Part shown: positions 1 through 47,731 of the stretch, one piece after another
Layout of the letters: each line of letters starts with the position of its first letter
How positions within the stretch are numbered: position 1 is the first letter of the stretch
Source: an uncultured Gammaproteobacteria bacterium
GTDB lineage: Bacteria; Patescibacteriota; Patescibacteriia; Patescibacteriales; UBA12465
Assembly (NCBI GenBank): GCA_964446775.1
Contig: CAYURA010000001.1
Span: 1 to 47,731 of the forward strand
DNA: 47,731 bases
Direction of reading: 5' to 3'
Notes under the pieces: model-generated
Seen by the model: only the letters and a program-made list of their open reading frames with translations
Databases searched by the model: none
Told to the model about the DNA's origin: nothing
Made by a program: the position numbers and the translations under genes

Positions 1-57
1 TCTAGCTGGTACATCTGATTGACACATATTATAACAAAATAATAATCTAATATTAAA

Positions 58-73
58 CTAGTTATTTAACTAG
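58..73 (-). terminator. Weak candidate rho-independent terminator downstream of the giant gene
   Basis: Minus strand reads CTAGTT-AAAT-AACTAG (6-bp stem) followed by TTTAATATT, about 50 nt after the TAA stop at 124..126. The stem is short and AT-rich. Confidence 0.3.
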
Positions 74-123
74 ACTTTTTCCTGCTATTAAATAAACTAA
101 AGTAATATTTTCTTCTCTCAGAG

Positions 124-3100
124 TTATAGTGACCAATTATGATAAAACCCCCAATTATCAGTCACTTTAATTTTAATAGTTATTGTTTGAGAACTAGTAT
201 AATAGTGATAAAGCACGTGGGGATCAGAATCATTAGGCCTATTATTTTGATTAACCAAATTCTGTTGACTACCATCACCCCAGTCAATGATTAGATCTCT
301 TAATGGTTGTTGCTCCTTATCAATTGTGGTTGTGAAACTCAATTTGTATATCCCTGGACTAACTGTCAGTGGATTACTTAAAGAACTACCATTAACTTTA
401 ACGTTAGCTATCTTTGGCAAAATGTATTTCCAATATTTACTAAAAGTATCATCATTCTCCGTCTTATGACAATCACTAGTCGTACAATTTCCACCGTTAT
501 ATATAGATTTGTAATAACTGCTTTTATCTGCTGGATCGTCACTGTCATAGCCTCGCTCTGACTTATAGCTATCATTCTCAAATAGATAACCTTCATATGA
601 AGTAAGGAAGATGTTCTTTAAAATATTGTCAGCTTTAAAACTCAAGTCTTTAGTTTTTTCATATAAATATTTTCCGTCCCATAAAGGGATACAAGTTCCA
701 TTAACACTACCACAAGAGTTTTCATTAATAAAAGAATTAACAACGCTTTCTTCTTCGTCAAGGATACAATAAACATTGGGATTTAAGCTACAGTAACCAA
801 TATTTTTACAACCTTCTCCTCTGCACCCATAAGGCCTACCAGCAAAAGCTATCTGATTAATTTGATCAGAGTAGCGATTCCTCAGTTTAATACGTGGACT
901 AGCAAAAATATTATAATTATCTGGAATAGTGGCTGCTCCAAAAGGGATTAATTCGCGATTACGGCCATAAGCAGTGAATTTAAATAAATCTCTCCTAGTG
1001 CACGGATTTGAATTTCCTAAACAAATTGGATCATCACAGGGAATTGACGTAAGTATAGAGCTAGTCTTATAACACCAACCCACATACTGATCATGACACA
1101 GGCCCCTACATATACCATCTTCTTGACAGCAGTCAAGCTGAAGATGGGTTTCACATATTTCACACTTTGCAATACATTCCTCTTTCTGGTAGTCACACTG
1201 ATTACTTGTACCATAATAAGTATTTCCACTTCTAAAGAATAGAGGCGTTTCAAAAAGATATGCGCTGCTCTTACTAACTCGGTTAGCCCAAGCTTGATTA
1301 TTACCAGCCGAATCAACTACCTGAGTAAAACGATTACAAGTTGGATAATATACCTTTTCAGGATCAGAAGAAGAAATAAGGCCTAATTCATCCTCTATAA
1401 TAGTGGGATAATCTTTATCAAAAATTCTCACTGGCGGATTAGCATTCTTGCTCTCATCTAAATTAGTACAAAGAACGAGCTGATCATCCGCACAATTAGA
1501 ATTATAGGGCTTCATGTAAAGCCCATTGTAAGGAGCCCAACCTTCATAATAGGTGATTTCACAAAGAGAGCCCTCTGCGGCTGGAATTATTTTTTTGGTA
1601 ACTATCCGCTTACCTTCATAAGTAAGCATTTTATCAAGCCGAGGGACACACCAAGCACGATTATTTTCAACTTGTATTTGATTAACAATATAATAACCTT
1701 CAGGACAATGTATATTTGGCAAACCATACCAACTACAATCGCCTGTTATGCTTATGCCTGTTGGTCCAGGAAGTGGCCCTGTTTGCCAATCAGGATAACC
1801 ATCAAACGGATGATTGCCATCACCATCATCCCAAAACTTATTAGCCGTCCTCTTTTCTACTAATTCAAAGTTGCCATTAGCTTCAGTACAATAGTTTAGT
1901 GGGAAAGCCCCTTGGTAGCCTATACTAGACCGACCTGACTTAAGACTGGCCGATATCTTATCAACTGGATACCAGAGAAGACAAACATTTTTGTTAGCTG
2001 GATCGTGTTCTAAACAATAGCCAAGCCAACCATCTTGTATCACCTTGCTGTTAACACTACTACAAGAAACAGAATCTTGACTCGGATACAGGCGACATTC
2101 TTTAGCTATATATTTCCCTCCCCCTACATCTAAAACTGGCTCAATATTAATGTCATCAAAATAGACATAACGCTCTTCAGCCCCACTCTCAGTTGAACTC
2201 GCTGAAAGAAAAATAACTATTTTATCAGCATGAATATCACCACTCCCATTAAACTTCATTATCTTTCTTTCCCAGCCCTGGTTAGAACTAAAGACTTCTC
2301 GAGCAATGGGGACTTCATCCTTATAATTATTTCCAATTTTATACCCATAAATCGAAACCTCAGCTTTAACTCCACTGTCTTTAGTGTTAACTAAGAAATT
2401 TAAATAATTTGCCGAGCTTGTGGGAATGGTAATCGGAGAATTAATTGAGTGGGGGACAATCCTGTGTCCTTGCATAACCTTTAAGTAGGCTCTGCCTTCA
2501 GCTGGATAATCTGTAGGGGCATTAGTTGGTGAATTAACAATAGAATCATATTGCAAACTAACATCAAAATTACAATCTTTCCAATCCTTAGTTTTACAAT
2601 ATAGACTAGGGCTGGCTTCTTCAAAATTAAAATGAGCCGTAGTATTTATTCCTACTTCCCCCATTCTTGATAAACTGTATTTATCAAGAACTGAATAACC
2701 AGTTAGTTTGCCTAAATTAGAATTATTTTCTGGAGTGACTATCTCATTATTTGCTTTAATAAAGTTAACACATTCTCCTTTATCATCTAAAACATTACAC
2801 TCACCTACAGAATAACAAACTTTTTCCCCTGCTTCATCATAAGCATAAGTCTTACAATCTAACCAAGAGGCGCAAGTTCGATCAGGTCGGACTTTTAACA
2901 AAACATTAGAGTCACAATTACCATCTGTACAATTTACTGGTTTCTTGCCACTCGTGCTAGTAGCTGCATTATAATAGCCAGTAAGTGGTAGGAGTCCTTC
3001 ACCGCCATTCATTATTCTTTCATTAAGGAGAATGCAACCATTTTTTTGATTAACTAGCCCATTGCACAAGCCTTTATCCTTATTAACCTGCTGCTTAAAT

Positions 3101-6100
3101 TGATAGGCAATAATTGCTTTCTTTAAGACAATTTCATGATTTATATGCGCCCCATAGACAGTCACAGAACTATTATTTCGTGAATGGAAAATATATCGTT
3201 GTGTCGGAGTAGACGATGAAATAGTTAAATTAGGATTGCTAGTTCCCAAATAATTATCATCTTGGAGCACAGAGACGCCTGATGATTCAACCCAAACATC
3301 ATATGCTAATGAAGTTTCTGTAGTGTTGACTGAGAAAATATATAATGAATTTGGTTCTATTCCAACTTCTTGGTAGCTGCCACTGCCAGACCCGATCCAA
3401 GCATTGCTATTATTTTCATAACTAGGATCTATAATTAAATTACTAGAAAAAGAACTAATTGGATCAATATATTCAGAACAGCCAGACTGAACATCTTCAC
3501 AAACAGCCACTGACTCACTAGGTACTGGCACCTGTCTACCTCCACCACCATAACCAAAGGTCTCAAAATATGATACTGGACAATCATAATCATTATTATC
3601 CATTATGCAAGGTCGATTACCAGGACAGTCATCAGCACTAGTACAAATTTTAGTGCCTAATTCATTAGTATCAATTTTACCATTATTATTTATATCGCAT
3701 CTTAAAACTGGGGCCTTATACCAATTCTTACCCGGTGTTTCTGGATCATTACTATTCCTATAGGTACAAAGATTAGTACCTGGTTTTTTGAAATAGCTAA
3801 CCCCACCACCATCAAAATCGTTCCAAGCTTCACAACCATCATCAACATAATCACAAATAATCGAATCGTATTTATTAGGGTTATTGAGCTTATAAACATC
3901 TGACCAATTTAAATTATGAGCCGAATCTACTGCTTGACCTAAAAGAGAACAGCCTAAATCAGCACTATTACACATCTTGGTTTTATCATAAACGGCATAA
4001 ATGAAACGATCTCCCTCCACTTTAATACAGCCTGGCTCATCAGCTTCACAAACCTTGTCATCATCAGCATCTTTCCAAATATTAGCTTTGAAACTATCAT
4101 AATTTGCGGTATCAATCATCTTCTCACAACCGACTGATGAGTTCTGACAAAGTTTAGTAAACTGTCTTAAATAATGAGGAACCTGATTCCTATCAAGGTA
4201 GGCTGAACAACCTAAGTTATAGTCTGAGCCTTGATAGCGATCCAAAATATCGTAATAGCAAATATTTGGCACCTGACTAGTTCCCCTAATTAGATAATAG
4301 CGATCAGTAATTTCAGTTAAGATTAAATTATCTATATAGAAATCATTATCAGCTTTAATAATTAAAGCTTCCTCAGCATTAACTGAATGATCTAACTCAG
4401 CTAAATTAAGCTCAAAGCTTCGCCACTCTTTATCGCCACGAACAACAAAAGTATTACTAACACCAGCCATAAAATATGATGTTGATGATGTTGCCAATTC
4501 ACTAGAGTTCGAGAAAGCAATAGAAACATTAGTATTTGTTGCGGCACTAGCGGTAAACTTTAAAGTATATGATTTACCTGTTTGAACACTATAAGCAACT
4601 TCTTTCTTAATATAAGATGGTGGTGTCGTCGATGCATTAGCCTGATTAATTAAACGATTTAACTGAACAATAGGCGAAGGGTTTAGGTTAGGAACAGGAC
4701 TATTAGCTCCTTTATCATACATCATTGATTGACCATTATTAGAATTGGCAACTGGAGAGTGGAGTGGTTTATCACCGTAACCATCCTCCCAGCCCTCTAG
4801 CCCATAATCAAAACTGTTAGCAAATATTAAACGGGTATTATTTCCTAAACTACCATTATATTCACGGCAGCCATTATCAAGCGCCTGACAACTTGTACTT
4901 TCGCTAGGAATTGCTTGATATAAACAAGCTTGATGATAATCACTCCATTCACCTCCATTCTTACAAACATAACACTGCAACCTAGTTGCATCCCAATGAC
5001 CGTCAACGTCATTGCAGTCATTATTACTAATAATAGTTCGATCAATATTATTTTCACTCAAACGATAACTATAACAATCTTCAGAACAAGTAACAGTATG
5101 AGCTGTTAAACGATATGCTATATCTCCTTCCTTATTATAATATTCTCGACAATCAGGGTTAAACCCTGGATCACTTGGGGTCAGGTTAAAAGAAATGTTA
5201 TTACAAGTACCTGAATCATCATTAGTAGAGAAGGGAGTTCCAGAAGCATTTGTCTTTAAAGTCACTGATTTCAACTGATAGCCACTCTCTTCTGTCCCCA
5301 CCCAGTGATAGAACTCATCGCATTCATTACCTGGCTTAATACATTGTTTAAGTTGACTATAATAGGCCCGAGTTTCCCCTCCGCCAGCCACTTCATCTAA
5401 ATTAGTGAACTCACTACAACCAACAGCTAATGCCCCACAAGACTGACTATTTTTTGGTATCATTTTTTCTGCCTGTGGAGAATAGAAATAGTTATCTCGA
5501 GAAATATAAAGATTATAGCCATCACAATTAGCATCACAATAATCGGTAGTAATAGTCTTAGCTGCCACTGAAAAACCAGTACGTACTTGTGTGTAATGGT
5601 TACAACCGGCTTCATCAATATTACATTGGCGAACATAATTATTACAAACAAGTGGTGCATTTATTTTCAAACGATAATCAGGCTTACTAGAATTAGGATC
5701 CTCATAACATGTATTCCATAAATATTTAGGAATTAACTTTTCATATATTTTAGACGTACCATAAGCTGAAAAACCAGAATCATAGGAATTCATTTCTAGT
5801 TTTAGATTTTTAACCGCAAACTCGGTTGCTCCAGCTGATTCATTATGAGCCGAAATAAGAAAAGCTAACTCTGATAAGGGTTTTTCACTCAAATCCCTAG
5901 TAACACTCAAATGTTGCCAATCACTGCTTGTCCCTACCTGCGCAGCAGCTAGATAATCATCCCCTAGAACAGCCCTTACTTGACTCCCTGTCTTTAAATA
6001 GACGTCAGCACTTAAAGTATAAGTTTCACCAGAGTCAATATTTAAATCAGCGGGAACTAAGGGGGTTATATTATTAGAATAAAGAGAGGTTGTCGAAGCT

Positions 6101-8481
6101 GTAGAACTAGCTAAAATGGCCTTCCCTGTAAAATTATTGTTTAATTCACTAGAGTCAATGATCTCAGCTGTACCAGTCGCTCCTGGAGACCAAACAGTCC
6201 AATAATTATTGATCCTACCCGATGTAGACTTATCACCTATCTCATCAGCGGCAAAATCAGCTCCCATAATTAAATTAACCTTAGATCCTTGCTGTACCCT
6301 CATAAGTTCATGACAGCCCTCAGAGTCAGCTGAACAATTTCCTAATTTATCATTAAAGTAGGGGTTAAAGAAAGGATTAGCAGACCAAGTTATTTGACCA
6401 GTGCTTGTACTATAGCTACCATGGGTAGAATAGCGCTGACAGCCAACCGAATCAGCACTACAACCGCTATAATCAAGAGTATTTTCTAAATAGGAAACCT
6501 TCTTGCCATCAGCATCATAGAAGGAGCTACAAGTATTATTAATTGGTTCACAAGTAGGAGAGTTAAAATTCCAAGTGCTTTGCTCAGATAGACAATAGCC
6601 ATAAGTTTCACAGCTGCCATCAGCATTCTCATTAATACAAGTTTTCTCATCTCCGCAATAGTCTTCTGCTCTAGTAATTGATATTTCATCACGCACAGCC
6701 TTATCTTCATAATAACTAGGAATAACATTAATATTTAAAAGCTGTGAACTAAAACCCTGAGCAGAACAATAGTTAAGTGGCGCTTTTAGCACCCAATCTG
6801 GGTCAACTAAACCTCGACACCAACCTTGATCAGCTACACTAAAGCCAGAACTATAGGAATTATGTTCATCATGAGCGCTAAAGCAAGATACCAAGTCCAT
6901 TAGGGTAGCTTTTTTATTATTAGAAGCTGCTATCTCCCAAGTTAGAGGAACTATACGATATTTTCTCAGAATTTGAATATTTCTTAAATTATAGGTACCC
7001 TCTGAAAAGTCAGTTGTAAATTGCCAATCAGCATGCAAACTACCTTGCTTCATTGCCTCAGCTACAGTTAATTTATCAATTGCTCCTTGCATAAAACGAT
7101 CATCAATTACGCATTCAGTTGGTCCTGGATTTTTTCGATCCCGACAAGCATTTAAAGATGCTAGAATATCGTAATCGCCTTTAATACTAAAATCAGGCTC
7201 AATAATCTTAGCTAAACTCTCTACAACCTTTCCTTCGCCATAGCGTATTTGAGGATCATAATCAGGATTTTTAAAGTCATTAGCATTAGAAGTACTTTTA
7301 ATAACATCCTTACCTAAATTACTCATTTGTGTATTAAAGAAACTAATTGCTAATTGGTTTAAGAAGACATTAGCTGCATCAATTAAGGCATCACCAGTAA
7401 ATTGTCCCATATTATTAATATACCCTTGCTCAGTCATCTCAAGTTTTCTTTGAGGATCTTTTGGTGTTCCGATCATGTTCCCAGCAATATCTCTTAAATC
7501 TAAATACCCATCATCAGCAATTAATTTCTTGTCAAATTCTTTTATAGCTTTCTCTTCATTCTGTTTTTGACCAACACTCATTTGATAGAAAATACCCAAA
7601 TCATTTGAATTTGGATTAAAAATATTTGAAAACTTTTGTAAAAAATGAGGGTCAGTATAATATTCATGTTGGCGTTTATATTCATCTTCCCAATTCTTCA
7701 CCATCTCTGAAGCTACGCAATTAGGTGCTTGTGGCCTTTGATTGTCTACTAAATTTAAAGCAATTCTTAACTTAAAATCTATAGATGAAGGTTCACAAAG
7801 CAATGGCGCTAAAGGAGATTCAGCTACTTGAACTGATTGAGTCACTCCATCTCCACCAGTCATAACCCCACTACATTGCATTAATTCATCATAGCAAGAT
7901 TTTTCAATATCAAGGGGGAGCCAAATATCCAAACATTCATTAAAGCAAGCTCCATATAATATGAAATCTGGTATTTTATCACATTTAGAAAAACACGCGT
8001 CTTGTTCATCGGCCTTCCTTTCAGGACAAGCATCATAAGCCTTCTTACACTGCTCGTTCTGTTTAGTCCCCTTTCCATCAGTTTTAAAATCAGCATTATT
8101 CCAATTTTTAACAGCTGATTCTAAAAAATCACCAGCGGCTTCATCACCTATTTTACCTAAATAGGTGCCCCAATCTTCAGTCACAAATAATGGTTTTTGG
8201 CCCTTACCACCAGAGCCAATCCATTTAGCGCTATCATAAGCAATTTTATTCATCGCCTTTCTAATTGCAGTTTGAAGCGCAGCTGCACCACCTTTTTCAT
8301 AGGCTTTTTTTGCAAAATCAGTAATTGGTTTTAGAATATTGGCAATCCCTTGATTAACGTCTTGTGCATAAACAACTCGTGGTATAAGTAAAGAAAAAGA
8401 AAATGAAAAAACTAAAATAAGTAGGAATAGAAAGGCTCGATATCTTAAGCGAGCTTGATTAAATTTAGAGCGCTTAGGCAT
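124..8481 (-). CDS. Giant (2785 aa) secreted cysteine-rich modular surface protein; no named family recognised for the whole protein
   Basis: Uninterrupted 8.36-kb ORF. Basic N-terminus plus hydrophobic helix ending VVYA|QD (signal peptide or anchor). About 106 Cys by hand count, clustered in linker blocks. Long Cys-free beta-sandwich-like blocks. C-terminal PKD-like domain. TAA stop. Confidence 0.85.
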   Translation of the reverse strand: MPKRSKFNQARLRYRAFLFLLILVFSFSFSLLIPRVVYAQDVNQGIANILKPITDFAKKAYEKGGAAALQTAIRKAMNKIAYDSAKWIGSGGKGQKPLFVTEDWGTYLGKIGDEAAGDFLESAVKNWNNADFKTDGKGTKQNEQCKKAYDACPERKADEQDACFSKCDKIPDFILYGACFNECLDIWLPLDIEKSCYDELMQCSGVMTGGDGVTQSVQVAESPLAPLLCEPSSIDFKLRIALNLVDNQRPQAPNCVASEMVKNWEDEYKRQHEYYTDPHFLQKFSNIFNPNSNDLGIFYQMSVGQKQNEEKAIKEFDKKLIADDGYLDLRDIAGNMIGTPKDPQRKLEMTEQGYINNMGQFTGDALIDAANVFLNQLAISFFNTQMSNLGKDVIKSTSNANDFKNPDYDPQIRYGEGKVVESLAKIIEPDFSIKGDYDILASLNACRDRKNPGPTECVIDDRFMQGAIDKLTVAEAMKQGSLHADWQFTTDFSEGTYNLRNIQILRKYRIVPLTWEIAASNNKKATLMDLVSCFSAHDEHNSYSSGFSVADQGWCRGLVDPDWVLKAPLNYCSAQGFSSQLLNINVIPSYYEDKAVRDEISITRAEDYCGDEKTCINENADGSCETYGYCLSEQSTWNFNSPTCEPINNTCSSFYDADGKKVSYLENTLDYSGCSADSVGCQRYSTHGSYSTSTGQITWSANPFFNPYFNDKLGNCSADSEGCHELMRVQQGSKVNLIMGADFAADEIGDKSTSGRINNYWTVWSPGATGTAEIIDSSELNNNFTGKAILASSTASTTSLYSNNITPLVPADLNIDSGETYTLSADVYLKTGSQVRAVLGDDYLAAAQVGTSSDWQHLSVTRDLSEKPLSELAFLISAHNESAGATEFAVKNLKLEMNSYDSGFSAYGTSKIYEKLIPKYLWNTCYEDPNSSKPDYRLKINAPLVCNNYVRQCNIDEAGCNHYTQVRTGFSVAAKTITTDYCDANCDGYNLYISRDNYFYSPQAEKMIPKNSQSCGALAVGCSEFTNLDEVAGGGETRAYYSQLKQCIKPGNECDEFYHWVGTEESGYQLKSVTLKTNASGTPFSTNDDSGTCNNISFNLTPSDPGFNPDCREYYNKEGDIAYRLTAHTVTCSEDCYSYRLSENNIDRTIISNNDCNDVDGHWDATRLQCYVCKNGGEWSDYHQACLYQAIPSESTSCQALDNGCREYNGSLGNNTRLIFANSFDYGLEGWEDGYGDKPLHSPVANSNNGQSMMYDKGANSPVPNLNPSPIVQLNRLINQANASTTPPSYIKKEVAYSVQTGKSYTLKFTASAATNTNVSIAFSNSSELATSSTSYFMAGVSNTFVVRGDKEWRSFELNLAELDHSVNAEEALIIKADNDFYIDNLILTEITDRYYLIRGTSQVPNICYYDILDRYQGSDYNLGCSAYLDRNQVPHYLRQFTKLCQNSSVGCEKMIDTANYDSFKANIWKDADDDKVCEADEPGCIKVEGDRFIYAVYDKTKMCNSADLGCSLLGQAVDSAHNLNWSDVYKLNNPNKYDSIICDYVDDGCEAWNDFDGGGVSYFKKPGTNLCTYRNSNDPETPGKNWYKAPVLRCDINNNGKIDTNELGTKICTSADDCPGNRPCIMDNNDYDCPVSYFETFGYGGGGRQVPVPSESVAVCEDVQSGCSEYIDPISSFSSNLIIDPSYENNSNAWIGSGSGSYQEVGIEPNSLYIFSVNTTETSLAYDVWVESSGVSVLQDDNYLGTSNPNLTISSSTPTQRYIFHSRNNSSVTVYGAHINHEIVLKKAIIAYQFKQQVNKDKGLCNGLVNQKNGCILLNERIMNGGEGLLPLTGYYNAATSTSGKKPVNCTDGNCDSNVLLKVRPDRTCASWLDCKTYAYDEAGEKVCYSVGECNVLDDKGECVNFIKANNEIVTPENNSNLGKLTGYSVLDKYSLSRMGEVGINTTAHFNFEEASPSLYCKTKDWKDCNFDVSLQYDSIVNSPTNAPTDYPAEGRAYLKVMQGHRIVPHSINSPITIPTSSANYLNFLVNTKDSGVKAEVSIYGYKIGNNYKDEVPIAREVFSSNQGWERKIMKFNGSGDIHADKIVIFLSASSTESGAEERYVYFDDINIEPVLDVGGGKYIAKECRLYPSQDSVSCSSVNSKVIQDGWLGYCLEHDPANKNVCLLWYPVDKISASLKSGRSSIGYQGAFPLNYCTEANGNFELVEKRTANKFWDDGDGNHPFDGYPDWQTGPLPGPTGISITGDCSWYGLPNIHCPEGYYIVNQIQVENNRAWCVPRLDKMLTYEGKRIVTKKIIPAAEGSLCEITYYEGWAPYNGLYMKPYNSNCADDQLVLCTNLDESKNANPPVRIFDKDYPTIIEDELGLISSSDPEKVYYPTCNRFTQVVDSAGNNQAWANRVSKSSAYLFETPLFFRSGNTYYGTSNQCDYQKEECIAKCEICETHLQLDCCQEDGICRGLCHDQYVGWCYKTSSILTSIPCDDPICLGNSNPCTRRDLFKFTAYGRNRELIPFGAATIPDNYNIFASPRIKLRNRYSDQINQIAFAGRPYGCRGEGCKNIGYCSLNPNVYCILDEEESVVNSFINENSCGSVNGTCIPLWDGKYLYEKTKDLSFKADNILKNIFLTSYEGYLFENDSYKSERGYDSDDPADKSSYYKSIYNGGNCTTSDCHKTENDDTFSKYWKYILPKIANVKVNGSSLSNPLTVSPGIYKLSFTTTIDKEQQPLRDLIIDWGDGSQQNLVNQNNRPNDSDPHVLYHYYTSSQTITIKIKVTDNWGFYHNWSL
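127..405 (-). other. PKD-like Ig-fold domain at the C-terminus of the giant protein (aa ~2693-2785)
   Basis: VSPGIYKLSFTTT...IIDWGDGSQQ...PHVLYHYY...ITIKIKVTDNWG fits the PKD pattern (WDFGDGS ... H.Y ... Y.V.L.V.D..G). The DWGDGS codons were checked at 268..285. Boundaries are approximate. Confidence 0.6.
2128..2649 (-). other. Cys-free block 4 of the giant protein (aa ~1945-2118), predicted beta-sandwich / CBM-like module
   Basis: No Cys between C1970 and C2129. Strand-like alternating pattern (KAEVSIYGYKIG, WERKIMKFNG, KIVIFLSASS, RYVYFDDINIEPV) resembles jelly-roll carbohydrate-binding modules. Boundaries are approximate. Confidence 0.4.
3112..3441 (-). other. Cys-free block 3 of the giant protein (aa ~1681-1790), predicted beta-sandwich module
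   Basis: No Cys between C1668 and C1806. SYENNSNAWIGSGSGSYQEV, SLYIFSVNTTE, YDVWVESSG, QRYIFHSRNNSSVTVYGA. Boundaries are approximate. Confidence 0.35.
4309..4833 (-). other. Cys-free block 2 of the giant protein (aa ~1217-1391), predicted beta-sandwich / CBM-like module
   Basis: No Cys between C1205 and C1408. FANSFDYGLEGWEDG, GKSYTLKFTASAATNTNVSIAF, KEWRSFELNL, DNDFYIDNLILTE (typical CBM-type F..G...W start and F.iDn..l end). Boundaries are approximate. Confidence 0.45.
5791..6291 (-). other. Cys-free block 1 of the giant protein (aa ~731-897), predicted beta-sandwich / CBM-like module
   Basis: No Cys between C723 and C925. NNYWTVWSPG, GETYTLSADVYLKTGSQVRAVLG, DWQHLSVT, ATEFAVKNLKLE. Boundaries are approximate. 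Confidence 0.45.
8365..8481 (-). other. Signal peptide / N-terminal membrane anchor of the giant protein (aa 1-39)
   Basis: MPKRSKFNQARLRYR (basic) + AFLFLLILVFSFSFSLLIP (hydrophobic) + RVVYA|QD (A-x-A-like cleavage context). Confidence 0.7.
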
Positions 8482-8510
8482 AGTTTTTCTTAGATAAATA
8501 AAGATGAAGA

Positions 8511-9203
8511 TTACTCTTCAGATGGATCTATTGATAATTCTTTTGGTAACTGTGATTCATTTAAACCCTCTCTATAAATCACCAACAGTTCTTCGTCACT
8601 TAAATTATTTATTAAATTGGTATCGATTCCACTAGTAATCAGTAGTGCTCTAATATTTTGAACATTAGCCTCACCACTAAGCAGAGTCATCATTACTTCC
8701 TCTAATTCATCGGGCGTATCTGAAGACAGCTCAGAAATTTCTGGAACAAGAACAATGCTATCTTGAGGTTTCTTTACTATTTCAATCTCATTGCTACAAT
8801 CTTGTCCCTCAGGACATAGTGGATCCGTCCCAGTTCTTACCTCATCATAATCACTAATGCCATCGCCATCAGTATCAACTAAATAAGGAGAAGTATGGTA
8901 AATGTTCATTTCTTCGGCATCAGTTAAGCCATCGCCATCAGTATCTAGATTGCCATCAGCATGCAAACTCGCTAATTGCTGAAACTCATCAATATGGCTA
9001 GCAAAATCTTTAGGTTTTTTATCTCCATAATCAAAGACACTAACTAAACGATAATTAATTTGCCAGAACCATAAGAATAGAATTGAAATACTAAGGAAAA
9101 CCATGAAAATAAAAGCATTCTTCTGTTTTTTAGGTAAACTTTTCAAGAAAGAAGAACGAGGCTCTTTTTGCCTAGACTCATTATCATTATTATTTAGAGG
9201 CAT
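8511..9203 (-). CDS. Single-pass membrane protein with two bacterial thrombospondin type-3-like Ca-binding repeats and an acidic tail
   Basis: Basic N-terminus then TM helix AFIFMVFLSISILFLWFW. DTDGDGLTDAEE and DTDGDGISDYDEVRTGTDP (D-x-D-x-D-G-x-x-D-x-x-E repeats, aa 83-132, nt 8808..8957). Ends 29 nt upstream of the giant gene on the same strand. Confidence 0.75.
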   Translation of the reverse strand: MPLNNNDNESRQKEPRSSFLKSLPKKQKNAFIFMVFLSISILFLWFWQINYRLVSVFDYGDKKPKDFASHIDEFQQLASLHADGNLDTDGDGLTDAEEMNIYHTSPYLVDTDGDGISDYDEVRTGTDPLCPEGQDCSNEIEIVKKPQDSIVLVPEISELSSDTPDELEEVMMTLLSGEANVQNIRALLITSGIDTNLINNLSDEELLVIYREGLNESQLPKELSIDPSEE

Positions 9204-9249
9204 AAACTAAAATATATAGACGAAAAAAATAAATTCATCATTGTCTAAA

Positions 9250-10104
9250 TTATAACACAAAATCACTAAGCGCCGCAACTAAATGCAACCAATTGATTAA
9301 TGATAAATTTTCTGCTCTTGATTTTAAATCTATTCCAGCTGTTTTAAAAGATTGATCAATCAAACTCGCTTCACATTTAAGACCAGCTATCAAATTATTT
9401 TTCAACATTTTTCTCTTAGCACTAAATCCAATCCGAGCAAATCTAAAAAATGTTTTTGCTTGCTCTAAGTCTTCTTTATTGGGACTACTCTTTTCATTAA
9501 CAAAACGCAAAATAGCGCTATCTACTTTAGGGGCTGGCCAAAAATCAGAGGCTTTAACAGTTCTGATAATCTCCACTTGACCGTAATAGGCGAGGGAAAG
9601 AGAGAGTAAAGACATATCTGGTTCACGCCTAAGGCAACGCTCGGCTACTTCTTTTTGTAGCATTAATACTAAAGACTTTGGTGGTTTAATACTAGAAAGG
9701 AAAGTCCTTAAAAAAATAGAGCTAATATTATAAGGCAGATTGGCCACCACTTGATAGCTTTCATTATTTTTAAAATAATCACTAGGATTAAGTTTCAATA
9801 TATCTTGATTAACTATTTCTACATTAGTAACATTTTGCGAATCTATTGCTAAACTTAAAATACTAGCTAAAGTATCGTCTAACTCTACCGCTACCACTCG
9901 CTTCGCTTTCAAAGCTAAACGAGCAGTTAAAAAACCTAAGCCAGGACCCACCTCTAAGATTGAGTCTTCCTTATTTAAATTAGCTGCTTTAATAATCGCT
10001 TCATAGATACCAGAGTTAATAAGGAAATTTTGCCCTTTGCTACGAGCTGGGGAGATATCATACAAGCGACATAATTCTTTAGTTTGTTTAGCAATATCTA
10101 GCAT
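9250..10104 (-). CDS. rsmA: 16S rRNA (adenine1518/1519-N6)-dimethyltransferase
   Basis: KGQNFL, SAM-binding EVGPGLGFLT and VANLPYNISS motifs; 284 aa, typical length. Confidence 0.9.
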   Translation of the reverse strand: MLDIAKQTKELCRLYDISPARSKGQNFLINSGIYEAIIKAANLNKEDSILEVGPGLGFLTARLALKAKRVVAVELDDTLASILSLAIDSQNVTNVEIVNQDILKLNPSDYFKNNESYQVVANLPYNISSIFLRTFLSSIKPPKSLVLMLQKEVAERCLRREPDMSLLSLSLAYYGQVEIIRTVKASDFWPAPKVDSAILRFVNEKSSPNKEDLEQAKTFFRFARIGFSAKRKMLKNNLIAGLKCEASLIDQSFKTAGIDLKSRAENLSLINWLHLVAALSDFVL

Positions 10105-10107
10105 AGA

Positions 10108-12531
10108 TTAAACCACAAAATTAATTAATTTATCAGGGATAAAAATTGTTTTCTTAATCTCCTGACCTGCTAACCACTTAATCGCTATTTCTTTAGCTTT
10201 AGTTATTACTTCTGATTCCAAAACATCTGCATCTAAAACTAACTGAGCTCTTAACTTCCCATTTACTTGAATCACATAATTAATAGTTTCCGCTTTTATC
10301 AACTCAGGATTATAATCGGGCCAAGAAGATTGGAAGATACTATTTGCTTCCCCTAAACGATGCCAAATATCTTCAGCTAAATGAGGAGCAAACGGAGCTA
10401 AAATTTGCGCTAATTTTTTTGCCTGTTCTAAAGAAATTGCTAAAACTTGATGAACTTTGAAATAGTCATTTAATTGATTAACTAAAATCATCATTGCTGA
10501 CACTGCAGTATTAAAATGAAAATCTTCAATATCTTCCGTCACTTTTTTAATTGTTTTGTGTAACAAGGACAAGCTAAACCGATCTTCTCTAACTGCTGAT
10601 TTATTAGATAAAAATAGAGAATTTAATTTATCTAAAAATTTTCTTGAACCAATTAAACTCTTAACATTCCAAGCTGCTGCTTGATCAAAAGGACCCATAA
10701 ACATGACATAGATTCTTAAAGCATCAGCTCCATAGAGCTCAATCATATCATCAGGATTAATCACATTGCCCCAGCGCTTACTCATCTTGCGTCCATCTTG
10801 ACCCATTACTAGGCCAACATGGCGTAATTTCTTAAACGGTTCAAGCTGACTAACAATGCCAATATCATATAAAAACTTATGCCAAAAACGGGCGTAAATC
10901 AAATGTCTAGTAGCATGTTCAGCTCCACCAACATAAAGATCAACTGGCGACCAATATTTCTCTCTATCTCTAGCCACTAATTCCTGTTCATTTTGGGGAT
11001 CCATATATCGCAAATAATACCAACAAGATCCTCCCCATTGTGGCATAGTATTTGTCTCCCTTTTAGCTGGCCCTCCACATTGAGGACAAATTGTATTAAC
11101 CCAATCACTAATAGTGGCAAGCGGTGATTCTCCAGTTCCAGACGGTTGATAGCTCTCAACTGGTGGTAGTATAACTGGCAAATCTTTTTCAGGCACTGCT
11201 ACAACTCCACATTTTTTACAATGAACTAAGGGAATTGGTTCACCCCAATAGCGTTGACGTGAATAGACCCAATCTTTTAATTTATAATTAACCTTTCTGC
11301 GTCCTAATTTTTTTTCTTCTAAACAGAGCATCATTTTTTCTCTAGCTTCAAGACTAGGTAAGCCAGAAAAATGTGCCGAATTGATTAAAACTCCATCATC
11401 TGTATAGACGCTTTCAATCTCTGTGGAACACGCTACATTCTCACTAATCACCTGTTTCACCTCTAGCTGATATTTCTTAGCAAATTGCCAATCCCGCTCA
11501 TCATGAGCTGGAACAGCCATCACCGCCCCAGTGCCATAAGATTTTAAAACATAGTCAGCCACATAGACAGGAATCTTCTCTTGATTAAAAGGATTAAGAG
11601 CTACAACACCATCTAAAATAATACCTGTTTTTTCTTTATTTAACTCTCCTCTCTCTAAATCACTTTTATGCTTTGCTAGATCAAGATACTGACTCAATTC
11701 TGGCCAATTTTGAATTTGATCTTTTAGTTTTAATACTAATTGATGCTCAGGAGCTAAGACCAAATAGCTACAACCATAAATAGTGTCTAAACGAGTTGTA
11801 AAAACGGTAATTTTATCTTCAAGATTATTTAAATGAAAATCAATTTCCGCTCCTTCACTCCTGCCAATCCAATTCCGTTGCATATCTTTAATTGACTCCT
11901 CCCACTCAGTTAAATCATCTAAGTCAGCTAACAATCTATCAGCATAATCAGTTATTTTTAAAACCCATTGTCTTAGTGGCCTTTGTTCGATTACACTACC
12001 ACAACGCTCGCAAAGACCATTTTCTAGATCTTCATTAGCTAAGCCCGTAGAACATGAAGGACACCAATTAATAGGCGCAAATGATTCATAGGCCAAACCT
12101 TTCTTCCACATTTGTAAAAAAATCCATTGTGTCCATTTATAGTATTTTGGGTCAGTAGTATCTAACTCTCGACTCCAGTCATAGGAAAAACCTAATAAAT
12201 CTAGTTGTTGTCTATACCTAATAATGTTTTTTTCAACTGCTATTTTAGGATGAACCTTGTTCTTTAAAGCATAATTTTCTGCTGGTAAACCAAAGGCATC
12301 CCAACCCATTGGATGCAAAACATTATAACCCTGCATCATTTTCATACGACTAATAATGTCAGTAGCGATATAGCCTTTAGGGTGACCGACATGCAAGCCT
12401 TCGCCTGACGGATAAGGGAACATATCTAAAATATATTGCTTCGGCTTTTTATCATCTTCAATAACATGATATAGGTTGATATCTTGCCAATATTTTTGCC
12501 ATTTTTTTTCTAAAGAGAGATGTTGATACAT
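10108..12531 (-). CDS. leuS: Leucyl-tRNA synthetase
   Basis: PYPSGEGLHVGHP (HIGH-type), KMSKRWGN (KMSKS), CP1 editing region TTRLDTIYG, zinc-type CPSC/CERC pairs; 807 aa. Confidence 0.97.
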   Translation of the reverse strand: MYQHLSLEKKWQKYWQDINLYHVIEDDKKPKQYILDMFPYPSGEGLHVGHPKGYIATDIISRMKMMQGYNVLHPMGWDAFGLPAENYALKNKVHPKIAVEKNIIRYRQQLDLLGFSYDWSRELDTTDPKYYKWTQWIFLQMWKKGLAYESFAPINWCPSCSTGLANEDLENGLCERCGSVIEQRPLRQWVLKITDYADRLLADLDDLTEWEESIKDMQRNWIGRSEGAEIDFHLNNLEDKITVFTTRLDTIYGCSYLVLAPEHQLVLKLKDQIQNWPELSQYLDLAKHKSDLERGELNKEKTGIILDGVVALNPFNQEKIPVYVADYVLKSYGTGAVMAVPAHDERDWQFAKKYQLEVKQVISENVACSTEIESVYTDDGVLINSAHFSGLPSLEAREKMMLCLEEKKLGRRKVNYKLKDWVYSRQRYWGEPIPLVHCKKCGVVAVPEKDLPVILPPVESYQPSGTGESPLATISDWVNTICPQCGGPAKRETNTMPQWGGSCWYYLRYMDPQNEQELVARDREKYWSPVDLYVGGAEHATRHLIYARFWHKFLYDIGIVSQLEPFKKLRHVGLVMGQDGRKMSKRWGNVINPDDMIELYGADALRIYVMFMGPFDQAAAWNVKSLIGSRKFLDKLNSLFLSNKSAVREDRFSLSLLHKTIKKVTEDIEDFHFNTAVSAMMILVNQLNDYFKVHQVLAISLEQAKKLAQILAPFAPHLAEDIWHRLGEANSIFQSSWPDYNPELIKAETINYVIQVNGKLRAQLVLDADVLESEVITKAKEIAIKWLAGQEIKKTIFIPDKLINFVV

Positions 12532-12542
12532 AAAATAATAGA

Positions 12543-13304
12543 TTATAGTTCCAAGCCGATTGGCGCATGATCCGAACCCTGCACTTGATCAAGGATATAG
12601 GCTTTTTTAAGCTGATTTTGTAATTTAATTGATACTACAAAGTAGTCAATCCGCCAGCCAATATTCCTTGTTTTAGCAGCCGTCCTAAAACTCCACCAGC
12701 TATACTGTACTCTATCACTATTAATTAGACGGAAGCTATCTAAATAACCATGTGATAATAGTTTACTAAACCACGTTCTTTCTTCTGGAGTAAATCCAGC
12801 ATTGCCTTCATTTTCTACAGGACGAGCTAAGTCAATTTCATTATGAGCGACGTTAAAATCACCAGTAATAATAACTGGTTTATTTTTTTCTAACTTCAAA
12901 ATATATTTTAATAAAGCATCATTAAATGATTGCTTATACCCGAGTCGCGATAATTCTTGATTAGCATTGGGGAAATAGACATTTAAAAGATAATATTCTT
13001 TTAATTCCAAGGTTTGTATTCTTCCCTCAATATCATATTGCTCAAGAGCTAAACCATTGCTTATATTAATAATGTCCACTTCTTCTTTAATTAAAATAGC
13101 GGTACCACTATAACCAGGTCTTTTAGCTCCATGCCAATAATTACGATAGCCTGGAATATTAATTTTTAAATCTTCTCTTTTCTGATCATCTATTTTAATC
13201 TCTTGTAAGCAAACAATATCTGCTTTTTGCGTAATTAGAAAGTCGAAAAAATTTTTCCTTAAAACTGCTCTTATCCCATTAATATTCCAAGAAATTATTT
13301 TCAT
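12543..13304 (-). CDS. xth: Exodeoxyribonuclease III (AP endonuclease)
   Basis: MKIISWNINGIRA, CLQEIK, TGDFNVAHNEIDL, GSDHAPI motifs; 253 aa. Confidence 0.93.
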   Translation of the reverse strand: MKIISWNINGIRAVLRKNFFDFLITQKADIVCLQEIKIDDQKREDLKINIPGYRNYWHGAKRPGYSGTAILIKEEVDIINISNGLALEQYDIEGRIQTLELKEYYLLNVYFPNANQELSRLGYKQSFNDALLKYILKLEKNKPVIITGDFNVAHNEIDLARPVENEGNAGFTPEERTWFSKLLSHGYLDSFRLINSDRVQYSWWSFRTAAKTRNIGWRIDYFVVSIKLQNQLKKAYILDQVQGSDHAPIGLEL

Positions 13305-13340
13305 AAAGCTTATCTCAATTTATAGTCGTATTAGTATTAA

Positions 13341-13369
13341 TAGCCACAAAAAACTGAATATGTTATAAT
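13341..13369 (+). promoter_or_regulatory. Candidate sigma70-type promoter for the dsbA-like/por unit
   Basis: TAGCCA - 17 nt - TATAAT with an upstream TG (tgtTATAAT), about 60 nt before the ATG at 13430. The AT-rich background makes chance matches likely. Confidence 0.35.
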
Positions 13370-13392
13370 ATATTTAATTAAGTAATAAACTA

Positions 13393-13421
13393 AGTATAAG
13401 ATAAATATTATCTTTTTTCAA
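13393..13421 (-). promoter_or_regulatory. Candidate divergent promoter for the xth-leuS-rsmA string
   Basis: Minus strand TTGAAA - 17 nt - TATACT, about 90 nt upstream of the xth start (13304). Confidence 0.3.
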
Positions 13422-13429
13422 CTAACCAT

Positions 13430-14185
13430 ATGAGTTTAGAAGAACGGGTAAACTATTTAAAATTAAAAGAAAAACATAAACGAAAATTGAAACCCTGGTA
13501 TAAAAAATGGTGGGGCTTAATTTTAATTGCGGTCTTTGTTTTGATTATTTCTGGCTTGATCGCTTCTGGCATTTATCTTGTTAAAGAGGTTAAAAGAATT
13601 CAAGCAGGAAACCTGGATATTGAAACTCAAAAAGAACTAGATAGAATTACTCAAGCAATTGATGGGACTAGTGAACATTTCAGTTTAGGGCCGATCAACG
13701 CGCCAATAAAAATTATGGCGTTTCTTGATTATTCTTGTCCTCACTGCAATGAAGCAATGGCAACTATACATAATTTAAACAAAAAATATCCCACTGAAGT
13801 TCGTATCAGTATAAGAGACTATCCAGCCCTAAGGATGGCTTCAATTAATCAGGCATTGGCCGCACACTGTGCTGGCGAACAAAATAATTTCTGGCAAATG
13901 AGTGATAGTTTATTCGAAAACCAAGATATTCTAATTAATTTAAACGAAAGTAATATTGATTTAGAATTAAAAAATATTGCTAAGGGACTAAAACTAGATG
14001 AAGCTCAATTTGAGGATTGCTTAAAGAACAAAAAATATCTCTATCGCTTAAATGATAATTTCGCAGATGCAGAGTTTTTAGATGTTAAGGGAACCCCTAC
14101 TTGGTTTATCAATCGTTATAAAATAACAGGCTATTATCCTGAGGAGAACTTTGTTAATCTAATTGAAGGCCTTTTAGCTCTATAG
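13430..14185 (+). CDS. Membrane-anchored DsbA-family thiol:disulfide oxidoreductase
   Basis: N-terminal TM helix WWGLILIAVFVLIISGLIASGIYLV. Thioredoxin-fold active site DYSCPHCNEA. DsbA-like length (251 aa). Stop lies 1 nt before porG. Confidence 0.85.
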   Translation: MSLEERVNYLKLKEKHKRKLKPWYKKWWGLILIAVFVLIISGLIASGIYLVKEVKRIQAGNLDIETQKELDRITQAIDGTSEHFSLGPINAPIKIMAFLDYSCPHCNEAMATIHNLNKKYPTEVRISIRDYPALRMASINQALAAHCAGEQNNFWQMSDSLFENQDILINLNESNIDLELKNIAKGLKLDEAQFEDCLKNKKYLYRLNDNFADAEFLDVKGTPTWFINRYKITGYYPEENFVNLIEGLLAL

Positions 14186-14186
14186 T

Positions 14187-14762
14187 ATGATTAGCTTTCG
14201 TATTCATGGTCGAGGTGGACAAGGAGCAATTGCTGCTTCTGAGTTAATTGCCTTGGCTGCTTTTCACCAAGGTTTCTATGCTCAATCATTGCCTTTCTTT
14301 GGAGTTGAGAGAAGCGGAGCTCCAGTTCAAGCTTATGTCCGCATCAGTGACAGAGCAATTATTACTCACTCACAAGTCAAGGAGCCTGATTATTTGATTA
14401 TTCAGGATGATACTTTAATTGCTGTTAAAGATGTTTACTTAGGACTGAATCCAAAAACTAAAATATTAATCAATAGTCAAGAAACCAGTGAAATTTTAAG
14501 AAAAAAAATCCGTTTGAAAATAAAAAATAACGACATTCTGACGGTTAATGCAAGTCAAATTGCTCTAAATATTATGAGAAGAAATATTATTAACACTTCT
14601 CTTCTCGGTGCTTTTTCAGCTCATTATAATTTACTTAGTAAAGAAAATTGTCAACAAGCAATTATAGATAAATTTAGCAAAAAAGGCCGTGGCACTGTTA
14701 AACTAAATCAAAAAATATTTCTTTTCACTTATGATCTCTGCCAAAAAAATGCCAATAACTAA
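14187..14762 (+). CDS. porG: Pyruvate/2-oxoacid:ferredoxin oxidoreductase, gamma subunit
   Basis: FRIHGRGGQGAIAASELIALAAF is the typical gamma-subunit N-terminus; 191 aa; canonical position before delta. Confidence 0.88.
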   Translation: MISFRIHGRGGQGAIAASELIALAAFHQGFYAQSLPFFGVERSGAPVQAYVRISDRAIITHSQVKEPDYLIIQDDTLIAVKDVYLGLNPKTKILINSQETSEILRKKIRLKIKNNDILTVNASQIALNIMRRNIINTSLLGAFSAHYNLLSKENCQQAIIDKFSKKGRGTVKLNQKIFLFTYDLCQKNANN

Positions 14763-15015
14763 GCGCCCCCTAACTAAAGCTGGTTCTGCCCAAGAGAATA
14801 AAACTGGATCTTGGCGAAAAGAACATCCAGTAGTTGATAAAAATAAATGTATTTCTTGCTCTTTATGCGCTAAACTTTGTCCCGACAATTGTATTTACAT
14901 GCGTGAAACAAAAAAAGGTCACCTCATTGCTGAGCCCAATTTAGACTATTGTAAAGGCTGTGGCATTTGTGCTGAAGAATGCCCCGTCAAAGCGATTAGA
15001 ATGGTCAAAGATTAA
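14731..15015 (+). CDS. porD: Pyruvate:ferredoxin oxidoreductase, delta subunit (2x[4Fe-4S] ferredoxin)
   Basis: CISCSLCAKLCP and CKGCGICAEECP cluster motifs. The true start may be the internal ATG at 14749 (MPITKRP). Confidence 0.88.
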   Translation: MISAKKMPITKRPLTKAGSAQENKTGSWRKEHPVVDKNKCISCSLCAKLCPDNCIYMRETKKGHLIAEPNLDYCKGCGICAEECPVKAIRMVKD

Positions 15016-15021
15016 AATATT

Positions 15022-16158
15022 ATGCCCTTAAAAAGGAATAAACAATTCATCAGCGGCTCTCAAGCAATTGCTCAAACTATTAAGGAACTCCAAGTAGACG
15101 TAATTTCTGCTTACCCAATTACTCCACAAACTCATATATTGGAAGAGTTAGCTCAGTTTAAAGAGGATCATCAAGCTGATTATGAATATATCCGGGCTGA
15201 AAGTGAATTTGCGGCTGCTTCTATTATACTCGGTGCTAGTGCTGCTGGTGGTCGCACTTATAGCGCCACTAGCTCCCAGGGAGTCCTGCTTATGATGGAA
15301 GTTTTATTCAATGCTTCGGGACTAAGATTACCCCTAGTAATGACTGTTGCTAATCGAGCTTTAAGCGCACCTATTAATATTTTTAATGATCACAGCGATG
15401 CCATGGCTATGAGAGACTCAGGTTGGCTAATGTTCTTTGCTGAAAATCATCAAGAAGCTATTGATTTACATATTATTGCCTATAAAATAGCTGAAAGTTT
15501 AGAATTACCAGTAGCTATAAATGTTGATGGTTTTATTATCACTCATGCCTATCAAGAAGCCTTTATTCCTAATAGGAAAATCATTGAATCATATCTACCA
15601 AAATACAAACCTATTCCTAACAGTTATTTAGACTCAAATAGGCCTGTTAGTTTAGGAGGATACTATGATTCCGTGCATTATCAAAAAACTCGCCAAGAAT
15701 TAAGCAAAGATATCCAAAAATCACAGAAAAAAGTCAGTCAAGAATTTAAAGCCTGGCAAAAAATATGGCCAACTAAAAAAGCCCTTAAGTCAACTTATGA
15801 TGATGGCTTAATTGAATATTGTGGCCCTAAAAAGCCAAAAGCTATTCTCATTGCTCTTGGCTCTCTTTGTGGGACGATTAAAGAAGCCATTAAGAGCGAG
15901 ACTAACGTAGGTATAATTAAGATTAGAAGTTTTAGACCATTTCCAAAAGATAGTTTAAATAAAATTATTCCAATTAATTGTCAGCTGTATATTTTAGAAA
16001 AAACTATAGCCATTGGTAGTTTTGGACCACTATATCAAGAAGTGATTTCTAGTCTTAATCATTTTAAAGGCAAAGCTACTAATTATATATTAGGCTTAGG
16101 TGGTCAAGATATTAATGAAACAGATATTTTGAATATTATTAAGGCTAATAGAAGCTAG
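15022..16158 (+). CDS. porA: Pyruvate:ferredoxin oxidoreductase, alpha subunit
   Basis: GSQAIAQTIKELQVDVISAYPITPQTHILEEL N-terminal signature; 378 aa. Confidence 0.9.
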   Translation: MPLKRNKQFISGSQAIAQTIKELQVDVISAYPITPQTHILEELAQFKEDHQADYEYIRAESEFAAASIILGASAAGGRTYSATSSQGVLLMMEVLFNASGLRLPLVMTVANRALSAPINIFNDHSDAMAMRDSGWLMFFAENHQEAIDLHIIAYKIAESLELPVAINVDGFIITHAYQEAFIPNRKIIESYLPKYKPIPNSYLDSNRPVSLGGYYDSVHYQKTRQELSKDIQKSQKKVSQEFKAWQKIWPTKKALKSTYDDGLIEYCGPKKPKAILIALGSLCGTIKEAIKSETNVGIIKIRSFRPFPKDSLNKIIPINCQLYILEKTIAIGSFGPLYQEVISSLNHFKGKATNYILGLGGQDINETDILNIIKANRS

Positions 16159-16180
16159 ATCTAGCTTAAGCCAAAAGTTT

Positions 16181-17185
16181 ATGAAAAAAAGCCATTGGAA
16201 GAAACAATTTACCATATTCATTGCTTTATTCTTGTTTTCTTTTATATTCTCTTTTAATTTAGCTCAGGGTGAGTTATTGCCTAGTGTCAAAAATCCAATT
16301 GTATTTCAAGCCCAAACTACCATTCCTGGTGTTTTTACAAAAGGTGAAAAAATTCCAATAAAAAAACAAGATACCAGTTTTATTGCAGATATGATTAAGA
16401 ATTTCTATAGTTACGGTATTGGCATCGCTGGCATATTGGCCGCTATTATGTTGATGGCTGGTGGACTTGTTTGGCTAACTTCAGCTGGCAGCAGTGACAA
16501 AATTTCCCAGGCTAAGAATCTCATGTCTGGCAGTATTGTTGGCCTAGCATTACTCTTTAGTTCCTGGATAATGCTCAGAACTATTAATCCAGCTTTAGTA
16601 GATTTCAGGATAACAAGTATTCATACGATCGAAAAAGTTACAAGGGGTTGTTGTGAATATAATAATAAAGCTGAAAGCATGGCTACTAAGGATTGTAAAT
16701 CACAAAATGGAAAATTTTTTGCACCTGATGACCAAGGTTTTTATAGTCCATATAAAGGGAAATGCTCATTAAATAAAGTTTCTTGTAATATTGGCACTAG
16801 TCCGTATACTGAGAATGTTTATCTTTGTTTTGAATCTGATTTAAAAGTAGCACCTGGAAATAACCTTGGACAAGAACTTAAACCTGGAAGGTGCGCTAAT
16901 TATAAGGAATGTGATAATGTTTTTACTAGTTGTCTTGATGTTGAAGATGGTAAACCTTGCAAAGACGCAAAAGGCAGACTAGCAGTGGTAAATAGTTATT
17001 GCTTCAACATGATGTGTTATTTAGGGCATGGGAAAGAAGGCGAGCCTTGCGGTCAAAAAGGTGGCAGCTGTATCGCCACTTCTAAGTGTAAAGATTTGGG
17101 GTTGCCAGGTGACTATGATAACGATTCCGGTGGTCGGATATGTGAAAATAGTAGCTTAAAGTGTTGTTACAAAGTTAACAAGTAA
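16181..17185 (+). CDS. Exported protein: signal peptide + VirB2/TrbC-like (T4SS-pilin-like) TM hairpin + 18-Cys C-terminal domain
   Basis: Signal peptide ...FSFNLAQ|G. Hairpin YGIGIAGILAAIMLMAGGLVWLTSAGSSDKISQAKNLMSGSIVGLALLFSSWIML (two TM helices joined by a short polar loop). All 18 Cys lie in aa 156-334. Inserted between porA and porB with 22-nt and 5-nt gaps. Confidence 0.7.
   Translation: MKKSHWKKQFTIFIALFLFSFIFSFNLAQGELLPSVKNPIVFQAQTTIPGVFTKGEKIPIKKQDTSFIADMIKNFYSYGIGIAGILAAIMLMAGGLVWLTSAGSSDKISQAKNLMSGSIVGLALLFSSWIMLRTINPALVDFRITSIHTIEKVTRGCCEYNNKAESMATKDCKSQNGKFFAPDDQGFYSPYKGKCSLNKVSCNIGTSPYTENVYLCFESDLKVAPGNNLGQELKPGRCANYKECDNVFTSCLDVEDGKPCKDAKGRLAVVNSYCFNMMCYLGHGKEGEPCGQKGGSCIATSKCKDLGLPGDYDNDSGGRICENSSLKCCYKVNK
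16376..16636 (+). repeat. Paralogous pilin-hairpin module, copy 1 (aa 66-152 of the 334-aa protein)
   Basis: Aligns without gaps to 18435..18695. Roughly 55-60 percent amino-acid identity by hand, including the identical run GIAGILAAIMLMAGG. The DNA is also visibly similar (ggcat.gctggcat.tt.gccgc.attatg.t.atggctggtgg). Confidence 0.8.
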
Positions 17186-17190
17186 ATTAA

Positions 17191-18042
17191 ATGTCTGTGA
17201 GCTACCAGAGCAATCTCACTCCAGGCCATAATGCTTGTAGTGGTTGTGGACAATTAAGCGCAGTTCAAGCAGTTATGCGAGGACTAACAAAAGATACTAT
17301 CCTGGTAAGTTCAACTGGTTGTTTAGAGGTAACTACCACTGCTCACCCTCAAAGTGCTTGGAATTTGGCCTGGTTCCATTCTCTATTTGAAAATGCTGCT
17401 CCAGTAGCTAGTGGCATCAAAGCGATGTTAAATAAAAAAAAGAAAAAAACTAAAGTTGTGGTCCAAGCTGGAGATGGAGCTACTTTTGACATTGGACTAG
17501 GTTTACTTAGTGGCCTTTGGGAAAGAAATGATGAGGTGCTATATATTTGTTATGACACTGAAGTCTATTCCAACACTGGCATTCAGGCTTCTGGAGCCAC
17601 TCCTTTTGGTGCTAGCACTAAAACTAATCCGGGTAGCAATAAACAAATGAAGAAAGATATGATAGCAATCGCTTTAGCTCATAAATTAAATTATGTCGCT
17701 CAAAGTAGCGCTGGTTTTCCTGATGATATTACTAGAAAGATTAAAAAAGCCTTAAGTGCTACTGGCCCAAGTTACATCCAAATATTAGCTCCATGTGTTC
17801 CTGGCTGGGGTATACAAACTAATGAAAGCATTAAAGCAGCTAAGCTAGCAGTTCAAAGTGGGCTATATCCTCTACTTGAATACGAAAATGGAAAGTTGAT
17901 TAGCTCTAACATTAAAACTAGTGAAAGTAAATTAGTACTACAATATCTCCGACTTCAAAGAAGATTTAAACATCTAACAGATGACGAAGTAAAAGAAATA
18001 ATTAGATTAGCTGAAATAAATAAGAAAAAATATAAAATATGA
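17191..18042 (+). CDS. porB: Pyruvate:ferredoxin oxidoreductase, beta subunit (TPP-binding)
   Basis: GHNACSGCGQ, TPP motif QAGDGATFDIGLGLLSG, YDTEVYSNTG; 283 aa. The TGA stop overlaps the next ATG (ATGA). Confidence 0.9.
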   Translation: MSVSYQSNLTPGHNACSGCGQLSAVQAVMRGLTKDTILVSSTGCLEVTTTAHPQSAWNLAWFHSLFENAAPVASGIKAMLNKKKKKTKVVVQAGDGATFDIGLGLLSGLWERNDEVLYICYDTEVYSNTGIQASGATPFGASTKTNPGSNKQMKKDMIAIALAHKLNYVAQSSAGFPDDITRKIKKALSATGPSYIQILAPCVPGWGIQTNESIKAAKLAVQSGLYPLLEYENGKLISSNIKTSESKLVLQYLRLQRRFKHLTDDEVKEIIRLAEINKKKYKI

Positions 18043-19196
18043 CTCAAAATTTAAATAATGTGGTAAAAATAATTATCCTGAGTTCTCTAACTTTCGTTTT
18101 AACTTTAATATCAACTAATGATGTGCAGGCAAAAGCTTACACTTGCACTTGGCGCATAAAAACAACCTCAATGCAGGGTGCTGGTGTGCTAGATAAAGGA
18201 TGCTATTCGAATGAACTTTTTTCAAAATATGAAAATTGTGACCCAGAAACAAAACCACCTGATGAGGGAACCAATAGTGCCATAGAAAAAAAAATTGTAT
18301 GTTGTTGCCCTGATCCTGGTTATAATAAGCCCGAACCTAAAGCTGATATAATTATCCCTAGCTTATCCATTAAAATTAATACCATTGAACTAAGTCAAGA
18401 AATTTTTTGTCAGGATGAAGATTGCTATTATCCCTGGATAGCCGAATATATTAATGGAATATATAAATATGGATTTGGCATAGCTGGCATCTTAGCCGCC
18501 ATTATGCTCATGGCTGGTGGTGTCATTTGGTTAACTTCCGCTGGCGATGCTTCTAAAATAGGTCAAGCAAAGAACTTGATCACTGGAAGCGTAATTGGCT
18601 TGATTGTTCTTAGCACTAGTTATATTATTTTAGAAACAATAAATCCAGAATTAACCAATCTAAAACATATTACTATTAAAGGGATAGAAAAAATTGCGCC
18701 AAGTGAAGTAAAACGTCCTAGTGATGAAGCTGAGAATCCATATCAAGAGGGCTGCGATGCTTCTAGAAATGGAGATTATGAGATTTGTAAACAATATGCT
18801 AACGAAACACCTAAAGATATGTTAAAGATTTCTGGCACTTCTCAATACGCTAAAGAAGAAGTGGTAAATAAGTATCTATTAGCCATGGAATGTGTTAAAG
18901 ATAAAAATGATGGTAAAAAATTATTTACCGTAGGAGTTGCTTGGCGCTCACCAAAAAAACAATTAGAGCTATTTGAGAGTTTAGGTCACCCCAAAGCAGC
19001 CTATCCGTGTTGTTCTAATCATGGAAAAGGCACTGCCTTAGATTTAAATAGAACAGACGGAGTTAAGATGACCTGGGGATATAATGAGAGCTCAGGATTA
19101 TTAGAATGCATGAATGCTCAAGGTTTATACGCTAAATTAAAAGGCCAGAATGGAGACCCTGACGAACCATGGCATTGGTCTCTTAGTGGAAGATAA
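18039..19196 (+). CDS. Exported protein: signal peptide + 8-Cys N-domain + VirB2/TrbC-like TM hairpin + M15 (VanY/D-Ala-D-Ala carboxypeptidase-like) peptidase domain
   Basis: Signal peptide ...NDVQA|KA. Hairpin YGFGIAGILAAIMLMAGGVIWLTSAGDASKIGQAKNLITGSVIGLIVLSTSYIIL. M15 motifs AWRSPKKQLELF, CCSNHGKGTALD (S-x-H-x-x-G-x-A-x-D) and DEPWHW (E-x-x-H). Confidence 0.75.
   Translation: MTQNLNNVVKIIILSSLTFVLTLISTNDVQAKAYTCTWRIKTTSMQGAGVLDKGCYSNELFSKYENCDPETKPPDEGTNSAIEKKIVCCCPDPGYNKPEPKADIIIPSLSIKINTIELSQEIFCQDEDCYYPWIAEYINGIYKYGFGIAGILAAIMLMAGGVIWLTSAGDASKIGQAKNLITGSVIGLIVLSTSYIILETINPELTNLKHITIKGIEKIAPSEVKRPSDEAENPYQEGCDASRNGDYEICKQYANETPKDMLKISGTSQYAKEEVVNKYLLAMECVKDKNDGKKLFTVGVAWRSPKKQLELFESLGHPKAAYPCCSNHGKGTALDLNRTDGVKMTWGYNESSGLLECMNAQGLYAKLKGQNGDPDEPWHWSLSGR
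18435..18695 (+). repeat. Paralogous pilin-hairpin module, copy 2 (aa 133-219 of the 385-aa protein)
   Basis: See copy 1 at 16376..16636. Confidence 0.8.
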
Positions 19197-19213
19197 AAGA
19201 ATGAAACAAGTAT

Positions 19214-19245
19214 AAAAAAGCTATTCAATTGAATAGCTTTTATAC
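19214..19245. terminator. Bidirectional rho-independent terminator between convergent units
   Basis: Perfect palindrome AAAAGCTATTC-AATT-GAATAGCTTTT (11-bp stem, 4-nt loop), flanked by an A-run on one side and a T-run on the other. Lies between the stop at 19196 (+) and the stop at 19281 (-). Confidence 0.65.
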
Positions 19246-19280
19246 AATTACCTTATTAATCATTATTATCCAAGCTCTAG

Positions 19281-19682
19281 CTAAGCCCCACGATCCATTG
19301 CCTCATTAGCCAATCTATCAGCATCTTTATTATTTTCTCTTAAAACATGTGTAATCGTGTATGATTTAAATTGACAAAGTAGATTGCGCACTTCTAAAAA
19401 AAGTATTGCCAACTCTTTATTCTTCACCCGATATTCTCGCTTAACTTGTTTTACTATCAGTTCACTATCTAAATAACAATAGACATTTTTTGCTTTTAAT
19501 TCAACTGCTTTTTTTAAGGCTGCAATTAAAGCCTGATACTCTGCTTGATTGTTAGTGGCTACGCCAATATATTTTGAAATTTCTGCCAAAATATTTCCTT
19601 GCTCATTCGTTAATACTGCCCCAATACCAGCTGGCCCAGGATTGCCGCGCGCACCACCATCAGAATATATAATGATAGTCAT
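19281..19682 (-). CDS. rnhA: Ribonuclease HI-type RNase H
   Basis: IIYSDGGARGNPGPAGIGAV, NNQAEYQALIAAL, LDSELIV, NKDADRLAN (DEDD catalytic set); 133 aa. Confidence 0.85.
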   Translation of the reverse strand: MTIIIYSDGGARGNPGPAGIGAVLTNEQGNILAEISKYIGVATNNQAEYQALIAALKKAVELKAKNVYCYLDSELIVKQVKREYRVKNKELAILFLEVRNLLCQFKSYTITHVLRENNKDADRLANEAMDRGA

Positions 19683-19691
19683 ATTTTTTAA

Positions 19692-21524
19692 TTATATATT
19701 ATTCATTTTACTAAAATGCCAATCAATAGCCTTTAATTGTATAGCTCTCCTCCCAGCAAAATTATTAATATCTAGATAATAGGCTAAATCAACAATATCA
19801 CCTATTTTTAAACCCTCATACTTACTAATACAATTAAAATCTACCGCCCAGAAACTATCACTACCAGAATTATGTAAATCCCTCAAACGAAGTTTAAGAT
19901 GCTGCTTCTCTGCCCCCATAAGAACAATATCTTCTACTACTAAATACTTACTAGTAAAGCGTGGTTGAGGATTATTCTGACCATAAGGAGCTAAGCTATT
20001 TAATTCTTCTACTAAGTTTATATTCAAATTAATAAAGTCTAATTTAGCATCAATTTTTAATTTCGGTCTAAGTATTTCCTCGGTTAAGGCTTCTTCAGCA
20101 ATTTTGAACAACTGCTCCTTAAAAGCCAACAAATTTTCTTCATTGCTAATAGAAAAACCACAAGCCATTGGGTGTCCACCATACTTCTCTAAGTGAGAGC
20201 TAGATTCAGTTATAGCCTCGATTAAATTAAAGCCCTCTAGTGAACGCCCTGATCCTTTAAAACTGATTTTCTCAGTTATCATCTCTCCTGATTCCATCTC
20301 GGTCCTATCACCTTCAATAATTCTCGTGATAATAAGGCTAGGACGATGATATTTTTCACAAATTCTACCCGCCACTAATCCCACCACTCCTTCATTCCAA
20401 AACTGGCCTTCTTGAGCTATGCCGATAATAATTAATGGTAGATTATTAGGATCAATATTTGATTCCACCTCTTTAATAATATCTTCTGTTATTTGCTGTC
20501 TACTTAAATTACGATTATTTAATTCTAGAGCTAATTCGCGCGCCTCTTTTTCATCTCTTGTATTAACTAAAGCAAAGGCACTATTTGCATGACCCACCCT
20601 ACTTGCAGCATTAAGTCGTGGCCCTAATTGCCAACCTACATTCCAAGCTTCAAGTGGCTTATCTAAGGCTATCCGGGCAATCTTAAATAAAGCTTTTAAG
20701 CCTGGTCTATCATTATCATTTAAAACTTCCAAACCCTTTTTAACTAATAATCTATTTTCTCCCAATAGGTTCACTAAATCACTAATTGTGCCAACAGCTA
20801 CTAAATCTAAAGCACGCCTAGCAATTAGTTGTTTTTGCTCAACTACTAATTTAGATTTAATAAGGAGGGCTGATAGCAATTTAAAAGCTACCCCAACTCC
20901 AGCCAAATATGGCCAAGGATAATTATCGTTTCTATCAGCTGGATCAATACATAGACAGTCTGGCAATTCAGCCAAAGAATCTGGCAGAACATGGTGATCG
21001 GTAATAATTATATCTATTCCTATACTTTTTGCATAATCTACTTCCTCTTTATTCCGAATACCACAGTCAACCGTGATAATAAGTTGAACACCTTGTTCTT
21101 TCAAACTTTTAATCGCTTCTTTATTCAACCCATAGCCCTCACTAACTCGATCTGGCAAATAGACGTCAACATCAGCATGCAGAGTTCTTAAACCCTCAAC
21201 TAAAACTGAGGCTGAGGTAACACCATCAGCATCATAATCACCGTAAATAATAATCTTATTCGCCTGCTTAATATGGCTAACAATTAAATCTACTACTGCC
21301 TCCATGTCTCTAAACAAGAAAGGGTTGTAGAATCTTAAAGAGCTATCAACGCTTAGATCATAAACTAAAGAATCATCCAATTCTTCATTTAGGAAAGCTT
21401 TAATTGTCGCCTCAGATTGAAAGCCACGATTGTATAATAGGCTCACTAAAAGTGGTGAGATTGGGGCTAATCTATTAGCTAAATCAACTGGCGCTGCTGG
21501 GGCTACTTGCCAAATATTATTCAT
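19692..21524 (-). CDS. recJ: Single-stranded-DNA-specific exonuclease RecJ
   Basis: DHH-family motifs IIIYGDYDADGVTS, TVDCGI, IITDHH and DHHA1 GGHPMACGF; 610 aa. Confidence 0.93.
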   Translation of the reverse strand: MNNIWQVAPAAPVDLANRLAPISPLLVSLLYNRGFQSEATIKAFLNEELDDSLVYDLSVDSSLRFYNPFLFRDMEAVVDLIVSHIKQANKIIIYGDYDADGVTSASVLVEGLRTLHADVDVYLPDRVSEGYGLNKEAIKSLKEQGVQLIITVDCGIRNKEEVDYAKSIGIDIIITDHHVLPDSLAELPDCLCIDPADRNDNYPWPYLAGVGVAFKLLSALLIKSKLVVEQKQLIARRALDLVAVGTISDLVNLLGENRLLVKKGLEVLNDNDRPGLKALFKIARIALDKPLEAWNVGWQLGPRLNAASRVGHANSAFALVNTRDEKEARELALELNNRNLSRQQITEDIIKEVESNIDPNNLPLIIIGIAQEGQFWNEGVVGLVAGRICEKYHRPSLIITRIIEGDRTEMESGEMITEKISFKGSGRSLEGFNLIEAITESSSHLEKYGGHPMACGFSISNEENLLAFKEQLFKIAEEALTEEILRPKLKIDAKLDFINLNINLVEELNSLAPYGQNNPQPRFTSKYLVVEDIVLMGAEKQHLKLRLRDLHNSGSDSFWAVDFNCISKYEGLKIGDIVDLAYYLDINNFAGRRAIQLKAIDWHFSKMNNI

Positions 21525-21530
21525 AGATGA

Positions 21531-21629
21531 TTAAAAAAAACTCGCTCCAAAAGTGAAAATTACCATTGAAATAATAATGACAACAGACATAATCGTCCAA
21601 GCAATTTTTACAATCTTTTTTTTCTTCAT
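21531..21629 (-). CDS. Possible 32-aa single-TM micro-protein (absent from the supplied ORF track)
   Basis: Hand translation gives ATG..TAA: MKKKKIVKIAWTIMSVVIIISMVIFTFGASFF. It fills the lepA-recJ gap (11 nt after the lepA stop, 6 nt before the recJ start). Basic N-terminus plus one hydrophobic helix. Confidence 0.3.
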   Translation of the reverse strand: MKKKKIVKIAWTIMSVVIIISMVIFTFGASFF

Positions 21630-21640
21630 AGTTTAAAAAA

Positions 21641-23446
21641 TTATCTTTTAAGTATTTTAACAAATGTATCTGGAGGAATATCTACACTACCTTTGCCTGC
21701 CATCATCATCTTTTTTTTACCCTTCTTTTGCTTATCAAGTAATTTCCGCTTCCTCGTTACATCCCCTCCATATAATTTAGCCGTTACATCCTTTCTCATT
21801 GCTGATAATCTTTCAGCAGCTACAACTTTAGAACCTACGGCCGCCTGGATCTTTAGAGCAAACATTTGCCGAGGAAGGGTATCTTTTAAGATCTGAACTA
21901 TTGCCCTGCCTTCACGATGAGCGTTATTACGATAAACAATGCTAGCTAAAGATTCAATAATATCTTCTGCTACTAAAATATCTAATTTCACTACATCAGC
22001 TTGGCGATAATCTAAGTAATCATAATTTATTGAGGCATAACCAGCAGAAATGCTCTTAATCTTATCATAAAAATCAGTTAAAATAGCGGACAAAGGCATT
22101 TCATAGTGTAAAATTGCCCGTGCCTCAGAACTAGTAGTGGAAATATATTCTGTATTTTTATAAATACCCCTTTTTTCTTGAGCTAAGCCCATGATATTAC
22201 CAATGTATTTTTGAGGTGACAGGATATCAAGGCGCACCCAAGGCTCCTCAATATATTCAAGTTCATTGGCTTCAGGCAAGCTCTGCGGTGTCCTGATAAA
22301 CAACTCAGCGCCATCTGATTTTCTCACTTTATAAGCAACACTAGGCACAGTGACTATTAAATCTAAATTATATTCCCGACGTAATCGTTCTTGAAATATC
22401 TCTAAATGTAATAAGCCTAAAAAGCCACAGCGAAAACCAAAACCCAAAGCGTCCGATCTTTCTGCTTCGTAAGATAAAGAAGCATCATTGAGTTTTAGCT
22501 TTTCCATTGCTTCGCGTAAGTTATCTAAATCATCACCTTCTTTCGGAAAGACTCCAGCAAAAACCATTGGCTTGACCTCTTGATAGCCAGCTAGAGGCAA
22601 GGCCTCATAACGATTCGCTCCAGCTACTAAAGTGTCACCCACTCGACAGTCCCCTACTTGTTTAAATCCGGTAATAATATAGCCAATTGAGCCGGCCGAT
22701 AATGAACTAGTAGGGTAATAGGCGGGTTTAAAAATACCAATATCCAGAGCTTCACTTTTAGCTTTAGTGGCCAATAGATTAATAGCCTCACCTTTCTTTA
22801 TCTCTCCTTCAAAGACTCGAATAAAAGCAACCACCCCCTTATACTCATCATACTTAGAATCAAAGATTAAAGCTCTAGCACCATTTTCTTGGCTTGCTTT
22901 AGGCGCTTGACCACGACTGATAATCGCCTCTAAAATGGCCTCTATCCCTTCTCCTGTTTTACCTGAAGCAGACAATATTTCCTCTTCCTTACAACCTAAA
23001 AGACGACTAAGCTCTGCCTTAGTCTTTGGCACATCCGCTGCTGGCAAATCAATTTTATTAACCACTGGGATAATGACTAAGTCCTGCTCTAAGGCTAAAT
23101 ATAGATTGGCCAAAGTCTGGGCCTGAATGCCTTGAGTTGAATCGACTAATAGCACAGCCGTTTCCACAGCCGCTAAAGAACGAGAGACCTCATAAGAAAA
23201 ATCTACATGACCAGGAGTATCAATTAAATTCAATTGGTGCCCCCTATAATCCATAGTAGCTGGCTGTAATTTAATGGTAATTCCTCTTTCCCTTTCAATA
23301 TCCATACTATCTAGAATTTGCTCTTTCATTTTTCTCTTTTCTACTGTTTGGGTAAATTCAAGCATCCGGTCAGCCAAGGTGGACTTACCATGATCAATAT
23401 GCGCTAAAATAGCAAAATTTCTTATTCTACCAATCTCTTGAGGCAT
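21641..23446 (-). CDS. lepA: Elongation factor 4 (translational GTPase LepA)
   Basis: IRNFAILAHIDHGKSTLADR, DTPGHVDF, NKIDL G-motifs and the LepA-specific C-terminal region; 601 aa. Confidence 0.97.
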   Translation of the reverse strand: MPQEIGRIRNFAILAHIDHGKSTLADRMLEFTQTVEKRKMKEQILDSMDIERERGITIKLQPATMDYRGHQLNLIDTPGHVDFSYEVSRSLAAVETAVLLVDSTQGIQAQTLANLYLALEQDLVIIPVVNKIDLPAADVPKTKAELSRLLGCKEEEILSASGKTGEGIEAILEAIISRGQAPKASQENGARALIFDSKYDEYKGVVAFIRVFEGEIKKGEAINLLATKAKSEALDIGIFKPAYYPTSSLSAGSIGYIITGFKQVGDCRVGDTLVAGANRYEALPLAGYQEVKPMVFAGVFPKEGDDLDNLREAMEKLKLNDASLSYEAERSDALGFGFRCGFLGLLHLEIFQERLRREYNLDLIVTVPSVAYKVRKSDGAELFIRTPQSLPEANELEYIEEPWVRLDILSPQKYIGNIMGLAQEKRGIYKNTEYISTTSSEARAILHYEMPLSAILTDFYDKIKSISAGYASINYDYLDYRQADVVKLDILVAEDIIESLASIVYRNNAHREGRAIVQILKDTLPRQMFALKIQAAVGSKVVAAERLSAMRKDVTAKLYGGDVTRKRKLLDKQKKGKKKMMMAGKGSVDIPPDTFVKILKR

Positions 23447-23552
23447 TTAATTACAAAATAAATATATAAGGTAAATTAAAAATAGACACAAATCTGTAAC
23501 TTCATTTCGTTAAATACAATAACATCTATTAACCTGAAGAGCAAGCTAAAAA

Positions 23553-25184
23553 CTATAAACCGCGAGCCTCATCTTGACTATTTATTTTCGCTTTTTTCCA
23601 GGGCAAACGACGCGTTAAAACCTTCATAGCTGAGTCTAATTCTTCACTTTTAAGGAGGTAACAAAAAAATAAATAAGTGAATGCTCCTCCAGTTCCTGCT
23701 ACTACTAATTGAATAAATACTCCCCAGAAAGTAGTCATGTCAATAAAAGGCCAAATAGCTAATTTAAGTACTTGAACCATCGCCCCAGCAGCTATCGCTG
23801 AAGCGGAAAACTTTATTACCGATTTAAGTATTTTAGTTAAATCTAGGGAACCTATTTGCTGGTACAAAACTAACCATAAAAGCAAAAAGTTTAAAATACT
23901 AGCAATAGAAAAAGCTAAGGCTAGGCCAGCTACTCCTAAATGTGGTCGCAGAATAAAAGCAAGAATAACATTAACCACTACTGATATCATGCCCAAATAA
24001 AATGGTCGCCATGAATCGCGACGGGCATAAAAGACTCTCACTAATAGTGGAATCGAAGCTTGGGCAAATAGGCTAAGCACAAAAAAACCTAAAGTATCCA
24101 TGGTCAAGATCGTGTCTCGCCAATTAAAGTTACCGCTTCCATAAACTATTCTAATAATCTGAGCTCTAAGGGTTAACAACAGGACTGAAGTTGGAATAAT
24201 AAAAAAAAGAATTTGCCTTAAAGTTGAGGAGAATCTTGATTTTAAAGCTTCAAGATTATAAGCATTCTCAGACAAGAAAGGGAAAGCAGCCACTGCAAAA
24301 GAAATACCAAAAACGCCTAGAGCAAATGATTGAAGATTATTGGCTAGATTAAAAATAGCTAAAGACCCAGCAACTAGGCCTGAAGCTAAGACTGTCATCG
24401 CCACTAAGTTAATCTGACTGACAGCTAGCGACATTGTGCGTGGCCCCATCATTTTAGCTATTTGTTGCAATGATTTATCTCGCCAATTTAAGCGCCAAGA
24501 ATATCTAAAACCTAAATGCCAGACAGCTGGTAATTGAATAAAAAAGTGTAAAAAAGCTCCTAAAACAACCCCCCAAGCTAAACCCGCTAAACCGAAAAAT
24601 TGAGTTAAGTACACAGCGCCAAAAATAATACCCAGATTATAGAAAATTGGTGCTAAAGAATAGATAAAAAATCGTTTATAACTTTGTAATATGCCGCCTA
24701 GAACCCCAGACATTCCTAAAAATAGAGGCGAAAGAAACATAATCCTAGTTAGGAGAACTGTTTGCGCTTGATTAGCCTCAGTAAAGCCTGGTGTTAATAA
24801 TTTAGTTAAAGGGGCAGCAAAAATAATGCCAATTATAGATAAACCAAATATCAAAATTAGTAGCGCATTAAAAACATTAATCACTAATTCATTTAGCTCT
24901 TTAAGATTATCTTTATTCTTCTCATTTTTTTTAATTAAACTAGAAAAAATTGGAATAAAACCAGCTGATAAAGCTCCCATCACTACTAAGCTATAAATAA
25001 AATCAGGTATTCTAAAAGCCGCAAAATAAATATCTAAATCAGAACCAGCTCCAAAATGGCCAGCTAAGATATGGTCACGTAAAACCCCTAGAGCTCGAGA
25101 AACAACTGATAACACAGCAATTATAGCTGCTGCTCTAGTAATATTATCAATTGGTTTATTAATCCATTTTTTCAAAAAAACCAT
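23553..25184 (-). CDS. murJ: Lipid II flippase MurJ (MviN family)
   Basis: Polytopic hydrophobic profile. N-terminal signature VVSRALGVLRDHILAGHFGAGSDLDIYFAAFRIPDFIY; 543 aa. Confidence 0.9.
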   Translation of the reverse strand: MVFLKKWINKPIDNITRAAAIIAVLSVVSRALGVLRDHILAGHFGAGSDLDIYFAAFRIPDFIYSLVVMGALSAGFIPIFSSLIKKNEKNKDNLKELNELVINVFNALLILIFGLSIIGIIFAAPLTKLLTPGFTEANQAQTVLLTRIMFLSPLFLGMSGVLGGILQSYKRFFIYSLAPIFYNLGIIFGAVYLTQFFGLAGLAWGVVLGAFLHFFIQLPAVWHLGFRYSWRLNWRDKSLQQIAKMMGPRTMSLAVSQINLVAMTVLASGLVAGSLAIFNLANNLQSFALGVFGISFAVAAFPFLSENAYNLEALKSRFSSTLRQILFFIIPTSVLLLTLRAQIIRIVYGSGNFNWRDTILTMDTLGFFVLSLFAQASIPLLVRVFYARRDSWRPFYLGMISVVVNVILAFILRPHLGVAGLALAFSIASILNFLLLWLVLYQQIGSLDLTKILKSVIKFSASAIAAGAMVQVLKLAIWPFIDMTTFWGVFIQLVVAGTGGAFTYLFFCYLLKSEELDSAMKVLTRRLPWKKAKINSQDEARGL

Positions 25185-25306
25185 ATTAAATATAACTTAA
25201 TTATATTACTTCTCCCCTGCCTCTTAAAATTATATTAAGTAAAAAATTTAATCATCGACTATGAAGTCTAATAAGCATAACATAAAATATTTACAAAGCT
25301 CCTATC

Positions 25307-25516
25307 CTATGAATATAAGATAGAAATAATGGCTGTTAATAACCAGAGTAATGCCAAAAAAGAACTATTAAAATATAAGCTAAAAAGGCCAGGAACTAAA
25401 AACTCACTAATTAAACCTAAAACTAAAAGAGCTGTTAAAAAATAAAAAAACTTGATAATTAATTTTTTTAAAAAAATATTTCTCTTAATTGTATTTTTAA
25501 ATCTCAACATAATCAC
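25307..25516 (-). CDS. Small two-TM membrane protein (hypothetical)
   Basis: Two hydrophobic helices (FFYFLTALLVLGLISEFLV; FLALLWLLTAIISIL). The track start is GTG at 25516 overlapping the upstream TGA; an ATG at 25510 is the likelier start. No family recognised. Confidence 0.45.
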   Translation of the reverse strand: MIMLRFKNTIKRNIFLKKLIIKFFYFLTALLVLGLISEFLVPGLFSLYFNSSFLALLWLLTAIISILYS

Positions 25517-27024
25517 TTTTTTAAACTAAAAATCATAGATTTTATCTTCTCTAATAAGCTAGGGCCGGCATATTTTATTTTAATCTTCTTTAGCTCAATG
25601 AACACCTCTTCATTATCAAATAGTCTTAAGCCTGGAACTGAGAGAATTAAATTATATTGATTATTTTCACGATACAAGTCAGAAGTCTTAAAACTTAAAT
25701 TGCTACGATACCAACCATCACCAAGCGGTTCAGCATCTTCATAACTAGCTAAAATATAATCAATCCTATCATCTTTTAAAGAAAATCGATCAAGACGTAA
25801 ATAACTTGGATTAAGTAGTCCTAAATCAGAAAAAGAGAAAATACCATCATTGGCTAAAATGGGGCCGCCACGTTCTAGCTTAATTTCCTTGATTGAGCCT
25901 AAGCCAGCTTCAATTTCATATTGTTTGTATATTTCAGATAATTCTACGTCAATACCATCAAATCTAATCGTTTGTAAATCTAAAGGACTCAGAGCTTTAA
26001 CTTGTAAATAATTTGAATCTGTATAAACCTTAACTTGTTCATCAGTAAATGGCCACATCTTATTTATCACACTTAAATAAGATGAATTAACTCCTAAATC
26101 CATTATCACTATATCATCATTATTCCTTAGTTCTAGTTTATATAAACCAGTTGCTAGATTTTCTTGTCTTAGGCTAAAAGGGATATCTTCACTCTCTTCA
26201 CCGCTTAATTCTTTTTCAGCTCGTAAATCTTCAATCTTTAAACTAGCCACTACTTGCTTATCCTTTAAAACTATTAACTCAAAATCATCCAAATCTTTAT
26301 TCTCATTAAGATCCATAAAAGAACCTTTTAAATCTAAAAATCCATGAGCTAAATAAATATAAAACTGATGTGATCCTCTCAAAGCATAAGCTAGGTTAAT
26401 TTGATTTGACTCTAAAATATTTCCCAACTGCTTAGCTGGAATAATATCATCATTAATATTATATAAAGCTAGACAATCATCAAGTTCACAAAGTTTTTGA
26501 TCATTTTGTTTTAAGGCCATTATAAACTCAGCTAAGCTAGTAAACTTTTGCTCTTTCTGTCTTAAGCTTAAATCACTAGAACCAATAGTTGACCAAGTAT
26601 CGAATGACTCCTCTAATAGATAATTATAGACTGGCTTTAATTGATAGCGCCAAAGCTTAGAATCAGCTAAAAACCCAGCTTCAAAAATTGCTTGCTTGTC
26701 GGTTAAATGAGGGCGATATATTATTTCTAAATCTATTTTTTGAAATGCTCGCGGACTAAAAATAGATAAATATAATGGATCAGCTAAAATTCTAAGTTCT
26801 CCATTCAGACCATACTCATAGCGGTCATTTGGCGACGGCTCGGTTAAACAATCAGGCCTAAATAAATTTACTAATTTTTTATTACTATAATTTTTTTGGC
26901 AAGTCCATGTACCCCGTGGAGCTAAGCACTCTATAAATAAAAAAAAGACTAGCAAAAAAAATAATGTTATAAAGAATATATTCAATTTAGATGTTTTAAC
27001 CTTCAATTTCATAATTAAAATCAT
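25513..27024 (-). CDS. Membrane-anchored extracytoplasmic protein, 503 aa (hypothetical)
   Basis: N-terminal TM helix IFFITLFFLLVFFLFI followed by a long soluble region with no motif I recognise. TGA stop. Confidence 0.65.
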   Translation of the reverse strand: MILIMKLKVKTSKLNIFFITLFFLLVFFLFIECLAPRGTWTCQKNYSNKKLVNLFRPDCLTEPSPNDRYEYGLNGELRILADPLYLSIFSPRAFQKIDLEIIYRPHLTDKQAIFEAGFLADSKLWRYQLKPVYNYLLEESFDTWSTIGSSDLSLRQKEQKFTSLAEFIMALKQNDQKLCELDDCLALYNINDDIIPAKQLGNILESNQINLAYALRGSHQFYIYLAHGFLDLKGSFMDLNENKDLDDFELIVLKDKQVVASLKIEDLRAEKELSGEESEDIPFSLRQENLATGLYKLELRNNDDIVIMDLGVNSSYLSVINKMWPFTDEQVKVYTDSNYLQVKALSPLDLQTIRFDGIDVELSEIYKQYEIEAGLGSIKEIKLERGGPILANDGIFSFSDLGLLNPSYLRLDRFSLKDDRIDYILASYEDAEPLGDGWYRSNLSFKTSDLYRENNQYNLILSVPGLRLFDNEEVFIELKKIKIKYAGPSLLEKIKSMIFSLKK

Positions 27025-27066
27025 TACTAAATCTATTATACTAAGATTACCCCTAAATTAACAGGC

Positions 27067-27097
27067 ATCAAAAAAACCTCTTTTGTTAAAGAGGTTT
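27067..27097 (-). terminator. Rho-independent terminator after rpoC
   Basis: Minus strand AAACCTCTTT-AACA-AAAGAGGTTT (10-bp perfect stem) followed by TTTT, 15 nt after the rpoC stop. Confidence 0.7.
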
Positions 27098-27112
27098 CTT
27101 TGCTAAACTTAA

Positions 27113-30100
27113 TTATTTCTTTTTCTTAACCTCTGCCTGTATGCCCTCATATTCATCTCGTACTTTTTTCCCTTTATAACCAGTACCAGCAGGTATTAGA
27201 CGACCAATAATAACATTTTCTTTCAGCCCTTCCAGGTAATCAATCTTACCACCAATAGCTGCCTCAATTAATACTCGAGGGGTCTCTTGAAAAGAGGCCG
27301 CCGACAGGAAGCTGTCAGTAGTCAGAGAAGCTTTAGTGATTCCCATCAATAATTTATCAGCTTTTGCCTTCTCCTTAACTTGTTTATTCGCTCGATAAAA
27401 TACCTCTGCCTCAACTATTTCACCTGGTAACATAATAGTGTCACCATGATCTTGAATCAAATATCTAGAGAACATTTGCCGAGCAATAATCTCCACGTGC
27501 TTATCATTTAATGGCTGACCTTGAGAAGAATAAACATATTGAATTTCACTGATAATATACTTTTGAGTTGCTAGTTCACCTTTAAGTTGGTAGAGCTCAC
27601 GTAAATCTAGGCTTCCTTCGGTCAATTGATCACCTTTTTTAACCACATCGCCATCTTTAATCATTAACATTGTTCCCTTTAAAATAGAGAACTCTTTGAC
27701 CTTATCAACCTCCCGAGACAAAGAAACATATTTATCACTTAAGAAAACAATACCAGAGCTTTTTGACTTAACACTTTCACCGCCAACCTTAAATAACTCT
27801 TGGCCCTTAGCAACTTTATCTCCTTCTTTAACCAGAGTTATTGCCTTTAAAGCTTTTTTGTCCTTAGCTGTCTTGCCCTTAACTAACTTCAACTCATTAA
27901 TCTTCTCAGAAAAATAATATTTTTCTTGATCTAAGCCTCGATATTTAAGTTGGAGTATTTTAGCTTGCGGATTTGGGACGGTAATATCCTTACCATTTTG
28001 ATCTTTAATAATTTTCTGAGCAAACTCAATTTTAACGCTTCCATCAACATCTGACATTAGAGCTTTTCTTTTTGGACTACGAGCCTCAAAAATTTCTTCA
28101 ACCCTTGGGAGACCCTGAGTAATATCATCTGAGCCAGCCACACCACCTGAATGGAAAGTTCTCATAGTTAGCTGCGTCCCTGGCTCACCAATAGATTGAG
28201 CAGCTATAATACCGACTGAGGCTCCCAATTTAACCAATTTATTATAAGCTAGATCCCAGCCATAACAATGAGCACAAACACCTTTCTGTAATTTACAACT
28301 TAAAGCCGATCGTAAATATATTTTAGTAAGACCTTTAGCTTTAAATTCTTTAATTAACTCTTCATCAATCAAAACACCAGCCTTAGCTAATTTTTTATTT
28401 TTTTCGCCTAATAAATCCTGAGCTAAATAACGACCAATCATTTTCTTATAAAAATCTTCACCAGCATTCTCGCTTTCAGTAATCGTGTATAAAACTCCCT
28501 CATTATCACCACAATCATCTTCAGTCACAATCACATCTTGAGCCACATCAATTAGACGACGAGTTAAATAGCCGGCATTAGCCGTTCTTAAAGCCGTATC
28601 TGATAAACCCTTACGCACGCCATGAGTAGAAATAAAATATTCTAAAACTCCAAAACCTTCTTTAAAGTTACCTTTTACTGGTAATTCAATAATCGCTCCT
28701 GATGGTGAAGTCACTAGTCCCTTCATGCCTAAGATTTGAACTGGCTGTGCCCATGATCCACGAGCGCCAGAATCAATCATTGAATAAACTGGTAAAATAT
28801 TAATTAAACCTGCCTTACAAACCTCAGCCACCTTGTCTTTAGTATTACTCCATTCTTCAATTACTTTGGCATAACGCTCACTTTCTGTTAACAGTCCCTC
28901 ATCATATTGTTCTTGAATTAAATCTACCATTTTATTAGCCTCATTAATCAAACGATCTTTTTCTGGTAAGTGTGGTAAATCACCAAAACCCCAAGAAAGA
29001 CCTGATTTGGTAATAAAGGCTAAACTTTTATTCTTAATAGTATCAATTACTCTCACTGTTTCCTCCTCAGAATACAGACGTAGACACTCTCTAATCAAAT
29101 CTTTTAATTTATTTTTACCTACGACTTCGTTAATAAATCTTAATTTTTCTGGAATTAAATAGTTAAATATAACCCGTCCAGCAGTAGTTCTTATTCTTTC
29201 TCCGTTAACCTTAACCATGATTGGTTCATTAAGAGCAATAAACTTATTGTCATAAGCTAAAATAGCCTCATTACCATCATAAAAATGTCTCAACTCTTCT
29301 GTTTTCTTTTCTTTTCCAGCTGGATCTTCTAAAGTAATATAATATGTTCCCCAAACAATATCTTGACCAGGAGCGACAATTGGATCACCAGTAGCTGGTT
29401 TTAATAAATTATGAGTAGAAAGCATAATCTCAGCTGCTTCTTGTTTAGCTTCTTTAGTTAAGGGCACATGAACTGCCATTTGATCACCATCAAAATCAGC
29501 ATTAAACGCCGTACAAACAAGTGGATGAATCTGAATAGCCTTACCTTCAATTAATACTGGTTTAAAAGCTTGAATACCTAAGCGATGCAAAGTTGGCGCA
29601 CGATTTAGTAGCACATAGGCCTCCTTTACCGTTTCCTCTAAAATGTCCCATACTTCATCATGCCCAGCCTCAATATAACGAGAGGCACTACGAACATTGT
29701 GTACAATTTCTCGTTTAATTAGTTGGCTAATGATAAATGGTTTAAATAATTCTAAAGCCATTATTTTTGGTAAGCCACATTGGTCAAGATTCAATCTAGG
29801 ATTAACCACAATAACACTACGGCCAGAATAGTCCACCCGCTTACCTAATAGGTTTTGGCGAAAGCGTCCTTGCTTACCCTTTAATCCATCTGCTAAAGAC
29901 TTAAGTTGTCTTTTTTGGCCGGTTGAAGCGGTAACTGTCTTGGTGTGGCGAGCACTATTATCAATCAAAGCATCAACTGCTTCTTGTAGCATTCTCTTTT
30001 CATTGCGGCAAATAACTTCTGGCGCATTAAGGTCAGTTAATTGTCTTAAACGATTATTACGATTAATAACTCGACGATATAAATCATTTAAATCTGAAGC

Positions 30101-31078
30101 AGCAAAACGACCGCCATCTAGAGCCACCATTGGTCTTAAATCTGGCGGGACTACAGGCACGGTAGTCATTACCATCCATTCCGGACGTAAATTATTATTG
30201 TGGAAATTATTTAGTAGCTTCAAACGTTTAACTAATTTATCACGTTTAGATTCAACTACATCCACTAACTTAGCCTCAACATTATCAATACTCTTTTTTA
30301 AATCTATCTTTTCCAAAAGATAGCGGATTGCCTCCGCTCCAATCCCTGCTTCAAATAAATGACCAAATTTTAAACTGAGATTTTGGTATTGATGCTCGGA
30401 TAGAATTAATAGTGGCTTTAGCTCCTTCAATTCTTTTGTAACCTGAGCAAAGTCTTCATCTAATTCACCTATTTTGTTGTCCTTTTCAAGATTTATCGCC
30501 TTTAATTCTCCACTAAGATCATGATCTTTATCCTTTGTCTTAGCCTCATTAATCTTTTTAGTTTTTTGAATATATTCACTCTCAATACTTTTCTTTTTTG
30601 ATTTGTATTCAGCCTTTACTTGTTCAATGGCCGCTTCTTTCATTCCCTCGTCAACCGAAGTCACAATAAAGCTAGCAAAATAGATAACTTTTTCTAATGA
30701 TTGGATACCAAGCCCGAGTAATAATCCAATTTTAGAAGAGATGCCTCTTAGGAACCAAATATGAGTACAAGGAATTTGCAAAGAGATATGTCCCATTCGT
30801 TCACGACGAACAATACTTCGAGTTACCTCTACTCCACACTTATCACAAACAATCCCTTTATAGCGTATTTTTTTATATTTACCACAAGCACACTCCCAAT
30901 CCTTAGTTGGGCCAAATATTTTTTCACAGAATAAGCCGTCTTTCTCAGGTTTCTGCGTGCGATAATTAATGGTTTCTGGCCGAACGACTTCACCATGAGT
31001 CCAAGAAAGAATCTCTTCAGGTGAAGCTAATTTCAGTCGGATAGCATCAAAATCGCTTGTTTTAATAGGATTTAACAT
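27113..31078 (-). CDS. rpoC: DNA-directed RNA polymerase subunit beta prime
   Basis: NADFDGDQMAVH catalytic loop, N-terminal zinc motif CACGKY...CDKCGVE, full-length collinear conservation; 1321 aa. Confidence 0.98.
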   Translation of the reverse strand: MLNPIKTSDFDAIRLKLASPEEILSWTHGEVVRPETINYRTQKPEKDGLFCEKIFGPTKDWECACGKYKKIRYKGIVCDKCGVEVTRSIVRRERMGHISLQIPCTHIWFLRGISSKIGLLLGLGIQSLEKVIYFASFIVTSVDEGMKEAAIEQVKAEYKSKKKSIESEYIQKTKKINEAKTKDKDHDLSGELKAINLEKDNKIGELDEDFAQVTKELKELKPLLILSEHQYQNLSLKFGHLFEAGIGAEAIRYLLEKIDLKKSIDNVEAKLVDVVESKRDKLVKRLKLLNNFHNNNLRPEWMVMTTVPVVPPDLRPMVALDGGRFAASDLNDLYRRVINRNNRLRQLTDLNAPEVICRNEKRMLQEAVDALIDNSARHTKTVTASTGQKRQLKSLADGLKGKQGRFRQNLLGKRVDYSGRSVIVVNPRLNLDQCGLPKIMALELFKPFIISQLIKREIVHNVRSASRYIEAGHDEVWDILEETVKEAYVLLNRAPTLHRLGIQAFKPVLIEGKAIQIHPLVCTAFNADFDGDQMAVHVPLTKEAKQEAAEIMLSTHNLLKPATGDPIVAPGQDIVWGTYYITLEDPAGKEKKTEELRHFYDGNEAILAYDNKFIALNEPIMVKVNGERIRTTAGRVIFNYLIPEKLRFINEVVGKNKLKDLIRECLRLYSEEETVRVIDTIKNKSLAFITKSGLSWGFGDLPHLPEKDRLINEANKMVDLIQEQYDEGLLTESERYAKVIEEWSNTKDKVAEVCKAGLINILPVYSMIDSGARGSWAQPVQILGMKGLVTSPSGAIIELPVKGNFKEGFGVLEYFISTHGVRKGLSDTALRTANAGYLTRRLIDVAQDVIVTEDDCGDNEGVLYTITESENAGEDFYKKMIGRYLAQDLLGEKNKKLAKAGVLIDEELIKEFKAKGLTKIYLRSALSCKLQKGVCAHCYGWDLAYNKLVKLGASVGIIAAQSIGEPGTQLTMRTFHSGGVAGSDDITQGLPRVEEIFEARSPKRKALMSDVDGSVKIEFAQKIIKDQNGKDITVPNPQAKILQLKYRGLDQEKYYFSEKINELKLVKGKTAKDKKALKAITLVKEGDKVAKGQELFKVGGESVKSKSSGIVFLSDKYVSLSREVDKVKEFSILKGTMLMIKDGDVVKKGDQLTEGSLDLRELYQLKGELATQKYIISEIQYVYSSQGQPLNDKHVEIIARQMFSRYLIQDHGDTIMLPGEIVEAEVFYRANKQVKEKAKADKLLMGITKASLTTDSFLSAASFQETPRVLIEAAIGGKIDYLEGLKENVIIGRLIPAGTGYKGKKVRDEYEGIQAEVKKKK

Positions 31079-31114
31079 ATTTATTATAATAATTGATAAG
31101 AAAACAAAAAAATT

Positions 31115-34100
31115 TTATTTAACCTCTAGGTCCTCAGCAGGGATTATATTTTCTGGATTAACTAACAATTCAGGCTTTTCATAGTCAAAACGCTCGTCCT
31201 TTTTCTCCTCTAAATCAAACTCAGTGGCCACCTCAGAAGCTGGTTCTTCACCAGGTCCACCAAGAAGTTCTACTCCTAAACCCAAGCCCTTAAGTTCCCT
31301 GATTAAAACATTAAAGGACTCAGGAACATTCAATTTCTCAATCTCCTCACCTTTAATAATTGCCTCATAAGCTTTTGAGCGGCCAGGCACATCGTCAGAT
31401 TTAATAGTTAACATTTCTTGTAAAGTATGAGAAGCCCCATATCCTTCAAGGGCCCAAACTTCCATTTCACCAAAACGCTGTCCACCAAACTGAGCTTTAC
31501 CACCTAAAGGTTGTTGAGTAATAAGGGAGTAGGGGCCGATGGAGCGTTGATGAATTTTGTCTTCCACCATATGATTAAGCTTCAACACATACTTATAGCC
31601 AACCGTAATCTTATTATCATATGGTTCACCAGTGCGGCCATCAAATAAATTAATTTTTCCATCTTCTGGTAATCCAGCCCTAATTAATTCCGCTTTAATA
31701 ATATCTTCACTGATACCATTTAAGGCTGGAGTTGCCACTTTATAACCAAGTTTTTGTACAGCAAAACCCAAATGAGTTTCAAGTAATTGGCCTAGATTCA
31801 TACGAGAAATAATACCTAGAGGTGATAAAATGATATCAATTGGTGTGCCATCTTCCATATAGGGCATATCCTCAGTGGGCACAACTCGAGAAATAACTCC
31901 TTTATTACCATGACGGCCAGACATTTTATCTCCCACTTGAATCTTTCTTAAATTAGCAATTGAGACTTGAATTGATTGAAGCACTCCAGCTGCTAGTCGG
32001 TCACCTTCTTCACGAGAAAAAATCTTGATATCAACTACTTTACCATGTTCGCCATGTTCTAAATATAATGAAGAATCCCGAACGTCTTTAGCTTTTTCAC
32101 CAAAAATAGCCCGCAATAATTTTTCTTCAGCTGATAAAGTCGTCTCACCTTTAGGAGTTATTTTACCAACTAAAATATCACCCGAAGAAACTTCTGCTCC
32201 AATATGAATGATCCCATCTTCATCTAAATTTTTTAATTTCTCTTCACTTATATTAGGGATGTCATTGGTAATAACTTCTGATCCTAATTTAGTATCACGA
32301 ACATCAATCGTATAGTTCTCAATATGAATAGAGGAATAGACATCATCCTTAACTAAGCGTTCCGAAATAATAATAGCGTCTTCATAGTTAAAGCCGTCCC
32401 AGGTCATAAAAGCTACCAAAACATTACGCCCTAAAGCTAATTCACCATTATCAATAGCTGGACCATCAGACAATATCTGACCGACTTTTATCTTATCACC
32501 CAAGAGAACACAAGGATGCTGATTAATACAAGTTGATGAGTTTGAGCGGACAAATTTATTCAAGTCATATTTTACCACCCCGTTCTTACTATTAGTTACC
32601 TCAATAGAAGCTGCTTCTAGCTTAGTCACCACCCCCGTCTCTTTAGCAATGACTACATGACCACTGTCAATAGCTGCTCTTGACTCAATACCAGTGCCTA
32701 CAATCGGCGCATCAGTAATAACCAAGGGAACTGCCTGACGTTGCATATTGGTACCCATAAGTGATCTTTGGCCATCGTTATGTTCCATGAAAGGTATAAG
32801 CGAAGTAGCAATAGAAATAATCTGATTTGCTGCTACCCCAACAAAATCAATCTTTTCAACATCTTCTAAACTTGGCTGACCTTGGCTACGGACTTCAAAA
32901 CGAGACACGGTAAAAACACCTTTTTCATTAACAGGGATAGTTGAATCGGCAATAATATATTTTTCTTCTTCAAAAGCGTCTAAAAAGACTATTTCATCTG
33001 TTATATGGCTAGCTTGTTTTGTATGCTTGACTCGACGATATGGAGATTCTAAAAAACCATAACTATTTAAACGAGCATAACTAGCTAAGTGGCCAAGCAA
33101 ACCAATATTTGGACCTTCTGGCGTGGCAATCGGACAAATACGTCCATAATGAGTAGTGTGTACATCACGAACATCAAAACCAGCCCGCTCACGACTCAAT
33201 CCGCCCGGCCCCATCGCTGATAAACGGCGCTTATGTTCTAGCTCGGCTAAGGGATTAGTCTGGTCCATAAACTGAGACAACTGAGACGACATAAAAAATT
33301 CTTTAACTACTCCAATAATTGGTCGTGAATTGACTAATTTATTAGGTGTTAGAGTAGCAATATCTGAAGTTGACATTCTGTCTTTAACAATTCTCTCCAT
33401 CCGAGCTAGACCAACTCGATAACGATTTTGAATTAAGCCACCAATAGCTCGAACCCGTCGATTACTTAAATGATCGATATCATCTTCTGGCTCTTTAGTA
33501 ATATTAAGACGAATAACCTCTTTAACTATTAGTAATAAATCTTCTTTACGTAGAACTCTATTCTCTTTTTTATTAGCTAAATTAAGATCAAAACGACGAT
33601 TTAATTTATAGCGACCAACTCGACCAAAATCATAACGGTCAAAACGGAAAAACATAGAATGAATTAATTGGCGCGCATTCTCCACTGAAGCCAAATCTCC
33701 TGGCCGGATGCGTCGATAGACTTCTTGCAGACCTTCAGCTTCATCTTTAGCAATATCTTTTTCAATGGTTGCCTCAATAAAACCTGGCTCATCATCCTTA
33801 ATCAAATCTACATCAGCAAAAAGTTTTATCAACTCTTCGTCACTTTCATAACCAAAAGCACGTAAAAGTGAAGTCACCGCTACTTTACGCTTACGATCAA
33901 TGCGCACCCAAATCACTTTATTAGAATCAGTCTCAATCTCTAACCAAGCTCCCCGATTAGGGATAACTTTAGCTCCATAACATTTCTTACCCTTAACAAA
34001 TTCAGCTGTAAACATTACACCGGCTGATCTAATAAGTTGAGAAACAACAACTCTCTCAATACCATTGATGATAAAGGTCCCCTTATCAGTCATGACAGGA

Positions 34101-34465
34101 AAGTCACCTAAATAGACTTCCTGATTAGAGCTCTCTCCAGTTTTTTTATTAAGTAATCGGGTCTTAACTCTTACAGGAGCTTCATAAGTAATATTTTTAT
34201 CACGACTTTCTAATTCAGTAAATTTAGGCTCATCCAAATAGTAATCTTCAAAATATAATTCTAAATCACGACCAATAAAATCGCTTATTGGGTTAATTTC
34301 ATCAAAAAGTTCAGCTAAGCCTTCTTCTAAAAACCAGCGATAGGAATCTTTTTGAATTTCAATTAAATCTGGCAATGGTATTTCTGCCTTAAAATCGGTG
34401 AAGAAATGGCGTTCAACAATTTTTTTGTCCATAGTGCTAATTTTTGGCATATAAGAAAAGGGCAC
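31115..34465 (-). CDS. rpoB: DNA-directed RNA polymerase subunit beta
   Basis: SGRHGNKGVISRV, NYEDAI, GGQRFGEMEVWALE motifs. The track start is GTG at 34465; ATGs at 34450 (MPKIS) and 34432 (MDKK) are equally plausible. Confidence 0.98.
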   Translation of the reverse strand: MPFSYMPKISTMDKKIVERHFFTDFKAEIPLPDLIEIQKDSYRWFLEEGLAELFDEINPISDFIGRDLELYFEDYYLDEPKFTELESRDKNITYEAPVRVKTRLLNKKTGESSNQEVYLGDFPVMTDKGTFIINGIERVVVSQLIRSAGVMFTAEFVKGKKCYGAKVIPNRGAWLEIETDSNKVIWVRIDRKRKVAVTSLLRAFGYESDEELIKLFADVDLIKDDEPGFIEATIEKDIAKDEAEGLQEVYRRIRPGDLASVENARQLIHSMFFRFDRYDFGRVGRYKLNRRFDLNLANKKENRVLRKEDLLLIVKEVIRLNITKEPEDDIDHLSNRRVRAIGGLIQNRYRVGLARMERIVKDRMSTSDIATLTPNKLVNSRPIIGVVKEFFMSSQLSQFMDQTNPLAELEHKRRLSAMGPGGLSRERAGFDVRDVHTTHYGRICPIATPEGPNIGLLGHLASYARLNSYGFLESPYRRVKHTKQASHITDEIVFLDAFEEEKYIIADSTIPVNEKGVFTVSRFEVRSQGQPSLEDVEKIDFVGVAANQIISIATSLIPFMEHNDGQRSLMGTNMQRQAVPLVITDAPIVGTGIESRAAIDSGHVVIAKETGVVTKLEAASIEVTNSKNGVVKYDLNKFVRSNSSTCINQHPCVLLGDKIKVGQILSDGPAIDNGELALGRNVLVAFMTWDGFNYEDAIIISERLVKDDVYSSIHIENYTIDVRDTKLGSEVITNDIPNISEEKLKNLDEDGIIHIGAEVSSGDILVGKITPKGETTLSAEEKLLRAIFGEKAKDVRDSSLYLEHGEHGKVVDIKIFSREEGDRLAAGVLQSIQVSIANLRKIQVGDKMSGRHGNKGVISRVVPTEDMPYMEDGTPIDIILSPLGIISRMNLGQLLETHLGFAVQKLGYKVATPALNGISEDIIKAELIRAGLPEDGKINLFDGRTGEPYDNKITVGYKYVLKLNHMVEDKIHQRSIGPYSLITQQPLGGKAQFGGQRFGEMEVWALEGYGASHTLQEMLTIKSDDVPGRSKAYEAIIKGEEIEKLNVPESFNVLIRELKGLGLGVELLGGPGEEPASEVATEFDLEEKKDERFDYEKPELLVNPENIIPAEDLEVK

Positions 34466-34748
34466 AAAAGAGTCACTAACTATACTAGATACTTAGCGAC
34501 TATCTGGCTTAAATTTTATTGCTTTGATGAGATGGCGCATCAACAAAAAAATCCCAAACTTAAAATAAGCTTGAGTTGCAAATTTTTATTTAATTGCGCG
34601 TTAATTTTATAATCACTTTAGAAAAACCTAATTTATAAAGTGAATTTCTCTAAAAAAACAAAAAAAACGGATGGTGTGCTAAAATAAATTTTTTGCTATT
34701 ACCGACCGTCCTTAATGAATTTTTATCTGAAAACCGATTGTATTACTT

Positions 34749-34777
34749 ATAATATTACAATCCAGGATATTTGTCAA
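34749..34777 (-). promoter_or_regulatory. Candidate sigma70-type promoter upstream of rpoB
   Basis: Minus strand TTGACA - 17 nt - TATTAT. It would give a leader of about 280-310 nt before rpoB. Confidence 0.4.
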
Positions 34778-34812
34778 TACACAGAATATCCACAGCTCAC
34801 TAAACTAATTAT

Positions 34813-36225
34813 TTAAACTATTTTCTTTAATTCCTCTCTTATTACTTCCCGATCATCCCAAGCTATCTTTCTATTATTAGCCACACAAATAAATTGTTCC
34901 GCTCCTTTACCCGTTATAAGTAATAGGTCCCCTGGTTTAGCTAGAATTAAAGCTTTTTTAATAGCCTCTCGTCGATCTAAGATTTTGAATAAATTAACAT
35001 TTAATGTCTTTCCTTCATTTTCTGCTCCAGCCGCTACTTGGTCAATAATTTCCTGAGGATCATCATCATATGGATCCTCATCGGTGATAATAACTATATC
35101 TGCCCTCGAACCAGCCATGCTCCCCAAAATAGACCGCCTAGCTATATCTCTTCCGCCCCCACAAGATCCGAAAACATGGATCAAACGATTATGGGGAATG
35201 AGTTGTAAGTTGTCATACAAAGAAGCCATTGCTTTGGGCTCAAAGGCATAATCAACCATAACTGTAAATTTTTGTTTTTCTTCAATTTTTTCCATTTTTC
35301 CAGGCAATGACTGAATCTTAGTTAAAGACTCAACTAGGGCCTGAGAATCAACTTCTAGTTCACGTGCAATACTTAAAGCAGCTACTGAATTAATTATATT
35401 ATATGAGCCCAAGAGAGCTAAGTGATAGCGATAATCTTCATAAATAAAATCAGAACCTTCAGCTCCAGAAAATAATTTTTCAAATTTAACAATTCTAGGC
35501 AAAAACTTAATTGCTTCTTCTCCATCTAACCACTCTCTCTCTTGCCTAAGATTTAAATCAATATAAGCTATCCTTTTCTCCGCCCAAAATGATAAATAGT
35601 ATGGAGCATATTCATCATCACCATTAACAATAGTTGTTTTTTTAAGCTTTCTAAGTTCTGTCTTTTGTAAAGAGCTAGGTTTTAATACCACTCTATTATC
35701 ATTGTTAATATATTTAGTCTTACATCTTTTTAAATGAGAAAATAGCCTCCCTTTAGCTTCTTTATAATTAAGGAAGCCACCATGAGCTTCAATATGTTCA
35801 GGGTAGAGATTGGTATAGAGGAGAATGTCGTAATCAATAAACCGATGTCGATATTGTTCTATCCCTTGGGAAGTAGTTTCAATAATAGCTACTTGGCAAC
35901 CATTTTTAAACATGCGGCTTAAATGCTGTTGTAGAAAAAAACGCCCAGGCATTGTCATCTTTCTATCATTTAACCATTCTTTCCGACCATCATTAAATTG
36001 AGTAGTGGAGCTATAGCCAGACAGATAAGCATTATCAGACAAAAGCTTAGCTAACAAACTGACTGTTGTTGTTTTTCCAGTAGTACCAGTGATACCAATA
36101 ACAATCAATCGCCGACTTGGGAAGCCATAATATAGGGCAGATAGCCAGGCTAATAAAAAATGATAAGGCGGAAGAATTTTGCGCAATAATTTTCTAGGAA
36201 TAAGTTTTTTTATTTTATTTATCAT
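34813..36225 (-). CDS. Mur ligase family protein, MurE-like, lacking the usual N-terminal domain
   Basis: P-loop GITGTTGKTTT at aa 44-54 (only about 40 aa precede it, including the hydrophobic YHFLLAWLSALYYGF). TMPGRFFLQQHL, ETTSQGIEQYR, TNLYPEHIEAHGG and C-terminal ITDEDPYDDDP in place of the MurE DNPR region. Confidence 0.8.
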   Translation of the reverse strand: MINKIKKLIPRKLLRKILPPYHFLLAWLSALYYGFPSRRLIVIGITGTTGKTTTVSLLAKLLSDNAYLSGYSSTTQFNDGRKEWLNDRKMTMPGRFFLQQHLSRMFKNGCQVAIIETTSQGIEQYRHRFIDYDILLYTNLYPEHIEAHGGFLNYKEAKGRLFSHLKRCKTKYINNDNRVVLKPSSLQKTELRKLKKTTIVNGDDEYAPYYLSFWAEKRIAYIDLNLRQEREWLDGEEAIKFLPRIVKFEKLFSGAEGSDFIYEDYRYHLALLGSYNIINSVAALSIARELEVDSQALVESLTKIQSLPGKMEKIEEKQKFTVMVDYAFEPKAMASLYDNLQLIPHNRLIHVFGSCGGGRDIARRSILGSMAGSRADIVIITDEDPYDDDPQEIIDQVAAGAENEGKTLNVNLFKILDRREAIKKALILAKPGDLLLITGKGAEQFICVANNRKIAWDDREVIREELKKIV

Positions 36226-36332
36226 AATATTTATTATAGCAAAAAAAGAAAGATAGAAGAATACTTAAAAATGGACTAAAAACAGACAAATAAATTTTGC
36301 CTGCTTTTTAAAATATGAATTTTACTAATAGA

Positions 36333-38891
36333 TTATTTACTAAAAAACATTCCTCCATCTTCATCATCGAAAACTCTTGGCTCCGGTTTTTCTTTTAATT
36401 TTTCTCCTTTATTACCTTCTTTAATCCCTTCTAGTATCTCAGTTTCACCTTTAATATCGTCTTCTGGGCCATCATCATCAAGTAAAAAAGCTGGCGTACT
36501 CTGATTCGACTCATCTTCAATATCTTCTTTAGAGTCTCTTTCTGCTATCAGACCTCCACTATCTTCTCCTTCTGTATTGCTAGCCCCAGAATCTGAATTA
36601 AAGACTAGAGAGTCATCAGACTCATCTTCTCCTAAATATGAATTAGGCACAGATGCTTCACTCTTTTTATGAACTGGCATTGCGCTAATACTTTGATTTT
36701 GTAAATTTTCAAACTCTTGTTTGCTGATTAATATTTCTCTTGGCTTAGAGCCATTGCTCGGGCCAACAATACCAGCCTCTTCTAACATATCTAAAATTTT
36801 AGCAGCCCGTCCATAACCAATAGATAATCTTCTCTGTAACATTGAGGTTGAAGCCTTACCTGCTTTCATAATTACTTCCTGAGCTTCAGACATTAATTCA
36901 TCTTCATCACCATGCATACCATCCAGTCCAACACCAGCCACGCCTCCAACTTTCTGCCTATCAGTCACCCCTTCTAAATAATCAGCCTCACCACTCTTCT
37001 CTTTAATATAGTTGATAATGTCATTTATCTCCTCATCACTAACATAAGCTCCTTGAATACGTTTTGGTTTTGAAAGTTCAGCAGTAGTTAGGAGCATGTC
37101 TCCTTGACCTAATAATTTTTCGGCTCCACTCATATCTAAAATAGTTTTAGAATCAACCAGCGAGGTTACCGAGAAAGCGATCCGAGCTGGAATATTAGCT
37201 TTAATTAAACCAGTAATTACGTCCACACTGGGCCTTTGAGTGGCCAGAATTAAATGAATGCCAACAGCTCGAGACATTTGGGCTAAACGAATAATAGCAG
37301 CTTCCATTTCTTTACCGCTAGTCATCATAAAATCAGCTAGTTCATCAATAATGAAAAGGATGTAAGGCAGTTTCTCCTCCGGCTTAGTGCTATTATAGCT
37401 CTGGATATTTTTCTTAGCCGATTTATTTAATATATCATATCGTCTGTCCATCTCGTTAAGACACCACTTTAGAGCATTAATAGTCTTAGACACTTCGGTT
37501 ATAACTGGAGTTAATAAATGGGGAATACCGTTGTAAGCAGGTAGCTCTACTCGTTTAGGATCAACCATAATCATTCTTAAATCCTCAGGATTATTTTGAT
37601 ACAACAAAGAAATGATAAGAGTATTTAAGCAAACAGATTTGCCAGAGTTAGTTGCCCCAGCTACCAGCAAATGAGGCATGCGAGTAATGTCATAGATCCA
37701 GGCAGCACCAGAAACATCTTTGCCCAAAGCTATCATCATATTATGTTTACGCGTCTTAAAAACATTATCCTCTAAAATTTCTCTTAACCCCACTATCGCT
37801 TTTGAGCGATTAGGTACCTCTACCCCCACTAAGGACTTGCCGGGGATCGGAGCTTCAATTCTAATCGGATGAGCAGCTAAAGCTAAAGATAAATCATTAT
37901 TCAAAGTTATAATACGCGAAACTTTTACCCCTTCAGCTGGCTTAAAAGTATATTGAGTCACCGTTGGTCCAACCTTAGTTTCTGCCATCTCAACATTAAT
38001 GCCAAAATTCTCTAAGGTGTGTCTAATTTTAGCAGCTCCAGTTTGCGTATCTAAGGCAACTGCTTGACCTGATTTTGAGTTAAGGAGTTCTAAAGGCAAA
38101 TCAATTCTTATCTTCTTTTTAGGCCAGACCATTTTCTCCTGTTGGGTTTTTTGTCTTCTAGAAATCTGAGTATGTACTTTTTTTAACTCTTCCTCATCAA
38201 GCTCATCATCAGGTCCAACTATGTCCTCAATAGCTTTTTCATTAAACGTATTTAAAATAGTTAGTGGCTCTAACACGTCCTCAGATGAGGGTTCAAGCTC
38301 TGCTTTCTGAGAAGAAAATATGCCAGAAAAAGCCGAGCCAATAGTCTTAAAGATATTGCCAATCATGCTTTCTCTACCAATAATCTTTGAAAGTGAAGTA
38401 TTAAAAACAATAACTAAAGCGACTAAAAATAGAGAAAATAAAACGACCACTCCTCCCCAAAAACCAAATAGATAGGAAAAGAGTAAACTAAGATAATAGC
38501 CAACGTAACCACCACCTAGTCCTAATTTAACATTAACTAACCAATTAGCTTGGTCAAAAAAGAAGTGAAACAAAGTCTGATAGGAAATAAAAAGAAGTAT
38601 TAATCCTAAGTAATCACTAAAACGAATTTCAACCGTTTTATTCTTCGCTAGTAATATTCCCCAGAAAAAGAACACTAAAGGCACTAAAAAACGACCAAAA
38701 CCGAAAATAAGAGTCAACCATTTTGATAAAAATATCCCCGCCTGTCCTGAGAGACTAAACAAACCCAAAAGGGATAAAAAAGCAAACACAAAAACGATAA
38801 CAATGCCAATGCTACGCTTAGCTTTTTCATTTAAATGAAAATCTGGTAAATCTTCTATTGGATTATCTTTTTTCTTCTTTTTCCCAGCCAT
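36333..38891 (-). CDS. ftsK: DNA translocase FtsK/SpoIIIE with an acidic C-terminal extension
   Basis: N-terminal TM helices, Walker A GATNSGKSVCLN, Walker B FIIDELAD, gamma winged helix QRRLSIGYGRAAKILDMLEEAGIV, then 130 further acidic residues. Confidence 0.95.
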   Translation of the reverse strand: MAGKKKKKDNPIEDLPDFHLNEKAKRSIGIVIVFVFAFLSLLGLFSLSGQAGIFLSKWLTLIFGFGRFLVPLVFFFWGILLAKNKTVEIRFSDYLGLILLFISYQTLFHFFFDQANWLVNVKLGLGGGYVGYYLSLLFSYLFGFWGGVVVLFSLFLVALVIVFNTSLSKIIGRESMIGNIFKTIGSAFSGIFSSQKAELEPSSEDVLEPLTILNTFNEKAIEDIVGPDDELDEEELKKVHTQISRRQKTQQEKMVWPKKKIRIDLPLELLNSKSGQAVALDTQTGAAKIRHTLENFGINVEMAETKVGPTVTQYTFKPAEGVKVSRIITLNNDLSLALAAHPIRIEAPIPGKSLVGVEVPNRSKAIVGLREILEDNVFKTRKHNMMIALGKDVSGAAWIYDITRMPHLLVAGATNSGKSVCLNTLIISLLYQNNPEDLRMIMVDPKRVELPAYNGIPHLLTPVITEVSKTINALKWCLNEMDRRYDILNKSAKKNIQSYNSTKPEEKLPYILFIIDELADFMMTSGKEMEAAIIRLAQMSRAVGIHLILATQRPSVDVITGLIKANIPARIAFSVTSLVDSKTILDMSGAEKLLGQGDMLLTTAELSKPKRIQGAYVSDEEINDIINYIKEKSGEADYLEGVTDRQKVGGVAGVGLDGMHGDEDELMSEAQEVIMKAGKASTSMLQRRLSIGYGRAAKILDMLEEAGIVGPSNGSKPREILISKQEFENLQNQSISAMPVHKKSEASVPNSYLGEDESDDSLVFNSDSGASNTEGEDSGGLIAERDSKEDIEDESNQSTPAFLLDDDGPEDDIKGETEILEGIKEGNKGEKLKEKPEPRVFDDEDGGMFFSK

Positions 38892-38941
38892 AAAAACAAT
38901 TGCTCCCAGAATTAATTGGCAGCTTTAATAGTTACATCTTT

Positions 38942-38970
38942 ATTATACAAAAAATAGGTCAAAAACTCAA
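38942..38970 (-). promoter_or_regulatory. Candidate promoter for ftsK
   Basis: Minus strand TTGAGT - 17 nt - TATAAT, about 50 nt upstream of the ftsK ATG. Confidence 0.3.
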
Positions 38971-39024
38971 ATACAGATTCAAATATACCTATGTTATAAT
39001 AAACAATAATTAGATAATTTATAT

Positions 39025-40068
39025 TTAATCTTGAGCTCGATGATCATTCTTTATATTCTCAGCTAGAGCAATAAGAGCCTTTTCTGCTTTAACAGGTTCA
39101 GCATCAAACTTAAGTAACCAAAAAGCCGCCGTCCGTACCGCTGTCCAATTATAATAAAGGTCGATACGTTTCTGTAAGACTGGAGTCATCTTTAATTTTC
39201 TCTTTTTTAGGTAGATACTTAAAAATAATTTTTTCATTTTTACAGTAAACTCTAGGCCTAAATCATGACGCTTGATTTTGTACTCCAACTGTTGCATAAA
39301 TGTGCCTAAATCACGCGTGAAGTCGCCTGGACAAAAGTCTGTGAAATCAATCACTCCAATCTTAGTTCGACCAACCGCAATAATATTTTCTGGATGAGCG
39401 TCACCATGAATCAAATGCCTTTCCTTAGTGCTGTTTAAATATTTTTCCTCTTCGTGAATAAATTTCTCATAATGACTGGCAATCTCTTCCACATAAAGAC
39501 CATTAAACCGCTCTCTTATCTCGCTAATAATCATATCTCTACCAGGTACCACATTTCTTAACAAACTATTACTATCAACAAAAATACTTTGATCATCTGG
39601 TAGAGCCAAGGTGTGTAACCGAGCAAAAAGTAAAGCTGATTTTTCTACCATACTAGTAATCTTCTTTTTTTTCTTATTTTTAATAAAATACAAAAGATTA
39701 TGGCCACTGACTGCTCGATAAAAAACGCCATTAAATTCTTCGCTAAAAAACAAAGGCCGAGGGATAACTAATTTTCCTTTAAATAGTCCTGTTTCCCATA
39801 AATAATTAAGTACTTTAAAAACATTCTTTCTAGGCTCTTCACTGTGGGCCGAACAAACAATTTCCATTTCCTCTTCTTTATTAACTTTATTTAAAAAAGT
39901 AAGGCGATAGGAAATAACCACATGATAGGTAGTGGTCCAAATATTTTTTTTATATGACTCAATTTTTAACTTCACTATTTTTTTAAATGGTGGATAAAAT
40001 TGCAAAACATTCTCAGTTAAATAAGCTAAAGCAAAATCTTTATCAAACAATGCACGTATTTTATTCAT
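39025..40068 (-). CDS. APH/choline-kinase-fold phosphotransferase (substrate unknown)
   Basis: Catalytic loop IHGDAHPENII (H-x-D-x4-N) and metal-binding VIDFTDF. 347 aa. Starts 3 nt after the GH57 gene stop. Confidence 0.7.
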   Translation of the reverse strand: MNKIRALFDKDFALAYLTENVLQFYPPFKKIVKLKIESYKKNIWTTTYHVVISYRLTFLNKVNKEEEMEIVCSAHSEEPRKNVFKVLNYLWETGLFKGKLVIPRPLFFSEEFNGVFYRAVSGHNLLYFIKNKKKKKITSMVEKSALLFARLHTLALPDDQSIFVDSNSLLRNVVPGRDMIISEIRERFNGLYVEEIASHYEKFIHEEEKYLNSTKERHLIHGDAHPENIIAVGRTKIGVIDFTDFCPGDFTRDLGTFMQQLEYKIKRHDLGLEFTVKMKKLFLSIYLKKRKLKMTPVLQKRIDLYYNWTAVRTAAFWLLKFDAEPVKAEKALIALAENIKNDHRAQD

Positions 40069-40071
40069 AGA

Positions 40072-41235
40072 TTAATTTTTTTCACTATTACTTCGCCAAT
40101 GATTAGACCAATGGCTTCTCCACAAGTCACGCTGAATGTGATTAATAAGTTTCTCTGCTTTTAATTTAATCACTAAACTATCTTGTGACGATAGCGATCT
40201 AACTGATTTTATTAAATCATTCAAAATTGATTCCACTTCATCAGGATTCCAGGCTACTGGCCCAAAATTGTGAGAGAAATCTGCTCCGCTAGCCCACCAA
40301 AACATACAGCTAGCTAGTCCCCGATCTAAATGCCAACGATATGCTTCATAAGATTTATCATCTGAAAAATCTTTCCCGGCTTGAATAGCTAAAGCTGCTA
40401 AACGCCATAAATCTCGATGAATAATATTTTTAGGATTATTCCAAATAATAAAAGGGCTATTTTTGTCTTTTAGATGATTAGTCTCCCAGGAAGCAGACTT
40501 CAGCTTAAACTTATTAAGACTCTTTTTTTGATTAAGAAATTCAGAAATTGTTGCAGTTTCTAATTTATCTAATCCTATCATTTTCTCTAACTCTCTTGTT
40601 GGATCTTGATGACGCAAACCATATAACTCAGAATCAGTAGCAGTGACTATTAGTTTTGGTAAATTATTATTCAAATCATTGTTTACCAAATCAGGCAAAT
40701 ATGCATTAGAAAAAGATCTACTCCTAACAATAACCTCTAAGCTGCTATTAGTATCGATAACTGCCGCCTCATATTTATCAGAATTGACTGAGGCCTCATC
40801 AACAATAATCCAGGTATAACCTAATCTTTTCACTAACTTAGCTAATTTTGGAGTATAAGCCATTTCGGGGAAAAAGAAACCACCGCCTTTTAAATCAACA
40901 CCTAAAATTTCTTGAGTTAACTCTTCCTGTCGCCTAATTTGATACTCAACTTCAGTGATTGGTAAAAATGGCAAAAAGCCGTGATAGGCAGCAGAGCCGA
41001 CAATCTCTAAACGGCCCTCATTAATTAGATCAATAAAGCTCGTCAACAGATCAATAAAACCTTCATCTTTTAATCGCTCTAAAAGACAGGCGCTGATATT
41101 GGCCGTAAATTTTAATTCTGGATTATCTTTAAGTATAGTAATCAAGCGCCAATAACTTTTTTCTACCGCCTCATTAATACGATAGAGTGAGCTATTTGCT
41201 GGTTGATAAAAATGTAAAAAATTTAACCACATCAT
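40072..41235 (-). CDS. Glycoside hydrolase family 57 protein (alpha-glucan-active)
   Basis: GH57 conserved regions FLHFYQP, RLEIVGSAAYHGFLPFL, FFFPEMAY (nucleophile Glu) and ATDSELYG (acid/base Asp region); 387 aa. Confidence 0.8.
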   Translation of the reverse strand: MMWLNFLHFYQPANSSLYRINEAVEKSYWRLITILKDNPELKFTANISACLLERLKDEGFIDLLTSFIDLINEGRLEIVGSAAYHGFLPFLPITEVEYQIRRQEELTQEILGVDLKGGGFFFPEMAYTPKLAKLVKRLGYTWIIVDEASVNSDKYEAAVIDTNSSLEVIVRSRSFSNAYLPDLVNNDLNNNLPKLIVTATDSELYGLRHQDPTRELEKMIGLDKLETATISEFLNQKKSLNKFKLKSASWETNHLKDKNSPFIIWNNPKNIIHRDLWRLAALAIQAGKDFSDDKSYEAYRWHLDRGLASCMFWWASGADFSHNFGPVAWNPDEVESILNDLIKSVRSLSSQDSLVIKLKAEKLINHIQRDLWRSHWSNHWRSNSEKN

Positions 41236-41238
41236 AAA

Positions 41239-42705
41239 TTATAATTTTTTAGCCCGCCTATATAAGCGGACATATTTTCTAGCAGGGATCTCCCAACTAT
41301 TTGACTGTTGCATAGCTTTCTTAACTAATTTTAACCATGAATCACGATGACGGTAGTTTTCTAAAGCTCTCACAATAACTGCGAATAACTCAAATGGACT
41401 TTCTTTACGAAAGGTAAAACCATTACCACGTTTTGTGCTTGGATTATAGTCATCCACTGTATCAAATAAACCTCCAACCTCACGAACAATCGGGATACAA
41501 CCATAGCGCATAGCGATTAACTGATTAATACCGCACGGCTCATGGATTGATGGTAACAAGATAAAGTCAGATCCAGCATAAATCTGGGTTTCGTATTGTT
41601 GATTAGCCTGATGAGAAGGAATAAAAATTATTTTTTTAGTGTATTTGCGAGCAAATCTAGCTAACTGATGAATATAATCTTTATCGCCAGCACCAATAAT
41701 TATTATCTGTAAATCTAAAGCTAAAATCTCTGGCATAATCTTTAATAACAGAGAAAAGCCCTTTTGAAAAGTAATACGTGAAGTCATGCTAATTAAGGGT
41801 GTATTTTTACTTACTGGCAAACCAAAAAGTTGCTGTAATCTTAACTTATTTTCTACTTTATATTCTAAACTATCATGAGAAAAATTTTTAGCCAAGTCCT
41901 TATCCTTTTCTGGGCTATAGGCAATATAATCAATACCATTAACAATGCCAAATAAACGATCGGAACGATTACGTAGAATGCGATGTAAATCTTGACCAAA
42001 CTTCTTAGTCATTATCTCAACACGATATTGTTCACTAACAGCATTAATAATATCTGCGGATAAAATGGCCCTCTTAGCAAAATTAATATATTCTAGATTT
42101 GGATCACTTAATTTTGGTATGGGGCGACGACCATAATCTTTATGCTCAAATGGCACTTCCCACCAATTATGACCTAGTTGAAATGCCAAATTATGAATAG
42201 TGAAAATTGTTTTTGCATTTTTTAAATTTTTTGAATGCTTAAAATCATGTTTTAAATAATATGGTATCAGTCCCGTCTGCCAATCATGACAATGAACAAT
42301 ATCAGCTTTAAATTCTAACATGGATAATAGCTTCAAAGAAGCTACATTAAAAACTAAAAAGCGTGCATTCTCATGACTAGAACCATAAAGGCGTTTATGT
42401 TGAGAAAAATATTTTTTATTCTCTACAAAGTATACTGGCAAATCATCCATTAAATAACCTTTCCAAAAGCTCACTAATATCTTTTCAGGGCCATCTAGTT
42501 TAAGTTCAATATTCTTAAAAATACATTCCAGATTATGAGCCTTCCTGCTTATCACACGTGAATACAAGGGTGTAATAACGCAAACATCGTGGCCTAGTCT
42601 TTTTAAAGATTTAGGCAAACTTCGAGCTACATCCCCCAAGCCACCTGATTTAGAAAAAGGAGACACTTCAGAAGTAATATGAGCTATTTTTAAAGCATTA
42701 TACAT
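41239..42705 (-). CDS. glgA: Glycogen/starch synthase (GT5)
   Basis: EVSPFSKSGGLGDV N-terminal signature, HCHDWQTGL, PSIHEPCGINQL; 488 aa. Confidence 0.92.
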   Translation of the reverse strand: MYNALKIAHITSEVSPFSKSGGLGDVARSLPKSLKRLGHDVCVITPLYSRVISRKAHNLECIFKNIELKLDGPEKILVSFWKGYLMDDLPVYFVENKKYFSQHKRLYGSSHENARFLVFNVASLKLLSMLEFKADIVHCHDWQTGLIPYYLKHDFKHSKNLKNAKTIFTIHNLAFQLGHNWWEVPFEHKDYGRRPIPKLSDPNLEYINFAKRAILSADIINAVSEQYRVEIMTKKFGQDLHRILRNRSDRLFGIVNGIDYIAYSPEKDKDLAKNFSHDSLEYKVENKLRLQQLFGLPVSKNTPLISMTSRITFQKGFSLLLKIMPEILALDLQIIIIGAGDKDYIHQLARFARKYTKKIIFIPSHQANQQYETQIYAGSDFILLPSIHEPCGINQLIAMRYGCIPIVREVGGLFDTVDDYNPSTKRGNGFTFRKESPFELFAVIVRALENYRHRDSWLKLVKKAMQQSNSWEIPARKYVRLYRRAKKL

Positions 42706-42713
42706 AATTTTTA

Positions 42714-43193
42714 TTAATACAATTGATTATTTGCGGCACAAATTGCTACCGCTAGAGCATCAGCCGCGTCATCAGGTTGCGGGAGCTCTGATAGTGATAA
42801 AATTAATTTAACCATTCTTTGAACTTGTTTTTTAGAAGCACGTCCATAAGCGGTTACTGCTTGCTTCACTTGAGGTGGACTAAAATTCGTAACTTTTAAG
42901 TTAGCTGCACTAAGGGCTAACAAAGCTACCCCTCTTGCCTGACCAACAATAAGAGCGGTCCGGACATTTTTATTAAAAAATAATTGCTCAACCGCAGCTT
43001 CATTAGGTTTATATTCCTTGATCAACCCCATTAACTCCTGATACATGCTCAATAATCTTAATTCTAAACTATCTTTAGAATCTGTTTTAATTGAGCCATA
43101 AGCTAAACAAGTCAAATTACTATTATGAACTTTTATAAAACCATAGCCAGTATCAGCTATTCCTGGGTCAATCCCTAAAACTATCTTAGTCAT
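42714..43193 (-). CDS. ruvC: Holliday junction resolvase RuvC
   Basis: VLGIDPGIADTGYG, AVEQLFF, DDAADALAVAIC (D/E/D/D catalytic set present); 159 aa. Confidence 0.95.
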   Translation of the reverse strand: MTKIVLGIDPGIADTGYGFIKVHNSNLTCLAYGSIKTDSKDSLELRLLSMYQELMGLIKEYKPNEAAVEQLFFNKNVRTALIVGQARGVALLALSAANLKVTNFSPPQVKQAVTAYGRASKKQVQRMVKLILSLSELPQPDDAADALAVAICAANNQLY

Positions 43194-43265
43194 ATAATAT
43201 TAGCTCGAGTCAATCGTTTCTTTACGAGCTTTAAATAATCATTAATTCTCCTCTAGAAAGATAAG

Positions 43266-43988
43266 CTAATCTGATAAGTTTGTATACACTGCACCAACAT
43301 CATCATTATCTTCTAACTCATCTAAGAATTTATCCAGTTTCTCTTGGCCTTCTAAGTCCAGCGCCAGTTTTTCTTTAGCTACATATTCAATTTCAGCTGA
43401 TTCTAAAATTAAATTAAGATCGCTTAAATAGTCCTGCATCTTTTGAAAATCACTTAAAGCTGTATAAATAGTAAGTCCCTCTTCAGCACTAACAATATCT
43501 AAAGCCCCATTATCAATTAAATCTAATTCAATTTCAGCTAAATTTTTATTCTTTGCTATAAGATCTTCTTTAGTTATTAAAATTACTCCCTGTTGCTCAA
43601 AATTCCACATCACAGCCCCAAGTGCTCCGCCATTTTTAGTAAAAACATGACGTATCGTAGCGGCGGTCCGATTGCGATTGTCAGTGATTGTCCTAACAAT
43701 AACTTGAGCGCCACCAGGACCAATCCCTTCATAATATAACTCCTCCATTTGATTGCCTCCTAGTTCACCCGTTCCTTTTTTAATCGCTCGCTCAATATTA
43801 TCTTTAGGCATGCTTAAACTACGAGCCCGATCTATGGCTGACCTTAAAGCTGGATTCATTTCTGGGTCAGCTCCTTGTTTAGCCGCAATAGAAATATTAT
43901 TGGCTAATTTAGTAAACATTGCTCCCCTTTTAGCATCAACTACCGCTTTTTGCCGATGGGTTGTTGCCCACTTAGAATGTCCTGACAT
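43266..43988 (-). CDS. yebC: YebC/PmpR-family transcriptional regulator
   Basis: MSGHSKWATTHRQKAVVDAKRG N-terminus is diagnostic. 240 aa. Conserved pairing with ruvC. Confidence 0.95.
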   Translation of the reverse strand: MSGHSKWATTHRQKAVVDAKRGAMFTKLANNISIAAKQGADPEMNPALRSAIDRARSLSMPKDNIERAIKKGTGELGGNQMEELYYEGIGPGGAQVIVRTITDNRNRTAATIRHVFTKNGGALGAVMWNFEQQGVILITKEDLIAKNKNLAEIELDLIDNGALDIVSAEEGLTIYTALSDFQKMQDYLSDLNLILESAEIEYVAKEKLALDLEGQEKLDKFLDELEDNDDVGAVYTNLSD

Positions 43989-44030
43989 AAATTAATAAAA
44001 TTAATTAATACAAGCCTATCTTAACCCAAA

Positions 44031-45020
44031 TTGAAATTTAAATCAATATCGGTTATAATAGAAACATCAATAAAATTAGCTAAAATTATCAATCATATGC
44101 AAAATATAGAATTAGATACTCTAAATATCAGTGTCCTGAAAGCTTTAGATTTTTTGCGTCAAACTAAGTTAGTAAAACTTAAAATAAAAAAATATGGTTT
44201 CCCTATTGTTATTGGCAGTGGCAACGCCTATAACGCTGGTCAAGTCATTTTTGCTACTCAAAAAGCAATTTTTGCTAACGAAAGCAATGCTCTAGAAATT
44301 TTAAAACGTTATCATGAATTAATTAAAAATAGGAACATTAGTCACGCTGTTATTATCTCTGCCTCTGGTGAAAAAGATTCAGTCTGGGAAATTAAAGCAG
44401 CTGAAAAAGCTGGTCTTAAAACAGTGCTATTAAGCTGCTCACCAAAATCTTCAGCTGCTAAAATAGCAGATGAAACTATTATTTTTCCTAAATTAAGCGA
44501 ACCCTACACTTATAATGTATCCACCTATCTGAGTATGATTGCCGCTGCTTCTCAAGAAAACCTAACTTTAATTGAGCAATATATTCTTAAACTAAAAATC
44601 CCTAAAAAATTTCAATCATATGAATCTTATTCCTTTATCTTACCCGATAAGTATGCGGCAATAGGACCAATGATCGAAATTAAAAAAAGTGAACTCTTCG
44701 GACCTAATCTTTCCCTACGGGCCTTTACCTATGGAGACGCTCGCCACGCTAAATTTGTTGTCAGAGAAAAAAGTGAATTAGTAATTAGTCTCGGGGAAAA
44801 TAAATACTTTGGAGAACCCACTAGTCGCTGGGAGATTAAAGAAAAAAAGCTACTCGGCCCAGCTTTTGTTATGGCTTTAAGTTATTTTCTAATCGGCTTA
44901 ATCCAAGCATCAAAGACAGACTACTTCGCTAAAAACATTAGGGACTTTTGTACTGATTACGGCTATAAAGCCTATCCTGGAGCTAAGCCTTTTTCTGTAA
45001 TAGTTCCAGGAAACGAATAA
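44031..45020 (+). CDS. Hypothetical protein, possibly a SIS-fold sugar-phosphate binding/isomerase domain
   Basis: IVIGSGNAYNAG and VIISASGEKDSVWEIKAAEKAGLKTVLLS...ADETIIFP resemble the SIS pattern (G-x-G ... S-x-S-G ... short helix ... second strand). The track start is TTG; the ATG at 44097 (MQNIELD) is likelier. Confidence 0.45.
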   Translation: MKFKSISVIIETSIKLAKIINHMQNIELDTLNISVLKALDFLRQTKLVKLKIKKYGFPIVIGSGNAYNAGQVIFATQKAIFANESNALEILKRYHELIKNRNISHAVIISASGEKDSVWEIKAAEKAGLKTVLLSCSPKSSAAKIADETIIFPKLSEPYTYNVSTYLSMIAAASQENLTLIEQYILKLKIPKKFQSYESYSFILPDKYAAIGPMIEIKKSELFGPNLSLRAFTYGDARHAKFVVREKSELVISLGENKYFGEPTSRWEIKEKKLLGPAFVMALSYFLIGLIQASKTDYFAKNIRDFCTDYGYKAYPGAKPFSVIVPGNE

Positions 45021-45079
45021 TCAACAAATAAAAAATATTAGACAATAAAATTCTAATCTTTTTATTCAAAGTTCTTTAC

Positions 45080-45817
45080 CTATTTACGTAGCCCTTGTGT
45101 AACTACTCTGTTAATTGATGTTCTAAGCTCTTTAGTGCTGGCAAGATAATATTTTTTTTTCACCTTTAAATTATTATCAAGCTCATAAACCAATGGTATG
45201 CCTGTGGGTATGTTTAGAGATATTATTTCAGTTTCTGAAATATTTTCTAAATACTTTACCAAAGCCCTCAAACTATTACCAGAAGCAATGATTAAAACAC
45301 TTTTTTTGGCTAATATTTTTTTTCTAACTTCCTGCTTCCACCAAGGGACAACTCGCTCAACTACATCTTTTAAACTCTCTGTCTTTGGTACTTTAATATC
45401 TTTATACCGCCTATCTTTAACTTGATTGTATTTATTGCTTGCGCTAATAACTGGTGGCCGGACATTATAACTACGCCTCCATAATAGAACTTTTTTTTCA
45501 CCGAATTTATTGACCATTTCTTTTTTATTTAGTCCCTGTAAATTGCCATAATGCTTTTCATTAAGACGCCAATCCTTAATTACAGGTAACCAGAGAGCGT
45601 CTAATTCTTCTAACACTAGGTTTGTCGTTCTAGTCACTCTCTTTAAAAGGGAACAGTACACTAAATCGAAATTAAATCCTGCCCGTTTTAACTTTTTTCC
45701 TGCTAACCTAGCTTCCCTTTCTCCTTGATCACTTAAATCAACATCGGTCCAGCCAGTGAAAAGACCCTTTTTATTCCACTCGCTCTCCCCGTGTCGTAAA
45801 ATAACTAATTTAAACAT
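45080..45817 (-). CDS. gpmA: 2,3-bisphosphoglycerate-dependent phosphoglycerate mutase homologue with a His-to-Ser change in the HGNSLRAL motif
   Basis: LVILRHGESEWN, SLLKRVTRT, RLNEKHYGNLQGLNK and NIPTGIPLVYELD are collinear with GpmA. The position normally His reads IASGNSLRAL (Ser179, codon TCT at 45281..45283). Confidence 0.88.
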   Translation of the reverse strand: MFKLVILRHGESEWNKKGLFTGWTDVDLSDQGEREARLAGKKLKRAGFNFDLVYCSLLKRVTRTTNLVLEELDALWLPVIKDWRLNEKHYGNLQGLNKKEMVNKFGEKKVLLWRRSYNVRPPVISASNKYNQVKDRRYKDIKVPKTESLKDVVERVVPWWKQEVRKKILAKKSVLIIASGNSLRALVKYLENISETEIISLNIPTGIPLVYELDNNLKVKKKYYLASTKELRTSINRVVTQGLRK

Positions 45818-46005
45818 ATGATAGTATTGCTAATAATTAATAATTTACTATTATTATAACAGAAACTTATCTACTTAACCAAATTGACCAGATCACTTAC
45901 TAATGATAGGATAAACCCAGTTTAATTCATAAAAATATTTCCCCAAAAAAACACCGACAACTTAAACAAATTCTCATTGAGAGCTCATTAATAGGTCTTA
46001 AGGGT

Positions 46006-47349
46006 TTGATGAACTTATTAAAATTAGTGACTAAATTATTTTCATTTATTTTTAAAGCTTTATTTGTTATATTAAAATTGTTTCTCTATCGCCCCTTTAT
46101 TAAATTATACTATTTATTTTTTAGAATAAAAAAATATAATTTAGGGGAACAAGGCAAACTTGAGCTTTTTCGTAAAAAATCTGTTCACTTTATTGCTCTA
46201 TTTTTTGTCATTATAGCCCTTATATTCAATGCTTCAAGTCATAAAACAGCTAAAGCTGCTTTAGGTAAACAGAAAGTGAGCGTTATGGAAGAAATAGTAA
46301 GAGATGAGTTTGATGATTCTGGCCAAAATACCTCTGAGCTGGTAGAAACATTAGCCCAACATGATAAATGGCAGATACATACTAATAATAAGTACCTAAC
46401 AGAAAAAAATTACTTAGAAGGCACTAGTGGTTTAGGCGTAGAAGAAGAACCCATCATTGACCCTGATCTTATTAAATATCAAAATAATTTAATCTTAAAA
46501 CCGCAACAAATAATTACTAGCGATGAAAATGATTTTAATAATGACAGGAAAGATGAACCTGAACAAAGAGAAGGAATAATTAAATATTTAGTAGAAAGCG
46601 GTGATACTATTAGTACAATTGCCAGAAATTTTAAGCTTAACGTTAATACAATCTTATGGGCTAATGATCTAACATCTTTTAGTATTATTAGACCAGGCGA
46701 TGAACTCAACATCTTGCCGATTAATGGTTTCTTATATAAAGTAAAGAGTGGGGATAATCTGGGTAAATTAGCTCAGAATTATGATACTTCAATTGAGAAA
46801 ATACTAGATAGTAATAAGCTTAGTCCTGACTCATCAATACAAATTGGACAAGAGTTAATTATTCCAGGAATACGTAAAATTAGCACTCCAGCAAAAAAGA
46901 CTATTGCTAATAAACCAATTAACCCTACAAGTGGCCTTAATATAATAAAAGACATTGTTAGCACTGATAGTCCAATTGTTAGCAGTAATAAAATGCTTTG
47001 GCCAACAACTGGGACTCGTATTACTCAATATTTTTCTTGGTCTCATAATGGCTTAGATATTGCTGATAAAGTGGGCACAGCTATTTATGCTTCAGACAGC
47101 GGTGTTGTCGAAATCTCTCAAGGAGGTTATAATGGAGGTTATGGTAACACCATTTTGATTAATCATGGTGGTGGCAAAAAAACTAGATATGGCCATATGT
47201 CTAAATTACTTGTTTCTAAAGGAGAATCTGTTGAAAAGGGCGAATTAATTGGCTTAATGGGTTCCACTGGTAGATCAACTGGGCCTCATGTACACTTTGA
47301 AGTTATTATTAATGGCACAAGATATAATCCTTTAAATTATATTAGATAA
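46006..47349 (+). CDS. Membrane-anchored LysM-LysM-M23 peptidoglycan endopeptidase
   Basis: N-terminal TM segments. Two LysM repeats (YLVESGDTISTIARNF...; YKVKSGDNLGKLAQNY...). M23 motifs HNGLDIA and GSTGRSTGPHVHFEV. The ATG at 46009 follows the TTG track start. Confidence 0.9.
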   Translation: MMNLLKLVTKLFSFIFKALFVILKLFLYRPFIKLYYLFFRIKKYNLGEQGKLELFRKKSVHFIALFFVIIALIFNASSHKTAKAALGKQKVSVMEEIVRDEFDDSGQNTSELVETLAQHDKWQIHTNNKYLTEKNYLEGTSGLGVEEEPIIDPDLIKYQNNLILKPQQIITSDENDFNNDRKDEPEQREGIIKYLVESGDTISTIARNFKLNVNTILWANDLTSFSIIRPGDELNILPINGFLYKVKSGDNLGKLAQNYDTSIEKILDSNKLSPDSSIQIGQELIIPGIRKISTPAKKTIANKPINPTSGLNIIKDIVSTDSPIVSSNKMLWPTTGTRITQYFSWSHNGLDIADKVGTAIYASDSGVVEISQGGYNGGYGNTILINHGGGKKTRYGHMSKLLVSKGESVEKGELIGLMGSTGRSTGPHVHFEVIINGTRYNPLNYIR

Positions 47350-47367
47350 ATACATAAAATTAATTAT

Positions 47368-47610
47368 ATGATTTTTTTAGGAATAATTATTTTAGCAGCT
47401 GGAGTTATTCTAGTGATAAAGACAGAATGGTTTTTACAAAATTTTGGGCGGATTTCATGGTTTGAAAAAGTTTTAGGAACAGAGGGAGGTTCTAGGTTAG
47501 GCTATAAACTCCTGGGTCTATTAGCTATTACCATTGGCATTATTCTCGCGACTGGTAGTGGAGAGGGTTTTATCACCTGGCTTGTAAGTCCATTAGTATC
47601 AAAGCTTTAA
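47368..47610 (+). CDS. Small two-TM membrane protein (hypothetical)
   Basis: Helices IFLGIIILAAGVILVI and LLGLLAITIGIILATG; 18 nt after the M23 gene stop. Confidence 0.5.
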   Translation: MIFLGIIILAAGVILVIKTEWFLQNFGRISWFEKVLGTEGGSRLGYKLLGLLAITIGIILATGSGEGFITWLVSPLVSKL

Positions 47611-47614
47611 AGTA

Positions 47615-47643
47615 TTGACCAAAAATATAATAAGGGATAAGAT
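47615..47643 (+). promoter_or_regulatory. Candidate promoter for tRNA-Ala
   Basis: TTGACC - 17 nt - TAAGAT. The -10 element ends 10 nt before the mature tRNA 5' end. Confidence 0.4.
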
Positions 47644-47653
47644 AGCCTTGTTT

Positions 47654-47729
47654 GGGCCCTTAGCTCATCTGGTAGAGCACCTGCTTTGCAAGCAGGGGGT
47701 GGCAGGTTCGAGTCCTGTAGGGTCCACCA
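47654..47729 (+). tRNA. tRNA-Ala (anticodon UGC), CCA encoded
   Basis: Hand-folded cloverleaf: acceptor GGGCCCT/AGGGTCC with the G3:U70 Ala identity pair, D arm GCTC/GAGC, anticodon arm CCTGC-TTTGCAA-GCAGG, T arm GCAGG-TTCGAGT-CCTGT, discriminator A, then CCA. Confidence 0.95.
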
Positions 47730-47731
47730 AA

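Follow-up and report, generated by a model that had tools for sequence, protein, structure and literature searches.

The question raised by this locus is what role is played by the giant cysteine-rich exoprotein encoded near one end of the window, by which we mean the whole 47,731-nucleotide stretch of DNA that was analysed. The longest reading frame in the window's ORF listing lies at 124..8481 on the minus strand, starts with ATG and encodes 2785 aa, and the largest gene named in a preliminary description of the window was recovered in exactly this form.

The giant gene and its family

Two features define the gene and its export signal:
124..8481, minus strand: whole giant gene, encoding a secreted Cys-rich product; mature form ~305 kDa, pI 4.8
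8365..8481, minus strand: Sec-type signal peptide, aa 1-39, with a basic n-region, a hydrophobic core and the motif VYA-Q

The giant gene is real and not an artefact. Independent assemblies supplied eleven strain variants, 2782-2789 aa in length, and profile-profile comparison of 14 segments of the protein by hhalign found no internal repeat homology (best probability 15%); on these two grounds mis-assembly and a collapsed repeat, both raised as possibilities in the preliminary description, were rejected, and the end-to-end homologues point the same way. A tandem-repeat adhesin of the RTX, Bap or Ig-repeat type was ruled out by the same hhalign result together with the constant length of the family (~2570-2950 aa).

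A hydrophobic-window scan found a single hydrophobic segment, at aa 12-39, and the A39 and Q40 directly after it are conserved family-wide, which fits a cleaved Sec signal. At the other end, sequence scans found no C-terminal anchor or hydrophobic tail, the sole LPxTG-like string (LPLTG) is internal, at aa 1831, and a C-terminal LPXTG sortase signal is absent; Pfam searches detected no catalytic domain in the protein or its homologues. The earlier picture of a secreted giant with neither a catalytic motif nor a C-terminal sorting signal is upheld by these searches and scans.

That no whole-protein family could be recognised, as first described, has to be revised, because a large yet unnamed family exists, with more than 115 full-length, collinear homologues of 2550-3000 aa that align end to end at 36-58% identity. 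An exhaustive search with the N-terminal profile returned 1502 cluster representatives among 1.84 billion proteins, the best 150 of which are all giants or giant fragments, and a relative is encoded in 323 species genomes. A check for a full-length match to a characterised family turned up homologues that, among the matches listed, are all Patescibacteria/Falkowbacteria proteins without names. Residues 40-723 gave no tblastn match in plasmid and phage collections, and the giant protein had no match in PHROGs.

Cysteine-rich core and folded blocks

The giant protein contains 106 Cys (3.81%, compared with 0.98% in the window's other 27 ORFs), exactly the number counted earlier, and the six Cys-free blocks listed at that time (aa 256-445, 724-924, 1206-1407, 1669-1805, 1971-2128 and 2672-2785) were reproduced with identical boundaries. 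Three further Cys-free stretches lie at aa 1-144, 458-532 and 2598-2665. From the N-terminus of the mature protein onward, the chain is divided as follows:
8050..8364, minus strand: conserved N-terminal region, aa 40-144, predicted helical, with the motif ALNKIAYDTA..GSGG.GQKPLFVT
7717..8049, minus strand: variable Cys cluster V1, aa 145-255, 10 Cys, many indels across the family
7147..7716, minus strand: Cys-free block 1, aa 256-445, predicted alpha-helical at low confidence
6313..7146, minus strand: Cys-rich core segment 1, aa 446-723, 15 Cys, all at least 97% conserved
5710..6312, minus strand: CBM4/9-like beta sandwich 1, aa 724-924, from AF2, Foldseek and a sub-threshold Pfam CBM_4_9 match
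4867..5709, minus strand: Cys-rich core segment 2, aa 925-1205, 20 Cys, partly modelled (pLDDT 50-83)
4261..4866, minus strand: putative CBM4/9-like beta sandwich 2, aa 1206-1407, where CBM_4_9 matches of homologues reach at most 38 bits
3478..4260, minus strand: Cys-rich core segment 3, aa 1408-1668, 18 Cys, five C-x6-C hairpins
3067..3477, minus strand: beta sandwich 3, aa 1669-1805, all-beta in AF2, core pLDDT ~76
2572..3066, minus strand: Cys-rich core segment 4, aa 1806-1970, 11 Cys
2098..2571, minus strand: CBM_4_9_1-like beta sandwich 4, aa 1971-2128, all-beta in AF2, pLDDT ~74
469..2097, minus strand: C-terminal Cys-containing beta-rich region, aa 2129-2671, conserved islands and family-variable inserts
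127..468, minus strand: terminal Ig/PKD-like beta sandwich, aa 2672-2785, all-beta in AF2, pLDDT ~74

Cysteine is the most conserved residue type of the family (0.84), with at least 90% conservation for 80 of the 106 positions in the family alignment, and the Cys count is even in 95 of 116 family members. The spacing C-x6-C is found 20 times, whereas shuffles confined to the Cys-containing segments give 6.6 +/- 2.4 and never attained 20 in 5000 trials; three such hairpins form the C-terminal end of core segment 1. The Cys-rich segments had been taken for linkers, but they are its best-conserved stretches rather than spacers, as identity at non-Cys positions is 0.44-0.53 in segments 446-723, 925-1205, 1408-1668 and 1806-1970, compared with 0.36-0.40 in the Cys-free blocks. 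Relative to this core the beta sandwiches look like variable add-ons. Two Cys clusters vary within the family: V1 is missing from homologue P0118 and differs between strains, and the cluster at aa 2429-2494 is found in only ~18% of members. Known Cys-repeat, EGF and Myxococcus-repeat families were considered for the core, and no Pfam or NCBIfam match to it was obtained.

Structure prediction with AF2, based on an alignment of 29 sequences, gave models with a mean pLDDT of 53 and 64, in which the N-terminal 445 residues are of low confidence and parts of the Cys-rich core are poorly defined; the block at aa 256-445 is predicted to be alpha-helical and is therefore no beta sandwich. The jelly-roll or CBM-type fold suggested previously for four of the blocks is borne out at aa 724-924, 1669-1805 and 1971-2128 by AF2 together with Foldseek or Pfam matches, and at aa 1206-1407 by the Pfam matches of homologues. 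Sandwich 1, modelled at pLDDT ~82 over aa 731-900, resembles CBM4-2, CBM11, CBM16 and CBM61 in Foldseek (TM 0.55-0.64), with E ~4e-6 and TM ~0.62 for the CBM4-2 structures 4bj0, 3jxs and 2y6j. The window's own protein scores 15.3 bits against Pfam CBM_4_9 (PF02018) at aa 806-861, where the gathering threshold is 25.9 bits; homologues score 29-38 bits at the equivalents of aa 724-924 and 1206-1407, several of them above threshold, and 15 of 17 family members match at E<=0.1 (best 2e-9). Searched against the PDB, the full-length family profile found a marginal match only, to the laminarinase CBM4 structure 1gui (E=0.089), which bears on sandwich 2. The region of sandwich 3 has jelly-roll and cleaved-adhesin matches in Foldseek, and Pfam CBM_4_9_1 is matched in homologues at the position of sandwich 4. 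Further Foldseek matches are to gingipain cleaved-adhesin domains, CBM22 and the receptor-binding domains of Cry, Vip3 and CDTb. From these models the sandwich domains appear to be of lectin type, with glycan binding predicted, although CBM folds serve non-glycan ligands too.

The same beta-jelly-roll fold is shared with CBM4/9 modules and with phage receptor-binding proteins. In a viral structure library the fold matches are phage CBM, tail-fibre and host-specificity proteins, the latter two being the best; unlike these proteins, the giant carries no attached glycoside hydrolase or phage tail module. Foldseek also pointed to eukaryotic mosaics, namely reelin repeats and Elapor1, in which jelly-roll sandwiches likewise alternate with small disulfide-knotted modules, but with an rmsd of at least 30 Å over multi-domain alignments and ~10% identity this resemblance is one of structural analogy only.

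The C-terminal block had been described as looking like a PKD domain, an assignment that is tentative at best. The block is predicted to be a beta sandwich, and its conserved IDWGDG..PH.FYHYY..DNWG includes a WGDG motif of PKD-like type, but in 17 family C-termini no match to the PKD HMMs (PF00801/PF18911) appeared at a cut-off as loose as E<=10, and the C-terminal family profile had no meaningful sequence match in the PDB. A weak NCBIfam match of 14.8 bits to the FnIII-type PamR model would reflect only a resemblance of fold class, not membership; PamR, which is FnIII-like, serves as the anchor of the Pam pilus, a recently described CPR structure (bioRxiv 10.64898/2026.03.03.709456).

Partner genes and strain variation

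Four genes upstream of the giant gene bear on its export and partners:
8511..9203, minus strand: TSP3 partner gene, 29 nt upstream of the giant gene, encoding a single-pass protein of 230 aa with its TM at aa 27-45
13430..14185, plus strand: membrane-anchored DsbA-like oxidoreductase with a CPHC active site (Pfam Thioredoxin_4/DSBA)
16181..17185, plus strand: Cys-rich (5.4%) T4SS_pilin (VirB2-like) protein by Pfam, interleaved with PFOR subunit genes
18039..19196, plus strand: second Cys-rich (3.6%) T4SS_pilin-domain protein, with a weak VanY-like C-terminal match

The TSP3 partner scores 62.1 bits against Pfam TSP3_bac, above the 25-bit threshold, and has two calcium-binding repeats. In 73 loci a TSP3 gene is the immediate upstream neighbour of the giant gene; at most 60 nt separate the two in 58 of 59 loci, overlaps between them are frequent, and the arrangement is kept in distant family members. 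The DsbA-like gene is retained in 60 related loci, and its CPHC product is likely to be the disulfide catalyst for exported Cys-rich proteins; the pilin gene at 16181..17185 is retained in 50. A scan for promoter and terminator consensus sequences scored 48, no higher than shuffles (38.8 +/- 7.5), and no operon boundaries were drawn from it. Motifs resembling TGnTATAAT can be seen ahead of the TSP3 gene and beyond the giant gene's stop codon.

Comparison with a near-clonal strain placed 103 of the 105 differences in 16.7 kb inside the giant gene, 97 of them in its last 2.4 kb, with only 2 SNPs in the 8.2 kb of flanks and 0 synonymous changes in the first 2079 codons. The differences concentrate in one zone:
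475..2244, minus strand: strain-hypervariable zone, aa 2080-2669, with 10 synonymous and 44 non-synonymous codon differences and 3 indels

Variation in this zone peaks at aa 2218-2340, with a pN/pS of ~1.1-1.5 across the zone, and a further variable patch lies inside block 1, at aa 343-350; the 11 strain variants vary at the same hot spots. A large surface protein with a localised hypervariable C-terminal region recalls the DGR targets of CPR and DPANN genomes, but the variation here extends over ~1.8 kb and includes indels, as opposed to a DGR VR of ~100 bp. When the variable region was compared by blastn (word size 7) with the window and L084, only chance matches of at most 25 nt were obtained, and DGR-driven variation was rejected because no template repeat was found. 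Nor is there a DGR reverse transcriptase in the 47.7 kb, where the sole RT-like match is a 133-aa RNase H. Hypervariability between strains fits the recognition of a variable living partner better than it fits binding to a bulk polymer.

Proposed docking role and its rivals

Judged by its sequence, adhesion is the best reading of the giant protein. In the fuller form that we favour, and in which we place about as much trust as doubt, it is a secreted cell-surface docking protein of ~305 kDa that attaches a Falkowbacteria-type ultra-small bacterium to a host or polymer, most likely together with a neighbouring T4SS-like apparatus. The signal features seen at the N-terminus suggest Sec export with cleavage after the conserved Ala39, and oxidative folding would follow, with ~45-53 disulfides formed by the membrane-anchored CPHC DsbA encoded ~5 kb away. 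The pattern of conserved Cys-rich segments with C-x6-C hairpins is consistent with a rigid core, and because each CBM-like sandwich is flanked by conserved Cys, the four sandwiches probably stand out from it, as does the terminal Ig/PKD-like domain. The single-pass TSP3 calcium-binding protein probably tethers the anchorless giant to the membrane. Through its CBM-like domains and the hypervariable aa 2080-2669 the giant may bind surface glycans of a host cell or polymer, with the variable patches setting or diversifying specificity, and, to go by gene order only, docking would place the VirB6-like/VirB3/VirB4 machine and the VirB2-like pilins against the target.

Gene order alone suggests that the giant protein probably works with a T4SS, a machine that is essential for epibiotic growth in Patescibacteria (PMC10633639). 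In related loci the giant gene is usually followed downstream by a T4SS-like cluster (VirB6-like, PrgI/VirB3, TraC-like and VirB4); the window itself ends before such a cluster, which in a 98%-identical strain lies 2.8 kb past the window edge. Small-TM and polytopic VirB6-like genes are present within 10 kb in 44 of the 47 loci that have at least 9 kb of downstream sequence, at a gap of at most 300 nt in 26 of 51, and in at least 17 loci PrgI, TraC-like and VirB4 genes come next, still less than 10 kb from the giant gene. The polytopic downstream protein matches TrbL in 1 of 16 members (E=0.002), which weakly supports its candidacy as VirB6.

It is possible, though we consider it doubtful, that the protein is instead a general surface glycan-binding or matrix-anchoring protein that acts independently of the T4SS, tethering the cell to biofilm polysaccharide or particles, or capturing polymers, and that its proximity to the T4SS is simply inherited gene order. 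CBM-like domains with no enzyme domain would suit such a function, and the whole region is syntenic across the family, including LeuRS, KsgA and PFOR, so that the adjacency of giant and T4SS genes could partly reflect low rearrangement. Furthermore, unrelated genes (GltX, AspRS and an MFS transporter) separate the two in 20 of 51 loci, and three divergent loci have no T4SS genes downstream of the giant gene. Against this stand the strain hypervariability, with its better fit to a living partner, and the adjacency of the small-TM/VirB6-like genes, which is kept where the proteins are only ~31-36% identical, the gaps there being 18-30 nt; the spacing of 3-30 nt seen in many loci makes it likely that the giant and small-TM/VirB6-like genes are co-transcribed.

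Carried further, the docking reading would make the giant the missing extracellular, host-contacting subunit of the T4SS, with its helical N-terminus seated on the VirB6-like platform or capping a VirB2-like pilus in a VirB5-like role, its multi-lectin body recognising the host envelope and aa 2080-2669 acting as the host-range determinant; this bolder version is speculative and, in our view, rather unlikely. A close precedent for contact is found in the surface adhesins of Gram-positive conjugative T4SS, such as PrgB of pCF10. Like the giant, these are large surface proteins that are exported through Sec and encoded together with a T4SS of MPF-FATA type, and a role in forming and stabilising cell-cell contact is ascribed to both, but the giant has no LPXTG anchor or PrgB-type adhesin domain in Pfam, is disulfide-rich and is about twice the size of PrgB. 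No PrgB-like adhesin or homologue has been reported for the Patescibacteria T4SS, in which VirB5, VirB8 and adhesin components have not been identified (PMC12102498).

That same gap in the published inventory would also suit a structural component of the T4SS-like machine, for instance a VirB5-like pilus tip or stalk with its helical N-terminus on VirB6 and the remainder forming a wall-spanning or distal extension, which we regard as unlikely. The long-term constancy of length and of every domain is atypical for adhesins, and the giant could equally be a part of a machine; its architecture is conserved over the full length, the Cys-rich core most of all, and the gene adjoins a VirB6-like gene, with VirB2-like pilins nearby. 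VirB5 and DUF4141 (TraI-position) proteins are likewise secreted, with helical N-terminal domains, and encoded beside VirB6, and 2 of 17 homologues have a weak DUF4141 (PF13605) match at the N-terminus (best 23.7 bits, aa 30-71). In Bacteroides conjugative transposon gene lists, DUF4141 genes stand beside traJ and near traG, which we take to be equivalent to VirB6 and VirB4, respectively. However, the match lies below the 30-bit threshold, spans ~40 residues and overlaps the signal peptide, the HMM does not match the giant protein of the window, and VirB5 measures ~220 aa, leaving the giant 2500 residues longer. In addition, the N-terminal model is of low confidence, the full-length family profile found no sequence match to T4SS structures in the PDB, and the giant gene lies apart from T4SS genes in many genomes.

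A very large, acidic (pI 4.8), secreted, disulfide-stabilised and length-conserved product would be in keeping with a structural protein of S-layer-like type or an envelope coat that stiffens the cell surface, but this is quite improbable, as Pfam detected neither SLH nor any other S-layer domain, proteins of S-layers are usually smaller and poor in Cys, and both the lectin folds and the localised hypervariability between strains speak for ligand recognition. Support for rigidity comes from the large Cys-rich exoproteins of CPR bacteria, for which such a role has been proposed (PMC4736985). Ca. Peribacter riflensis, a CPR bacterium, carries proteins of this kind (Anantharaman et al. 2016, PMC4736985), which share with the giant a signal peptide, a length of >1000 aa, several percent Cys, the want of an annotation, a proposed role in attachment and variation between strains. 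By their descriptions the two are set apart, as the Peribacter proteins form a 14-gene cluster with weak similarity to Myxococcus-repeat, FG-GAP or pappalysin sequences (PMC4736985), whereas the giant belongs to a single-copy family of fixed architecture that has CBM4/9-like sandwiches and is encoded beside a TSP3 partner in a T4SS neighbourhood. That the protein is a toxin or a pore-forming effector sent into the host is scarcely credible: Cry1Ac, Vip3A and two components of binary toxins, CDTb and Ib, do appear among the Foldseek matches, but with TM <=0.2 on multi-domain alignments or confined to receptor-binding domains of CBM-like fold, neither Pfam nor NCBIfam revealed a toxin domain of pore-forming or enzymatic type, and the C-terminus is a conserved Ig-like domain with no polymorphic toxin tip.

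The docking reading matters because Patescibacteria depend on hosts, and a T4SS-like machine is essential for the epibiotic growth of the only species among them that is genetically tractable (PMC10633639). A published survey found no adhesin for the Patescibacteria T4SS (PMC12102498), and a 305-kDa lectin-studded exoprotein is a testable candidate for host contact in one large lineage. Its localised strain variation provides a possible sequence marker of host range, to be compared across metagenomes, and its core rich in C-x6-C represents an uncharacterised disulfide fold in organisms usually regarded as anaerobic fermenters. Even if the link to the T4SS fails, the family illustrates that stretches of such giants taken for "linkers" can in fact form the conserved core.

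Family and architecture of the giant protein

The longest open reading frame of the window by a wide margin (124..8481, minus strand) starts with ATG and encodes a giant protein of 2785 aa. The gene is real, and independent assemblies contain 11 strain variants of its product, 2782-2789 aa in length. A homologue search with the protein retrieved 236 proteins, the best 120 of which are almost all 2570-2950 aa long, 36-58% identical to the query and collinear over 71-100% of it, and are all annotated "hypothetical protein" in Patescibacteria or Ca. Falkowbacteria MAGs. An exhaustive search of 1.84 billion representatives with a profile of aa 1-723 yielded 1502 matches at E<=1e-3, of which 1087 also pass E<=1e-30; the best 150 of the 1502 are giants or fragments of giants. 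When a single genome per species was scanned, relatives turned up in 323 genomes. Many of the species-representative records with this Patescibacteria-type locus (L005, L011, L013 and others) bear the title "uncultured Gammaproteobacteria bacterium", "Bacillota bacterium" or "Clostridia bacterium", names that are evidently placeholders or reflect mis-binning of the MAGs. We found no paper on the family in the literature.

The preliminary description of a signal-peptide protein without a C-terminal sorting signal is upheld: the sole hydrophobic segment (aa 12-39) follows a basic n-region and ends VYA/Q, with A39 and Q40 invariant or nearly so across the family, no C-terminal anchor was found in the protein, and its only LPLTG, at aa 1831, is internal. 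When 14 segments of the protein were compared profile against profile, none proved homologous to another (best probability 15%); the protein is a fixed mosaic and not a tandem-repeat adhesin, and collapsed repeats in the gene give no cause for concern.

The translation contains exactly 106 Cys, the even number first estimated, or 3.81% of residues, the mean of the other 27 window ORFs being 0.98%; the Cys-free blocks had likewise been placed correctly to the residue. In an alignment of 116 full-length family members, Cys is the residue type of highest conservation (0.84), 80 of the 106 are at least 90% conserved, and the Cys count is even in 95 of the 116 members. The window protein also has an even number of Cys with poor conservation (n=16), which lie in lineage-specific inserts, notably aa 2429-2494. 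The spacing C-x6-C, frequently in the form C-x5-G-C-x-x-[YF], occurs 20 times where 6.6 +/- 2.4 are expected, a count reached in none of 5000 shuffles confined to Cys-containing segments. Conservation reaches 97% or more in fourteen of these 20 pairs, and every sandwich block has a C-x6-C pair immediately before it and a conserved Cys after it. The Cys-rich stretches had been taken for linkers, a picture that must be inverted because they are the best conserved part of the protein, with non-Cys identity of 0.44-0.53 in segments 446-723, 925-1205, 1408-1668 and 1806-1970 versus 0.36-0.40 in the Cys-free blocks; a conserved, disulfide-rich scaffold would appear to bear sandwich domains of greater variability.

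Four of the Cys-free blocks had been read as beta sandwiches of the carbohydrate-binding module (CBM) type, in agreement with both profile and fold comparisons. The single Pfam match of the window protein, to CBM_4_9, is below threshold; this model matches 15 of 17 family members (best 2e-9, up to 38 bits), CBM_4_9_1 matches 3 of 17, and 2 of 17 have a weak DUF4141 match at aa 30-71. AlphaFold2 models were built from a 29-sequence alignment, and aa 42-445 is predicted to be helical with low confidence.

AlphaFold2 models of the giant protein and their confident parts
Model of aa 1-1200: mean pLDDT 53, pTM 0.30
Model of aa 1586-2785: mean pLDDT 64, pTM 0.54
Confident part: aa 450-565
Confident part: sandwich, aa 731-900, pLDDT ~82
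Confident part: aa 1050-1190
Confident part: sandwich core, aa 1696-1785, pLDDT ~76
Confident part: sandwich core, aa 1971-2128, pLDDT ~74
Confident part: terminal domain, aa 2690-2785, pLDDT ~74

Foldseek comparison with the PDB retrieved CBM4-2, CBM11, CBM16 and CBM61 modules for the first model (TM 0.55-0.64). For the second it retrieved gingipain cleaved-adhesin domains, CBM22 and those parts of Cry1Ac, Vip3A and CDTb/Ib that bind receptors and resemble CBMs. The second model also gave multi-domain matches, at low TM, to Elapor1 and reelin, in which sandwiches alternate with Cys-rich modules as they do in the giant protein. Among viral models the best matches were phage CBM-cenC, tail-fibre, minor-tail and host-specificity proteins. 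Pfam, NCBIfam, PHROGs and PDB sequence searches gave no catalytic domain, in line with the lack of a catalytic motif noted at first. The last block had been thought to look like a PKD domain, a proposal that stays unconfirmed: it has a PKD-like WGDG motif and an Ig-like predicted fold, and no PKD HMM matched the 17 family C-termini even at E<=10. With the FnIII-type PamR model of NCBIfam, the protein scores 14.8 bits.

Genomic neighbourhood

Directly upstream lies the gene of the TSP3 partner (8511..9203, minus strand), a 230-aa protein that has a TM helix at its N-terminus and carries two calcium-binding repeats of the TSP3 type (62 bits). In the window 29 nt separate the partner gene from the giant gene; 58 of 59 loci have a gap of at most 60 nt (median 20), and overlaps of the two genes are frequent. 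Extended -10 motifs of the TGnTATAAT type occur just upstream of the partner gene (9240-9260, minus strand) and just past the giant's stop codon (28-56, minus strand), and are only hints of a possible TSP3-giant transcription unit because motifs in a general promoter scan were not enriched over shuffles. Further upstream in the window are KsgA, LeuRS and Exo_endo_phos nuclease genes and, transcribed divergently from these, a DsbA-like gene, PFOR subunit genes and two pilin-domain genes.

Features of the neighbourhood
13430-14185, plus strand: DsbA-like thioredoxin, membrane-anchored, CPHC site; conserved beside the locus in 60 related loci
16181-17185, plus strand: Cys-rich T4SS_pilin (VirB2-like) protein 1, 18 Cys (5.4%)
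18039-19196, plus strand: Cys-rich T4SS_pilin (VirB2-like) protein 2, 14 Cys (3.6%)
11017-20819 of L084, a 98%-identical strain: T4SS-like cluster of the window's lineage, continuing beyond window position 1

The membrane-anchored CPHC protein implies that what is presumed to be an anaerobic fermenter forms disulfides outside the cytoplasm; the window shows no DsbB or VKOR partner. The pilin-domain genes are interleaved among those for PFOR alpha, beta and gamma, an odd order kept in ~50 related loci, and the second pilin-domain protein has a weak C-terminal VanY-like match and a weak match to a Mycoplasma ICE pilin-like family. Among the loci, L059, L064 and L071 are the most divergent; their pilin-domain homologues (upstream ORFs ~145-1455) have 24 Cys in ~370-420 aa, and in L064 and L071 a second TSP3-like secreted protein is encoded nearby.

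The window ends 123 nt past the giant's stop codon, and downstream neighbours were taken from related loci. In the consensus of 77 species-level loci, the order pilin – PFORβ – pilin – PFORα – PFORγ – DsbA is followed, divergently, by Exo_endo_phos – LeuRS – KsgA – TSP3 partner – giant, and then by a small TM protein (~215 aa), a polytopic protein (~860-1100 aa, 7-9 TM), a cytoplasmic protein (~325-400 aa), a ~440-514 aa protein, PrgI (VirB3), a TraC-like protein and VirB4. In L084 the giant gene is followed by a 154-aa ORF, GltX (other strand), the small TM protein (207 aa), the polytopic protein (1098 aa), cytoplasmic proteins of 337 and 514 aa without any family assignment, PrgI and a TraC-like gene. 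The polytopic protein shows a weak TrbL/VirB6 match in 1 of 16 members (E=0.002).

The chromosomal type IV secretion system (T4SS) of Patescibacteria is MPF-FATA-like, with VirB2-like pilins, mostly lacks a relaxase and is often near ksgA, and a PrgB-like adhesin was not detected for it (PMC12102498); epibiotic growth of Southlakia requires the Patescibacteria T4SS (PMC10633639). The survey of the Patescibacteria T4SS lists LysM and Peptidase_M23 among the extra domains on VirB1 homologues (PMC12102498), and a gene with LysM repeats and a Peptidase_M23 domain lies at 46006-47349 (plus strand), ~38 kb from the giant gene. A 503-aa protein encoded between murJ and rpoC (25513-27024, minus strand) has an N-terminal hydrophobic segment and no Pfam match.

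Strain variation and possible role

When the window was aligned with the near-clonal strain L085 over 16.7 kb, 103 of the 105 differing columns fell in the giant gene (97 in window nt 1-2500, which hold its 3' 2.4 kb) and only 2 in 8.2 kb of flanking genes.

Differences between the window and L085 along the giant gene
Codons 1-2079: 0 synonymous, 5 non-synonymous, 0 indels, pN/pS n/a
Codons 2080-2669: 10 synonymous, 44 non-synonymous, 3 in-frame indels, pN/pS ~1.1
Codons 2218-2340, within 2080-2669: 5 synonymous, 27 non-synonymous, 2 of those 3 indels (after aa 2217 and aa 2333), pN/pS ~1.5
Codons 2670-2785: 0 synonymous, 0 non-synonymous, 0 indels, pN/pS n/a

Tight non-synonymous clusters, with zero synonymous changes nearby, occur at aa 343-350. 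Across the 11 strain variants, which share a 90% cluster, variable columns concentrate in hot spots at aa 100-200, 300-400, 1700-1800, 2200-2300, 2400-2500 and 2600-2700, and these ranges coincide with family-level insert and variable regions. Diversifying or frequency-dependent selection on a surface would be expected to give such a pattern, as would localised allele exchange. The variation does not stem from a diversity-generating retroelement, because neither the window nor L084 contains a template repeat.

What the analysis shows is a disulfide-rich secreted giant of fixed architecture, in which four sandwiches resemble CBMs and the terminal domain is Ig-like. Its TSP3 partner is TM-anchored and tightly coupled, its conserved neighbourhood also holds DsbA, VirB2-like pilins and a T4SS-like cluster, and strain variation gathers in hot spots. 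It is very probably a disulfide-stabilised surface protein of the lectin type. The chances are about even that it serves as a docking protein, which would be exported via Sec, folded with the help of DsbA and held in place by the TSP3 partner, would bind a glycan or the host envelope with a specificity tuned by the variable C-terminal zone, and would work together with the T4SS.

Of 47 loci with enough sequence, 44 have T4SS-side genes no more than 10 kb from the giant gene, and in 26 of 51 loci the distance is at most 300 nt; unrelated genes intervene in 20 loci, and T4SS genes are absent downstream in L059, L064 and L071. The order partner–giant–small TM–polytopic is retained by the distant members P0260 and P0168. 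A true functional link between the giant and the T4SS is possible, if somewhat doubtful, and a glycan or matrix binder independent of the T4SS is a rather unlikely alternative. That the giant is an integral, VirB5-like part of the machine is improbable, an envelope coat protein is more improbable still, and a toxin is scarcely credible.

A 2016 study had already described, in Peribacteria, large exoproteins that are rich in Cys and vary between strains (PMC4736985). CPR exoproteins of giant size and high Cys content form a known class, and adhesins with several CBMs are familiar too. What is new is the family itself, with its conserved C-x6-C core, its coupled TSP3 partner, its T4SS neighbourhood and its localised hypervariability.

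Follow-up and report, generated by a model that had tools for sequence, protein, structure and literature searches.

Por subunit and envelope genes in one block

The window, meaning the whole 47.7-kb stretch of DNA that was analysed, carries seven plus-strand open reading frames (ORFs) at 13430-19196. Re-reading of ORFs and junctions placed all seven at the coordinates first given, and Pfam and NCBIfam domain matches agreed with the gene identities proposed by the sequence-only reading. The block and its flanking signals comprise the following features:

13341..13369 (+): promoter candidate from a consensus scan; -35-like TAGCCA, 17-nt spacer and TG-extended -10 TGTTATAAT at 13361-13369
13413..13421 (+): TTTTTTCAA motif directly ahead of the dsbA start codon, within the presumed 5' UTR, from an alignment of upstream regions
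13430..14185 (+): dsbA-like gene, DsbA/BdbD-type thiol:disulfide oxidoreductase (Pfam Thioredoxin_4, E 1.9e-25; DSBA, E 6.7e-11)
14187..14762 (+): porG, gamma subunit (Pfam POR, E 3.2e-35; TIGR02175 PorC_KorC, 169.6 bits, cut-off 81.1)
14731..15015 (+): porD, delta subunit, 2x[4Fe-4S] ferredoxin (TIGR02179 PorD_KorD, 97.6 bits, cut-off 60.05)
15022..16158 (+): porA, alpha subunit (Pfam POR_N, E 3.6e-67; PFOR_II, E 1.4e-17)
16152..16167 (strand not applicable): perfect palindrome AAGCTAGATCTAGCTT of 16 nt across the porA stop codon, read directly
16181..17185 (+): P334, 334 aa (Pfam T4SS_pilin, 30.6 bits, cut-off 26.6, E 3.6e-7)
17191..18042 (+): porB, beta subunit (Pfam TPP_enzyme_C, E 2.1e-21)
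18039..19196 (+): P385, 385 aa (Pfam T4SS_pilin, 30.9 bits, E 3e-7; weak VanY match, E 0.0056)
19210..19245 (strand not applicable): palindromic hairpin where P385 and rnhA converge, candidate terminator for both directions

The junctions were also as first described: a 1-nt gap between the dsbA-like gene and porG, a 32-nt overlap of porG and porD, gaps of 6 nt (porD/porA), 22 nt (porA/P334) and 5 nt (P334/porB), and an ATGA overlap of porB and P385. ORF and domain assignments thereby uphold a porG-porD-porA-porB order with envelope genes between and around its members. The four subunits are predicted to form a cytoplasmic 2-oxoacid:ferredoxin oxidoreductase, with pyruvate as the most likely substrate. 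The porD product is a Fer4 dicluster domain with the motifs CISCSLCAKLCP and CKGCGICAEECP, while PorB features a TPP-binding GDG...N motif and four cluster cysteines (C16, C19, C44 and C202). The pyruvate assignment stays at "most likely" because the best NCBIfam matches of PorA (PorA_Arch, 378.5 bits) and PorB (PorB PRK11865, 312.9 bits) score below the equivalog cut-offs of 550 and 405 bits, respectively.

The remaining products are envelope proteins, and the topology guessed for them from the letters (exported, Cys-rich, a membrane hairpin, a peptidase domain and a membrane-anchored disulfide oxidoreductase) was correct throughout. The DsbA-like protein carries a membrane anchor at its N terminus (aa 25-54, by hydropathy). 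It has a C103-P-H-C106 (CPHC) active site, a further Cys pair at C147/C197 and a cis-Pro loop of sequence GTP (221-223), with invariant columns taken from 13 orthologues; no DsbB or VKOR partner was seen in the window. A relation to T4SS pilins, raised by the sequence-only reading, is supported for both inserted proteins by T4SS_pilin scores above the cut-off. In P334, a signal peptide precedes a VirB2-like two-helix membrane hairpin (aa 70-134, nt 16388-16582, by hydropathy), whose sole cytoplasmic part is a loop of ~12 residues (SAGSSDKISQAKN) that is generic to the family. All 18 Cys residues, an even number, map to the predicted beta-rich C-terminal ectodomain (aa ~150-334, nt 16628-17182), and an alignment of homologues shows conserved Cys columns and hypervariable loops. 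This ectodomain was modelled with AF2 pLDDT values mostly of 80-89, found no fold match in PDB or BFVD, and has only 12 matches among 1.84 billion representatives, 10 of which are proteins of 325-401 aa that carry the domain C-terminally. It is probably a lineage-restricted, fast-evolving disulfide-rich domain that serves as an adhesin or recognition module.

P385 features a signal peptide and an 8-Cys N-terminal ectodomain, followed by a VirB2-like hairpin (aa 133-197, nt 18435-18629); its C-terminal domain (aa ~256-385, nt 18804-19193) is a LAS/M15B zinc peptidase. Its cysteines all lie in predicted ectodomains in even numbers (8 + 6), and homologues conserve the Cys columns while the loops vary. 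The peptidase residues are R303, H328, D335, E376 and H379, and the catalytic residues are invariant in 34 homologues. The VanY match was weak, but a PDB profile search retrieved VanXYc (4mur, E 5.4e-7), Ply500 and LdcB, and Foldseek with the AF2 model (pLDDT 79.5) retrieved VanXYc (4mut, E 1.6e-6) and LdcB (E 6.6e-6), which together confirm the LAS/M15 identity and, with it, the cell-wall peptidase domain proposed for the paralogue behind porB. Among post-porB homologues, the cell-wall hydrolase modules are interchangeable (VanY/M15, NlpC/P60, Amidase_2, 3D and C39-like). P334 and P385 presumably act at the surface or on the cell wall, and the target of P385 may be the wall of the cell itself or that of a host.

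Conservation and age of the arrangement

A survey of related por loci showed that the interleaving is not unique to this assembly, and the Patescibacteria origin presumed in the sequence-only reading was right. The order leuS-xth / dsbA-porG-porD-porA-pilin(1-2)-porB-pilin(0-2) / rnhA-recJ is shared by 21 of 21 related GTDB species-representative genomes (L001-L021), with PorB identities from 84 down to 53%, and is also found in L030-L032, L038, L039 and L041. Across loci, the junctions mostly measure -11 to +30 nt. The order recurs with tight junctions in these 21 representatives and in at least seven further independent metagenome contigs, and the arrangement is far beyond chance.

These data also bear on the possibility that the block is an assembly chimera or that, in line with the earlier suggestion of a duplicating envelope cassette, a mobile cassette of this kind entered a por operon recently. 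A duplication was first hinted at by the paralogy of P334 and P385, which is confined to their hairpin regions (50-61% identity), and nothing else was found in favour of such an event. Chimerism is ruled out by recurrence in many independent assemblies from many studies, including CP066698.1 (L003), a record titled chromosome, and recent insertion is refuted by an interleaving common to genomes with PorB identity as low as 53%. Moreover, the hairpins are positional orthologues: those encoded between porA and porB and those encoded behind porB form separate clades, which points to an old duplication. GC content is 0.30-0.39 across the block, as in the flanks, without a compositional break, and no transposase or repeat boundaries were seen around it. 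We therefore give an artefact or recent event almost no credence.

The position of the pilin-like genes is itself conserved. Every locus covering the stretch between porA and porB holds at least one of them there, the closer relatives of P334/P385 were por-linked in 9 of 9 contexts inspected, and an inversion in L040 that parted dsbA-porG-porD from porA-pilin-porB left the porA-pilin-porB-pilin linkage intact. This pattern supports a functional coupling, in which the hairpin protein between porA and porB is a PFOR accessory, or the operon ties a surface or host-contact apparatus to fermentative flux; in a variant, the hairpin could act as a membrane tether that places PFOR, or the polycistronic mRNA via co-translational insertion, at the membrane. 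However, the short cytoplasmic loop also occurs in dsbA-pilin-uvrA proteins without por linkage, the large domains of P334 and P385 are all extracytoplasmic, and the related por operons of L022 and L024 work without a pilin gene. In addition, an unrelated response-regulator receiver gene occupies the porA/porB junction in another Patescibacteria genome (L025), and the post-porB copy is dispensable in several genomes. On balance, we consider functional coupling improbable: a physical or catalytic interaction of the envelope module with PFOR is unlikely, and physical coupling of Por and envelope proteins is unsupported.

In a second set of contigs (L035, L036, L112 and L119), dsbA is directly followed by a gene for a 12-28-Cys T4SS_pilin protein and then by uvrA, without por genes, and dsbA-pilin adjacency was further found in L077, L098 and L116. 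dsbA and a Cys-rich pilin-like gene would thus form a module of their own, and the best reading of the block is such an envelope module (DsbA with its likely disulfide-rich substrates) set among por genes and transcribed with them from one promoter. Elsewhere in the family, a distant relative lies within a bona fide VirB6-PrgI-VirB4 cluster with recG nearby (L033), a setting described for ABY1-class T4SS loci (PMC12102498).

Promoter, terminator and expression of the block

The TG-extended -10 noticed upstream of the block proved to be conserved: in 21 of 23 loci examined (window counted), TGnTATAAT precedes dsbA by 46-105 nt. In a scan of 28 blocks it heads dsbA in 21, plus L004, whose dsbA start had been called too early; elsewhere inside these blocks it occurs only four times, three times upstream of internal genes and once within the window's last gene. 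The TTTTTTCAA motif holds the same relative position in most of 23 aligned upstream regions and is not enriched elsewhere in the window, which likewise holds no related copies of the palindrome AAGCTAGATCTAGCTT. Downstream, the strong hairpin seen at first reading was borne out (-14.6 kcal/mol, z = -5.57, 0 of 200 shuffles as stable); the scan flagged it on the minus strand, where the T-run is better.

Adjacency could also reflect genome compaction only, with the pilin-like genes expressed independently from promoters inside upstream coding regions. Promoter-like hexamer pairs are numerous in the block, for example at 15890-15917 within porA, and L002, L013 and L040 each have a sporadic TGnTATAAT box at an internal position. 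Weaker internal promoters without the TG extension may exist in DNA of 65% A+T, where the scan counted 37 promoter-like sites versus 26.6 expected. Nevertheless, no internal extended -10 was conserved across the 28 blocks, the 1-22-nt gaps and overlaps leave terminators no room, and the only strong hairpin follows the last gene. Independent expression is thus doubtful, and obligatory co-expression, one of two options offered by the sequence-only reading, fits this architecture with its single conserved promoter.

We favour, with a probability of roughly 0.6, a composite operon that is old and has been passed on vertically among Falkowbacteria-type Patescibacteria. Its genes belong to two interleaved modules of separate function and, as judged from architecture, are most likely co-transcribed from one extended -10 promoter. 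The first module would be the cytoplasmic PorG-PorD-PorA-PorB enzyme, and the second an envelope set of a membrane-anchored DsbA-type oxidase and two anciently duplicated VirB2-like hairpin proteins. The large ectodomains of the latter would hold all their cysteines, with P334 displaying a disulfide-rich domain and P385 a VanXY/LdcB-type peptidoglycan peptidase, and the DsbA-like enzyme would most likely introduce disulfides into both after Sec export. The link between the modules would most likely be shared expression, the envelope genes using the promoter that drives a central enzyme of fermentation. Simple hitch-hiking predicts weaker conservation of position than this retention of a pilin gene at porA/porB in every covering locus, L040 included, which counts against the composite-operon reading. 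The absence of a DsbB or VKOR partner and of T4SS genes from the window weighs against it as well. Across this lineage of tiny, uncultured Patescibacteria, por, DsbA and Cys-rich pilin-like genes have long shared one block, and the arrangement is real and old.

Comparison with known systems

Four-subunit pyruvate:ferredoxin oxidoreductase operons of the form porG(C)-porD-porA-porB are known from Thermotoga, Pyrococcus and Helicobacter. Compared through the NCBIfam subfamilies TIGR02175 and TIGR02179, the block has the same four subunit types in the same gamma-delta-alpha-beta order, with intact cofactor motifs (two CxxCxxCxxxCP in PorD; four cluster Cys and GDG...N in PorB). Unlike in these operons, porA and porB are parted by a gene of 1 kb that encodes an exported membrane protein, a dsbA-like gene heads the block and a pilin-peptidase gene closes it. 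The claim that such mixing has no precedent was overstated, given the foreign gene at the porA/porB junction of L025 and the classical mixed cytoplasmic/envelope operons, such as secY-adk-map inside the spc ribosomal-protein operon. The spc operon and the block are both tightly packed, widely conserved units of unrelated envelope and cytoplasmic genes. The block differs in that its foreign gene comes between two subunits of one enzyme complex and in its restriction to a single lineage of Patescibacteria.

DsbA-type enzymes of Gram-positive bacteria fold pilus or pseudopilus subunits, as with Bacillus subtilis BdbD/BdbC and ComGC; MdbA of Actinomyces and Corynebacterium works with sortase pilins, and TrbB/TraF of F-type T4SS are thioredoxin-like. 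The DsbA-like protein shares their membrane-anchored extracytoplasmic thioredoxin fold, CPxC active site and cis-Pro loop, and its gene adjoins genes for Cys-containing exported pilin-type candidate substrates. In contrast to BdbD/BdbC-type systems, no re-oxidising DsbB, BdbC or VKOR was identified in the window, and the substrate relation is suggested by gene adjacency and Cys content only.

P334 and P385 belong to the same Pfam family as the VirB2-like (PF18895/PF04956) pilins of Patescibacteria T4SS, with a signal peptide, a two-helix hairpin and multiple divergent paralogues per genome (PMC12102498). Unlike those pilin arrays, the block has no T4SS gene within 47.7 kb, and the "non-pilin genes" between copies encode subunits of an enzyme of central metabolism; no description of por linkage was found in the literature searched. 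Both are 3-5 times larger than classical VirB2 and carry large ectodomains, either Cys-rich or enzymatic.

The C-terminal domain of P385 has the VanXY/LdcB fold and the R / SxHxxGxAxD / ExxH set of LAS-family M15B peptidases (VanXYc, VanY, LdcB and phage Ply500). Among known T4SS-associated cell-wall hydrolases (VirB1, PrgK and TcpG), P385 resembles VirB1 and PrgK in that it may make a local opening in the wall for a structure spanning the envelope. In contrast to LAS- and VirB1-type hydrolases, P385 joins its peptidase to a VirB2-like hairpin and to an N-terminal domain rich in Cys, and conserved Cys (CCSNH) lie beside the zinc ligand.

The por unit and its transcription signals

Seven genes at positions 13430-19196, all on the plus strand, make up the por unit, which encodes a 2-oxoacid:ferredoxin oxidoreductase (PFOR; PorG-PorD-PorA-PorB), a DsbA-like protein and two VirB2-like membrane-hairpin proteins of 334 and 385 aa (P334 and P385). 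Their coordinates and junction sequences match exactly those in the sequence-only reading, which had first described the interleaving.

Genes of the por unit
13430-14185, plus strand: dsbA-like gene; 1-nt gap to porG
14187-14762, plus strand: porG; 32-nt overlap with porD
14731-15015, plus strand: porD; 6-nt gap to porA
15022-16158, plus strand: porA; 22-nt gap to the P334 gene
16181-17185, plus strand: P334 gene; 5-nt gap to porB
17191-18042, plus strand: porB; ATGA overlap with the P385 gene
18039-19196, plus strand: P385 gene, the last gene of the unit

Within the window's first 44 kb no other block is on the plus strand, and the unit has housekeeping flanks, with leuS and xth upstream and rnhA, recJ, lepA and murJ downstream. 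Plus-strand GC skew was about zero or positive only across the unit (13001-19000) and negative elsewhere (-0.1 to -0.3); since the unit is the sole plus-strand block of the first 44 kb, the sign changes there and the skew tracks the coding strand. Elsewhere in the window, a 2785-aa ORF without a Pfam match (124-8481, minus strand) adjoins the gene for a 230-aa protein with bacterial TSP3 repeats (8511-9203, minus strand), and a 503-aa ORF, also without a Pfam match (25513-27024, minus strand), lies between murJ and a 1321-aa ORF. The right end carries a LysM and Peptidase_M23 cell-wall hydrolase gene (46006-47349, plus strand) and tRNA-Ala(TGC) (47654-47729, plus strand).

All four Por/Vor-type subunits are encoded: alpha (POR_N and PFOR_II), beta (TPP_enzyme_C), gamma (POR) and delta (two [4Fe-4S] sites). 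Every Pfam match to these subunits was far above the gathering score, and the TIGR02175 and TIGR02179 subfamily cut-offs were passed. The cofactor ligands of PorD are intact, with two CxxCxxCxxxCP motifs (C40/43/46/50 and C74/77/80/84), and PorB has four proximal-cluster Cys residues (C16, C19, C44 and C202) as well as the TPP motif GDG...N in the form 'GDGATFDIG...YSNTG'. The best NCBIfam models were of the Por type, PorA_Arch for PorA (378.5 bits) and PRK11865 for PorB (312.9 bits), but their equivalog cut-offs (550 and 405, respectively) were not reached, and Vor models scored only slightly lower. On these model scores, specificity for pyruvate is likely, not proven.

A TG-extended -10 element, TGTTATAAT (13361-13369), was found with a -35-like hexamer 69 nt upstream of the first ATG, where a promoter had been suggested. 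Of the 23 loci examined, 21 have TGnTATAAT at 46-105 nt upstream of dsbA, and the remaining two have near matches. Inside 28 scanned blocks of ~5-6 kb each it occurs only four other times: once within the last gene of the window's block and three times upstream of internal genes, where its position is not conserved. The junctions of the unit are too short for terminators. Together, the conserved element upstream of dsbA, its near-absence inside the blocks and the short junctions support a single predicted promoter and a single transcript. Separate internal promoters for the pilin-like genes, the rival account on which the three matches upstream of internal genes bear, seem unlikely beside this pattern. 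The strong palindromic terminator proposed downstream corresponds to a 36-nt hairpin at 19210-19245, after the last gene (-14.6 kcal/mol, z = -5.6; none of 200 shuffles was as stable). As it lies between convergent genes and has its better T-run on the minus strand, it is a candidate bidirectional terminator.

The sequence TTTTTTCAA (13413-13421) lies just upstream of the dsbA start and recurs at the same relative position in most of the 23 loci (L001-L041). No Shine-Dalgarno-like sequence was seen upstream of the four start codons read directly (dsbA, P334, porB and P385). A 16-nt perfect palindrome in the porA/P334 spacer, AAGCTAGATCTAGCTT (16152-16167), spans the porA stop codon and has no second copy in the window. 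An apparent recurrence near 19275 of the junction motif TCTAGCTTAAGCC was dropped (one match, with about two expected by chance), as was a 5' UTR stem upstream of dsbA (AAGATAA/TTATCTT), considered as an attenuator, whose folding did not differ from shuffles (z = 0.05) and which was unconserved in other loci. An Rfam scan of 13000-19500 gave sub-threshold chance hits only.

The hairpin proteins P334 and P385

Both P334 and P385 match the Pfam model PF18895 (T4SS_pilin; 30.6 and 30.9 bits, respectively, cut-off 26.6), which bears out the earlier description of them as pilin-hairpin proteins. Each has a signal peptide and then two hydrophobic helices with a short polar loop between them, the layout of VirB2/TrbC proteins; hydropathy segments lie at 9-30, 75-104 and 114-132 in P334 (AlphaFold2 helices 66-100/105-135) and at 5-29, 141-169 and 179-201 in P385 (helices 132-165/171-201). 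Structural likeness to the T-pilus VirB2 (8exh_A) was weak and non-significant (TMt 0.57, E 9.8). Homology between the two proteins is confined to the hairpin, at 50-61% identity, and no further hairpin paralogues were found in the window.

In P334, the signal peptide and hairpin (aa 70-134) precede a C-terminal domain of ~185 aa that holds all 18 Cys residues. Across 20 homologues the hairpin is nearly invariant, while about 14 Cys columns are conserved with hypervariable sequence between them. AlphaFold2 predicted a beta-rich C-terminal domain (pLDDT mostly 80-89), for which fold searches against the PDB and BFVD gave no significant match. An exhaustive search with the Cys-rich domain alone against 1.84 billion representatives returned 12 proteins, 10 of which are 325-401 aa long with the domain at the C-terminus; this shared architecture provides no link to any known domain.

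P385 carries, after its signal peptide, an 8-Cys N-terminal domain, then the hairpin (aa 133-197) and last a C-terminal domain; a cell-wall peptidase domain had been suspected in this protein. A profile search of PDB sequences, which was needed because a single-sequence search found no match there, identified VanXYc (4mur, E 5.4e-7), Ply500 and LdcB. The zinc ligands (H-x6-D and the His of ExxH), a catalytic Glu and an Arg for substrate binding are all present, with the motifs SNHGKGTALD and EPWH; R303, H328, D335, E376 and H379, which correspond to the LAS/VanX catalytic set, are invariant in 34 homologues. The predicted structure agreed (pLDDT 79.5 overall, 85-98 in the C-terminal domain), with Foldseek matches to VanXYc (4mut, E 1.6e-6) and LdcB (4mph, E 6.6e-6) at probability 1.00. 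In homologues of this post-porB gene, other cell-wall modules replace M15 (NlpC/P60, Amidase_2, 3D, M15_4 and C39-like).

Conservation of the block and the DsbA-pilin pair

A PorB-based scan with one genome per GTDB species gave 29 loci. By tblastn and ORF maps, the same block is present in each of the 21 loci whose flanks are of the Falkowbacteria or Patescibacteria type, with PorB identity from 84 down to 53%; lineage labels were taken from record titles, and some of these are evidently wrong ('uncultured Gammaproteobacteria', 'Clostridia'). The shared order is leuS-xth (reverse), dsbA-porG-porD-porA-pilin (1-2 copies)-porB-pilin (0-2 copies) and rnhA-recJ (reverse), where pilin denotes any gene with the VirB2-like hairpin, and junctions are mostly -11 to +30 nt. 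One of these loci, L003, comes from a 977-kb record whose title calls it a chromosome (CP066698.1). Wherever the porA-porB interval is covered, it contains one or more pilin genes. The post-porB pilin is missing in L010, L013, L016 and L020, and in L017 a Cys-rich non-pilin ORF takes its place. Large pilin-porB gaps in L020 were rejected as extra genes because the ORFs there are frameshifted and recJ of the same MAG is also fragmented; the pilin-like gene and recJ are both frameshift-split (L020:5541-6600 and 8641-10352), through assembly indel errors or as pseudogenes.

Contigs found through P334 and P385 homologues carry the same block (L030, L031, L032, L038, L039 and L041). At L040 (1364-8380), inversion of xth and dsbA-porG-porD has split the unit into two oppositely oriented halves; xth-porA-pilin-porB-pilin is intact despite the inversion, and both halves still contain por as well as envelope genes. 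The post-porB protein of L040 has a Peptidase_C39_2-like module, and genes for a TSP3-repeat protein and an RrnaAD methyltransferase also adjoin its por block. A survey of por loci in relatives had been proposed from the sequence alone, and it shows that the interleaving recurs lineage-wide. Assembly chimerism or the recent insertion of an envelope cassette, the latter one of the two explanations first offered, was rejected on this synteny in 21 species representatives, and we consider either extremely improbable.

In outgroup MAGs (Actinomycetota, Zixibacteria, archaeal and Bacillota), porA adjoins or overlaps porB, and no pilin gene is present. At a distant Patescibacteria locus (L025, PorB identity 46%), a 180-aa response-regulator receiver gene (L025:6439-6981) lies between porA and porB, and enolase (L025:7989-9290) follows porB. 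The porA/porB junction has thus accepted a foreign gene on a second, independent occasion. In a simple neighbour-joining tree of 56 hairpin domains (~78 residues), genes at the porA/porB position separated from post-porB genes and extra tandem copies were recent, which points to an old pilin duplication with orthologous genes at each of the two positions.

The first gene of the unit belongs to the Thioredoxin_4/DSBA families (Thioredoxin_4, 90.4 bits). Its product has a K/R-rich N-terminal segment followed by a membrane anchor (aa 25-54), and the C103-P-H-C106 active site, a second Cys pair and the G221-T-P223 cis-Pro loop are invariant in 13 orthologues; CPHC is also the active-site tetrapeptide of Escherichia coli DsbA. 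None of the Pfam-scanned proteins of the window was a re-oxidising partner of the DsbB, BdbC or VKOR type. Re-oxidation by PFOR-derived electrons was rejected on logic, since PFOR would make reductant while DsbA needs an oxidant.

Pairing of dsbA with a pilin-like gene was also found away from por genes. A distant P334 homologue, P0058, is encoded 1 nt downstream of a DsbA-like gene and upstream of uvrA, without por genes (L035, L036). A metagenome scan with the DsbA alignment gave 80 loci, in which a hairpin HMM located a pilin-like gene directly downstream of dsbA at five non-por loci (L077, L098, L112, L116 and L119) and near dsbA on the opposite strand at two more. L112, L119 and L035 share an arrangement in which a divergent SBP_bac_5 gene precedes dsbA-pilin-uvrA, and their pilin-like proteins are 452-528 aa long with 12-28 Cys, located outside the hairpin.

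Loci with dsbA, a Cys-rich T4SS_pilin protein gene and uvrA
L035:5214-10184
L112:6001-11199
L119:2679-7607

This adjacency at non-por loci shows that dsbA and a Cys-rich VirB2-like protein recur together as a pair of their own. In the Falkowbacteria-type lineage, the por genes sit between the members of that pair.

A probable composite operon and its relation to known systems

The reading we favour, with a probability of roughly 0.6, is a composite operon in which PFOR and an envelope set are tied through common transcription. PFOR would act in the cytoplasm, while the externally anchored DsbA-like enzyme would oxidise the ectodomains of P334 and P385 following Sec export. The hairpins may serve as membrane anchors for these modules or, if a type IV secretion system (T4SS) elsewhere in the genome assembles the two proteins, could display them on a VirB2-type fibre. 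P385 is predicted to trim peptidoglycan stem peptides, the cell's own or those of a host, and P334 may present a fast-evolving, disulfide-stabilised surface suited to recognition or adhesion. The tie to por would be shared transcription, probably strong and constitutive.

A real functional coupling of the pilin genes to PFOR seems doubtful: the one observation that favours it is the strict retention of a pilin gene between porA and porB, against which stand the generic cytoplasmic loop of 12 residues, the non-por relatives of the pilin genes and the por operons without a pilin. It is similarly a long shot that the protein encoded between porA and porB is no passenger and holds PFOR, or the PFOR mRNA, at the membrane, or that por transcription strictly doses a disulfide-rich host-contact and wall-cutting apparatus; if so, energy state would be hard-wired lineage-wide to epibiotic attachment in Falkowbacteria-type Patescibacteria. 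If shared expression is all there is to the linkage, the locus would neatly illustrate operon ratcheting in small genomes and would serve mainly as a synteny marker.

Pilin-like genes occupy a clade-wide, precisely conserved place within the operon of the main ferredoxin-reducing enzyme, which makes the por locus a concrete, testable case of how a surface apparatus is expressed in reduced genomes. The recurrent DsbA-pilin pairing predicts oxidative folding of surface proteins in organisms without a respiratory chain, and this raises the question of how DsbA is re-oxidised. Host recognition and wall remodelling are candidate roles of the proteins that join a pilin hairpin to a cell-wall hydrolase or to the novel Cys-rich domain.

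Every component of the por unit is a member of a known family. DsbA-type enzymes that fold pilins are known in Gram-positive bacteria, and mixed operons such as spc are classical. The literature searched yielded no description of a por-pilin linkage or of a DsbA-pilin linkage in CPR bacteria, so the lineage-wide embedding of envelope genes between PFOR subunits, the dsbA-pilin pairing in Patescibacteria, the modular pilin-hydrolase proteins and the pilin proteins with a novel Cys-rich domain all appear to be new.

Among the window's 28 long ORFs, the 26 scanned with Pfam included no T4SS genes (VirB4, VirB6 or VirB3/PrgI); the other two (27113-31078 and 31115-34465) resemble RNA polymerase subunits in size. 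The flanks of related loci also contained no T4SS genes. A distant homologue, P0061, is encoded at the end of a VirB6-PrgI-TraC-like-VirB4 cluster next to recG (L033), and recG, comF and radA are reported as common members of ABY1-class T4SS loci (PMC12102498). Patescibacteria are thought to be host-attached and have VirB2-like arrays interrupted by non-pilin genes (PMC12102498); few gene sets have been shown to be essential to this lifestyle, and VirB2-like pilins are one of them, according to the S. epibionticum work as cited in PMC12102498. Compared with VirB2 itself, P334 and P385 are atypical in their ectodomains of ~200 aa.

Follow-up and report, generated by a model that had tools for sequence, protein, structure and literature searches.

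Paralogous VirB2-like hairpins carry different cargo, including exchangeable predicted peptidoglycan hydrolases, at a recurrent Patescibacterial locus

The window analyzed here, a 47,731-nucleotide stretch of DNA from an ultrasmall bacterium of Falkowbacteria type, encodes two proteins that share a two-helix hairpin and differ in what is attached to it: protein A (16181..17185, + strand; 334 amino acids) and protein B (18039..19196, + strand; 385 amino acids). The two belong to the Patescibacterial VirB2-like ‘T4SS_pilin’ family (PF18895) and go back to an ancient duplication, and the enzymatic head of B has been swapped just after the hairpin in sister species at the same gene position. On balance, we favor the reading that the hairpin is a VirB2-like handle holding disulfide-stabilized surface domains, including interchangeable peptidoglycan hydrolases.

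BLASTP aligns A and B with 57/115 identities (50%, E=5e-32). The hairpin core aligns without gaps, residues 67–152 of A with 133–218 of B, and 51 of its 86 positions are identical (59.3%), within the 55–60 percent estimated in an earlier note on this DNA. The ungapped alignment claimed there stands, but its register (A 66–152 with B 133–219) is one residue off and as written gives 10% identity. The identical run GIAGILAAIMLMAGG and the loop WLTSAG..K..QAKNL occur in A and B alike, as reported in that note. By hydropathy, the hydrophobic segments span residues 79–97 and 114–132 in A and 147–165 and 180–198 in B, separated in each by a polar loop of 17 residues with a net charge of +1; AlphaFold2 (AF2) places the helices at 66–100 and 105–135 in A and at 132–166 and 171–201 in B. 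The proposed architecture of a signal peptide, two hydrophobic helices, and a short polar loop is seen in the sequence and hydropathy of both proteins. The hairpins score 30.6 and 30.9 bits against PF18895 (gathering threshold, 26.6 bits) and cover nearly the full 71-position model (A 70–134 on positions 7–70; B 133–197 on positions 4–67), so that the profile search bears out the suggested T4SS pilin-like family. A six-frame HMM search of the whole window found hairpin copies in A and B alone. In related loci, PF18895 was matched at E≤0.01 by 60/60 genes at the B position and 57/57 at the A position. More widely, the hairpin profile matches 45,447 representative clusters, and the family includes polypeptides with 2–9 tandem hairpins. 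In 92 of the 98 single-hairpin top matches, at least 100 amino acids follow the hairpin.

The duplication that gave rise to A and B is ancient, and the two are true paralogues. The DNA of the hairpin cores is similar, as the earlier note had remarked (60.9% identity), but no more so than protein conservation demands: third codon positions are 40.7% identical and no identical run exceeds 11 nt. A recent duplication, or gene conversion still under way between the copies, might be read from the 15-residue identical run and from the confinement of the 59% identity to one segment. We reject this explanation as scarcely tenable, because synonymous sites are saturated (pS 0.72; dS about 2.4) and, across all 8 genomes compared, A-type hairpins fall in a clade apart from that of B-type hairpins. 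The window A hairpin is no nearer to that of window B (54% identity) than to B of other species (41–54%). The comparison of synonymous and nonsynonymous sites proposed earlier as a test for gene conversion thus refutes it. Among orthologues, conservation in both proteins peaks in the hairpin, with mean pairwise identities of 68.8% in A and 60.3% in B, as compared with 52.7% for the enzyme domain and about 29% for the Cys-rich cargo. A paralogue dN/dS of about 0.16, with dS saturated, likewise shows constraint on the hairpin. Passive anchors usually show less conservation than the rest of the protein, and the conservation of the hairpin exceeds the needs of such an anchor.

Protein A begins with a predicted Sec-type signal peptide (16181..16270, + strand; residues 1–30), composed of an n-region (MKKSHWKKQ), a hydrophobic core, and a c-region (NLAQG) preceding E31. 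This cleavage context is signal-peptide-like by sequence and hydropathy, and orthologues have AxA-type c-regions. A short conserved N-terminal stretch leads to the hairpin (16379..16600, + strand; residues 67–140), which consists of an amphipathic lead-in, TM1, the loop TSAGSSDKISQAKNL, TM2, and a TINP motif. The C-terminal part is a β-rich domain (16643..17182, + strand; residues 155–334) with a GCC...LxCCY frame and conserved Cys columns. All 18 Cys of A fall within residues 157–329, matching the count given previously. Although AF2 models this domain with a pLDDT of about 80–89, Foldseek returned nothing at E≤0.001 in PDB or BFVD (best, E 4.0 in PDB and 0.38, prob 0.16, in BFVD), and none of 57 positional orthologues of A has a Pfam match in its cargo. 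The domain fits no family or fold known so far; its probable role is at the surface or in binding, with a structure locked by disulfides.

Protein B likewise has a signal-peptide-like N-terminus (context DVQA before K). This is followed by a β-rich domain, with strands modeled by AF2 (18132..18425, + strand; residues 32–129), which has C-x-W, CCC, and C-x4-C motifs before the hairpin and conserved Cys columns at C36, C55, C67, C88–90, C124, and C129. The eight Cys noted earlier in this domain are confirmed within residues 36–129, and six more lie in the C-terminal domain. The N-terminal domain has no match in Pfam and belongs to no known family. After the hairpin (18435..18656, + strand; residues 133–206) and a linker comes a predicted M15B (VanY/VanXY/LdcB-like) zinc peptidoglycan peptidase (18735..19193, + strand; residues 233–385). 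Its motifs S326-x-H328-x2-G-x-A-x-D335 (nt 19014–19043) and E376-x2-H379 (nt 19164–19175), along with R303, are invariant columns across 35 homologues. The domain is modeled at a pLDDT of mostly 82–98, and Foldseek matches it in PDB to VanXYc (4mur, E=3.8e-6) as well as LdcB (4mph), VanY (5hnm), and ChiX (5opz). Pfam VanY scores 16.9 bits on window B, below the 25-bit cut-off; orthologues reach 2.4e-13. As judged from catalytic residues and predicted fold, the C-terminus of B is an intact M15B zinc peptidase, in agreement with the M15 assignment made from the sequence. The cargo of the two proteins differs as claimed, an orphan 18-Cys domain in A and an 8-Cys domain plus M15B in B.

The head of B is variable. 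Among 60 genes at the B position, the cargo comprises VanY (12), NlpC/P60 (10), 3D (9), M15 (7), M15_4 (2), Amidase_5 (2), and SLT_3 (1); C39_2, Amidase_2, and a weak glucosaminidase match also occur there. Window B and the B protein of one sister species (locus L005) are 55% identical over residues 30–219 and unrelated beyond. With at least eight hydrolase families on it at one chromosomal position, the hairpin is strongly supported as a reusable module, as the earlier note had suggested.

Beyond what that note described, A and B are interleaved with genes of a 2-oxoacid/pyruvate:ferredoxin oxidoreductase (POR), downstream of dsbA. The first gene, dsbA (13430..14185, + strand), encodes a membrane-anchored DsbA-like thiol:disulfide oxidoreductase (Pfam Thioredoxin_4, 1.9e-25; DSBA, 6.7e-11) with a basic N-terminal tail, a TM segment at residues 30–48 forming an N-in anchor, and CPHC at residue 103. 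The POR subunit genes porG (14187–14762), porD (14731–15015), and porA (15022–16158), all on the + strand (Pfam POR, 3.2e-35; Fer4 families; POR_N, 3.6e-67; PFOR_II), are genomic context outside the hairpin system. Between A and B lies porB (17191..18042, + strand; TPP_enzyme_C, 2.1e-21), which encodes the TPP-binding β subunit and whose stop overlaps the start of B (ATGA, 18039–18042). Intergenic gaps from dsbA to B are −4 to +22 nt. The best consensus match to a promoter upstream of dsbA (13341..13369, + strand; TAGCCA-17-TATAAT with an extended −10 TG) is a candidate start of the transcription unit. A palindrome with an 11-bp stem, AAAAGCTATTCAATTGAATAGCTTTT (19216..19241, no strand assigned), found by pattern match between the convergent genes B and rnhA, is likely to be a bidirectional terminator closing the unit. 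The gaps, the ATGA overlap, the promoter-like site, and the palindrome suggest that dsbA to B are co-transcribed as a single operon. The unit dsbA-porG-porD-porA-A-porB-B recurs in about 60 Falkowbacteria-type species at a stable chromosomal site amid housekeeping genes, near murJ and a Mur ligase, and dsbA is syntenic across all related loci. At one locus (L071) the porA-A-porB-B block is intact although dsbA-porG-porD is inverted; another (L047) has dsbA and three hairpin genes without por genes; and gene B is absent from two species (L029 and L065). The interleaving with POR genes is not accounted for by the handle model.

From hydropathy and charge counts, the cargo domains of both proteins are predicted to lie outside the membrane. 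The number of Cys is even in each flanking domain and zero in the hairpin, a pattern that, with a membrane-anchored DsbA (CPHC) heading the operon, agrees with the external cargo predicted earlier and suggests that the flanking domains are disulfide bonded. In the mechanism we propose, A and B would leave via Sec, using their N-terminal signal peptides. The two hydrophobic helices would reside in the cytoplasmic membrane and their short basic loop, which has an invariant Lys, would face the cytoplasm; both flanks of the hairpin would therefore lie on the outer face. DsbA from the same transcription unit would form their disulfides. B would display its active-site-intact M15B zinc peptidase, which may trim or cut peptidoglycan stem peptides, and A its orphan 18-Cys β domain, which most likely serves in binding or shielding. 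The head of B is a cassette, represented in sister species by NlpC/P60, 3D, M15_4, amidase, lysozyme-like, or C39-like domains. The hairpin is probably more than an anchor and may pack specifically with other hairpins, whether itself, its paralogue, or short VirB2-like pilins and a T4SS encoded elsewhere in the genome. Such packing would bring the wall-cutting enzymes to sites at which the envelope, or the wall of a host cell, has to be opened.

The handle may work with a remote T4SS; we put a link of A and B to a T4SS at slightly under an even chance. Pfam scans of all ORFs of at least 90 amino acids, along with a hydropathy check, found no VirB4, VirD4, or VirB6 in the 47-kb window, in accord with the earlier note. 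The sole FtsK-family ATPase (36333–38891) has alpha, gamma, and 4TM domains and is a chromosomal FtsK. In about 60 related loci, the 10 kb to each side hold no T4SS genes either. VirB4 is encoded elsewhere in two of three related genomes checked, being listed as present for GCA_000999715.1 (the L065 genome) and GCA_002841655.1 (the L020 genome), and one incomplete related MAG is listed as VirB4-negative (PMC12102498 Tables S1 and S3). A Nomurabacteria genome encodes a VirB2-profile protein with NlpC/P60 two genes from virB4 (PMC12102498 Tables S1 and S3). Homology to canonical Agrobacterium-type VirB2 is not directly demonstrable (hhalign probability about 7%), a profile search found no pilins among PDB sequences, and Foldseek likeness to the T-pilus and an archaeal conjugative pilus is weak (E>1).

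A and B might instead be polymerizing pilins, minor or tip subunits that a remote VirB4-type T4SS extracts and builds into a pilus, displaying a Cys-rich adhesin domain and the hydrolase to contact and breach a host cell wall. Membership of both in PF18895, the strong conservation of the hairpin, the presence of VirB4 in genomes of the lineage, and diversifying heads that look like host-range adaptation all fit this. In the solved conjugative pili (F- and T-pilus), both pilin termini are on the outer surface, so terminal cargo is geometrically possible. We nevertheless consider it unlikely that A and B are polymerizing pilins. As major subunits, they would crowd a helical filament with 95–180 amino acids of cargo on one or both ends of a 70-amino acid subunit, and virB4 never adjoins their genes in about 60 loci. 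The 2–9 tandem hairpins of some relatives suit membrane bundles better than a filament assembled one subunit at a time, and to our knowledge pili have yet to be observed in this lineage.

It is also rather improbable that A and B are housekeeping envelope proteins, in which the hairpin is a mere double-pass anchor of pilin ancestry and B an autolysin or carboxypeptidase acting on the cell’s own peptidoglycan, with no T4SS or host connection. The fixed core locus among housekeeping genes near murJ and the Mur ligase, its distance from virB4, the absence of B from some species, and the classic role of LdcB and VanY homologues as trimmers of self-peptidoglycan are in keeping with this explanation. 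Against it, the hairpin is conserved (60–69%) above the catalytic domain (53%) and A has no enzymatic domain. Moreover, housekeeping trimming needs one bond specificity, whereas carboxypeptidase, endopeptidase, amidase, and lytic transglycosylase-like heads interchange here.

The conserved position of A between porA and porB and the overlap of B with the porB stop, kept in about 60 species and unbroken in L071 despite the inversion, could mark the two as translationally coupled accessory or membrane-tethering subunits of POR. This is very improbable: the L047 locus has hairpin genes without por, the cargo is predicted to be extracytoplasmic and disulfide bonded, that of B is a peptidoglycan peptidase swapped for other hydrolases, and a loop of about 17 residues alone would face the cytoplasm, the site of POR. 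It is hardly credible that the pair is what remains of a phage lysis cassette in which endolysin domains were fused to a holin-like two-TM module. Amidase, M15, NlpC/P60, lysozyme, and Amidase_5 (‘bacteriophage peptidoglycan hydrolase’) domains next to two TM helices recall holin/endolysin repertoires, but PHROG gave no holin or endolysin match and IMG/VR viral contigs no hairpin relatives. The site is fixed, with housekeeping flanks and no phage genes, in about 60 species; holins lack this combination of a signal peptide and an N-out/C-out layout; and the hairpin falls in PF18895.

Among known systems, the handle proteins A and B resemble the Patescibacteria VirB2-like pilins and ‘VirB2 arrays’ of PF18895 (Quinonero-Coronel et al. 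2025, PMC12102498), one of which, the pilin array of Southlakia epibionticum, is essential (Wang et al. 2023, PMC10633639). They share with these the phylum, the family, a Sec signal peptide ahead of a two-helix hairpin, and several divergent paralogues per genome. Published arrays are described as small pilins with a within-array identity of 25% on average and 54% at maximum, and a pilin gene is near virB4 in 1135/1948 assemblies (PMC12102498, PMC10633639). In contrast, A and B are 334 and 385 amino acids long with large exported Cys-rich and enzymatic domains, and occupy a fixed housekeeping locus, in a POR operon behind dsbA and never near virB4 in about 60 species. The literature searched on these pilins holds no discussion of a pilin-hydrolase fusion, apart from one row in Table S3 of PMC12102498.

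VirB2/TrbC/TraA (PF04956; T-pilus, F-pilus) similarly have a signal peptide and a hydrophobic hairpin with a short basic loop, and hhalign (probability about 7%) aligns a G-x-x-W that closes helix 1. Structural likeness is weak (8exh, TM 0.57; 8dfu, TM 0.69, normalized to target length). PF04956 has no match in window A or B and is matched by 2/102 close relatives. Unlike these pilins, A and B have no neighboring VirB3, VirB4, or VirB6, have large fused domains, and belong to a monoderm organism. The head of B is like VanY/VanXY/LdcB (MEROPS M15B LAS) in fold (E=3.8e-6), SxHxxGxAxD, ExxH, and a conserved Arg; it differs in being about 19–20% identical with a Pfam score below cut-off, in having six conserved Cys, and in lying C-terminal to a pilin-like hairpin and a Cys-rich domain.

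The VirB1 analogues of monoderm T4SSs (PrgK of pCF10, TraG of pIP501, CwlT of ICEBs1, and TcpG) are, like B, TM-anchored exported wall hydrolases with modular heads (SLT, NlpC/P60/CHAP, LytM). They differ from B in being encoded inside a T4SS cluster, with a single N-terminal anchor and no pilin hairpin; A and B are remote from any T4SS, and relatedness is compared at the level of hydrolase family. Most Patescibacteria with VirB2 homologues lack a recognizable VirB1, and the VirB1 role is therefore vacant in them. Polymorphic toxin and effector systems (for example, LXG, Rhs, and CdiA) join a conserved trafficking region at the N-terminus to toxin heads that can be exchanged at the C-terminus. 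B differs from these in that no immunity gene follows it (the next gene is the convergent rnhA), its heads are cell-wall hydrolases only, with no orphan head cassettes, and it has no identified dedicated secretion machinery. As in polymorphic toxins, a constant part of B, its Cys domain and hairpin, is joined at a sharp junction to unrelated enzymatic heads at one locus.

In the interval 16376–18695, the hairpin of gene A (16181–17185, + strand; 334 amino acids) lies at one end and that of gene B (18039–19196, + strand; 385 amino acids) at the other. BLASTP aligned the two proteins over a single significant segment (57 of 115 residues identical, E=5e-32). The earlier note had described a gap-free match between two paralogous membrane hairpins carrying different cargo. 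The shared hairpin stands; the register does not, being one residue off and giving 10% identity as written. The corrected ungapped core, residues 67–152 of A and 133–218 of B, is identical at 51 of 86 positions (59.3%) and contains GIAGILAAIMLMAGG and WLTSAG..K..QAKNL. A six-frame HMM search found hairpin copies within the window in A and B only. Around the hairpin, A has 18 cysteines, all in residues 157–329, and B has eight in residues 36–129 plus six in its C-terminal domain. Since the BLASTP segment, corrected core, HMM copies, and cysteine counts agree, the pairing of two paralogous hairpins with different cargo is real.

Both hairpins scored above the gathering cut-off (26.6 bits) of the Pfam T4SS_pilin family PF18895 and covered nearly the full 71-position model (A, 30.6 bits, positions 7–70; B, 30.9 bits, positions 4–67), in agreement with the pilin-like assignment made from the sequence. 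PF18895 was matched at E≤0.01 by all 57 A-position and all 60 B-position orthologues (those before and after porB in related loci), some at under 26.6 bits. NCBIfam gave A and B a sub-threshold match only, to a Mycoplasma ICE pilin-like family. By hydropathy windows and charge counts, A and B each have a signal-peptide-like N-terminus and then two transmembrane (TM) segments. The signal peptide c-regions are of the AxA type in the orthologue alignment, the inter-TM loop is 17 residues in length with two lysines and one aspartate, and AF2 models have a helix-turn-helix at residues 66–135 of A and 132–201 of B. Hydropathy and charge counts predict that both flanks lie outside the membrane and the loop inside, whether the signal sequence is cleaved or not. 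This layout agrees with the even number of cysteines in each flanking domain, the lack of any in the hairpin, and the presence of DsbA in the operon. It is also the established topology of VirB2 and TraA.

Direct comparisons with canonical VirB2 gave no demonstrable similarity. Neither A nor B matched PF04956 (TrbC/VirB2) at E≤1, and hhalign of the hairpin profile against Agrobacterium VirB2 alone or a three-sequence VirB2/TrbC alignment returned an uninformative probability of ~7%. Against PDB sequences, the hairpin profile found no pilin, its sole match being a chance ABC-permease (E=0.9), and B alone found nothing at E≤1. Foldseek superimposed the hairpin on the T-pilus (8exh_A; TM 0.57, E=9.6) and the A. 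pernix pilus (8dfu; TM 0.69, E=4.5), with both TM scores normalised to target length; neither match is significant, as helical hairpins are generic. PF04956 was matched by two of 102 close relatives (up to 6.7e-8), and published tables list Patescibacterial proteins that match both the T_virB2 profile and PF18895 (PMC12102498). The connection of the hairpin to VirB2 would thus be an indirect one, through these two relatives and the doubly matching proteins. We consider it unlikely that A and B are true polymerising minor pilins.

The cargo of B ends in a domain whose S326, H328, and D335 (SxHxxGxAxD), E376 and H379 (E-x2-H), and R303 are invariant in 35 homologues. Its AF2 model (pLDDT mostly 82–98) matched VanXYc in the PDB (4mur, E=3.8e-6, prob 1.00), and also LdcB (4mph), VanY (5hnm), and ChiX (5opz). 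The Pfam VanY family (PF02557) scored 16.9 bits on B of the window (E=0.0056), under the 25-bit gathering cut-off, and reached E=2.4e-13 on its orthologues. The invariant motifs and modelled fold identify the domain as an M15B LAS zinc peptidase with an intact active site, consistent with the M15 peptidase noticed from the sequence. The N-terminal domain of B and the C-terminal domain of A are beta-rich with conserved cysteine frameworks. The A domain (AF2 pLDDT ~80–89) had no family in Pfam, NCBIfam, or PHROG and is an orphan, as its fold matched nothing at E≤0.001 in the PDB (best E=4.0) or BFVD (best E=0.38, prob 0.16). Elsewhere in the window, another exported protein, with LysM and Peptidase_M23 domains (46006–47349, + strand), constitutes a second, conventional cell-wall hydrolase that has no pilin-like hairpin.

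The head of B is exchanged between species. B of the window and its positional orthologue in L005, one of the related loci (numbered L), are 55% identical over residues 30–219 and unrelated beyond, where the window has an M15B head and L005 an NlpC/P60 head. Among 60 B-position genes, we found VanY (12), NlpC/P60 (10), 3D (9), Peptidase_M15 (7), M15_4 (2), Amidase_5 (2), and SLT_3 (1) heads. Peptidase_C39_2, Amidase_2, and a weak glucosaminidase match also occur. Another head, which recurs at the B position in L025, L027, L028, L030, L037, L041, L044, L045, and L055, has the C-terminal sequence ...TGGHLHV(Y/K/Q/R). It had no Pfam match in L027, the case tested, and its terminal HxH bears a tentative resemblance to that of LAS or M23-type metallopeptidases. 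None of the 57 A-position genes had a recognisable cargo family. That at least eight head families follow the same hairpin at one locus bears out the proposal that the hairpin is a reusable module.

The module is also widespread. Homology searches yielded 62 cluster representatives for A and 133 for B, few of which have a name other than 'pilin' or 'hypothetical'. A search built on 11 rows matched the hairpin profile to 45,447 of 1.84 billion cluster representatives at E≤1e-3 (9,101 at E≤1e-10). Of the 98 closest single-hairpin representatives, 92 carry 100 or more amino acids C-terminal to the hairpin, and only three have no long flank. The cargo families recognised in 102 of the closest representatives are nearly all types of cell-wall hydrolase, apart from C39-type cysteine peptidases and a single weak match to Extensin-like_C. 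Some representatives have two to nine tandem hairpins per polypeptide (P0164–P0174, P0192, P0247, P0250, and P0274), as in the 461-amino acid P0165, in which three hairpins precede a C-terminal domain; these tandem polypeptides suggest lateral packing of hairpins within the membrane.

The best-supported mechanism, which we hold to be probable though by no means secure, is that a conserved VirB2-like handle would hold domains stabilised by disulfides at the external face of the membrane, an interchangeable peptidoglycan hydrolase among them. In both families, conservation peaks in the hairpin, where mean pairwise identity is 68.8% in A and 60.3% in B, as compared to ~29% in the cysteine-rich domains and 52.7% in the M15 domain. 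This sequence-specific constraint suggests that the handle packs with other hairpins or with a T4SS, beyond mere anchoring. We consequently regard plain housekeeping autolysins with a passive anchor as a distinctly unlikely description of A and B. A link between the handle and a T4SS is plausible, if not quite probable.

The window is a chromosomal core region of low GC (~35%) that encodes rpoB, rpoC, leuS, lepA, recJ, murJ, ftsK, ruvC, and a Mur ligase. Within it, A and B stand among the genes of the pyruvate/2-oxoacid:ferredoxin oxidoreductase (POR) operon, a setting that the earlier note had missed. The genes, all on the + strand, are a dsbA-like gene at the head of the unit (13430–14185), porG (14187–14762), porD (14731–15015), porA (15022–16158), A, porB (17191–18042), and B. 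From dsbA to B, neighbouring genes are spaced at −32 to +22 nt; the end of porB shares 4 nt with the start of B (ATGA). The promoter-like sequence with the best match (13341–13369, + strand) precedes dsbA, and the only convincing terminator-like palindrome (19216–19241) lies in the 84-nt spacer between B and the convergent rnhA. A basic N-terminal tail, a single TM segment (residues 30–48), and CPHC at residue 103 predict that the DsbA-like protein is an outward-facing, membrane-anchored oxidoreductase.

Pfam scans of the ORFs of the 47.7-kb window detected no VirB4, VirD4, or VirB6, as the earlier note had claimed, and the sole FtsK-family protein is a normal FtsK with 4TM, alpha, and gamma domains. 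Two window ORFs had no Pfam match, and each has one N-terminal TM segment. One is a giant ORF of 2785 amino acids (124–8481, − strand); its N-terminus holds a TM or signal segment, and the product is probably a very large surface protein or adhesin. It adjoins a TSP3-repeat membrane protein (8511–9203, − strand), and both are syntenic in all related loci, where orthologues of the giant ORF span 2568–2829 amino acids and show a faint CBM_4_9 match. The other, a 503-amino acid ORF beside murJ (25513–27024, − strand), has ORFs of similar size (499 and 490 amino acids) at its position in some relatives and a TPR/PMT_2 protein in others.

The arrangement of the locus was compared in a synteny set composed of context look-ups and a hairpin-profile scan of one genome per GTDB species (59 loci), mapped by tblastn; complete relatives are AP029158.1, CP066698.1, and OW818634.1. 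The common order in ~60 loci is leuS-exoIII, dsbA-porG-porD-porA-[hairpin gene]-porB-[hairpin gene], and rnhA-recJ-lepA-murJ. Three further context look-ups, of relatives with C39_2, with Amidase_2, or named 'pilin', led to the same POR locus each time. No virB4, trsD, virB3, or virB6 was found near the locus, either in the window or in the ~60 loci with 10-kb flanks. Lineage-named records are mostly Candidatus Falkowbacteria, which a published table places in class ABY1 (PMC12102498). Many metagenome-assembled genome (MAG) records with the locus are titled 'uncultured Gammaproteobacteria bacterium' (e.g., L012, L016, and L024), another 'Bacillota bacterium', and one protein record 'Clostridia bacterium'. 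These source labels look wrong, as the titles conflict with the gene content and the locus is clearly Patescibacterial.

Several loci depart from the common order. Gene B is missing in L029 and L065, two genes follow porB in L030, L032, and L055, and two precede it in L050. In L071, dsbA-porG-porD is inverted while porA-A-porB-B is kept, and in L047 three hairpin genes come after dsbA and por genes are absent. Judging by these variants, it is dsbA and the hairpin genes that seem to stay together. The location of A between porA and porB, the overlap of porB with B, and the conservation of both in ~60 species might suggest that A and B are accessory subunits of POR. However, the absence of por genes from L047 and the predicted extracytoplasmic location of the cargo make this highly improbable. 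Remnants of a phage lysis module, such as a holin or prophage, have practically nothing to recommend them, as no PHROG matched the hairpin or head and no relative occurs in 2.9 million IMG/VR contigs.

In a hairpin tree of eight genomes, the copies split without exception into two clades by position, A in one and B in the other. The hairpin of A in the window is 54% identical to that of B in the window and 41–54% identical to those of B in other species. Between the two window hairpins, third-position identity is 40.7%, pS is 0.72 (saturated), dN is 0.38, and dN/dS is ~0.16. Because the clades are separate and synonymous sites saturated, the A/B duplication predates the radiation of the lineage, and the similarity of the hairpins is kept by purifying selection, not gene conversion. 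The same two results refute a recent duplication and rule out the gene conversion for which the earlier note had proposed a synonymous/nonsynonymous check.

A T4SS exists in the lineage, as published tables list VirB4 in two locus-bearing genomes, GWF2_43_32 (L065) and HGW-Falkowbacteria-2 (L020). Three related genomes were looked up in these tables, and the third, an incomplete MAG (L059), is listed as lacking VirB4 (PMC12102498). In ~60 loci with 10-kb flanks, the A/B locus is always remote from virB4. Published work records 1,948 Patescibacterial assemblies in which VirB4 accompanies PF18895 and VirB2-like genes, with a pilin gene beside virB4 in 1,135 of these (PMC12102498). Pilin-hydrolase fusions can also adjoin virB4 elsewhere: KKT24894.1 of Candidatus Nomurabacteria, a VirB2-profile protein with NlpC/P60, is gene 645 of GCA_001000035.1, two genes from virB4 (gene 643; Table S3), and is undiscussed in the text of that paper. 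Published surveys count such proteins simply as 'VirB2' (PMC12102498). In Southlakia, the pilin array is essential (PMC10633639); Patescibacterial T4SSs and pilin arrays are essential in the sole species tested, and their function has been described as completely unknown.

A more extended model is doubtful. In it, the VirB2-like hairpin would be a general carrier, by which a T4SS or hairpin self-assembly exports hydrolase heads and the cysteine-rich, adhesin-like domain and positions them against the host wall. Such a polymorphic 'pilin-borne hydrolase' arsenal would serve an epibiotic lifestyle from a single hotspot maintained in the central fermentative POR operon, and it would fill the VirB1 role that is missing from most Patescibacterial T4SSs.

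VirB2-like pilins of Patescibacteria, including multi-copy arrays, are already known. The literature searched on PF18895, T4SS_pilin, and pilin-hydrolase fusions contained no account of the hairpin joined to exported cysteine-rich domains and swappable hydrolases, of the deep A/B paralogy, or of the fixed place behind dsbA inside the POR operon in ~60 species. The locus is easily recognised and joins, across a whole lineage, a pilin module to enzymes of known chemistry, the peptidoglycan hydrolases, which opens a family of unknown function to biochemical testing. Should the hairpin dock heads to a T4SS, an equivalent of VirB1 would have gone unnoticed in most Patescibacteria; if the heads target host walls, the host range of uncultivated Falkowbacteria could be read from the swapping pattern. 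Even conservatively, thousands of Patescibacterial 'pilin' annotations would denote membrane-anchored hydrolases or cysteine-rich surface proteins, given the 45,447 profile matches and the cargo on nearly all of the closest ones.

In size, A (334 amino acids) and B (385 amino acids), with flanking domains of 95–180 amino acids, differ from the small stand-alone PF18895 pilins. B is similar to the VirB1-type hydrolases of monoderm T4SSs (PrgK, TraG, and CwlT) in being, by its predicted topology, an exported, membrane-anchored peptidoglycan hydrolase. Unlike these, which are encoded within a T4SS cluster, B has no T4SS genes in its window or in syntenic loci. B also differs from polymorphic toxins in having no immunity gene after it, the spacer leading directly to the convergent rnhA. 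It nonetheless shares with polymorphic toxin-type effectors a constant N-terminal region, a sharp junction, and interchangeable C-terminal heads at one locus.
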